Counted from the stretch's first letter, positions 1 through 32,000 are shown. The stretch: DNA of 32,000 nucleotides from Nitrosospira multiformis ATCC 25196 (GCF_000196355.1 NC_007614.1:2070001-2102000), one strand, 5' to 3'. Notes: generated by a model not told the origin, from the sequence alone. A program made the numbers and translations.

Positions 1-685
1 CCATGAGGGGAAAAAGTTCGTGACGCAGAAAATTCCGGCCGAAAGATATCTCGTCGTTGCTTTCATCGGTAATCCACCGCAAGGCATGCTTTCTCGCATA
101 GTCTTCGATCTCCCGTCGCGAAACGTCGAGCAGAGGCCGAAGCAGCCTCGGTCTGCCCTCAAGTGCAGGGACGGAGTTCACCGGGACTGTCTCACCCATT
201 TCTTTTCGCACGGTCCTCACGACCGGCATCGCGCTCAGCCCCTTTACCCCCGCACCACGCAGCAATTGCAGCAGCAGCGTTTCCGCCTGGTCATCCAGAT
301 GCTGGGCCAGCACGATATAATCCGTTTGAAGACCCCTAAAGATGCGATAGCGCTCTTCACGTGCCGCGGCTTCCAGGCTGATACCGGGTCCTTGGGCAAC
401 TTTTACCCTGGCAATTTCAAGAGGAATGTTTCGGAACTGGCACAGATTCCGGCAGAATTCACTCCATTTATCTGCATTGGGGCTGATACCGTGGTTGACA
501 TGAACGGCCGAGAGCGGGAGTTGCATTTGCGAGGCAAGCGGGACAAGCAGATCCAGCAACACCACCGAATCCACTCCCCCGCTCAAAGCGATGGTCAGGT
601 GATCGCCAGCTGGGACCTGGGTACGCAATACATGCTGCGCCCTGCGCGAGATATTATCTGACTTTGACTTCCTTGAACTGGCCAT
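1..685 (-). CDS. tilS: tRNA(Ile)-lysidine synthase, N-terminal part (3' end runs off the window)
   Basis: Absent from the ORF track because it is open at the window edge. Minus-strand translation from the ATG at 685..683 reads [78 protein letters not shown]. This contains the SGGxDS PP-loop motif typical of TilS. The gene lies directly downstream of accA. The ATG start overlaps the accA 3' end by 32 nt; an alternative TTG at 628 is possible. Confidence 0.8.
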
Positions 686-1622
686 ATCCCATCAGCCGCT
701 CAAAGCGTTTCTCCAGCAACATGTGGATGGAATATTCCTGCAGGAGCTTGAGCGAGTCCTGCAAGGCTTTCTTTACGGCTTGCATGGTAGCGGGCTGGTC
801 GCGGTGAGCCCCCCCGGAAGGTTCATCGATGATCTTGTCTATCAGACCCAGGGTCTTGAGCCGGTGCGCCGTGATTCCCATGATCTCGGCAGCTTCAGGG
901 GCTTTGTCAGCGCTTTTCCAAAGGATGGAGGCACAGCCCTCGGGCGAAATGACGGAATAGGTTGCATATTGCAGCATCTGGATTGCGTCGCCCACTGCCA
1001 CCGCCAGCGCGCCACCTGACCCACCCTCCCCGATAACGGTGCAGATCACGGGCACTTTCAACTCCGCCATTACATACAGATTGTGTCCAATCGCCTCTGA
1101 TTGACCGCGTTCTTCCGCCCCGATGCCCGGATATGCGCCTGGCGTATCGATGAACGTGAACAGCGGGATGGCGAATTTTTCTGCCAGACGCATCAGCCGC
1201 AGCGCCTTGCGATACCCTTCGGGCTTGGGCATGCCAAAATTGCGATGAATTTTTTCCTTGGTGTCGCGCCCCTTCTGGTGGCCGATAACCATGACTGTCT
1301 GGCCGTCAAAACGCGCCAACCCGCCTATTATGGCGTAGTCATCGGCAAAGCCGCGATCGCCGTGGAGTTCTTCGAAATCCGTGAAAAGATTCTGAATGTA
1401 GTCGAGTGTATAGGGGCGCTGCGGATGGCGCGCGACTTGTGAAATCTGCCAGGGCGTGAGCTTCCCGTATATGCTGTTGGTGAGGGACTGGCTTTTCTTT
1501 TGCAGACGCAGGATTTCGGCTGAAATATCGACCGCTGAATCATCCTGGGCAAAGCGCAATTCTTCTATTTTTGCTTCAAGCTCAGCAATCGGCTGCTCGA
1601 AATCCAGAAATGTAATCTTCAT
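654..1622 (-). CDS. accA: acetyl-CoA carboxylase carboxyltransferase subunit alpha
   Basis: The ORF 654..1703 translates to a full-length AccA-like sequence ([24 protein letters not shown]...[18 protein letters not shown]-like...[10 protein letters not shown]). The internal Met at 1622 ([11 protein letters not shown]) aligns with known AccA N-termini. The 27 codons upstream do not look like protein. Confidence 0.93.
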
Positions 1623-1826
1623 AAAACACCGGTTTAAGCCGAAACGGTAATGATACAGGATCAGGCGAAAACCGAGGAATCTCTCAGTAAGCCGGATGTC
1701 CAAGAGTCCTATTTACCTGTCCCTGTTTGGCCCTGGGCAGGAGGATCATAATTCCGTTTCTGATCAGGAAACGTATAATGGAAGGTTTTTTCCAATCCCT
1801 TCCGGGAACAGAGAGAGGGAAAGACA

Positions 1827-3500
1827 TTGATTACAACAGCCAATATCACCATGCAGTTTGGGGCAAAACCCCTGTTCGAAAATGTTTCGGTCAAATTCGG
1901 CGATGGCAATCGTTACGGATTGATCGGCGCCAACGGGTGTGGGAAATCGACCTTCATGAAAATCCTCGGCGGCGATCTGGAGCCTACTTCCGGCAATATC
2001 AGTGTCGATGCGGGTGAGCGCGTGGGAAAATTGCGCCAGGACCAGTTCGCTTTCGAAAATTGTCTCGTAATCGATACGGTGATGATGGGGCATGAAGAAC
2101 TATGGCGCGTAAAGGAAGAACGCGACGCAATTTATGCCAACCCCGATGCGACGGAAGATGACTACATGCGCGCCGCGGAACTGGAAGCAAGATTCGCTGA
2201 ACTGGATGGCTATTCCGCTGAAGCGCGCGCGGGAGAACTGCTACTCGGCGTGGGCATACCCCTGCCGCAACATCAGGGGTTGATGAGCGCTGTGGCGCCG
2301 GGCTTCAAATTGCGCATACTGCTTGCCCAGGCATTGTTTGCCGATCCGGATATTCTGCTCCTGGACGAGCCCACCAATAACCTCGATATCAACACCATCC
2401 GCTGGCTGGAAGACGTCATCAACGCCAGCAGAAGCACGATTGTCATCATTTCGCATGACCGGCATTTCCTGAACAGCGTATGTACTCATATGGCTGACCT
2501 GGATTATGGCGAAATACGTATCTATCCGGGAAATTACGATGACTACATGCTCGCCTCTACCCAGGTGCGGGAGCGCATGCTGGCCGACAACGCGAAGAAA
2601 AAAGCCCAGATTGCTGAATTGCAGTCATTCGTGAGCCGCTTTTCCGCCAATGCCTCCAAGGCACGGCAAGCAACCAGCCGTGCCCGTCAGATCGAAAAAA
2701 TAAAACTGGAAGACGTGAAACCTTCAAGCCGGCAGTATCCATACATACGGCTGGACATGGACGAGCGCGAGAAGCTGCACCGTCTGGCGGTATCGGTACA
2801 AAGCATCACCAAAGGTTTTGACGGAATGCAGAAACCGCTGTTCTACAAATTCAGCATGAATGTGGAAGCAGGCGAAAAAATTGCGATTATCGGTCCGAAC
2901 GGCATTGGCAAGACCACCTTGCTGCGCTGTCTTGCCGGCGATCTGTCGCCTGACGCGGGAGAAGTCAAATGGGCGGAGAAAGCCCGTCCTGGCTATTTTG
3001 CGCAGGATCATGCCGCAGACTTCGGCAATGATATATCACTTACCGAATGGATGACGCAATGGCGCCGCGAACACGATGATGACCAGGCTGTTCGGAGTGT
3101 GCTTGGAAGGTTGCTGTTTTCCGGCGACGAAGTCAGAAAATCGGTTAATGTCATTTCGGGGGGAGAGGAAGGACGTATGCTGTTTGGCAAGCTCATGCTG
3201 CAAAGAAACAATGTATTGCTGATGGACGAACCCACCAACCATCTCGACATGGAATCCATCGAATCGCTTAATGCAGCACTGGAAAAATATACAGGCACGC
3301 TGATTTTCGTTTCCCATGACCGCGAATTTGTATCTTCTCTCGCAACACGCATCGTTGAAATGAAACCAGAGAGAATCGTCGACTTCAAGGGGAACTACGA
3401 GGACTATTTGCGGAGCCAGGGAATTTTTTCGGATGGCGTGAATGCGCGCGGAAATAGTTCTACCGCGGCCAAGGAAAAAGCGCGCACCTCATCCAGATGA
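1827..3500 (+). CDS. ybiT: ABC-F family ATPase (YbiT-like), two ABC domains, no TM domain
   Basis: TTG start. The sequence is collinear with my recollection of E. coli YbiT ([53 protein letters not shown]...). It has two Walker A sites ([16 protein letters not shown]), two LSGG-type signatures and two Walker B sites ([16 protein letters not shown]). A GAGAGGGA purine tract lies upstream. Confidence 0.9.
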
Positions 3501-3560
3501 CAGGATGGGTTCTTCTTTCTGATGCTTACCGGAGAGACTGCGCAAGACTCGAAATAAGAC

Positions 3561-4178
3561 TCAACGAGAAGCAGCGAGGGCGGTACGGTAACGCTTCCAG
3601 TCGAAACAGGGGCCCGGGTCGGTCTTGCGACCCGGGGCAATGTCGGAATGCCCTGCAATATGCTCGATGGGATAAGCCTTTTGCAGTTCCAGCGTGAGCC
3701 CGACCAGCATTCTGTATTGAGAATCGGTGAAAGGCTGCGAGTCGCTGCCTTCGAGCTCGATACCGATGGAAAAGTCATTGCACCGGCTCCTGCCCTGCCA
3801 GCAGGACTCCCCTGCATGCCAGGCGCGTTTTTCGCACGGGACGAATTGAATGACCTCTCCTGTCCGGGGAATATAAAAGTGACTGGAAACCCTGAGGCCG
3901 TGAATGGTGCGGTAGTAGGGGTGGGCTTCCGGATCGAGCTCGTTGGTGAATAACTCGGCTACACCGTTTCCGCCAAACTGATCGGGAGGAAGGCTGATGT
4001 TGTGAATCACGAGCAGTGAAATCGCACATCCCCCCGGCCGTTCGTCGAAATTGGGCGAAGCGATGAAGCGGATGCCCCTCGCACATCCCGTGGCATCGAT
4101 CTGCATGAGGCAGTCATCCTGTCGGACGCCGCCCGCGTCATTCTGCCGGCTGTAACCCATTTGCACCGGCGGGTTCAC
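3561..4178 (-). CDS. ampD: 1,6-anhydro-N-acetylmuramyl-L-alanine amidase AmpD
   Basis: Strong similarity to AmpD over SPNFDERP...LLVIHNISLPP..FGG...RVSSHF.I.R.GE..QFV....RAWHAG.S.W.GR..CNDFSIGIELEG...F...QY......L....P...I.GH.DIAP.RKTDPGP.FDW. The GTG start at 4178 overlaps the upstream stop as GTGA. An alternative start at Met 4106 (MQIDATG) fits E. coli AmpD length better. Confidence 0.85.
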   Translation of the reverse strand: MNPPVQMGYSRQNDAGGVRQDDCLMQIDATGCARGIRFIASPNFDERPGGCAISLLVIHNISLPPDQFGGNGVAELFTNELDPEAHPYYRTIHGLRVSSHFYIPRTGEVIQFVPCEKRAWHAGESCWQGRSRCNDFSIGIELEGSDSQPFTDSQYRMLVGLTLELQKAYPIEHIAGHSDIAPGRKTDPGPCFDWKRYRTALAASR

Positions 4179-4417
4179 GATTCAGATTGCAGGTGCAGTC
4201 GCCGATGCTCATCGCTGCAGAAAAACCTGCCTTCCGAAGTGATACTTTCGCTTCTGGGTAAATGGACGCCGCAGTAGACACATCGGACCATATCCTCACC
4301 TTCGAGAAATTGAGGCTGCTTATGCATCTCCTCACGTTTTTTGAGGGCGCGACGATAGCTCCTTATGACCCAGAAAAAAAGAAGGGCAATAAGGGCGAAG
4401 AACAGGATTCTACCCAA
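4175..4417 (-). CDS. small membrane-anchored zinc-ribbon protein (PP0621-family-like)
   Basis: 80 aa. It has an N-terminal TM helix (ILFFALIALLFFWVI), a basic linker, and then MVRCVYCGVHLPRSESITSEGRFFCSDEHRR (CxxC...CxxxH). This matches my recollection of the small 'PP0621 family' proteins. Its stop overlaps the ampD start. Confidence 0.65.
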   Translation of the reverse strand: MGRILFFALIALLFFWVIRSYRRALKKREEMHKQPQFLEGEDMVRCVYCGVHLPRSESITSEGRFFCSDEHRRLHLQSES

Positions 4418-4532
4418 GGGGGAATCTCCGTTGCGGTATCGAAACCGGCGGCAAGCAGTTAAATGACATGTACGGCATTCTACCGCTTATGCAATAGTGT
4501 GCAAGCTTGAGGGGGAATAAAAATCCGCCGCT

Positions 4533-4559
4533 CCCCACCTTCCCCCTGGCCCCTTCCCC
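4533..4559 (-). other. putative G-quadruplex-forming tract (GGGGAAGGGGCCAGGGGGAAGGTGGGG on the minus strand)
   Basis: The plus strand has four C-runs of 4-5 nt (4533-4536, 4542-4546, 4550-4553, 4556-4559) separated by 2-5 nt. The tract lies ~116 nt upstream of the 4417 start codon, on the coding strand of that operon. Confidence 0.4.
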
Positions 4560-4754
4560 ATTTGTGGAAAAGGGGAACAAATACTCGATTGACCTATTTC
4601 TTCTCTCTTGATTCTCTCTCTGCACTTGCAGACGTGTGGGAGGGGGCCAAATCTGACTCGCTTGCATACGGTCAGGAATGAATGACGCAGATATTCTGCA
4701 TATGACAGCGTTTCCGGATAGAAACAGTCGAAAACACCAATGTGAACAAACCGA

Positions 4755-4832
<78 letters not shown>

Positions 4833-4892
4833 AAAAACCGATTTTGAGACTTGCGGTGCCTGGAGCAATTCATGTCAGGCACGTGGGCTGCA

Positions 4893-4921
4893 ATTGTACG
4901 CAGGAAGGGGTTTTGGAGCAA
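4893..4921 (-). promoter_or_regulatory. candidate sigma70 promoter for tRNA-Pro
   Basis: The minus strand reads TTGCTC (4921..4916), a 17-nt spacer, then TACAAT (4898..4893). The -10 is ~60 nt upstream of the mature tRNA 5' end. This is a pattern match only. Confidence 0.35.
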
Positions 4922-4930
4922 TCCAAATTA

Positions 4931-4953
4931 GCGCGGTGACTGCGTCACCGCGC
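4931..4953 (-). terminator. hairpin downstream of ispB (possible intrinsic terminator)
   Basis: GCGCGGTGAC-TGC-GTCACCGCGC forms a perfect 10-bp GC-rich stem with a 3-nt loop, ~40 nt after the ispB stop. On the minus strand it is followed by TAATTTGG, which is only a weak U-tract. Confidence 0.45.
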
Positions 4954-4993
4954 CCCTGCGCTAAAGCAGGTGAATCAGGTCCAGATAAAACCA

Positions 4994-5962
4994 TTAATGA
5001 TTTCTCGCCACCGCAAAGGTGCTCAGATCCAGCAGGCATTGCTTATAGTCTGAATCCGGCAGTGAGGAAATCATGTTGGACGCGGTCTCGGATTCGGCCT
5101 GCGCGCGTTGTCTGGCATAATCCAATGCGCCGGTCTGCTGGATAACTTCCAGCACGGGCTGAAATCCCCCCTCGCCTCCCCGCTCGATGGCGCTGCGGAT
5201 GATCTGCGCCTGGGCGCCCGATCCTGTTTTCATGGCATAGATCAACGGCAGAGTGGGTTTGCCTTCTGCCAGATCGTCGCCCAGATTCTTGCCGGTTTCC
5301 TGATAATCCCCGGAATAATCCAGCATGTCATCGGTAAGTTGGAAGGCGGTGCCGAGATGCATGCCATACACGGCCATCGCTTCTTCCTCCGCTGGGGAGG
5401 CATTACCGAGGATCGCGCCGAGCCGCGTTGCGGCTTCGAACAGCTTCGCGGTCTTATAGCGGATCACACGCAGGTAATTTTCCTCATCGACGTCCGGATC
5501 ACGGACATTGAGCAGTTGCAACACTTCGCCTTCGGCAATCGTGTTGGTCGCATCGGCCAACACCCGCATGACCCGCATATTGTCCACTTCGACCATCATC
5601 TGGAATGCCCGGGAATATAGAAAATCCCCGACCAATACGCTGGCGGCGTTTCCAAACAGGGCATTTGCAGTCGCCTTGCTTCGCCTCAGTTCGGAAGCGT
5701 CCACAACGTCGTCATGCAGAAGGGTTGCCGTATGGATGAATTCCACGATGGCAGCAAGATTGTAATGGTATTGTCCGGTATAGCCGAATGCGCCAGCGGA
5801 CAGGATTACCAAAGCGGGCCGCAGACGCTTCCCGCCGCTGTTGATGATATATTCGCTTACCTGCCGGATGAGGACGACCTCCGAATGGAGTTTTTCACGA
5901 ATTACGGTATCCACCCTGCCCATATCGGGGGCAATCAGGCTTCTGATACGTTCAATTGACAC
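4994..5962 (-). CDS. ispB: octaprenyl-diphosphate synthase (long-chain trans-prenyl diphosphate synthase)
   Basis: Collinear with E. coli IspB as I recall it. Both DDxxD motifs are present (LLHDDVVD, FQLTDDMLD). The GTG at 5962 (VSIERIRSLIAPDM) aligns with the IspB N-terminus (MNLEKINELTAQDM), and AGGAA lies 7 nt upstream. The ORF-track start at 6064 adds 34 non-homologous residues. Confidence 0.9.
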   Translation of the reverse strand: MSIERIRSLIAPDMGRVDTVIREKLHSEVVLIRQVSEYIINSGGKRLRPALVILSAGAFGYTGQYHYNLAAIVEFIHTATLLHDDVVDASELRRSKATANALFGNAASVLVGDFLYSRAFQMMVEVDNMRVMRVLADATNTIAEGEVLQLLNVRDPDVDEENYLRVIRYKTAKLFEAATRLGAILGNASPAEEEAMAVYGMHLGTAFQLTDDMLDYSGDYQETGKNLGDDLAEGKPTLPLIYAMKTGSGAQAQIIRSAIERGGEGGFQPVLEVIQQTGALDYARQRAQAESETASNMISSLPDSDYKQCLLDLSTFAVARNH

Positions 5963-6070
5963 GGAGGTTCCTGCAAAAAAGATGCCATGGTAGAAATGTC
6001 GCCGCCAACGTGTCAAGTTCGAAAACAGGCAAAACTCGGATCGGGACACAAAACTCATCCGCAACAGACC

Positions 6071-6099
6071 TTTACCTTAAGTGGGTGACTCTGTATAAT
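6071..6099 (+). promoter_or_regulatory. candidate sigma70 promoter of rplU-rpmA (extended -10)
   Basis: TTTACC (6071-6076), a 17-nt spacer, then TG-n-TATAAT (TATAAT at 6094-6099). The -10 is ~55 nt upstream of the rplU ATG. Confidence 0.5.
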
Positions 6100-6154
6100 C
6101 CGCGTCTACTTCTTTTCATGGCTCCTTGGCGGGCGCAATAAACAGGATTTCATC

Positions 6155-6466
6155 ATGTACGCAGTCATAAAAACCGGCGGGAAGCAGTACCGGGTCGAAA
6201 ACGGGTTAAAACTCAAAATAGAACAGGTACCAGTAGAAATCGGAAGTGAACTTCTGATCGACCAGGTATTGATGGTTGCTGACGGCGACAATATCTCGCT
6301 GGGGAAACCCTTGGTAAGCGGCGCTTCTGTCAAAGCAACAGTGCTGGAACAAGGCAGGCATGACAAAGTCCGTATTTTCAAGATGCGCCGGCGCAAACAC
6401 TATCGGAAGCAGCAGGGGCATCGGCAGAACTACACCGAAATTCAGATTACCGGTATTTCGGTATAA
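6155..6466 (+). CDS. rplU: 50S ribosomal protein L21
   Basis: [17 protein letters not shown]...[25 protein letters not shown] is canonical L21. AGGA lies upstream of the ATG. Confidence 0.97.
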
Positions 6467-6478
6467 GGAGAGTTTGGC

Positions 6479-6736
6479 ATGGCACATAAAAAAGCAGGCG
6501 GCAGTTCCCGTAACGGGCGAGACTCCAATTCCAAGCGCCTTGGCGTGAAGCGCTTTGGCGGCGAGCTGATTCCGGCAGGCAGTATCATCATCCGCCAGCG
6601 GGGCACAAGAGTCCATCCGGGCGAGAATGTTGGAATGGGCAAGGATCACACACTGTTCGCGAAGGTGGACGGCAGGGTAAACTTCACGGTCAAAGGGTTG
6701 CCACAGCGCAAGACAGTAAGCATTATCCCGGCTTAA
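6479..6736 (+). CDS. rpmA: 50S ribosomal protein L27
   Basis: [29 protein letters not shown]...[21 protein letters not shown] is canonical L27. AAGGAGAG lies upstream. Confidence 0.97.
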
Positions 6737-6755
6737 TTTATTTTATTTCCCAGGA

Positions 6756-6788
6756 AAGCCCTATCAGCCCGATAGGGCTTTTTTGTTT
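6756..6788 (+). terminator. Rho-independent terminator or attenuator between rpmA and obg
   Basis: AAGCCCTATC-AGCCC-GATAGGGCTT forms a 10-bp stem followed by TTTTGTTT. It starts 20 nt after the rpmA stop and ends ~20 nt before the obg ATG. Confidence 0.7.
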
Positions 6789-6800
6789 GCATCCCGGTAA

Positions 6801-7874
<1,074 letters not shown>

Positions 7875-8020
7875 TTTCCCACAGGCTCCATTAACAGGAA
7901 CCCTCCATTGCCCCCTTTCATTCCTTTAGTTGTACTACACTTAACCAGATTTCCAGAGAAAGCCCTACTGCGCTTTCCCGGACCGACATTAAATTTAGAA
8001 TATCTTTTGACTGTGGAGGA

Positions 8021-8236
8021 ATGATGACAAAACTTGCCGAGGCGGAACTTGCGGGACTGGATGCCGTTATAGAAGCAAGAAGAATGACATCCGATACGTC
8101 CGACAAATATGAGCAGATCGTGATACCCATTGGTAATGCCGGCACAGCTGTGGCGGGTGATAACGCGGGCTTATCAGGGGGAGAGGGCCTGTCGCTGGGA
8201 GTACTCATGAAGCTTCGCGAGAACGCGCTGAGCTGA
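8021..8236 (+). CDS. small acidic Gly/Ala-rich hypothetical protein (71 aa), first gene of the cassette
   Basis: A strong SD precedes tandem ATGs (GGAGGAATGATG). The sequence is MMTKLAEAELAGLDAVIEARRMTSDTSDKYEQIVIPIGNAGTAVAGDNAGLSGGEGLSLGVLMKLRENALS. It has no Cys, no TM helix and no signal peptide. Its stop is 12 nt before the next ATG. The overlapping minus-strand ORF 7918..8250 is Ser/Pro-rich and looks like a shadow frame. Confidence 0.5.
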   Translation: MMTKLAEAELAGLDAVIEARRMTSDTSDKYEQIVIPIGNAGTAVAGDNAGLSGGEGLSLGVLMKLRENALS

Positions 8237-8248
8237 TATGAACTCGCC

Positions 8249-8764
8249 ATGTCATTAGTCTCTATCCTGCTTTATTCGGTAGTGACTCTTTGGCTGGTAA
8301 TCACATTATTGGCGCAACACCCACGCTTCCAGTCCGTCATCAACCGGTTTAACGGACTTCATATCATTCCGCGCTGGACATTCTTTGCACCTAATCCCGG
8401 CGTCAGGGATTATCACCTGGTTATAAGGGAGCGTTACTGCGACGGGCGATTGACAGACTGGAAAAGCGTGACTGTTTATCCGCCGCGCCCGAAATTGGCT
8501 TACTTGTGGAATCCACAGAAGCGGGCATCGAAGATTCTGACTGATGCCATCCAGGCAATAAAGCTGTTGTTGAAACGCGACGATGTGGGACCCTCGGGAC
8601 TTCCTTTCACTGTCCCCTATCTCCTTCTTTTGCATTATGCAGCCCATGCTGTGCCGGCCGAGCCGGACGCTGCCGAATTTCAATTCGCGATTATCGAGTC
8701 TACAGGGCACCTCGAGCGGGAACTGGAATGCTCATTCCTTTCCAGTTTTCATAGCCGATGGTAA
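8249..8764 (+). CDS. single-pass membrane protein, SdpA-family-like
   Basis: An N-terminal TM helix (LVSILLYSVVTLWLVITLLA) is followed by IIPRWTFFAPNPGVRDYHLV. This resembles the PQGWxFFxxxP.D motif I recall for SdpA-family 'antimicrobial peptide system' proteins. It overlaps the next gene as ATGGTAA. The family call is from memory and needs an HMM check. Confidence 0.55.
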   Translation: MSLVSILLYSVVTLWLVITLLAQHPRFQSVINRFNGLHIIPRWTFFAPNPGVRDYHLVIRERYCDGRLTDWKSVTVYPPRPKLAYLWNPQKRASKILTDAIQAIKLLLKRDDVGPSGLPFTVPYLLLLHYAAHAVPAEPDAAEFQFAIIESTGHLERELECSFLSSFHSRW

Positions 8765-9591
8765 CTGAGGGCATGGCAGACATCGCCTTATGCCTTGTCA
8801 TCACCAAGACTCTATTGGCCGCTTGGGCCTTGCTTTCCGCAGCGGAATGGTTTGCCAACCTTCACCTGTTCCGGTCCGATGGCTTGCTCACATGGAATAT
8901 CCTGCGCCTGCGCCCACGTCTTTTAATCCCCGTATCCGTTCGCCATCGTGTGCACGCGGAATCCGCCGTAATTGCTGTCCTGGCATGCCGTATTGCCGCG
9001 GCACTTCTGCTGCTGATCCCCTACCCCAATCCCGCTGATTTGCCGTGCAGCCTGCTCATCCTGCTTTCATGCTTCTACATGTCACGCCGCACGTGGTTCG
9101 GTGGCGATGGGTCGGATCAGATGGGAATGGTCATTGCCGCAGGTGTTGCCATCATTTCCGCCGGCCTTGCGCTGGATGACATGAACCTGGCGGCCTCCGG
9201 TGTTTTTGCAATCAGCGGTCAAGCGGTCCTCGCCTATTTTGTTGCGGGCGCCGCCAAGGTGGTTTCACCGGCCTGGCGAGGCGGAAATGCGTTGCCCGGT
9301 GTGATGAAAACCCGAACATACGGACACTTCCTTGCCGCGAGTTTTGCCGCAGAGCGGCCCGCCTTCTGCAAGTTCGTATGCTGGTTGACTATCGGGACGG
9401 AAATGCTATTTCCACTCGTTCTATTGGCGCCACCCGGCGTGGCGGTTGCAAGTCTTTGCTGCTTCGCCCTTTTTCATTTTTCCAATGCCTACTTCATGGG
9501 ACTGAACGCGTTCGTCTGGCCTTTTCTCGCGACTTATCCGGCTGTCATGCTAGCCAATTCGGCGGCCCGAGACTGGATGGGCTGGATATGA
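8758..9591 (+). CDS. polytopic membrane protein, SdpB/HTTM-domain-like
   Basis: 277 aa with at least 6 hydrophobic segments. It contains NLHLFRSDG near the N-terminus and WFGGDGSDQMGMV, which resembles the GGDQ-type motif of HTTM/SdpB proteins as I recall it. An alternative start exists at Met 8773. The stop overlaps the DCC gene start as ATGA. Confidence 0.6.
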   Translation: MVTEGMADIALCLVITKTLLAAWALLSAAEWFANLHLFRSDGLLTWNILRLRPRLLIPVSVRHRVHAESAVIAVLACRIAAALLLLIPYPNPADLPCSLLILLSCFYMSRRTWFGGDGSDQMGMVIAAGVAIISAGLALDDMNLAASGVFAISGQAVLAYFVAGAAKVVSPAWRGGNALPGVMKTRTYGHFLAASFAAERPAFCKFVCWLTIGTEMLFPLVLLAPPGVAVASLCCFALFHFSNAYFMGLNAFVWPFLATYPAVMLANSAARDWMGWI

Positions 9592-9986
9592 CAGCGACTG
9601 CGAGTGATTCAAATCGCCTCTCCATCATTTATGACAGGGAATGCCCTTTTTGTGCGGCGTTTGTGAAGCTTTACGCTTTACGGAAGAATATAGGCGGGAT
9701 AGAACTCATCGACGCCCGGACAAGACCTGATTTGGTCAGGGCGTTGCGGGCCCAAGGCATGGAAATCAATGAAGGCATGGCCGTGATATGGCAGAGGCAT
9801 TATTACCACGGGGCCAATGCAATGCACCTTCTTTCCATACTCGGTGCTGACAGGGGACTTCTTGGGAGGTTGAACAAATTCCTGTTCCGCAACAGAAATG
9901 CCGCTGAGGTGATTTATCCTGTGCTCGCGACCGGCCGCAGAGTGGCCCTATCGTTACTGGGCAGAAAAATGATTCCACACCAATGA
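9588..9986 (+). CDS. DCC-family (DUF393) thiol-disulfide oxidoreductase
   Basis: The internal Met of ORF 9378..9986 gives MTATASDSNRLSIIYDRECPFCAAFVKLYALRKN. The [IV]xYDxxCxxC N-terminal redox motif and the ~130-aa length are typical of the DCC family. The ORF-track N-terminal 70 aa overlap the previous gene out of frame. Confidence 0.8.
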   Translation: MTATASDSNRLSIIYDRECPFCAAFVKLYALRKNIGGIELIDARTRPDLVRALRAQGMEINEGMAVIWQRHYYHGANAMHLLSILGADRGLLGRLNKFLFRNRNAAEVIYPVLATGRRVALSLLGRKMIPHQ

Positions 9987-10039
9987 CGGTCAAGACCGAT
10001 TTTTCCGAAAAAATCAGAAAGGGGCGGACATGACGCAAA

Positions 10040-11326
10040 TCAGGACAATACAGCTATATCTCTCCTGCTCCCTTCATAAGTTTTCTTTCGCGCCCAGCGC
10101 TTCTTCTGCCAGATGATCACTCCCGTAACTGACAGCATCGCCACCAGCAGGCCCATGAGGGATACGAAAATGCGCCCGGGAAGCCCGACGATACGTCCGG
10201 AATGCAGCGGAAACTGCGCCTGCATGAAAATATCACCCGCACTGCCCTCACCCGGCACATTCGCTCCGACGGATGTTCCATCCTTGCCGTCAAAGAAAAG
10301 CGAGGGGTTCCCCAGCCCCGCATCGCCATGGTCGTTCCCCGGTTCGAAGAAGATGACACCATAAACACCTACCTCGGGATCATAAAATATGCCGCCGGGA
10401 GGCGTGCTCCATTCACGCTTTTCCGCTTCGGTTATCGCATACTGCAGGATGGTGTGGCGATCCACCATCGGCTCGATAGGCTGGTCGGGAGGATTGGGAG
10501 TACGTGTAAAGGGGCTGGGCGACAGCGTCGAAAACAGCGACACCAGCGGCCGCATGACCTGCTGGTTGAGATTCATCGACACGGCGGTCACCGCCAGAAC
10601 CAGCAGGAATCCCCATACCCACACCCCACCGGATCGATGCAGATCGAAGTTCAGCCTTGCTCCTCCCTGCCGCCAGCGGAATACAAAGGATTTGGTCCAT
10701 GCACTCGCCTTGGGAAATGAAATCCACAGAGCAATGAAGCAATCGAGTGCCCAGATAATCGCGAGAGTCCCCATGAACAGGATTCCCAGCTCGATTCCAA
10801 ACCCATCCGGAATATGCATGCTGTAATGCAGCTTATACAGAAACGGCAACAGGTTCTCACGGCTGAGCGAAATTTCACCCCACATGCGCTTGCCACGCAC
10901 TTCCCCGTCAACCGGATCGAGGGCTATCTGGTTGAAATCCAGATTGAAGGCCATGCCTGTTGCCGGGTCGAGACGGGACTTCACCGCCAGCCCAAGGTTA
11001 TGGCCCGGCTCGACGGAGAGTGGAAGCCAGGTCACCATTAACCGGGGGTCCGCCGCTTCCAGCCGGTCGGCCAGCAGCAGTGGAGGCTGCGGCATGCCGC
11101 CAGTATTCCTGGCCTGGAAGAGCCGGGGGTTCAGCCACTCATCCAGCTCATGATCCCAGGAGATGACCGCGCCGGTAAGGCCGGATACGAAAAGAAACGC
11201 GGCCAATAGAAGACCTGCCCAGCGGTGCGCCAGTACTAGAAAGTTGCGCCCGACCGAAAGTTTCTCCACGCGCCGGGTATCCTGTGCCCTGGCTACGCCC
11301 GGCGGCACCGTGATCACTCGTTTCAT
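10040..11326 (-). CDS. PepSY-domain TM protein (PiuB/FoxB-like, putative ferric-siderophore reductase)
   Basis: LHRWAGLLLAAFLFVSGLTGAVISWDHELDEWLNP is the typical PepSY_TM start. Further His-bearing TM helices follow (LHYSMH, DLHRSGGVW, PLHSGRI). The start is 4 nt after the exporter stop. Confidence 0.85.
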   Translation of the reverse strand: MKRVITVPPGVARAQDTRRVEKLSVGRNFLVLAHRWAGLLLAAFLFVSGLTGAVISWDHELDEWLNPRLFQARNTGGMPQPPLLLADRLEAADPRLMVTWLPLSVEPGHNLGLAVKSRLDPATGMAFNLDFNQIALDPVDGEVRGKRMWGEISLSRENLLPFLYKLHYSMHIPDGFGIELGILFMGTLAIIWALDCFIALWISFPKASAWTKSFVFRWRQGGARLNFDLHRSGGVWVWGFLLVLAVTAVSMNLNQQVMRPLVSLFSTLSPSPFTRTPNPPDQPIEPMVDRHTILQYAITEAEKREWSTPPGGIFYDPEVGVYGVIFFEPGNDHGDAGLGNPSLFFDGKDGTSVGANVPGEGSAGDIFMQAQFPLHSGRIVGLPGRIFVSLMGLLVAMLSVTGVIIWQKKRWARKKTYEGSRRDIAVLS

Positions 11327-11330
11327 TGCT

Positions 11331-12998
11331 TCATGTCACACCGTTAAGTACCAGCGGCGGGGCCGGGGTTGCGTGCAGGGCATCTTTCAGCGATGGGCAA
11401 GCGTTGAACGTCAGGCATCCGCTCTCCATGCGTATCAACCGGTCTGCAAGATGAAAGTAACGGTCATCGTGCGATATCACCAATACGGCCTTGCCCATGG
11501 CGCGCAATTCCGGAAGGAGCTCGCGGTAAAAGACCTCCTTGAATACCGGGTCCTGATCCGCCGCCCATTCGTCGAATATAAAAAACGGGCGGTTCTCCAG
11601 ATAGGCAACCACCAAAGCGAGACGTTTGCGCTGTCCTTGCGAAAGCGCAAGCGTAGTGAAAGCCCCATCCTGTACCTTAACCTTGTTTTGCAGGTGCAGT
11701 TTGGCTAAAAGCCGGTTGCCTTCATTATCCAGGTCGACCCTGTCCGTTTCAAGCAAGCGGTCGAAAAGATGAAAATCCGAAAAAACCGTCGAAAAAAGCT
11801 GCCTGTAGCAATCGCGGTTTGTTTCATCGACCGCTTTCCCATTGAAAATTATCTGGCCTTCCTCCGGCGGATAGAGTCCAACCAGCAATTTGGCCAGAGT
11901 GGTCTTGCCGCTGCCGTTGCCTCCCACCAGAAAAGTAATCTCTCCGGGACGGAAATCCAGATCTATGGGGCCGAGCGTAAACAATTCATCGCTCTGCTCA
12001 TGATAATACCGGTGCAGCACGCCCCGGAGTGCAAGGGACTGCAAGCCGGGGAGAGAAGAGTTATCGGTCTCGATCTCCTGGGTCGTCATCGCCCGCGTTA
12101 TTTCCTCGATCCGCTCCGCAGAAACCTTGGCCAGATTGGCACGGGGAATATTCAACAGAAGCGCTTCGAGCGGTCCCACCATGTAAACGAACACCAGCGC
12201 GTAGCCCGTCATGACCAGAGCCCGGTCAGGACCATCACTCACCAGCGCAAATAATACCATCCCGATAAACACATAGAGCAGGAATTGGGCCCATCCACCG
12301 GATGCGACGAAGACGGACATTCCAAAAGTCCTTTCGCGGCGCACAGTCTCGATCGAGCCTGACAGTACATCCTCATAGAATGCCTTCCGCTTCCGGTTAT
12401 TGAGGCGAAGCTCCTTGGCCCCGTCGGTCAGGGATCGAAAATAGGAAAACAGTTTATCCTGCTCTTCGGACGCAATATTCAAATGACGTATTGCGCGCAG
12501 GTGCGCAAGATGATATCCCACGCACCCCAGGCCAACCACAAGGATAGCGAGCAGGAATACTTGCCATGAAAGCCACGCCATATAAAGCAGACATCCTGCG
12601 ACGATGACGGCATTCATCAGGATGATGGGAAAGCTCACAAAGAATTCGGCAACGTGCGTGCAATGCTCGGCAAGGGCCGACTGTATGCGGGCAGCCCCCA
12701 CCGTTTCAAGATTACGGTAGTCGGCAGCAAGCACCTTTCTGGCGACAAAGCTGCGCAATTCCGCGTGCGCCCGTTGTCCCAGGCGCTCGAAAAGGATCGC
12801 TGCGCTTACATAACTCAGCATCACGGCCACGGCAGTGGCAATAAAAACGAGTGCCAGGGTTCCGCGTTCGCTCTCGGTCGCGGTGAGCGCGGAACTGATC
12901 TGCGCGATGAGCAACACGCTGCAAGTACCATGGAATACTGTGACCAATGAAGCGCCTGCCAATAATACCCGGGATTGGTTGATGAGATACTTGAGCAT
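11331..12998 (-). CDS. cyclic-peptide/siderophore export ABC transporter (PvdE/SyrD family; fused TMD-NBD)
   Basis: 555 aa. A six-helix TMD is followed by an NBD with Walker A GGNGSGKTT, signature LSQGQRKRLAL and Walker B FFIFDEWAADQD. This is the characteristic DEWAADQDP variant of the PvdE-type family as I recall it. Confidence 0.88.
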   Translation of the reverse strand: MLKYLINQSRVLLAGASLVTVFHGTCSVLLIAQISSALTATESERGTLALVFIATAVAVMLSYVSAAILFERLGQRAHAELRSFVARKVLAADYRNLETVGAARIQSALAEHCTHVAEFFVSFPIILMNAVIVAGCLLYMAWLSWQVFLLAILVVGLGCVGYHLAHLRAIRHLNIASEEQDKLFSYFRSLTDGAKELRLNNRKRKAFYEDVLSGSIETVRRERTFGMSVFVASGGWAQFLLYVFIGMVLFALVSDGPDRALVMTGYALVFVYMVGPLEALLLNIPRANLAKVSAERIEEITRAMTTQEIETDNSSLPGLQSLALRGVLHRYYHEQSDELFTLGPIDLDFRPGEITFLVGGNGSGKTTLAKLLVGLYPPEEGQIIFNGKAVDETNRDCYRQLFSTVFSDFHLFDRLLETDRVDLDNEGNRLLAKLHLQNKVKVQDGAFTTLALSQGQRKRLALVVAYLENRPFFIFDEWAADQDPVFKEVFYRELLPELRAMGKAVLVISHDDRYFHLADRLIRMESGCLTFNACPSLKDALHATPAPPLVLNGVT

Positions 12999-13030
12999 GG
13001 CTGTCCCGCAATGAAATGGATATGAGGGAA

Positions 13031-13056
13031 GACGAATGAGAATTACAATTATTTAC
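13031..13056. promoter_or_regulatory. Fur-box-like AT-rich operator proximal to the exporter operon
   Basis: GACGAATGAGAATTACAATTATTTAC lies 33-58 nt upstream of the exporter ATG. My best ungapped match to GATAATGATAATCATTATC is 11/19. It shares the 12-mer GACGAATGAGAA with the inverted site at 13390-13415. Confidence 0.4.
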
Positions 13057-13204
13057 GCCTGAACGTTCATATCCCCTCTCGGTTCACGTCATCTCCCATT
13101 AATCATAAAGCAGGCCCCGGCATTTCATCCCTTGGAGCAATTTCGCTCCTTACGACACTTTCCCCTTGCACGGCCTGGAAAGACAATTGCCGCCAGAGTA
13201 TGGC

Positions 13205-13297
13205 GTTATCCGCCTCGGCGGTTATCCCGCTTCGGCAGTTATCCCTTGCAGTTATCCGCTTGGGCAGTTATCCCCTTACGCAGCTACCCCCTTGGCC
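13205..13297. repeat. six tandem ~16-nt units, consensus GTTATCC(C/G)CTTnGGCA
   Basis: GTTATCC starts at 13205, 13221, 13238, 13251 and 13267, with a degenerate GCTACCC at 13283 (spacings 16, 17, 13, 16, 16). The array lies in the middle of the 513-nt divergent intergenic region. Confidence 0.85.
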
Positions 13298-13389
13298 CTT
13301 CCAAGCCCCCATTTCCTCCAGAACAGAATTTTCCCCGTACTTCTCCCACGGCCATCGCTTTCACATGATCAATTAATCCAGCAGTAATT

Positions 13390-13415
13390 GTAAAAAATAA
13401 TGTTTCTCATTCGTC
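13390..13415. promoter_or_regulatory. Fur-box-like operator proximal to the acetyltransferase/hydroxylase operon
   Basis: The minus strand reads GACGAATGAGAAACATTATTTTTTAC. The 19-mer ACGAATGAGAAACATTATT (13414..13396) matches the Fur consensus at 13/19 by my count. The site is ~100 nt upstream of the 13512 ATG. Confidence 0.5.
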
Positions 13416-13511
13416 TTTAACCAGAATAACAACGCGAAATACAGCGAACACGAATAACAGCGACAGCGTAGCCTGACAGCACGTTCTCACAATACTTATC
13501 CGGAAAACGAG

Positions 13512-14606
13512 ATGGGACATTTACACGGGCAAGGCCGGCATCTCTCGGCTCGCGCCGCGTCGATTACTTGCTGTCCCGATCGGACTGCATATTCGGCTGC
13601 GCTCGACGGCAACACCTTGCTTTTACAACCGGTGAATGGTGTCGAAAATTCGCGGTGGCAACTGGGCCAGCAGGCTGACGGACTGACTCTGGAATGGATG
13701 GGGTCCGATGCTGAAAAACCCAAGCTCGTGGAAGTATTGGCGGCAATTGAAGCTGCGTTCGTCAGTTTTCCTGTCGCAGACAAACTGAACCTCCTGGCTC
13801 CTTTCGATCAGGCTGAAGAACTGCTTCGATCAGGTCTCCTCCTTCACAACGGGAGCGGTCAGACCACGGTGAATATCGGGCTTTTCTGGCAGCAGCCGAG
13901 AATATGGCTGGTGCCGCCTCAGGCCTATGCCTTCCCCGTAACTTATGTGCTCAGCGAAGGGCGGCGCCATCCCTTGCGGCCCCCGAAACCGGCCGGCATC
14001 GTATACCAGCGCCATATCGATTGGCTCGGCCGTACCCTGTCATTTCGCACGGTGGATCTTCACCGGGACCTGGAACGCTTCAACCGCTGGATGAACGATC
14101 CCGTAGTAGCAGCATCCTGGCGGGAAGAAGGCGATCTGGCAAAACATCAGGCTTATCTGCAAGCCATTTCTGCAGACCCTCATGTCATAGCCCTTATCGC
14201 GAGTCTCGATGACGAGGCTTTCGGTTATTTCGAAGTTTACTGGGCAAAAGAAGACCGTATTGCCCCTTTCTATGATGTGGATGACTTCGATCGGGGCTGG
14301 CACGTGCTGATCGGCGAAGCCCGCTTTCGCGGCAAGCCCTTCGTCACGGCTTGGCTGCCATCGATCTCCCATTACCTGTTTCTCGACGATTGCAGGACCC
14401 AACGCGTCGTCATAGAACCTCGTACGGACAATTACAAAATGATTCGCAATCTCGCCAGGTGCGGTTATGCGAATCTCAAGGAATTCGATTTCCCCCACAA
14501 ACGCGCCATGCTCGGCATGTTGTTGCGGGAACGCTTCTTTGCAGAACGACTGTGGGTTCCACGCGATGTCATCGCAACATCCTGTTCCACATCTTCTTTA
14601 TCCTGA
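13512..14606 (+). CDS. siderophore N-hydroxy-amine acyltransferase (IucB/PvdY/AlcB-type GNAT)
   Basis: The C-terminal half reads FNRWMNDP.V..W.E.G....H..YL......PH....I..LD....GYFE.YWA.ED.....Y.....DRG.H.LIGE..FRG......W.......LF.D..T.R.V.EP...N......L...G. This is typical of the siderophore acetyltransferase family. The ~180-aa N-terminal extension and the exact start are unverified. Confidence 0.8.
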   Translation: MGHLHGQGRHLSARAASITCCPDRTAYSAALDGNTLLLQPVNGVENSRWQLGQQADGLTLEWMGSDAEKPKLVEVLAAIEAAFVSFPVADKLNLLAPFDQAEELLRSGLLLHNGSGQTTVNIGLFWQQPRIWLVPPQAYAFPVTYVLSEGRRHPLRPPKPAGIVYQRHIDWLGRTLSFRTVDLHRDLERFNRWMNDPVVAASWREEGDLAKHQAYLQAISADPHVIALIASLDDEAFGYFEVYWAKEDRIAPFYDVDDFDRGWHVLIGEARFRGKPFVTAWLPSISHYLFLDDCRTQRVVIEPRTDNYKMIRNLARCGYANLKEFDFPHKRAMLGMLLRERFFAERLWVPRDVIATSCSTSSLS

Positions 14607-14616
14607 GGATATCGCT

Positions 14617-15924
14617 ATGCAAATACATGACCTGATCGGTATCGGCTTTGGTCCCTCCAACATTGCGCTTGCCATTACCCTGGAGGAAAAGAAACAGGAA
14701 GGATACGACGTAGACGCGTTTTTTATCGAGAAACAGCCGGGTTTTGCCTGGCATCCAAACATGATGCTGGACAATGCGCATATGCAGATTTCCTTCCTGA
14801 AGGATCTGGCCACCCTGCGGAACCCTTCCAGTTACTTTACATTCATCAACTATCTCCATCAAAAACAGCGGCTGCAGGACTTTATCAACCTTAAAACCTT
14901 TTTTCCGAGCCGCCACGAATTCAACGATTACCTCGCCTGGGCTGCCTCCCATTTCGACGATCGCTGTGCTTACGGCGAAGAAGTTCTGGAAGTGTTGGCG
15001 GAGAAGCGTAATGATGAAGTGATGCTGCTGCGCGTGCGTTCGCTGGATTCCACGGGCACGGCGCGGGAACGCCTGGCCCGCAATCTCATCGTGAGCGTCG
15101 GCGGTGTTCCCAGTGTCCCCGAATGCTTCCAACCGCTGAAAGGCGACAAACGCATATTTCATTCGAACAGTTATCTCCGCGAGATCGAGCGGCACAAGGA
15201 AGCAAAGAAAATAGCAGTCGTGGGTGCAGGTCAAAGCGCATCGGAAATTTTCATGGATCTGCACAACCGCCCGAATGCCCCGCAGGTTGATCTGATCATG
15301 CGTGGCCGCGCAATCAAGCCGTCGGACGACAGCCCTTTTGTAAACGAAATCTTCAATACCGATTTCACCGACTTCGTTTTCAGTCGTTCGGAGCATGACC
15401 GGGTTTCTCTCCTGGAGGAGTTCTGGCATACCAATTACGCTGCACCCGATCTGGTTTTGATCGAACAGATCTTCAATGTGTTCTATCAACAGAGAGTGAC
15501 CGGCAATACCCGCCACCGCTTCCTGCGGCGTCATGAAGTCACGAGCGTCAGTGCTTTGCCGGAAGGCGGCATTCAATTGCTTCTGCGCGATTTGAATGGG
15601 GGGCGGGAATACAGTGCGATCTACGATGCAGTAGTGCTTGCAACGGGCTACGGACGGGATTATCACAAATCCTTGCTGAAATCCCTTTCACCCTACCTGA
15701 GTAACTTCAGCGTAGACCGCAACTACCGATTGAAAAGTACGCCAAATTTTCGGCCTGCCATCTTCCTTCAGGGGGCCTGCGAATCAACTCACGGTTTGAG
15801 CGATACGCTGCTTTCAGTTACAGCGGTTCGCACGCACGAAATTGGACAGGCGCTCGTAGGCATGATCAATGACCCGGTTGCTAAGCAGGCAGAAAACCCG
15901 GTGCGCGCAGTGGCCGTCCGTTGA
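14617..15924 (+). CDS. L-lysine N6- / L-ornithine N5-monooxygenase (IucD/PvdA family)
   Basis: The start is set at the internal Met MQIHDLIGIGFGPSNIALAI, which carries the FAD motif GxGxxN; GAGGAT lies 7 nt upstream and the site is 11 nt after the previous stop. The NADPH motif VVGAGQSASEIF and the DAVVLATGY motif are present. The ORF-track N-terminal 50 aa overlap the previous gene. Confidence 0.9.
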   Translation: MQIHDLIGIGFGPSNIALAITLEEKKQEGYDVDAFFIEKQPGFAWHPNMMLDNAHMQISFLKDLATLRNPSSYFTFINYLHQKQRLQDFINLKTFFPSRHEFNDYLAWAASHFDDRCAYGEEVLEVLAEKRNDEVMLLRVRSLDSTGTARERLARNLIVSVGGVPSVPECFQPLKGDKRIFHSNSYLREIERHKEAKKIAVVGAGQSASEIFMDLHNRPNAPQVDLIMRGRAIKPSDDSPFVNEIFNTDFTDFVFSRSEHDRVSLLEEFWHTNYAAPDLVLIEQIFNVFYQQRVTGNTRHRFLRRHEVTSVSALPEGGIQLLLRDLNGGREYSAIYDAVVLATGYGRDYHKSLLKSLSPYLSNFSVDRNYRLKSTPNFRPAIFLQGACESTHGLSDTLLSVTAVRTHEIGQALVGMINDPVAKQAENPVRAVAVR

Positions 15925-16017
15925 ATCTTGAAAACGAAAATCTCCTTCAATCTCATGAGTAAGAGTTGATAACACCTACCCCACTCACAATTTTTTAACT
16001 ACCAGCAACCACAAAAA

Positions 16018-18372
16018 ATGAAAGCCTATACAAAAACTATTAAAGGGCTCTGTCCACTTACACGACCCACCAAACTTGTAATCGCAATACAGTACGCACT
16101 CCTCAGCCTGGCCGTCGCTGGCCACGTGCATGCACAGGACGCCTCCCCGGAATCAGCCAGAAAATCCCAAATGAATGTTCTTCCGGCAGGAGGTAATGCC
16201 GAAACCTCTGCCACAGACTCTTCCGGATCCGGAGACAAAGCTTCAAAGGGGAACGCCCCATCGACTCAGGAGAATGCGCAGCAGGGGAAAAATCCAGAAT
16301 CAGTCAAACCTTCCGAAACGGTTCTGCCAACCCTGGTTATCCGGGAAAAAGGAGTCCAAGAGGGATACGGCACTAAAAGCAGTATAGTGGGAACCAAGAC
16401 TAGGACTCCAATTACAGAGATACCGCAATCCATGTCCGTTATCAGCCGAAATGAATTGGATATGCGTGCCGTAAACCTCAATTTCACTGAAGCACTACGA
16501 TATATACCGGGTGTGGTACCGGACCAGTTTGGTTTCAACGGAACGGGTTTCGAGTATGTAAGCATGCGAGGCTTCAACTCCCTGAGTACTGCCAACTTCC
16601 GGGATAATTTAAGCCAGCAGGGGAGAGGGCTTTATTTTGCCGACTTCATCACTGACCCCTATTCTCTCGAGCGGGTAGAGGTATTGCGCGGTCCCACCTC
16701 GGTCATTTTCGGGCGAGGCGATGCGGGAGGTATCATAAACCGTGTTACGAAGCTGCCCACCTCCACTCCCATCCGCGAGGTCGAGCTCCAGTACGGCAGT
16801 TTCGACCGCAAGCGGATCGCCGGGGATTTTGGACTGGCCAATGAAGATGGAACACTGATGTTCCGGCTGGTCACGACCGCGCTCGATACGGACACGCAGG
16901 TGCGCTTTCCGAATACGGGCGGAGATCGGGCCCAGATCAGGCGCTTTTACATCTCGCCGTCGCTGACTTGGCGCCCCACCGACCGGACATCCGTCACACT
17001 TTTCGGCGATATCCTGAACAACCGCAGCGAAGCGTCTGCCTTTTACGTAGCAACGCAAGGGGGCAGCCCCACTAATACGTTGCTGGGCGAACCCACCTTC
17101 ACGCGGTATTCGACCGACCAGGCTTCCTTCAGCTACAAACTCGAGCACCATTTCAACGACACCTTCACGGTACGGCAAAACTTCCGTTTCATGGGACTCG
17201 ATGGCAGGTTCCGAGACCTTAACCCCGCAGGATTTGACGCGGATGGACGGACCTTGTTTCGCAGTGCATTGAGTACGCGGGAGCGGGTGAATCAAACGGT
17301 GCTGGATACACATGTGGAAGCTCGTACCCGGACAGGCCCCCTCAATCATACCGTACTGGCCGGAATCGACTGGAATCGCGTCGAGTCCACCCTTAAATCT
17401 TTTACGGGCAGCGCTCCCTCCATCGATATTTTCAATCCCGTATATTTCCAACCGGTGCCCACCCCGGATTCCCCGTTCATTGATGGCAACCAAAAGATAG
17501 ACCAGGTTGGATTTTACGTACAGGATCAAATCAAGCTCAACCAATGGCTTTTGACTCTGAGCGGCCGCCACGACAGGGTGTCGAACGTTACCAATGTTAA
17601 TGTTTTCGATCCGCAGCATACCGCTAGCAAGGATTCAGCATATACCGGCAGGGCGGGGCTGACCTACCTTTTTTCCAACGGCATCGCGCCTTATTTCAGT
17701 TATTCGCAGTCGTTTCTGCCTCAATACGGAATCGATTTTGGTAATAACAGCCCCTTCAAACCTGCGCGCGCTTCCCAGTATGAAGTGGGCATCAAGTATC
17801 AACCCCCGGGCACCAGGAATTTGTTTACGGCAGCATTGTTCGAATTGACCAAAACCAACGTTTTAATTCCTGATCCCCGTACACCGCTTGGCGTGTCGCA
17901 AGCAGGCGAGATACGCTCCCGGGGAGCGGAATTGGAAGCAAGGACAGAGGTTTTTCGAGGATTGAATGCGATTGGCGCTTTCAGCTATGTCGACGTCAAG
18001 GTAACCGAAAGCGCCAGTGGTTTTACAGGTAACATGCCTGTGCGGGTACCCAACCTGACGACCTCAGGCTGGCTCGACTATAACCTCGGCACATTGAATG
18101 TCGACTGGTTGAAGGGGTTCTTCATCGGGGGCGGCGTGCGCTATGTGGGCAGAGTGTTCAATGATGAGGCGAATACCAGCACCACACCTTCCTTTACCCT
18201 GTTCGATGCGGTCCTGCGATATGATCACGGCCCCTGGCAATTTCTCATCAATGCCAACAACATATTCGATGAGAAATACTATACCGCCAATAATGTCGTC
18301 CCGGGTTCCGGCGGACAGTTCTTCCTGGGGACGCGACGTACTGTGATCGGGACGTTGAAACTCAGGTTTTAA
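16018..18372 (+). CDS. TonB-dependent siderophore receptor
   Basis: A signal peptide ends ...AVAGHVHA|QD. It is followed by a ~70-aa low-complexity linker, a TonB-box-like ETVLPTLVI, plug motifs (IPQSMSVISR, RVEVLRGPTSVIFGRGDAGGIINRVTK), a 22-strand-type beta barrel and a terminal aromatic residue (LKLRF). Confidence 0.9.
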   Translation: MKAYTKTIKGLCPLTRPTKLVIAIQYALLSLAVAGHVHAQDASPESARKSQMNVLPAGGNAETSATDSSGSGDKASKGNAPSTQENAQQGKNPESVKPSETVLPTLVIREKGVQEGYGTKSSIVGTKTRTPITEIPQSMSVISRNELDMRAVNLNFTEALRYIPGVVPDQFGFNGTGFEYVSMRGFNSLSTANFRDNLSQQGRGLYFADFITDPYSLERVEVLRGPTSVIFGRGDAGGIINRVTKLPTSTPIREVELQYGSFDRKRIAGDFGLANEDGTLMFRLVTTALDTDTQVRFPNTGGDRAQIRRFYISPSLTWRPTDRTSVTLFGDILNNRSEASAFYVATQGGSPTNTLLGEPTFTRYSTDQASFSYKLEHHFNDTFTVRQNFRFMGLDGRFRDLNPAGFDADGRTLFRSALSTRERVNQTVLDTHVEARTRTGPLNHTVLAGIDWNRVESTLKSFTGSAPSIDIFNPVYFQPVPTPDSPFIDGNQKIDQVGFYVQDQIKLNQWLLTLSGRHDRVSNVTNVNVFDPQHTASKDSAYTGRAGLTYLFSNGIAPYFSYSQSFLPQYGIDFGNNSPFKPARASQYEVGIKYQPPGTRNLFTAALFELTKTNVLIPDPRTPLGVSQAGEIRSRGAELEARTEVFRGLNAIGAFSYVDVKVTESASGFTGNMPVRVPNLTTSGWLDYNLGTLNVDWLKGFFIGGGVRYVGRVFNDEANTSTTPSFTLFDAVLRYDHGPWQFLINANNIFDEKYYTANNVVPGSGGQFFLGTRRTVIGTLKLRF

Positions 18373-18426
18373 ATGTCCGTATTTACATTCCAGAGAAACT
18401 TGCCCGACGATAACTGAGACGCTCGG

Positions 18427-19398
18427 ATGGCACTTGATCCCGATCTTGCAGCATTTCTCGAACTTGTGGAAGCGGGCATCAGCAATGGTGTCCCTCGCTT
18501 GCACGAGCTGCCGCCCGCGAAAGCGCGCGAACAATACGATATATCCACCCTGGCTCTGGATAGCCCAGGTATGGAGGTCGCGAGCGTCAAGGAAATCGGC
18601 ATCCCTTCCCGGGATGGAAATGAGATAACGGCAAGACTCTATGCGCCTCTGCTGGATGAGCCGTTGAACGGCCTGGCGGCGCCCGCGCTGCTGTATTTTC
18701 ATGGAGGCGGATATTGCGTGGGCAGCCTGGATTCCCACGACTCGCTATGCCGGACACTGGCTGCGCTGACCCCCTGCTGCGTGCTGAACGCCAGCTACCG
18801 GTTGGCGCCTGAGCATCCATTCCCCACGGCGGTACATGATGCGCAGGATGCCTACCGATGGCTTCTTTCCAACGGACTCGCTCATGGTATCGATCCTCAA
18901 CGGATAGCCGTGGGAGGCGATAGCGCAGGGGGCACGCTGGCCATCGGATTGACTATCGCCGCCAGGGAAATGGATTGGCCACAACCGGTATTCCAGGCGT
19001 TGCTCTACCCGTGCACAAGCGCGTGGCAGAATACCGATTCGCACCGCCGCTTCGCAAAGGGATACCTGCTCGAAGCTGCGACACTGCAATGGATGTTCAG
19101 CAATTACCTCACCAGCGAAAGGGACCGGACAGACTGGCGTTTTGCTCCCCTCGAGGCAAAGGATTTGAGCAGCCTCGCTCCGGCATTCATCGCCGTGGCG
19201 GAATACGATCCGCTCGTGGATGAAGGAATTGAATACGCCAACAGACTCAAAGATGCCGGCGTTCCCACTCAGCTCAAAATCTACGAGGGCATGACGCACG
19301 ACTTTGCGCGCCTGACGAATATCCTCAACGACGCAAGCAAGGTGCGTGAAGAAGTGGCGCAGCAATTACAGAGGGCTTTTGCTGCGCCTCGAACCTAG
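18427..19398 (+). CDS. alpha/beta hydrolase, HSL-type esterase/deacetylase
   Basis: The oxyanion motif is LLYFHGGGYCVGS and the nucleophile elbow is GGDSAGGTLA. Acid and His candidates are YDPLVDEG and GMTHDF. Confidence 0.85.
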   Translation: MALDPDLAAFLELVEAGISNGVPRLHELPPAKAREQYDISTLALDSPGMEVASVKEIGIPSRDGNEITARLYAPLLDEPLNGLAAPALLYFHGGGYCVGSLDSHDSLCRTLAALTPCCVLNASYRLAPEHPFPTAVHDAQDAYRWLLSNGLAHGIDPQRIAVGGDSAGGTLAIGLTIAAREMDWPQPVFQALLYPCTSAWQNTDSHRRFAKGYLLEAATLQWMFSNYLTSERDRTDWRFAPLEAKDLSSLAPAFIAVAEYDPLVDEGIEYANRLKDAGVPTQLKIYEGMTHDFARLTNILNDASKVREEVAQQLQRAFAAPRT

Positions 19399-19413
19399 CC
19401 AGGATGGCACCCT

Positions 19414-19803
19414 TCACGCTCCCATCGTGTCATCCATGTTTGCCAATGGCCATGCCGCCTCTCGTAACGCCTCCAGGGCATCACGCATGGGCACCGGCTC
19501 GTTTTGCACCAGGCGGCCTACCGCGTGCAATGGAACAAGCAAGTCCCTGCCTTCGTCCCCATAGCTGATCCACAGCGCTTCGAAATTCAGCGCGGGCACG
19601 CGAAACACGCGAAGTTCAGCCTCCTCCTCCGCTTCTCCCACCGCCTCCAGGACTTCGTACGTTCGTTGCAGTTGCCGCCCAGCAGCAGTTGGATTGGGTC
19701 TGCATCTGCATGTTGGATGCAAGCTGCTTCGATAAGAAAAGCCTGCCCCAAATGCTGAGTTCGTGCGAGAGGGAGCTGTAAGGAAGACTGGTAACGCGAA
19801 CAT
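19414..19803 (-). CDS. hypothetical protein; only the C-terminal ~85 aa look convincingly coding, and the 5' end and frame are uncertain
   Basis: The C-terminal part reads TYEVLEAVGEAEEEAELRVFRVPALNFEALWISYGDEGRDLLVPLHAVGRLVQNEPVPMRDALEALREAAWPLANMDD and is protein-like. The best SD plus ATG (AAGGAAAGAACAATG at 19816) is in a different frame. See the related finding. Confidence 0.35.
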   Translation of the reverse strand: MFALPVFLTAPSRTNSAFGAGFSYRSSLHPTCRCRPNPTAAGRQLQRTYEVLEAVGEAEEEAELRVFRVPALNFEALWISYGDEGRDLLVPLHAVGRLVQNEPVPMRDALEALREAAWPLANMDDTMGA

Positions 19804-19920
19804 ATTCAGATACGTTCATTGTTCTTTCCTTTTGGATTATCGATCTAACTTCGAGCACTTTTCATATCAAACCCAATATTTCTTTATAGCCGCTAAAGAC
19901 TGAAAGACAAGGCGCAAAGG

Positions 19921-22900
19921 TTATAGAACCTTCGAGGGAATTGCTGTCCTGGCACTCTCAAATCGAAGCGTACTTTCCATCCCGATAAACAACGCTTCTG
20001 CCCGTATGATCGAAAAGTGATCGGTATCGATTTCGTTTTCGGACAATTCAGGCTGGCCTGTTTGCCTTGAAAGAGCCAGCCGATCGGACAAGGGGCGGGT
20101 CGCAATCCACCAGCAGGTGGGTTGGATGTTCAAGCAGCCTAATTCCGAAGCCTGGGCAGCAAGCGCTTTCAAGTGCCGCGCGATGCCAAAGATACGAGCC
20201 AGTTCGCTTGCTCCCAGATCCGCATACCCGCCACGCTTCTTTTTCGTAGACGAAGGTGCACCTTCCGGCGAAACAGCATCTTCCGAAGCCTGCATGGCGG
20301 AAATCAATTCATCCAGTAAACCGGCCAAAGTTTCTTCCGATGGCTGCTTCAAGGATTGCAGACAACTCTTTTGATTTCCATCAGGAAAAACTCCATCCGC
20401 GCCATCGATTTTCGCTCCGGGCAGCACCACGGAAACAAAATCGGAAAAATCCTGTCGCCAGTCATCGGGCTCGGGTTCGTCTATGGCGGGAATGAAGGAA
20501 TCGATGAGACCCAGAAACGCCACCTCCTGCCCCTCCGCCTCCAGTAACACAGCCATCATGGCTGCAAGAGTGCCGCCGAGGGACCACCCTGACAGATGGT
20601 AGGGCCCCTCCGGCTGCGCCCGGCGAATGATCTGGACATAATCTGCCGCCATCTGGGCGAGAGAAGTATCGCGGTGTCCAGGATCAGAGAGCATGCGGCA
20701 AGGTATTCCATAGACCGTGCGCGTACCCTGTAGATGCCGTGCAAGCGGCTGGTAGTCGAACACAGTGCCCAAACCGGCATGGATGCAGAATAACGGTTCG
20801 ACTTTCGCTTTTTCGTCGCGCTGGTTTAACAGCAGCAGTGGCTGTGTTTTGCCGGGGGCTTCAACGTCCAGGCCGAGCAAACCGGCAATGGTCGGGCGCT
20901 GCATCAGATCCCGCAACTTGAAATCGAATTTCAAGCCGGGCAGGTTGCGCATTCGGGCCATGACTTTCAGGCTGGAGAGCGAATCTCCGCCGAGGGCGAA
21001 GAAGTTGTCCGTCTCGCCTACCCGTTCCACGCCCAGCACCTCCTGCCAGATCTGCGCCAGAAGCCTCGCTTCCGAAGTAGAGGGTGCTCGATAAGTGTCG
21101 GCAGCAACCGCATCCGGCTCCGGTAATGCACTGCGGTCAAGCTTGCCACTGGGCAGTCGGGGCAGCTTGTCCAGGATGACGATATGCGCGGGCACCATGT
21201 ATTCGGGCAGCCGCCTGACAAGTTGCTGCTTCAGCGTGCTTCCCAGCCCCGCACTCCCCTTCCGGACTGGTGCAACCATCCCCGTCGTCTCCTTCGGCGC
21301 GACATAAGCGGCGAGTTGCGGTCCTCCCGCCCCTTCCCGAACAACGACTGCAACATCGGTCAGTCCGGTAAGCTCACGTATGCATGCCTCGATTTCGCCC
21401 AGCTCGATCCGGAACCCCCGAATCTTCACTTGATGGTCAGCACGGCCGATATATTCGATATTGCCATCATCCAGCCAACGCACCAGATCACCCGTGCGGT
21501 AGAGCCGCCCGCCATTCCCGTCGAATGGGTCGGCTACAAAGCGCTCCGCTGTCAGTCCCGCTCGTCCCAGGTACCCGCGAGCAAGGCCATAGCCGCCGAT
21601 GTACAATTCTCCAACCCTGCCTATGGGTACCGGCTGCATATCGAGGTCGAGAACATACGCCGTCCGTTCTCCCACGGGTCTGCCGATGGGTGCGTAGGCG
21701 CAATCGAAACTGTTGCTTGCCTCCGTCTTCCAGATCAATGGGGTAACTACCGTCTCGGTGGGTCCGTAACCATTGATCAGAATGCGAGGCCGCAAAGTCT
21801 TTCGCACCAGGTCGTAGGAAGCCTTGGGCATGGCTTCGCCTCCGAAGACATAAAGCTCTACCGGGGGCGGATCGCTGCGGGGCGCAGCCCATTCGGCAAC
21901 CTGGCCTAGGTAAGCGGGTGGAAATGCTGCATTGGTAATGCCATAGCTGTGCAAAGCGTCGTATGTCTGCTCCGCGGTCCACAGTTCCTGGTCGCGCACT
22001 GCCAGGCCGGCACCGACTGTCAGTGCGGTCAGCCAGCGCTCATGTGCGCCATCGAATGAGAATGACATGAAGAGCAGCTCGCATGAGTGCGGCGTCATAC
22101 CGTAAATTCCCGCCGTCGCTTGGCAGTGCATGCTCAGGGGACCGTGCGCGACTGCCACTCCCTTGGGAAGCCCGGTCGAGCCCGATGTGTAGATAATGTA
22201 AGCCAGATTATGCTCATGGAGGGGAATGTCGGGGTTAGAGCCTGATTCCGCCGTCAGATCCAGCGAATCCAGCAACCACACCTGCACTCCAAAGCCGCTG
22301 CCGAGCTTGGCGAGCAACTTCTCTTCCGTCAAAAGGAGTGACATGCCACTGTCGTTCACCATGAAGGACAGGCGCTCTACCGGATATTCGGGATCGAGTG
22401 GTACATAGGCCCCGCCAGCCTTGAGCACGGCCAGCAGCGTGACAATGACCTCGAGCGAGCGTTCCATCGCCACTCCTACTCTCACTTCCGGTCCCACACC
22501 CATACGGGCGAGATGGTGCGCCAGCCGGTTTGCCCGCTCATTCAACTCCGCGTAGGATAATTCCTGCTCACCCATGAGCAGCGCAATCGCTTCAGGGTGG
22601 TGTTCCGCGTTCTGCTCTATCAGGTTGTGCACAAACTGACGCGAAAGCCGCGAGGGCAAGGTTTCCAAATGCGCATTGGATCCGAGAGAAAGGAGGTGCC
22701 CAATCTCTCTTTTTTCCATCCACCCCAGCTCTCCCACACGCCACTCCGGATGAGCCATCATTTCCCTCATCAGGAATTCCATTTGGCTGCGAAGACCGAG
22801 CACGAATGCTTCCGTAAAGTCTCCACACCCGTAGCAGTACTCGATTTCCAACCTGTCGCCCACCACGACCTGTAAGTCCATCGCGTATCCGGTCAACCCT

Positions 22901-25900
22901 TTGCCCTCTATTTCGCCGAAACGAAGACCATAAAGTTCGTTGCCGCGCAGCGCCTCGTCTATCGGGTAATTCTCGAATACGACAATGCTGTCGAATAAAG
23001 GCTGTCCGGGTGAACCGGCCCACCGCTGAATTTCGGCGAGCGATGCGTGCTCATGCTCACGCAGCCTGGCATTCGTTTTCTGCAGCAGGTCGAGATATTC
23101 TGCGACTGTCAGCTCACTTCGGTGCTCGACCGGAACCGGAATGGTATTGATGAACATTCCCATGATTTCGTCCGATTTGAGGAGACTATGGGGACGTCCT
23201 GCTACCGTCGCACCGAACACAACGGTGTCCTTGCCGGTGTGGCGCTGCAAAAGCAAGGCCCACGCGGCCTGCACGAAGGTGTTGAGCGTTATCTGCTGCC
23301 GTTGCGCGAAAGCCTTCAATCGACGCGTTTCGTTCTGACCCAGGAGGGTATAAATCTGGGCAAATCCTGCACAGCTTTCCTGCCCCTCCGGTCCCTCTGT
23401 CTTGCCAACTGTTTTCCGCAGCAAAGTGGGGCCATCGACCGCCTGAAGCTCACCCTGCCAGAAGTGTCGAGTCGCTTCGGCGTCCTGTTGCGCGAGCCAC
23501 CGTATGTAATGACCGTAGTCCGGCCCTACGTCGCGAAGCACCTTTCCGTCGTAGCAGCGCAGCCATTCGCTGATAAGCAGGGAATCAGCCCAGCCATCGA
23601 GCAGTATGTGATGGCGGGTCCATATCAGCTGATAACGGTTTTCAGCCAGGCGTATGAGAGCAAATCGCGCCAAGGGTGGCGCAAGAAAATCGAATTCCCG
23701 TTTCAACTCTTCTTCCGCATAAGGGGTAACACGGGAAGCCGTCTTATCCAGACCACGCCAGTCGAGATGAATCACCGGTACCTCGACCTTTCTGAATACA
23801 ATTTGCAGCGGGCGCCCGAGACCCGCTTGCCACAGGAAACCGGTGCGCAATATCGGATGACGAGCCACCATTTCCCGCCAAGCCCGCGTGAAGCGCTCCG
23901 GGTCCAGACCTTGCACTTCAACGCTGAGCTGGTTTACATAAAGCCCCATTCCGTCCCCTGCCGTTTCCAGGGTATGGAACAGCATCCCTTCCTGGGTGGG
24001 TGACAAAGGATAAACGTCTTCAATTTCATCCTCATCCAACGCAAGACCAGCAATCGTGCCGGCATTCAAATAGTCATGCAGATGACCTCGCTGCGGCTTG
24101 AGCAGAGCTGCCACCGTTTCCTGTATCGTCTCAGCCACTTCTGCCAGTGACGCGATGGTCTGGCGCTCGAACAATTGGCGTGGCGTGATCTTCCAGCCGA
24201 CACGGCGTGCCCTGGTGACAATCTGGAGACTGAGTATGGAATCGCCTCCCAGCTCGAAGAAGTTGTCATGCCGCCCCACCTGCGCCACACCCAGCACCTG
24301 CCCCCAGATACCCGCCAGCACCTCTTCCGCCTCTCCCTGCGGCGCCTCATAATGCTCCGTATGCGTAAACTCCGGCTCAGGCAAGGCCTTGCGGTCTACC
24401 TTGCCGCTCGGATTGAGCGGCAGACTCTCCAACACCACAATCATTGAGGGCAGCATGTAGTCGGGTAAGGTTCTGGCAAGCGCTTCGCGCAGTCGTGCTG
24501 CGTCCAAATCGGTCGTTGCATGGGCAGAAACATAGGCTATCAGCCGCGCTCCCCCTGTTGGATTGGATGCATTGGATCCTTCCCTCGCAACCACCACCGC
24601 TTCCCTGACTTCCGGCTGCGCCAGCAATTGCGTTTCGATTTCACCCAGTTCAATGCGGAATCCCCGTATCTTGACCTGATGATCCAGCCGCCCCAGGTAT
24701 TCGATCTGCCCGTCCGAGCGCCATCTTGCCAGATCCCCCGTGCGGTAGAGCCGCCCCCCTGTCTCATCGAAGGGATCGGCTATGAAACGGTCCGCCGTCA
24801 ATCCTCCACGGTTGAGATAGCCGCGGGCCAAGCCAATGCCACCCAGATACAGCTCTCCTGCCACTCCTTGCGGTACTTGGTTAAGATGAACATCGAGAAT
24901 GTATGCTTGGAGACCAGAGATCGGTTTTCCGATAGGCACGCTATTGTCCCTATCGTCAACACATTCCCATTGCGTGACATCGATTGCCGCTTCGGTCGGC
25001 CCGTAAAGGTTGAAGAGCCCCACGCCAGGGAGTTTTCTGAAAACCTGTTTCTGCACTTCCGCCTGCAGTGCTTCCCCACTGCAAATGATGCGTCGTAGAG
25101 TAGCAACGCATGCCTCTATTCCCTCATGCGCAAGAAATGCCTGTAGCATGGATGGAACAAAATGCAGGGTAGTCACGTTCTGGCGCAGGATTAGAGAGAG
25201 CAGACGGGCTGGATCACGGTGATCACCAGGCGCTGCGATGGCAAGACGTGCTCCGTACATCAATGGCCAGAAAAATTCCCAGACCGAAACGTCAAAGCTG
25301 AAAGGCGTCTTTTGAAGAACGGTATCGTCGTTACCCAGTTCGTATGCTTCCTGCATCCAGGCCAGGCGGTTATACAGAGCAAGGTGACGGTTGCCAGCTC
25401 CCTTTGGTTTACCTGTGGAGCCTGAGGTATAGATGACATAGGCAAGGTTGTGTCCATGCAGGACGGCTTGCGGATTGCTGTCGGATTCATCCTCGAGGTC
25501 GAGCCTGTCCAGCTCCAGCACCGGATATTGGCCGGAGTGGGGAATGCGCGATCGAACCCCGCTTTGCGTCAGCAGCAGCCCGATGCCACTGTCTGCCACC
25601 ATGTAGGCCAGCCGCTCCTGCGGATATTCCGGGTCGAGCGGCACATACGCCCCGCCCGCCTTCAGGGTGGCAAGCAACCCCACCACCATGTCGATCGAGC
25701 GCTCCACCGCAATGCCTACCTTGACCTCCGGCCCAACCCCGAGCCTGATCAAGCGGTGCGCCAGAAGGTTCGCCCTTCGGTTCAGCTCGCCATAGCTCAA
25801 TTCGGCATCGCCAAAGATCAGGGCAACCGCCCCCGGCTGGACTTCAACCTGCCGTTCGATCAGCCTGTGCACGGGCTCGGTATTGGCGTAGCGCTGCTCG

Positions 25901-28900
25901 TTGATCCCCCAGGCCTTGAGCTGCGCCCGCTCGGCTGCACCAAGGATGTCGATGTCGCCAAGGCTCTGGGGCGAGTTGGTGGGAGTAGCGGCAATCCTGT
26001 CGAGGAGTCTGTGGAGCTGCGCTGCAATGGATTCCACCGTCGTTCGCGAAAAATATCTGCAATCGTAACTGTAGCCCAGCGACAGCATGGTATTCTGCAT
26101 AACCGATACCATCATCGGATAATTGCTGCTCTCGCGATTACGGATATTGGAAAAGGCAGGGCCGCCCGGAGTGGATTCCCGCAACGCCTCATCCATGGGA
26201 TAGTTCTCGAACACGAGAATGCTGTCGAATAATCCCTGCCCGCTTTGTCCCAGCCAGCGCTGGATTTCATACAAAGGTGTTTGCTCGTGTTCGCGCGAGG
26301 CAAGGTTCTGCGCTTGCAGGTCGCGCAGCCATGCGCCGACCTGGTGCTCGGGCTGGAGCGTTACGGACACGGGAAGCGTATTGATGAACAATCCCAGCAA
26401 GTGCTCCGCTCCTGGCAGGTCGGCCGGCCTTCCCGCCACCGTGGCGCCAAAAAGAACAGTTTGCTTCCCGGTGTACCGGCTCAGCAAGATCGCCCAAGCG
26501 GCCTGTATCAGCGTGTTGAGGGTGACACGTTCGCGCCGGGCGAATTGAATCAACCCCTCGGAAAGAGAGAGCGGCAGTTCAGTGATATGCTCCCCGAAAT
26601 GCTCTTCATGATCGGAATTTCCCCGGTGTGCAGGCAATGTCACCGCCAGCCGCGTTGGCTCCCGGATGCCCTTCAGTCGCTCCCTCCAGTATGCTTCGGA
26701 AACTTCCACATCACGGCGCTGCAGCCATTCGATAAACCTGCGGTATTCGCCTCTGCCCCGTAACGCTTCCTGAGCCGGGGAAAATCTTCCGGCATATCGC
26801 CGCAATACTTCCCCGGCCAGTTGGGAAGTGCTCCATCCGTCAAGCAGCAAGTGATGGATCGTCCAGATGAAGTGATACCGGTCGTCCGCCAGCCGCACCA
26901 GTGCAAAGCGCATGAGTGGAGGTTTGGCGAGATCAAAACCCGAGGCATATTCCGCCTGGGCCAATGCCTCAAGATCGCGCTCCCTATCCTCTCTATGCTC
27001 CTTATCCTCCCTGGCCCGCCAGTCGTGTTCCACAAATGGCAGCTCGACAGACTTGGCTACCCATTGCAGGGGTTTGCTGTCCTGAGTCACGAAACCTGTC
27101 CGTAACACTGGGTGGCAAGCCATCGCATCCTGCCACGCAGCCTTGAAACGAGTTGCCTCCAGTCCCTCGATATCGGCCCTCAACTGATTGAGGTAAACAC
27201 TGTGGTCGTCCCTGTCGAATACGCTGTGGAAAAGTATGCCCTCCTGCAATGGAGAAAGCGGATAAAGGTCTTCAAGCTGTGCGGCGGCTACGGGCAGACT
27301 GTCCAGCTCGCGCTGGGTGATTTCGACCAACGGGAAATCAGAAGGGGTAAGGCCTTGTATGCCACGGGTGCAATGGGCAATCAGCGTTTCAAGCTCAGCC
27401 TGGTAAACGTTCATGAATGCCTCAATTGTCGTCCTGTGGTAACGCGCGTCGCTATAGCTCACCGTAAGACACAGTTCGCCCTCGTAAACATGACCATTTA
27501 TGGAAATATCATGACTGAGAGGCGCATTTTCATCGATCAGATCCCCTGTCGATTCGGTCGCCAACGTCCAGAGCGCGCTTTCGTCGAAACTCGCATCCAG
27601 TTGCCCCAGGTAATTGAATACGACTTCAGGCCTGGGCAGGGATGCCAGGACTTCACGCTGTTCGGACGTGCCGTGATACTTGAACAGGCCGTAACCCACT
27701 CCCTTGTTCGGTACCCTCCGCAGATCTTCCTTGATGCGCTTGATTCTCTGAGCCAGGTCTCCGGCTGGGTCGAGCAACACGGGATAGAGGGTGGTAAACC
27801 AGCCGACCGTTTGTGAAAGGTCGATATCGTATAAATCTTCCCGGCCATGGCCTTCAAGATCGATCAGGATTTTCTTATGGCCGCTCCACCGGCAGAGGGC
27901 GCTTCCCAGGGCGGTAAGCAACAGATCGTTTACGTGAGTACGATAGGCTGCGGGCGCCTCCTTGAGCAAGGCGCGGGTCTGGGCCTTGCCCAGCTTGAGC
28001 ACAGCATCGCGCTGGTGACAGACGAAGCTCGCGCCCTCGGGGTTATCGCAGGGCAGTATGACCGGCACTCCCTTCAAGCTTCGCCAGTAAATCAGCTCTT
28101 CCCTGTTTTCATGTACATAACGCTGCAGCCGCGCGCTCCATACCTCATAGCTCCCCGATTTTTCGGGTAATGCGATGATTTGGGCATTCCGGGCCTGACT
28201 ATAGGCGCTCTGCAAATCCTCGAGCAGGATACGCCAGGAAACACCGTCGATCACAAGATGATGAATGACCAGCAGCAACCGCTGGCTGCGATCGTCCATA
28301 TCGAAAAGCACGGCACGCAGCACCGGGCCTTCCACGAGATTCAGGCTGCGCTGCGCCTCGTTGCACAGTGCTTCCAGATCGGCGTCGGCAGAAGCTTTGC
28401 GCACCCATAATAAATCAGCAGCGATCGATTCCCCACAAGACTGCTGCCACTGGCTCCTTTCATTTCTGATGAAGCGGAAACGAAGCGCATCGTGGTGGCG
28501 CACCACGGCTTCCAGTGCCTCTCCAAGATGTGCAGGATTCAAATACTCGCGGCTTCTCAGGAGCGCTGCCTGGTTCCAGTGATGTCGCGCGGGAATTTCC
28601 CGTTCGAAAAATTCAGCCTGAATAGGCAGCAGCGATAGAAGTCTTCCCGAGCCTCCGCCGCTCAATCCTTCTTTCGATTGCGCGCTTGCGATTGGGGCTA
28701 GGGTAGCGATGGTTGCATCCTGAACCTCGAGTGCCATTGCCACCGCCGCCAACGAAGCGATGGTCTGCCGCTCGAACAATTGGCGTGGCGTGATCTTCCA
28801 GCCGGCGCGGCGCGCCCGGGTGACGATCTGGAGACTCAGTATGGAATCACCCCCTAGCTCAAAGAAGTTGTCATGCCGTCCCACCTCTGCCACACCCAGC

Positions 28901-31900
28901 ACCTGCCCCCAGATGCCCGCCAGCACCTCTTCCGCCTCTCCCTGCGGCGCCTCATAATGCTCCGTATGCGTAAACTCCGGCTCAGGCAAGGCCTTGCGGT
29001 CTACCTTGCCGCTCGGATTGAGCGGCAGACTCTCCAGCACCACAATCATCGAGGGCAGCATGTAGTCGGGTAAGGTTCTGGCAAGCGCTTCGCGCAGTCG
29101 TGCTGCGTCCAAATCGGTCGTTGCATGGGCAGAAACATAGGCTATCAGCCGCGCTCCCCCTGTTGGATTGGATGCACTGGATCCTTCCCTCGCAACCACC
29201 ACCGCTTCCCTGACTTCCGGCTGCGCCAGCAATTGCGTTTCGATTTCACCCAGTTCAATGCGGAATCCCCGTATCTTGACCTGATGATCCAGCCGCCCCA
29301 GGTATTCGATCTGCCCGTCCGAGCGCCATCTTGCCAGATCCCCCGTGCGGTAGAGCCGCCCCCCTGTCTCATCGAAGGGATCGGCTATGAAACGGTCCGC
29401 CGTCAATCCTCCACGGTTGAGATAGCCGCGGGCCAACCCGATGCCACCCAGATACAGCTCTCCCGCTACGCCCGCCGGAACCGGGTTCAGATCGGAGTCG
29501 AGAATATAGGCGATCCGGTCACCGACAGGACAACCGATGGGCATGTAGGCGGACTCGAATCCTGTTCCGGGATAGGCTTTCGAAATGAGGGGTGTAATGA
29601 CTGTTTCGGTCGGGCCATAGCCGTTGATGATGCGAGGCGGCTGAAGCGTTGTCTGTACAAAATCAAAGCTGGCGCGACTCATGGCTTCGCCACCAACCGT
29701 ATACGAACGGATCGGCAAAGCGCGTCCCGCAGTACCCAGCAGCTCTGCCATCTGGTGCAGATAGTTCGGGGTAAAACAGGCTATGGTTATCCGATGCTTT
29801 ACAATCTCCGCCACAGTTCGTTCGACGGACCAGAAATCATTATCACGCGGCATCAGCGCCGATCCGAAGGCAAGGGGCACAAGCCAGCGTTCATGCGCGC
29901 CGTCGAAGTTGATCGAGGCGAACTGAAGTTCCCTATCCATGGTCGTCATGCCATAAGCCTTGCCTATGGACTGAACATGCATCGACAGAGGCTCGTGGGT
30001 GACGCTCACGCCCTTTGGTTTACCTGTGGAGCCTGAGGTATAGATGACATAGGCAAGGTTGTGTCCATGCAGGACGGCTTGCGGATTGCTGTCGGATTCA
30101 TCCTCGAGGTCGAGCCTGTCCAGCTCCAGCACCGGATATTGGCCGGAGTGGGGAATGCGCGATCGAACCCGGCTTTGCGTCAGCAACAGCCCGATGCCAC
30201 TGTCTGCCACCATGTAGGCCAGCCGCTCCTGCGGATATTCCGGATCAAGCGGCACATATGCTCCGCCCGCCTTCAGGGTGGCAAGCAACCCCACCACCAT
30301 GTCGATCGAGCGCTCCACCGCAATGCCCACCTTGACCTCCGGCCCAACCCCAAGCCTGATCAAACGGTGCGCCAGGCGGTTCGCCCTTCGGTTCAGCTCG
30401 CCGTAGCTCAATTCGACATCGCCAAAGATCAGGGCAATCGCTTCCGGCTGGACTTCAACCTGCCGCTCGATCAGCCTGTGCACGGGCTCGGTATTGGCGT
30501 AGCGCTGCTCGTTGATCCCCCAGGCCTTGAGCTGCGCCCGCTCGGCTTCACTGAGGATGTCGATGTCGCCAAGGTTCTGCTGCGGATGCTCGGCCAGTTG
30601 CTCCAGAAGAAGCAGATAATGGTTGCCAAGCCGCCCAATGGTGGCAGGTTCAAACAGCTCGGCGGCATAGGTGAAGGTGGCTTCCAGCCTGCCATCGGGC
30701 TGCTCGACCGTATCCAGGGTCAGTTCGAACTGCGCCGCCTGCTCGCTCAGCTCGTGATTTTCCACCTTGAGCCCGGGCAATTGCTCGAGTGCCCGGTAGT
30801 CTTCGCGCAGGTGGTTGTACATGACCTGAAACAGAGGATTCTGATTCAGGTTGCGTTCGGGTTGCAGGGCTTCAACCAGTCGCTCGAACGGCAAATCCTG
30901 GTGGGTCTGGGCACCCAGCGCTGCTTCCCGCGTCTGATCGAGCAACGTATGCAGGGACATGCGCCCATCCATGAGGGTGCGCAATACCTGGGTATTGACG
31001 AAGAAGCCGACGATGTTTTCTATTTCAGCCCGATGCCGGTTGGCAATCGGCACGCCCACGCGGATATCCCGCTGGCCGGTATAGCGATAGAGCAGGCCTT
31101 GAAAGCCCGAGAGCAGCGCCATGAACAGGGTCGCTCCCTGGCTTTGCGCCTGACGCTGCAAGCGTGTAACCAGACCCGCAGGTAATGTGAAGGTGTGGCG
31201 CGCCGCACGGTAACTGGCCCTGGAAGATCGGGGGTGATCGGTGGGCAATTGCAATACCGGGTGCTCTTCCCCCAACTGGCTGCGCCAGTAGGCCAGCTGG
31301 CGCTCTTTTTCTCCCGCTTCCAGCCAGTTGCGCTGCCATATCGCGTAATCGGCATACTGGATCGGCAGGGCCGGCAGGGAGGGTTCCTGCCCCTGTTTCT
31401 CCCCCTCCTGCTCCTGCTGCACCCGTGCCCGATAGTGGGCGGCAAATTCGTCAATGACAATGCGGTTGGACCAGGCGTCCGAGATGATGTGGTGCATCAC
31501 CACCACGAGAAGATGTTCTTCCGCTGCAATGCGGATGAGGGCAACCCGAAGCAGCGGGCCTTGCGTCAGATCAAAGGGCGTGCCGGCTATCCGGCCCGCT
31601 TCTTCACCGGCTTGCGCTCTGGCTTGTTCCAGCGGCAGTCCGGAAAAGTCGGTCAGCGGAATTTCAAGCCGCGGCTCGTCTTCGATGATCTGCTCCGGCA
31701 ACCCTTCCGAATTGACCCTGAATATCGTACGCAACGACTCATGCCGCCTGCCCAGCGCCGCAAAGCTCCAACGCAGCGCTTCAATATCCACCCTGCCCGT
31801 CAGCCGCAATCCCCCGCTCAAATGATAAGCCGTGCTCAACGGCTCCAATTGCCATAAAAACCAGTGACGCTCCTGTGCGTATGAGAGTGCGCTACGGTTT

Positions 31901-32000
31901 CCCGTTTTTTGCGGAACAATGGGAAGAAGAGAAAAATCGAATCCCCGTTTTTTCAGGGCATTCAGGAATTCTTTCTGTTTCTCGGGAGCAAGGGCTGCGA
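19921..32000 (-). CDS. non-ribosomal peptide synthetase, 5'-truncated by the window; visible architecture C-A-T-E-C-A-T-C-A-T-TE
   Basis: A single frame is open from the window edge to TAA at 19921. The frame continues upstream of the ORF-track start (…[53 protein letters not shown]…), so at least one more module lies outside. Core motifs are listed under the domain features. Domain coordinates come from hand counting, and the residue count closed exactly at 3975. Confidence 0.97.
   Translation of the reverse strand, partial: [4025 protein letters not shown]
19999..20811 (-). other. NRPS domain TE (thioesterase, chain release)
   Basis: [10 protein letters not shown], nucleophile elbow LSGWSLGG, Asp candidate GLIDS and His candidate DTDHFSI. 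It is the terminal domain of the protein. Confidence 0.8.
20884..21093 (-). other. NRPS domain T3 (thiolation)
   Basis: [14 protein letters not shown]. Confidence 0.8.
21130..22635 (-). other. NRPS domain A3 (adenylation)
   Basis: Motifs [77 protein letters not shown] and PSGKLDR. The hand-extracted code is D-G-E-A-V-G-G-V-T-K, the same class as A1. Confidence 0.8.
22714..24021 (-). other. NRPS domain C3 (condensation; DCL-like or dual E/C-like)
   Basis: Motifs [22 protein letters not shown] and [10 protein letters not shown]. Confidence 0.7.
24136..24342 (-). other. NRPS domain T2 (thiolation; GGDSI type, near copy of T1)
   Basis: [40 protein letters not shown]. Confidence 0.85.
24152..24857. 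repeat. intragenic direct repeat R1, copy b (A2 motif A6 through T2)
   Basis: Aligns without gaps to 28757-29462 (offset 4605). I counted ~20 mismatches by eye in 706 nt, and only 5 in 24322-24857. Confidence 0.9.
24382..25872 (-). other. NRPS domain A2 (adenylation, Ser-like code)
   Basis: The core reads [11 protein letters not shown]...TLHFVPSML...CSGEAL...[13 protein letters not shown]. The hand-extracted code D-V-W-H-I-S-L-I-D-K matches the classical Ser code DVWHLSLIDK at 9/10. Confidence 0.75.
25400..25965. repeat. intragenic direct repeat R2, copy b (C2-A2 linker through A2 motif A3)
   Basis: Aligns without gaps to 30011-30576 (offset 4611). I counted ~20 mismatches by eye in 566 nt. 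The repeat ends exactly at the codons for ...STGKPKG. Confidence 0.9.
25969..27276 (-). other. NRPS domain C2 (condensation, DCL-like)
   Basis: Motifs [15 protein letters not shown] and [10 protein letters not shown] (His codons verified at 26856..26851). It follows an E domain, as expected for a DCL domain. Confidence 0.8.
27349..28647 (-). other. NRPS domain E1 (epimerization)
   Basis: Motifs [32 protein letters not shown] and [10 protein letters not shown]. Confidence 0.8.
28741..28947 (-). other. NRPS domain T1 (thiolation; GGDSI type)
   Basis: [13 protein letters not shown]; the Ser codon was verified at 28845..28843. Confidence 0.85.
28757..29462. repeat. intragenic direct repeat R1, copy a (A1 motif A6 through T1)
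   Basis: See 24152-24857. Confidence 0.9.
28987..30483 (-). other. NRPS domain A1 (adenylation)
   Basis: Motifs [77 protein letters not shown] and [10 protein letters not shown]. The hand-extracted 10-residue code versus GrsA numbering is D-G-E-C-T-G-G-I-T-K. Confidence 0.8.
30011..30576. repeat. intragenic direct repeat R2, copy a (C1-A1 linker through A1 motif A3)
   Basis: See 25400-25965. Confidence 0.9.
30574..31893 (-). other. NRPS domain C1 (condensation, LCL-like)
   Basis: Motifs [15 protein letters not shown] and [10 protein letters not shown]. Confidence 0.8.

Follow-up and report, generated by a model that had tools for sequence, protein, structure and literature searches.

The four genes directly past obg in Nitrosospira multiformis ATCC 25196 are best explained, with moderate confidence, as a minimal relative of the machinery that matures linaridin RiPPs, one that lacks LinE and is associated with DCC, in which the products of the second and third genes most likely assemble into a membrane enzyme for modification of the peptide encoded by the first. 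Linaridins are seen as a nearly exclusive feature of Actinobacteria; LinE counts as essential for them, and how their defining step is catalysed is poorly understood. The cassette is part of a LinE-less, DCC-linked branch in Proteobacteria and Chlamydiia and retains the catalytic residues of vitamin K carboxylase. Several parts of the original prediction are retained here, namely a conserved unit, a DCC protein, a member of the HTTM superfamily and a small ORF as substrate candidate, while its SdpA assignment, its suggestion of gamma-carboxylation and its statements that the cassette has no recognisable cargo and an undefined function are not. The last of these overlooked the linaridin literature, since published deletion data show that cypL, cypH and legG/legE are each needed for linaridin formation (bioRxiv 10.1101/2020.07.09.196543).

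The window, i.e., the whole stretch of 32,000 nucleotides that was analysed, was read for ORFs, and the four genes (g1 to g4) were found one after another on the plus strand (Table 1). The tight packing described earlier was verified on the sequence, with a 12-nt spacer between g1 and g2 (8237-8248), an ATGGTAA overlap between g2 and g3 and an ATGA overlap between g3 and g4, as were the motifs IIPRWTFFAPNP in g2, WFGGDGSDQM in g3 and YDRECPFC in g4. Orthologues keep GGAGG, then 4 nt, then ATG ahead of g1, so that its true start is probably 8024, with a product of 70 aa. The start of g3 might alternatively lie at 8773 (Met6), which would match homologues of 271-272 aa and leave an 8-nt gap after g2. 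The interval 7700-10200 contained nothing resembling a promoter or a terminator and gave no Rfam match.

Table 1. Features of the four-gene cassette, in positions of the window
Feature	Position	Strand	Basis
GGAGG, Shine-Dalgarno of g1	8015..8019	+	kept in obg-g1 spacer of Nitrosospira orthologues
g1, putative LinA-like precursor, 70/71 aa	8021/8024..8236	+	conserved small ORF
g2, LinL-like, 171 aa	8249..8764	+	BLASTP against RODEO-labelled LinL
g3, LinG-like polytopic membrane protein, HTTM/GGCX fold, 277 aa	8758..9591	+	BLASTP, profile, Foldseek
g3 Lys167 codon, aligned to GGCX general base Lys218	9256..9258	+	hhalign
g4, DCC-family thiol-disulfide oxidoreductase, 132 aa	9588..9986	+	Pfam PF04134
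g4 CxxC (Cys19-Pro-Phe-Cys22) of DxxCxxC	9642..9653	+	direct sequence reading

Gene order, conservation, homologies, conserved residues and co-occurrence were all determined computationally. The order g1-g2-g3-g4 is kept in 16 loci spanning Nitrosospira, Nitrosovibrio and two MAGs (15 complete loci and one contig that ends within g2), an arrangement that far exceeds chance and bears out the claim of a single conserved unit. All loci of Nitrosospira and Nitrosovibrio that were examined show the rpmA-obg-cassette neighbourhood. More widely, a g2 homologue accompanies the g3 homologue in 76-77 of 79 loci. LinE is absent from the proteobacterial and chlamydial loci (0/22), whereas it is present at 57 of 58 actinobacterial loci. 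A DCC gene, conversely, adjoins the module at 20/22 of the former and is nearly obligatory in this LinE-less branch, as against about one third of the actinobacterial, type C2-like clusters (20/58); all DCC matches in this count carry the DxxCxxC motif, and the position of the gene relative to the module varies across phyla. The module is immediately preceded by a small ORF with the architecture of g1 in 15 Nitrosospira-type loci, as it is in Achromobacter, Paraburkholderia, Rhizomicrobium and Rhabdochlamydia, and such ORFs occur in 47 of the 58 actinobacterial loci, in up to five copies per locus and with 0 decoy matches. Cassettes elsewhere thus do keep the small ORF, the test that had been named for the proposal that g1 is the substrate, and g1 is indeed the best candidate.

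The closest characterised relatives of g3, as judged from sequence, are the linaridin proteins LinG/CypH, and not SdpB or GGCX. BLASTP aligned it to the RODEO-labelled LinG of Actinopolyspora alba with 34% identity over 256 aa (E 2e-44), and the g3-family profile matched the N-terminal 135 aa of CypH, the part encoded by the 966-nt contig used for this comparison, with a probability of 97.4% (E 1.5e-11). Pfam HTTM (PF05090) gave no match for g3 itself; 13 of the 35 g3-family members score 24.8-27.8 bits, and one of these reaches the cut-off of 27.7. The SdpB model TIGR04033 likewise failed to match g3, while 15/35 family members do match it (best E 1.5e-9), with a highest score of 37.9 bits (cut-off 178.4) and in the C-terminal half only. 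Since the g3-family profile scores 34.8 with Bacillus subtilis SdpB, versus 14.0 +/- 2.7 for shuffled sequence, the relation would be one of remote homology only. The SdpB/HTTM-like label given to g3 therefore holds at the level of the HTTM superfamily, in line with these weak matches and with the fold comparison below, but not as a statement of nearest kinship. Weak matches to LMF1 were also obtained for 8 of the 35 members.

The g2 protein combines an N-terminal TM helix (approximately residues 3-22) with an alpha/beta domain bearing an invariant PxWxFFAPNP motif. It is, by sequence, a LinL homologue, with 36% identity over 170 aa (BLASTP, E 1e-33) to A. alba SFE63470.1, which RODEO labels LinL at 1e-67; the match is thus to a RODEO-labelled LinL and not to CypL itself. 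The earlier assignment of g2 as SdpA-like had to be abandoned in favour of LinL: neither PF17418 nor the TIGR SdpA-family model matched g2 or its 34 relatives, and hhalign against B. subtilis SdpA scored 12.2, i.e., at noise level (12.3 +/- 2.9 for shuffled sequence). DUF5819 (PF19136) is the sole family matched consistently by the g2 family, with g2 reaching 18.6 bits and its best relative 26.0, both below the cut-off of 27.1, and its architecture is alike, with an N-terminal TM helix and a domain. Foldseek returned no PDB fold match for the AF2 model of g2 (pLDDT 88). Homology to the lumenal domain of GGCX was considered and rejected, as hhalign scored 12.1 versus 13.0 +/- 2.3 for shuffled sequence. 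By eye, WTNGLYGYSW resembles RWTFFAPNP, a resemblance without statistical support.

Processing of pro-SdpC to the SDP peptide requires SdpA and SdpB, and g2 and g3 might similarly act as SdpA and SdpB on g1, a toxin precursor that would be cut and released unmodified. Beyond the SdpB profile score, this proposal can draw on the layout of sdpABC and yitPOM, where the small-protein gene precedes the gene for the HTTM-superfamily protein and overlaps it in the same style and where the operon holds a peptide precursor, and on the variable hydrophobic core that SdpC homologues show between conserved parts (PMC6818787), as flanked variable hydrophobic cores also occur in the small ORFs of Achromobacter, Chlamydiia and Actinobacteria. 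We nevertheless consider it improbable. The Nitrosospira precursor comes first and not last, and g1 has neither a Sec signal peptide nor a hydrophobic core. Furthermore, profiles of the small ORFs compared with the C-terminus of SdpC gave noise, SdpB has Arg where g3 and GGCX have the catalytic Lys, no kinship of g2 with SdpA could be detected, and g3 is far nearer to LinG/CypH. The absence of an SdpC-like protein and of an SdpI/SdpR pair, noted from the start, was borne out: no SdpC-model match was obtained, and no gene of the window, including the neighbours of the cassette, was SdpI/SdpR-like by its domains. A resemblance of the small ORFs to SdpC at VTPSC was not significant.

With the AF2 model of g3 (pLDDT 92), the top 14 PDB matches in Foldseek were all human GGCX (probability 1.00, TM 0.60-0.66), the next PDB matches having probabilities <0.3. 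Sequence searches of the PDB with the g3 profile or a relative did not find GGCX, which was recovered only by fold search and by targeted hhalign. The latter, an alignment with an overall probability of 9.5% that is anchored by identical residues, pairs K167, W173, E215 and F252 of g3 with K218, W223, D263 and F299 of human GGCX, where Lys218 is the general base and F299 stacks CO2 (PMC12647623). K167, W173 and E215 are invariant in 35/35 family members and F252 in 34/35, and the equivalents of H287 and Y211 are conserved as well. The differences from GGCX are an identity of only ~15%, the lack of a lumenal domain in g3 and an opposite predicted topology: the positive-inside rule places both the soluble part of g2 and the catalytic loops of g3 in the cytoplasm, on the side of the leaderless g1 and g4.

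Such likeness could mean that g3 and g2 jointly carboxylate g1 on Glu or Asp at the expense of a quinol and O2, in the manner of the vitamin K system, while g4 recycles the quinone epoxide. GGCX is indeed the only PDB fold match of g3, the catalytic residues are kept, a CxxC protein of the DCC type is linked to the module across phyla and recalls VKOR, and the GGEG motif of g1 contains a near-invariant Glu. MloH, moreover, carboxylates Asp, and a 2026 preprint proposes the same activity for a DUF5819 protein with an HTTM-DCC protein (10.64898/2026.08.19.745780). Gamma-carboxylation of Glu, as originally suggested, is nevertheless not favoured, because N159 and H160, with which GGCX holds its substrate Glu, fall opposite the non-conserved G123 and M124 of g3; Y395, which belongs to the same set, has no counterpart. 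Neither is there an acidic residue common to all small-ORF families, linaridins are defined by dehydrobutyrine and the linaridin sources covered describe no carboxylated residue, and g2 is unlike the GGCX lumenal domain both by profile and by Foldseek. Betaproteobacteria generally use ubiquinone and not menaquinone, so that a vitamin-K-type cofactor is questionable; the supply of menaquinone in Nitrosospira, which we take to be doubtful, also counts against carboxylation, an outcome that we regard as rather unlikely.

In the g1 product, a variable middle (..IVIPIGNAG..) separates a helix motif at the N-terminus (ELxGLDxVIxAR) from a GGEGLSLxxLxxLR motif at the C-terminus. The protein is kept in 15 loci and is under purifying selection (dN/dS ~0.11, dS >1.2); as described, it lacks Cys and does not begin with a hydrophobic signal. 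The family is rare, with 11 representatives among 1.8 billion proteins; with an HMM of the C-terminal motif, real matches reached 11-37 bits and decoys no more than 9.8. Its profile scored 22.7 with that of the actinobacterial LinA-type ORFs, versus 7.2 +/- 1.5 for shuffled columns; homology to actinobacterial LinA is only moderately supported (hhalign probability 17.6%). Comparison of the g1 family with CypA gave noise and that of the actinobacterial small ORFs with CypA a weak score (15.3 versus 8.9 +/- 1.9); CypA was not found in plasmid or JGI metagenome sequences. Neither the PxxxTP cut-site motif nor the FANxxL leader motif occurs in g1, which has IVIPIG at the equivalent place. To call g1 unannotated was not fully correct: NCBI lists it as a hypothetical protein, and the identical 71-aa sequence already stands in a published supplement, in the RiPPMiner list of linaridin precursors, under N. 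multiformis ATCC 25196. RiPPMiner entries that did not satisfy the criteria of the RODEO authors were taken by them as misidentifications, and the g1 entry carries the RODEO score N/A, with no individual reason given. To speak of a cassette without recognisable toxin cargo was misleading, because g1 most likely is the cargo.

Among known systems, the closest comparison is with the uncharacterised linaridin type C2 clusters of Pseudonocardiaceae and Actinopolyspora, which comprise LinA, LinG, LinE, LinL and LinT (in cypemycin, CypA, CypH and CypL). Both have LinG and LinL homologues with a small ORF directly upstream, and type C2 LinA has ends like those of g1, namely an N-terminal helix and a C-terminal hydrophobic-S/T-x-x-(D/E)-L-L-x-x-R. 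We know of no characterised type C linaridin with a C-terminal motif like that of g1. The RODEO / Ma-Zhang criteria for linaridins ask for LinG or its fusion LinH, for LinL, for LinE as a separate or fused protein and for LinA with PxxxTP (FANxxL in some groups); a LinG (g3) and a LinL (g2) were found in the cassette, while LinE and such a LinA were not. The lack of LinE, LinT, LinM, LinD and a protease in the cassette speaks against the linaridin-like reading, as does the fact that the linaridin sources covered do not establish the chemistry of LinG and LinL. The absent LinA motifs, the moderate support for LinA homology, the use of ubiquinone in Betaproteobacteria and the middle of g1 count against it too; this middle is short and differs from that of most relatives in not being hydrophobic. 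The only hydrolase of the window (18427-19398) belongs to Abhydrolase_3 and lies inside the siderophore island. The host, a Gram-negative ammonia oxidiser, and the fixed core-genome position, in place of a variable BGC, further distinguish the cassette from linaridins. Taken with the absence of exporter, protease and immunity genes, this fixed place suggests a small-protein product with a physiological role and not a strain-specific antibiotic.

The same features could instead indicate that g1 is no substrate and serves as chaperone, regulator or small subunit in a membrane redox complex of g2, g3 and g4 with a housekeeping task, e.g., in quinone or lipid handling. The constant rpmA-obg neighbourhood would suit such a role, as would the absence of those three kinds of gene, the strong conservation of g1 along its whole length within the genus and the fact that LMF1, an HTTM relative, is a maturation factor and not a peptide-modifying enzyme. 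Actinobacteria, however, have several paralogous small ORFs per enzyme set, with middles that are hypervariable between conserved ends, and ABC exporters lie within their operons; the homologous ORFs have, furthermore, been accepted as LinA precursors in two genome-mining studies. This role for g1 therefore seems unlikely.

In mechanistic terms, we infer for a linaridin-like cassette that g1 would be a ribosomal precursor or substrate peptide, whose N-terminal helix and C-terminal GLSLxxLxxLR helix may serve as recognition elements and whose variable middle may be the modified part. A single-TM protein with a soluble domain (g2) and a protein of GGCX fold (g3) would together constitute a membrane-embedded enzyme with a predicted cytoplasmic active face, to which g1 may bind for post-translational modification. 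CypH/CypL suggest, by analogy, dehydration of Thr/Ser and/or L-to-D epimerisation as the reaction. Both start with removal of a C-alpha proton, a step that the GGCX-type set of Lys, Trp, acid and Phe could perform by generating a strong base. The g4 protein may act as a redox helper, in cofactor regeneration as VKOR does for GGCX or in a thiol step, and it occurs in the clade that lacks the LinE hydrolase. A bolder and doubtful conjecture is that LinG/LinL, those of classical linaridins included, are GGCX-like base generators that use quinol and O2, with DCC proteins as dedicated VKOR-like recycling partners and the Nitrosospira cassette, with LinG, LinL and DCC but no LinE, as a natural minimal version. 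If so, removal of C-alpha protons from ribosomal peptides would give both dehydration and epimerisation, and the product of the cassette would be a small conserved protein, modified in the cytoplasm, that has a physiological task in ammonia oxidisers and is not an antibiotic.

The cassette offers a four-gene system, expressible in E. coli, for asking what LinG and LinL do alone. RiPP enzymologists could thus ask whether the chemistry is GGCX-like and what purpose is served by DCC proteins, a large uncharacterised family. It also draws attention to a small, conserved and putatively modified protein in a genus that matters for nitrification in soils. What is gained has its limits, in that the precursor had already been catalogued and then dismissed, the homologies lead to a known system and the sequence tells nothing of the product.

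The identification of g4 as a DCC protein was confirmed by PF04134 (E 4.4e-13, 50.9 bits, cut-off 27.8), its DxxCxxC motif reading D16-R-E-C19-P-F-C22, and DCC is also listed in one RODEO linaridin cluster. Close systems are MloH of malonomycin biosynthesis and the pair of a DUF5819 protein and an HTTM-DCC protein in Melghirimyces, for which the preprint cited above gives an AF3 complex (10.64898/2026.08.19.745780). As in the Nitrosospira cassette, an HTTM protein and a DCC domain accompany a TM-anchored protein like DUF5819 in this pair; according to the preprint DCC is fused to HTTM in Firmicutes, whereas g4 is a separate gene, and g2 and g3 fall below the Pfam thresholds for DUF5819 and HTTM. 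The passages considered mention neither a small-ORF partner nor a connection with linaridins. The preprint names a conserved Lys189, Trp195 six residues later and Phe273, 84 after the Lys, a spacing nearly equal to that of K167, W173 and F252 in g3.

The original prediction is partly supported; it missed the closest known system to the cassette, the linaridin set LinA/LinL/LinG. Indeed, BLASTP matched g2 to LinL of Actinopolyspora alba (36% identity over 170 aa, E 1e-33) and g3 to its LinG (34% over 256 aa, E 2e-44), this LinL (SFE63470.1) being exactly the g2-like ORF of locus L029. The A. alba genes follow the order LinA, LinG, LinT, LinE, LinL, LuxR regulator and DUF393/DCC protein (bioRxiv 10.1101/2020.07.09.196543). 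Actinobacterial operons with g2 and g3 relatives comprise small ORF(s), a g3-like gene, an optional ABC exporter, an alpha/beta hydrolase, a g2-like gene and LuxR, which is the published LinA, LinG, LinT, LinE, LinL architecture of linaridin clusters; some of them join the g3-like part to the hydrolase in one protein, as in LinH (CypH), a LinG-LinE fusion. LinG is itself an HTTM-domain protein (PMC9927463). Many of the actinobacterial small ORFs are listed verbatim as LinA in the RODEO linaridin supplements (A. alba, Prauserella rugosa), with further entries from the same species as our loci (A. mzabensis, Amycolatopsis antarctica, Kutzneria buriramensis, Micromonospora endolithica), and the Ma-Zhang classification reproduced there types this family C1/C2 (bioRxiv 10.1101/2020.07.09.196543). 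A 966-nt ENA contig (L083) encodes a cypemycin-type precursor, differing from CypA (reference confirmed by exact look-up) at 3/64 residues, GTG start included, then the N-terminal 135 aa of a CypH homologue. This fragment was matched by the g3 family profile (probability 97.4%, E 1.5e-11, score 74.1; shuffled 12.6 +/- 2.6) and by g3 itself in BLASTP (26% identity, E 2.4e-4).

The proposal of g1 as a linaridin-type precursor is not new, because it already figures in the RiPPMiner list: Supplementary Dataset 4 of bioRxiv 10.1101/2020.07.09.196543 holds a Nitrosospira multiformis ATCC25196 71-aa precursor identical to g1, with RODEO score N/A. The RODEO authors found 9/13 RiPPMiner precursors to lack central hallmarks of linaridins, for example a LinE homologue, and believe the RODEO-invalid sequences to be misidentified (same source). 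The idea, which reportedly traces back to a 2010 cypemycin genome-mining paper, was dropped because LinE is lacking. Our literature search found no discussion of the cassette, of its GGCX-type residues or of its DCC gene. On the RiPPMiner sheet, the Frankia sp. EUN1f entry, also N/A, carries g1-like N- and C-terminal motifs (MSMRSEPGSLRLSQLARIDALITEAQ...TSIGELVEMRAQVVQG), and the "invalid" entries may include more g1-family members.

As judged from its sequence evolution, the small ORF g1 is no chance reading frame: dN/dS is ~0.11, with synonymous sites near saturation, and conserved ends (N-terminal ELxGLDxVIxAR, C-terminal GGEGLSLxxLxxLR) enclose a variable middle. Four further taxa have small ORFs with such ends immediately 5' of g2-g3 (Table), so that the designation of g1 as candidate substrate holds. 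A C-terminal-motif HMM gave 11-37 bits for real ORFs vs 9.8 for the best reversed decoy. The His/Asp-rich middle of the Rhizomicrobium ORF is reminiscent of metal-binding peptides. The actinobacterial small-ORF family (MNRIExAA..PLE..PVLxTP, a hydrophobic stretch, G(K/M)SxxELLxxR) was found in 47/58 loci, mostly just 5' of the g3 homologue, with as many as five copies in one locus and zero decoy matches. Compared profile to profile, the proteobacterial and actinobacterial families scored 22.7 (column-shuffled controls 7.2 +/- 1.5, maximum 11.0).

Scanning one genome per species yielded 79 loci encoding g3 relatives, with a g2 homologue alongside in 76-77 of them. The full g1-g2-g3-g4 order recurred in 15 complete loci and one truncated contig, from Nitrosospira, Nitrosovibrio, a Burkholderiales MAG and a gammaproteobacterial MAG, bearing out the co-occurrence that had been proposed as a check. 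Using locus-built HMMs, the LinE hydrolase was detected in 57/58 actinobacterial loci vs 0/22 proteobacterial and chlamydial loci, whereas a DCC gene with DxxCxxC was present in 20/58 and 20/22, respectively. These counts therefore define a LinE-less, DCC-linked LinG/LinL branch outside Actinobacteria, of which the Nitrosospira cassette is a member. We name it linaridin-like, not a linaridin cluster, because LinE and the precursor motifs are missing: g1, with a short, non-hydrophobic middle, has neither PxxxTP nor FANxxL. Independently, a 2026 preprint (10.64898/2026.08.19.745780) predicts a Firmicute DUF5819-HTTM/DCC-fusion complex resembling GGCX and MloH.

As predicted, g4 is clearly a DCC1-like thiol-disulfide oxidoreductase (PF04134, E 4.4e-13, motif D-x-x-C19-P-F-C22). 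The position of the DCC gene varies, being upstream in L017, L018 and L048 and downstream in both Nitrosospira and a Chlamydiia MAG. In Paraburkholderia kirstenboschensis (L017), a g1-like peptide (MRLSAEELARLEAMF...RSLDELILIRRALL) shares one stop-free frame with the DCC domain; either a DCC-precursor fusion or a pair of genes with an internal start could account for this. In Achromobacter animicus (L080), the place of the DCC gene directly after the g3 homologue is taken by an unrelated ORF of 90 aa, for which Pfam gave no match, and a PDDEXK_GAPS4 gene further downstream suggests a mobile or defence-island context.

g2 consists of an N-terminal TM helix and an alpha/beta domain, the latter bearing PxWxFFAPNP as an invariant motif. 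The only family matched by g2 or its relatives was DUF5819, always below threshold (g2 18.6 bits, relatives up to 26.0, cut-off 27.1). The proposed likeness to SdpA found no support: in hhalign, the g2 profile scored 12.2 against B. subtilis SdpA (sdpABC locus retrieved via exact look-up of SdpC) and 12.3 +/- 2.9 against shuffled sequence. Similarity to the GGCX lumenal domain was not detectable, and the g2 model (pLDDT 88) returned no fold match in the PDB.

No Pfam or NCBIfam model matched the g3 sequence alone. Among 35 relatives, HTTM came near threshold in 13 (24.8-27.8 bits vs cut-off 27.7), LMF1 matched weakly in 8, and TIGR04033 (SdpB) matched 15, in the C-terminal half only and at best with 37.9 bits, far under the 178.4 cut-off. 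The reading of g3 as HTTM holds: the AlphaFold model built from the family alignment was confident (pLDDT 92.2, pTM 0.90), and its only significant PDB matches were 14 human GGCX cryo-EM structures (probability 1.00, TM 0.60-0.66), lower ranks being noise. Aligned with human GGCX (query identical to PDB 13ib_A), the g3 family profile pairs K167 with K218, the GGCX general base, W173 with W223, E215 with D263, F252 with F299, H240 with H287 and Y160 with Y211. Each of these g3 residues is invariant in 35/35 members except F252 (34/35). Because the whole-alignment hhalign probability is low (9.5%), this mapping rests on anchored identities and the independent fold match. In GGCX, W223 stacks on K218, F299 stacks CO2, and N159 and H160 hold the substrate Glu (PMC12647623). 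The counterparts of the latter two in g3, G123/M124, are not conserved in the family; true Glu/Asp carboxylation, which the shared Lys, Trp and Phe would recall, thus appears improbable. Set beside the linaridin matches above, the g3 profile scored 34.8 against SdpB and 28.5 against GGCX. B. subtilis SdpB keeps the Trp, acid and His and has Arg in place of GGCX K218 and g3 K167, and may therefore not perform GGCX-like chemistry; plain SdpAB-like processing by the cassette, in spite of the remote SdpB similarity, seems unlikely.

Most likely, g2 and g3 would form a membrane enzyme that modifies the middle part of g1, recognising the peptide by the conserved helices at its two ends. By the positive-inside rule, the g3 catalytic loops and the g2 soluble domain are predicted to be cytoplasmic, on the same side as the leaderless g1 and g4: g3 loops with D117, K167 and W173 average 5.6, 1.6 and 3.4 K+R (opposite loops ~0), and g2 has 0.03 K+R before its TM helix and 2.1 after. 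The linaridin analogy points to Thr/Ser dehydration and/or epimerisation as possible chemistry; both would begin with C-alpha deprotonation, and the GGCX-type Lys/Trp/acid/Phe set suggests a base-generating mechanism. The DCC protein could serve to regenerate a cofactor or to provide reducing equivalents. Betaproteobacteria are not normally known to have menaquinone, so a quinone cofactor for the enzyme would be questionable. The cassette holds no exporter, protease, methyltransferase, decarboxylase or immunity gene; a role of g1 as subunit or regulator, compatible with such a bare gene set and set against the conserved ends around a variable middle, has in our estimate a small chance of being correct. 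The cassette offers a small, testable system bearing on an unsolved enzymology, although its precursor was already catalogued.

Features of the cassette, its flanks and compared loci
Feature	Source	Coordinates	Strand	Remark
obg	window	6810-7874	+	cassette starts directly after
g1	window	8021-8236	+	ORF, 71 aa
g2	window	8249-8764	+	ORF, 171 aa
g3	window	8758-9591	+	ORF, 277 aa
g4	window	9588-9986	+	ORF, 132 aa
PepSY_TM	window	10040-11326	-	siderophore-type island
ABC exporter	window	11331-12998	-	siderophore-type island
IucB-like GNAT	window	13512-14606		siderophore-type island
Lys/Orn N-monooxygenase	window	14467-15924		siderophore-type island
TonB-dependent receptor	window	16018-18372		siderophore-type island
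Abhydrolase_3	window	18427-19398		siderophore-type island
129-aa ORF	window	19414-19803	-	between hydrolase and NRPS gene; no Pfam match
3975-aa NRPS-size ORF	window	19921-31848	-	siderophore-type island
LinA	A. alba, RODEO gene table	29586-29850
LinG	A. alba, RODEO gene table			E 9.8e-104; also flagged with weak SdpB match
LinL, SFE63470.1	A. alba, RODEO gene table	33706-34297		E 1e-67
g1-like small ORF	L080, Achromobacter animicus			directly upstream of g2-g3
g1-like small ORF	L017, Paraburkholderia			in frame behind DCC domain
g1-like small ORF	L018, Rhizomicrobium MAG	5027-5455		142 aa, His/Asp-rich repeat middle (HAEADHAQADH...)
g1-like small ORF	L075, Rhabdochlamydia MAG			directly upstream of g2-g3
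DCC and g1-like frame	L017, P. kirstenboschensis	4569-5492
90-aa ORF	L080, A. animicus	5835-6107
SdpB	L082, B. subtilis	2987-3958

The tight packing originally described was confirmed throughout (12-nt gap g1/g2, ATGGTAA overlap g2/g3, ATGA overlap g3/g4), and every motif quoted for g2-g4 was found. A strong GGAGG lies at 8015-8019 and, because the pattern GGAGG-4 nt-ATG is conserved across g1 orthologues, g1 probably starts at 8024; g3 may alternatively start at Met6 (8773), since many homologues have 271-272 aa. Region 7700-10200 gave no promoter-like site, terminator-like site or Rfam family, which fits one transcription unit, possibly via readthrough from obg. No sigma-70-like promoter was found in the obg-g1 spacer of the window. 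Other Nitrosospira (L005, L009, L011, L012, L013) have longer spacers, up to ~290 nt, with a conserved TTTTGCTATAAnTGAATT element resembling an extended -10; it is missing from the 146-nt spacer of the window (7875-8020) and from that of L003.

The cassette follows rpmA-obg in all Nitrosospira/Nitrosovibrio loci with enough upstream sequence, the upstream flank being ordinary (accA, ABC-F protein, ispB, rplU, rpmA, obg). Downstream lies a siderophore-type island (10040-31848), which is not part of the cassette because its PepSY and ABC genes adjoin it solely in N. multiformis loci. Among obligate intracellular Chlamydiia, the small-ORF/g2/g3 module occurs in the Rhabdochlamydia MAG, and another Chlamydiia MAG (L077) has g3 and DCC followed by a beta-lactamase-fold protein. 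Several Pseudonocardiaceae loci (L037, L039, L042, L050-L052, L055, L066) contain LinG/LinE/LinL in duplicate, both sets complete and within 12 kb, and the two sets have distinct precursor types, MSNVEAFAN... and MNxIEKAAQ....

Follow-up and report, generated by a model that had tools for sequence, protein, structure and literature searches.

The region analysed, referred to below as the window, is a stretch of 32,000 nucleotides from Nitrosospira multiformis ATCC 25196 (NC_007614.1:2070001-2102000), whose genome is a single record of 3.18 Mb that we take to be a finished Sanger-era sequence. An NRPS gene lies on its minus strand and extends from 19921 to beyond 32000 (ORF list and translation); the reading frame is open upstream of 31848 and still open at the window end, with the N-terminal few dozen residues lying past it. 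Pfam recognizes four Condensation-family, three AMP-binding and three PP-binding stretches and one Thioesterase stretch in the gene, giving the domain order C-A-T-E-C-A-T-C-A-T-TE. The gene sits within a hydroxamate siderophore cluster, as the NRPS is accompanied by an ornithine/lysine N-monooxygenase (Lys_Orn_oxgnase), an N-acyltransferase (Acetyltransf_8), a TonB-dependent receptor (Plug and TonB_dep_Rec) and an exporter (ABC_tran with ABC_membrane), together with a PepSY_TM match. The antisense ORFs have no Pfam match.

Repeats and specificity cores of modules 1 and 2

Module 1 starts with the condensation domain C1 (30577-32000, minus strand as all features below; Pfam Condensation at aa 1-440). 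It is followed by a copy of repeat R2 (30011-30576, aa 426-613), which spans the C-A linker up to motif A3, by the specificity core of the A1 domain (29463-30010, from just after motif A3 to A6, with FDGAHERW as A4 motif) and by a copy of repeat R1 (28757-29462), which comprises A6-A10 and the T1 carrier domain. The E domain and C2 form a unique spacer between the repeats (25966-28756; translation motifs and Pfam), with HHxxxDG motifs at aa 1196 and aa 1664 and an approximate split near 27330. Module 2 then has its own R2 copy from C-A linker to motif A3 (25400-25965, aa 1963-2150), the specificity core of the A2 domain (24858-25399, A4 motif FDVSVWEF) and an R1 copy with A6-A10 and T2 (24152-24857). 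Downstream are C3 (22738-24151) and A3-T3 of module 3 (20869-22737, A4 motif FDGAHERW), which by alignment belongs to a separate backbone lineage and served as internal control.

The two direct repeat pairs had been reported in a first-pass annotation of the window, and pairwise alignment returned the same limits and offsets for both. R2 (offset 4611) starts at LGDIDIL (aa 426), ends with the G of STGKPKG (aa 613) and has 21 mismatches in 566 nt (96.3% identical); R1 (offset 4605) runs from GELYLGG (aa 796) to QTIASLA and has 20 mismatches in 706 nt (97.2% identical). At the protein level the A1/A2 flanks are 96-99% identical. Outside R2 the identity to the region upstream of A2 falls to about 50% past 30590/25980 in a gapped alignment, C1 being heterologous to C2, and outside R1 it falls past 24150, C3 being heterologous to E. 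All four tract limits are domain or subdomain borders. The GC skew of the repeat flanks is about 0.13-0.22 towards G on the coding strand and is the same in the non-repeated flanks of the A3 domain; in GRINS (repeats with intense nucleotide skew), a repeat type of assembly-line genes, a strong GC/TA skew is confined to the repeated segments.

Mismatches are unevenly distributed along the repeats. The 160 nt of R2 next to the core (30011-30170) show no difference between the copies and R1 has three mismatches in 521 nt at 28916-29436, whereas the T part of R1 (28757-28917) holds 15, nearly all synonymous; the first-pass annotation had counted five mismatches for the A-domain portion and 15 for the T domain, which is exact. 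Fisher tests, with tract breakpoints picked after viewing the data, gave p=0.002 for the N-flank (0/156 vs 21/405) and p=3e-10 for the C-flank (3/519 vs 20/171). A five-sequence alignment shows patchy tracts that run in both directions. More than one conversion tract had been suspected from the sequence, and at least three of different age are visible in ATCC 25196, the ages of the flank tracts differing more than tenfold.

The segments between the repeats measure 548 nt (A1) and 542 nt (A2), with the 6-nt difference noted before, and are indeed unlike the flanks: identity is 45-60% in a gapped global DNA alignment, and 42% (nt) and 28% (aa) in a codon alignment, compared to 96-97% in the flanks. 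The pocket codes obtained by alignment are DGECTGGITK for A1, DVWHISLIDK for A2 and DGEAVGGVTK for A3. The A1 code, a signature listed among modified-Orn domains (PMC12283262), predicts a substrate of the N5-acyl/hydroxy-ornithine type and the A2 code predicts Ser, so that the two cores of the window differ in predicted substrate. The flanks of A1 resemble a Ser-type domain and its core resembles hydroxy-Orn-type domains. In the internal control, A1 vs A3, identity is uniform (N-flank 60, core 54, C-flank 62 and T 54% nt). The mosaic is thus confined to the A1/A2 pair, and chance falls far short of explaining it.

Histories of flanks and cores in Nitrosospira

The comparison set consisted of the four full-length orthologous genes available from other Nitrosospira genomes; among these L006 has frameshifts and the A1 core of L004 is masked by N. 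Identity matrices and trees showed that flank DNA groups by genome and not by module position, whereas cores are inherited by position (bootstrap 100). Separate flank and core phylogenies, as proposed in the first-pass annotation, thus conflict with a support of 100 each. In the quartet of the A1 and A2 domains of the window and of L007, informative sites grouping by genome and by position number 59:1 in the N-flank, 34:0 in A6-A10 and 11:2 in T, but 9:166 in the core. In NJ trees of the three flank segments, window A1 and A2 pair with bootstrap values of 100, 100 and 96; in the core tree this pairing gets 0 and the clades by core type receive 100. Synonymous differences per unchanged codon between A1 and A2 of the window are 0.07 (N-flank), 0.02 (A6-A10) and 0.26 (T), compared to 0.11-0.13 between ATCC 25196 and Nl7. 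Against L007, where DNA identity of the whole gene is down to about 74%, the window reaches 0.45-0.55. At 0.43-0.55, the synonymous divergence of the cores from their orthologues matches the remainder of the gene.

Likeness of the two modules varies among genomes. The A1/A2 identities in N-flank and C-flank are 96% and 97% in the window, 90% and 78% in Nl7, 87% and 99% in L006, 97% and about 70% in Nsp14, and 76% and 75% in L007. L007 has the same two modules with A1/A2 flanks that are only 73-77% identical, and its A0 and A1 domains also have 1860 nt in common at 99.8%. In ATCC 25196 the most identical tracts adjoin the core on both sides, a pattern that the other genomes do not repeat.

The A1 core is 85% and 83% identical (aa) to the A1 cores of L007 and L009, and the A2 core is 80% identical to the A2 core of L007 and 70% to Ser-type cores of Halomonas. 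On MAG contig L076, which stands for a third genome of the N. multiformis clade, the Ser core has 94.3% DNA identity to that of A2, and C1 is 92.2% identical. A-domain fragments of Pseudomonas, Azohydromonas and Variovorax match the A2 core at 72-77% (aa), one of them, from Pseudomonas, being named pyoverdine side-chain NRPS by its source. A donor for the cores of the window was not found, the nearest Ser-core match outside Nitrosospira being 77% identical (aa).

Across strains, module 2 carries Ser, Gly (DILQLGMIWK) or Orn (DGEDHGTVTK) type cores, and the common backbone as a whole is combined with four types of core, depending on the strain (Ser, Gly, Orn and acyl-hydroxy-Orn). Judged by their sequences, the strain differences at module 2 are core replacements. 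The between-strain breakpoints (25398-25400 and 24794-24906) match the two borders within the window, which lie at the end of motif A3 (25399/25400 in module 2, 30010/30011 in module 1) and at A6 (about 24858 and 29463, respectively). They bracket the binding pocket from within the A domain, and the C-A linker, Asub and T are kept. Between the window and Nl7 identity is 73.6% in C3 vs 90-97% elsewhere, and the differing block that includes C3 starts exactly at the A3 motif of the A2 domain. Nl7 alone shows a replacement younger than the strain split, and it has the derived state because the Ser core is present in L076 at an identity in line with that of C1. In L006 an Orn core has moved into module 1, and an extra Orn module is present or absent across the genus. 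The potential of the repeats for deletion or duplication of a whole module, raised in the first-pass annotation, is supported indirectly.

Origin of the near-identical flanks

The main cause of the near-identity of the flanks is very probably recurrent intragenic gene conversion that halts at the divergent core. By their sequences, modules 1 and 2 would be one A-T backbone around two anciently different cores, of the acyl-hydroxy-Orn type and the Ser type. The features of concerted evolution are present: paralogous segments within a genome are closer than orthologues, identity extends to synonymous sites, and the tracts are patchy and lineage-specific. The backbone copies, direct repeats 4.6 kb apart, would be homogenised by recurrent homologous recombination without crossover, each tract ending where homology ends, at the core on one side and at the unlike neighbours (C1 vs C2, E vs C3) on the other. 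Conversions overwriting a core would alter the peptide and crossovers would delete a module, and both are presumably purged by selection. The shared backbone probably predates the genus, and a duplication with later core replacement, or something equivalent, must then lie at its start. We infer which recombination machinery acts, what part selection plays and which way each conversion went; for the direction the pointers disagree, since GC3 suggests that the A2 flanks were overwritten from A1 and the C-flank is nearer to L007 A2 than to L007 A1.

The first-pass annotation had offered a swap of the specificity core and gene conversion of its surroundings as alternatives. A recent swap in the lineage of the window, in which a module was copied, its A3-A6 core was replaced and the flanks are alike because they are young, is improbable. 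It would fit the location of the most identical stretches next to the core and the GC3 of the A2 core (0.51, vs 0.64-0.76 in the A2 flanks), and the Nl7 block shows that such replacements occur in the clade. Flank/core tree conflict, breakpoints bracketing the pocket and a changed predicted substrate were all found, but for A1/A2 of the window neither a donor nor a swap younger than the flanks. Both cores are positionally orthologous in L007, the A1 core in L009 as well, at 80-85% (aa); they have diverged at synonymous sites as much as the rest of the gene, and the Ser core recurs in the third N. multiformis-clade genome. A single recent copy also disagrees with the more than tenfold spread of flank tract ages, and a recent module duplication has left no trace, the E-C2 spacer being without a paralogue. 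The flank likeness in the window is not from a recent core swap: conversion is favoured as its direct cause. A swap explains the strain differences at module 2, and a swap or some equivalent event is needed for the older origin of the shared backbone, given the Ser-like flanks and hydroxy-Orn-like core of A1.

Very unlikely is an assembly artefact, a collapsed or misjoined repeat that would leave the modules not as given. The repeats are the assembly hazard that had been anticipated: contigs L001, L002, L003, L005, L010 and L074 end inside R1 or R2, several drafts (L001, L002, L003, L005 and L010) have the E-C2 spacer cut off on a contig some 3 kb long, and on MAG contig L076 the A1 N-flank passes into the Ser core with 10 nt deleted where the two meet. 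However, the same architecture is present on long single contigs (L007 and L009; 89.6 kb in L007, 180 kb in Nsp14), whose flanks differ too much for an assembler to mix them up. The independent Logan contig L074 matches the window at 100% from 19001 to its end at 24193, and the repeat copies are not collapsed because 41 ordered differences separate them. Purifying selection alone, with both modules needing the same linker, Asub and T and no recombination, would account for the flank protein identity, parts of the flanks forming inter-domain interfaces by a general argument (PMC8097286), but can practically be dismissed because synonymous sites are alike as well (0.02-0.07 vs 0.45-0.55 between orthologues), the flanks group by genome with a bootstrap of 100, and the L007 modules work with far more diverged flanks.

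Significance and comparison with known systems

The window illustrates, in clean form, a process that NRPS enzymes were known to undergo. It separates two processes that are usually confounded, homogenisation of the scaffold, which is young and lineage-specific, and replacement of the specificity core, which is less frequent and affects the same borders repeatedly, and one backbone accepts four predicted substrate types across the genus (Ser, Gly, Orn and acyl-hydroxy-Orn). Structural variants of the siderophore, as yet uncharacterised, are predicted in ammonia-oxidising bacteria. The borders just after the A3 P-loop and at A6 are candidate fusion points, worth testing because published partial A-domain swaps nearby mostly failed (PMC7486941). 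These NRPS genes break or scramble short-read and MAG assemblies, and module order taken from such assemblies is therefore unreliable. A more speculative reading, to which we give only a small chance, is that the homogenised flanks act as landing pads, 0.5-0.7 kb of near-identity around A3-A6 that make the core a portable cassette and allow in-frame gain or loss of modules. If so, siderophore diversity of the genus would arise largely at the two borders, covering Ser, Gly and Orn at one position, the Orn core in module 1 of L006 and the extra Orn module, and both borders would be naturally proven fusion points for engineering.

We take the borders in the window to correspond to approximately G199/T200 and G373 of GrsA, based on the GrsA sequence and a check against four published residues. 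Because of these positions the variable unit is larger than the engineered units of a statistical cross-genera survey (2020, PMC7486941), whose own partial PvdD swaps, made at GrsA K205/A322, T221/I352 and elsewhere, failed. That survey places recombination hotspots between motifs A2 and A4 and from about A5 on, flanking the substrate-segregating region, and the borders described here, where A3 ends and A6 begins, resemble these; similarly, A-domain fragments of Pseudomonas are among the closest relatives that the Ser core has outside Nitrosospira.

Natural recombination of part of an A domain (Acore or subdomain) has been described for microcystin mcyB/mcyC, Ahp-cyclodepsipeptides and hormaomycin (Baunach et al. 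2021, PMC8097286, and references therein). As in those systems, the exchange unit lies inside the A domain, one module position is hit repeatedly and specificity is altered; unlike in those systems, the cores of the window are without an identified donor. In mcyB a stretch from A3 to A9 was copied into another module, so that the specificity region became alike, whereas in the window the flanks are homogenised and the cores kept different. In the wollamide/desotamide NRPS, intragenomic A-domain recombination switches between Gly and Orn with the C-A interface kept (Booth et al. 2022, PMC9205934). Its unit, A2 to A5/A6, takes in the P-loop (A3), which in the window stays with the homogenised flank, and its donor is known in the same genome, whereas none was found for the window. 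Gene conversion and concerted evolution obscure module history (PMC9205934), and concerted evolution of repeated modules by gene conversion is a general concept (Santoyo and Romero 2005, as cited in PMC9205934). The window agrees with it in segments that are closer within a genome than between orthologues, in synonymous identity and in lineage-specific tracts, and differs from the general case in that its homogenised unit is split in two by a protected heterologous cassette.

The siderophore NRPS and its two flank repeats

The NRPS gene is encoded by the minus strand (19921 to beyond 32000), with its frame still open at the end of the window, and has the Pfam domain order C-A-T-E-C-A-T-C-A-T-TE. 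The genes neighbouring it mark a hydroxamate siderophore cluster. They encode a lysine/ornithine N-monooxygenase and a GNAT N-acyltransferase of the Acetyltransf_8 type (both by Pfam), a TonB-dependent receptor (ABB75123.1), an ABC exporter, a PepSY_TM protein and an esterase (ABB75124.1). No Pfam match was obtained for a 129-amino acid ORF between the esterase and the NRPS (19414-19803, minus strand) or for the plus-strand ORFs 8249-8764 and 8758-9591, and a Pfam search with the plus-strand (antisense) ORFs across the region gave zero matches. Alignment yielded the pocket codes DGECTGGITK for the adenylation domain of module 1 (A1), DVWHISLIDK (predicted Ser) for A2 and DGEAVGGVTK for A3. The A1-type signature is found among domains for N-delta-modified ornithine (PMC12283262), which fits the adjacent monooxygenase and acyltransferase genes. 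A literature search on Nitrosospira siderophore NRPSs returned no title carrying those terms.

The first-pass annotation described two direct repeats shared by modules 1 and 2, and both were recovered using ungapped diagonals, self-BLAST and codon comparison. The N-flank repeat R2, from the C-A linker to motif A3 (25400-25965 and 30011-30576), contains 21 mismatches in 566 nt. The C-flank repeat R1, covering A6-A10 and the T domain (24152-24857 and 28757-29462), contains 20 mismatches in 706 nt, which divide exactly as had been described: 5 fall in A6-A10 and 15 in T. The A1 and A2 segments between the repeats (548 and 542 nt), which hold the specificity core, are as unlike as they had appeared by eye, with 42% DNA and 28% protein identity. 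As a control, A1 was compared with A3 of the same gene. These domains are evenly diverged (60, 54, 62 and 54% nucleotide identity in N-flank, core, C-flank and T, respectively), so the mosaic is peculiar to the A1/A2 pair rather than a general feature of A domains. A GRINS-like skew was considered for the repeats and was not distinctive.

Gene conversion as the source of the flank identity

Orthologous genes were sought by using the unique E-C2 region to query a single genome of each species, and the matches were Nitrosospira loci with 61-89% protein identity. The loci long enough to hold the whole gene were those of strain Nl7 (L004), strain Nsp14 (L009) and two other Nitrosospira genomes (L006 and L007); one of them is frameshifted and one has its A1 core masked. 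Gene-wide comparisons were made with blastn HSP maps and local global alignments. Both flank repeats are present in all four full-length orthologous genes, and the identity between copies within a genome varies by lineage, independently for the N-flank and the C-flank. It amounts to 96 and 97% (N-flank and C-flank, respectively) for window A1/A2, 90 and 78% in Nl7, 87 and 99% in L006, 97 and about 70% in Nsp14, and 76 and 75% for A1/A2 of L007.

Separate phylogenies of flanks and core, which had been proposed as a check, are in conflict: the DNA copies of the flanks cluster by genome and those of the core by type and position. In a quartet consisting of A1 and A2 of the window and of L007, informative sites grouping the copies by genome and by position numbered, respectively, 59 and 1 in the N-flank, 34 and 0 in A6-A10, and 11 and 2 in T, compared to 9 and 166 in the core. 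Window A1 grouped with window A2 at bootstrap values of 100, 100 and 96 for the three flank segments and at 0 for the core, where each core-type clade was supported at 100. Synonymous differences per unchanged codon between window A1 and A2 were 0.07 in the N-flank, 0.02 in A6-A10 and 0.26 in T; by the same measure, ATCC 25196 and Nl7 differ by 0.11-0.13 and the window and L007 by 0.45-0.55. Homogenisation of the A-domain parts of the flanks thus postdates, or roughly coincides with, the sister-strain split.

Two explanations had been offered for this pattern: gene conversion homogenising everything except the core, or a swap of the core. The flank identity of 96-99% is due to gene conversion. 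A recent core swap in the window does not agree with the age of the cores. At the protein level the A1 core of the window shares 85% identity with its counterpart in L007 and 83% with that in Nsp14, and the A2 core of the window shares 80% with the L007 A2 core; for both cores, synonymous divergence matches the remainder of the gene. The Ser core of L076, a MAG contig representing a third N. multiformis-clade genome, has 94.3% nucleotide identity, in line with C1 at 92.2%. There is therefore no sign of recent core arrival in the window. Protein-level constraint cannot explain the flank identity either, since this identity reaches synonymous sites.

More than one conversion tract had been suggested, and the tracts in the window clearly differ in age. 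The 160 nt of the N-flank adjoining the core contain 0 mismatches and the remaining 406 nt contain 21; on the other side, 3 mismatches are found in 521 nt of the A6-A10 region and about 20, almost all synonymous, in the 171 nt of T. Both contrasts were significant (N-flank, p=0.002; C-flank, p=3e-10), with breakpoints picked after viewing the data. In a five-sequence alignment of the N-flank, window A1 carries A2-type sequence of Nl7 in some patches, and other patches show strain-specific sequence common to both Nl7 copies; conversion was therefore patchy and bidirectional. The possibility that the core anchors every tract, so that identity peaks beside it, was rejected: it holds in the window, but in Nsp14 and L006 the perfect stretch abuts the outer border. 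All four repeat limits, outer and inner, fall where the modules lose homology (C1 versus C2, core versus core, E versus C3). Heteroduplex extension halted by heterology would give limits at such positions; we infer this recombination mechanism, as we do the role of selection.

The direction of conversion is indicated differently by GC3 and by the comparisons with Nl7 and L007. GC3 is 0.51 in the A2 core (24858-25399) and 0.64-0.76 in its flanks (24152-24857 and 25400-25965), and in L007, whose A2 domain has not been homogenised, it is uniform across that domain (0.55-0.58). Nl7 is unusable as a reference for direction, since its own A2-to-C3 block is foreign. In a Halomonas sp. locus (L011), two neighbouring Ser-type A domains (1674-3328 and 5012-6666) share 97.5% identity over 1655 nt, core included; in contrast to the window, homogenisation has reached the whole A domain and not the flanks alone.

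Core replacement and module number across the genus

Real core replacement does occur in the Nitrosospira NRPS family. A shared backbone (the flanks of A1, A2 and A0, the A domain of an extra upstream module), with 70-88% amino acid identity across the genus, carries four core types: DGECTGGITK (predicted modified Orn; A1 in the window, L007 and Nsp14), DVWHISLIDK (predicted Ser; A2 in the window, L007 and L076), DILQLGMIWK (predicted Gly; A2 in Nl7, with a second, distant Gly-like core in L006) and DGEDHGTVTK (predicted Orn; A0 in L007 and Nsp14, A2 in Nsp14 and A1 in L006). Between-strain alignments break upstream at 25398-25400 and resume downstream between 24794 and 24906, the same two borders as those of the repeats. 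The replaced block is larger in Nl7, beginning at the A3 motif of A2 and taking in Asub, T2 and all of C3 (window 25399 to about 22800; L004 13365 to about 16000). Identity between the window and Nl7 is 62-87% inside this block (73.6% for C3) and 90-97% elsewhere along the gene. The Nl7 block is a contiguous exchange unit of core (predicted Gly-type, DILQLGMIWK), Asub, T and C. In Nl7 (L004), the full-length gene closest to that of the window, a run of N (8564-9292) lies exactly over the A1 core and represents either a scaffold gap at a repeat-bounded segment or masking by the collection.

A1 itself looks like an ancient chimera, judged against one outgroup locus. Its N-flank is 59% identical to Halomonas Ser-type and 48% to Halomonas hydroxy-Orn-type domains, and its A6-A10 region 69 and 51%, respectively, whereas its core shows the opposite pattern (29 and 48%). 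The A3 core (21611-22158) is 93-96% identical at the amino acid level across Nitrosospira and its own flanks only 69-79%. Recent transfer of this core was rejected, since its synonymous divergence is the same as that of the flanks (0.49-0.65); the cause is therefore purifying selection, acting strongly on this terminal core of hydroxy-Orn type.

Module number also varies. L007 (3365-6763) and Nsp14 (about 3289-6690) have an extra C-A(Orn)-T gene, C0-A0-T0, between a KS-AT-KR-ACP PKS and the large NRPS. This gene is absent in Nl7, where the PKS lies directly upstream of the NRPS, and in L076, which has the same layout as Nl7. In L007 the C domain and N-flank of the extra gene are 99.8% identical to C1 and the A1 N-flank over 1860 nt, and in L006 an A0-type core (predicted Orn) is located inside module 1. 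Judging from gene architecture, both layouts could derive from a four-module ancestor via unequal recombination at the flank repeats; module gain, in the opposite direction, is equally possible.

Assembly breaks and relation to known NRPS recombination

The repeats had also been flagged as an assembly hazard, and this is directly visible in draft contigs that end inside or beside them. Five draft assemblies have the E-C2 spacer alone on a contig of ~3 kb, with ends in R1 at 28851-29021 and in R2 at 25792-25874 (in L005 at 26024, just outside R2), and a Logan contig identical to the window stops at 24193, within R1. In L076 (GCA_020696875.1, 9732-10924), C1 and an A1-type N-flank are joined to an A2-type N-flank and Ser core; the switch inside the N-flank coincides with a 10-nt frame-breaking deletion, and the contig then ends in R1. 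This junction is most likely a chimeric MAG join and less probably a true module-deletion allele. Matches in a protein search with the Ser core were all short fragment proteins of at most 361 amino acids. Most close matches are A-domain proteins labelled 'partial' whose contigs measure only ~0.6-1.1 kb; their sources are Pseudomonas, Azohydromonas, Variovorax and others, and some P. aeruginosa clusters among the matches exceed 1000 members. Such a layout, with a unique core between repeated flanks, may therefore be common and may break assemblies widely.

Partial A-domain recombination, in which C-A linker, Asub and T are left untouched, has been described as the principal way in which NRPSs diversify in nature (PMC8097286). 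Hotspots for breakpoints directly flanking the pocket (A2 to A4 on one side, from about A5 on the other) have been reported in Pseudomonas, Bacillus and Streptomyces (PMC7486941), and work on the wollamide system discusses both intragenomic A-domain recombination and the blurring caused by gene conversion (PMC9205934). The NRPS in the window belongs with these cases. Particular here are the clean separation of a homogenised scaffold from a protected core, the P-loop (A3) that remains with the scaffold, and four predicted substrates at the same borders within one genus. We take the variable unit to span about GrsA 200-372, with a numbering that agrees with the four residue numbers given in PMC7486941. 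By this mapping, the variable unit is larger than the engineered subdomains.
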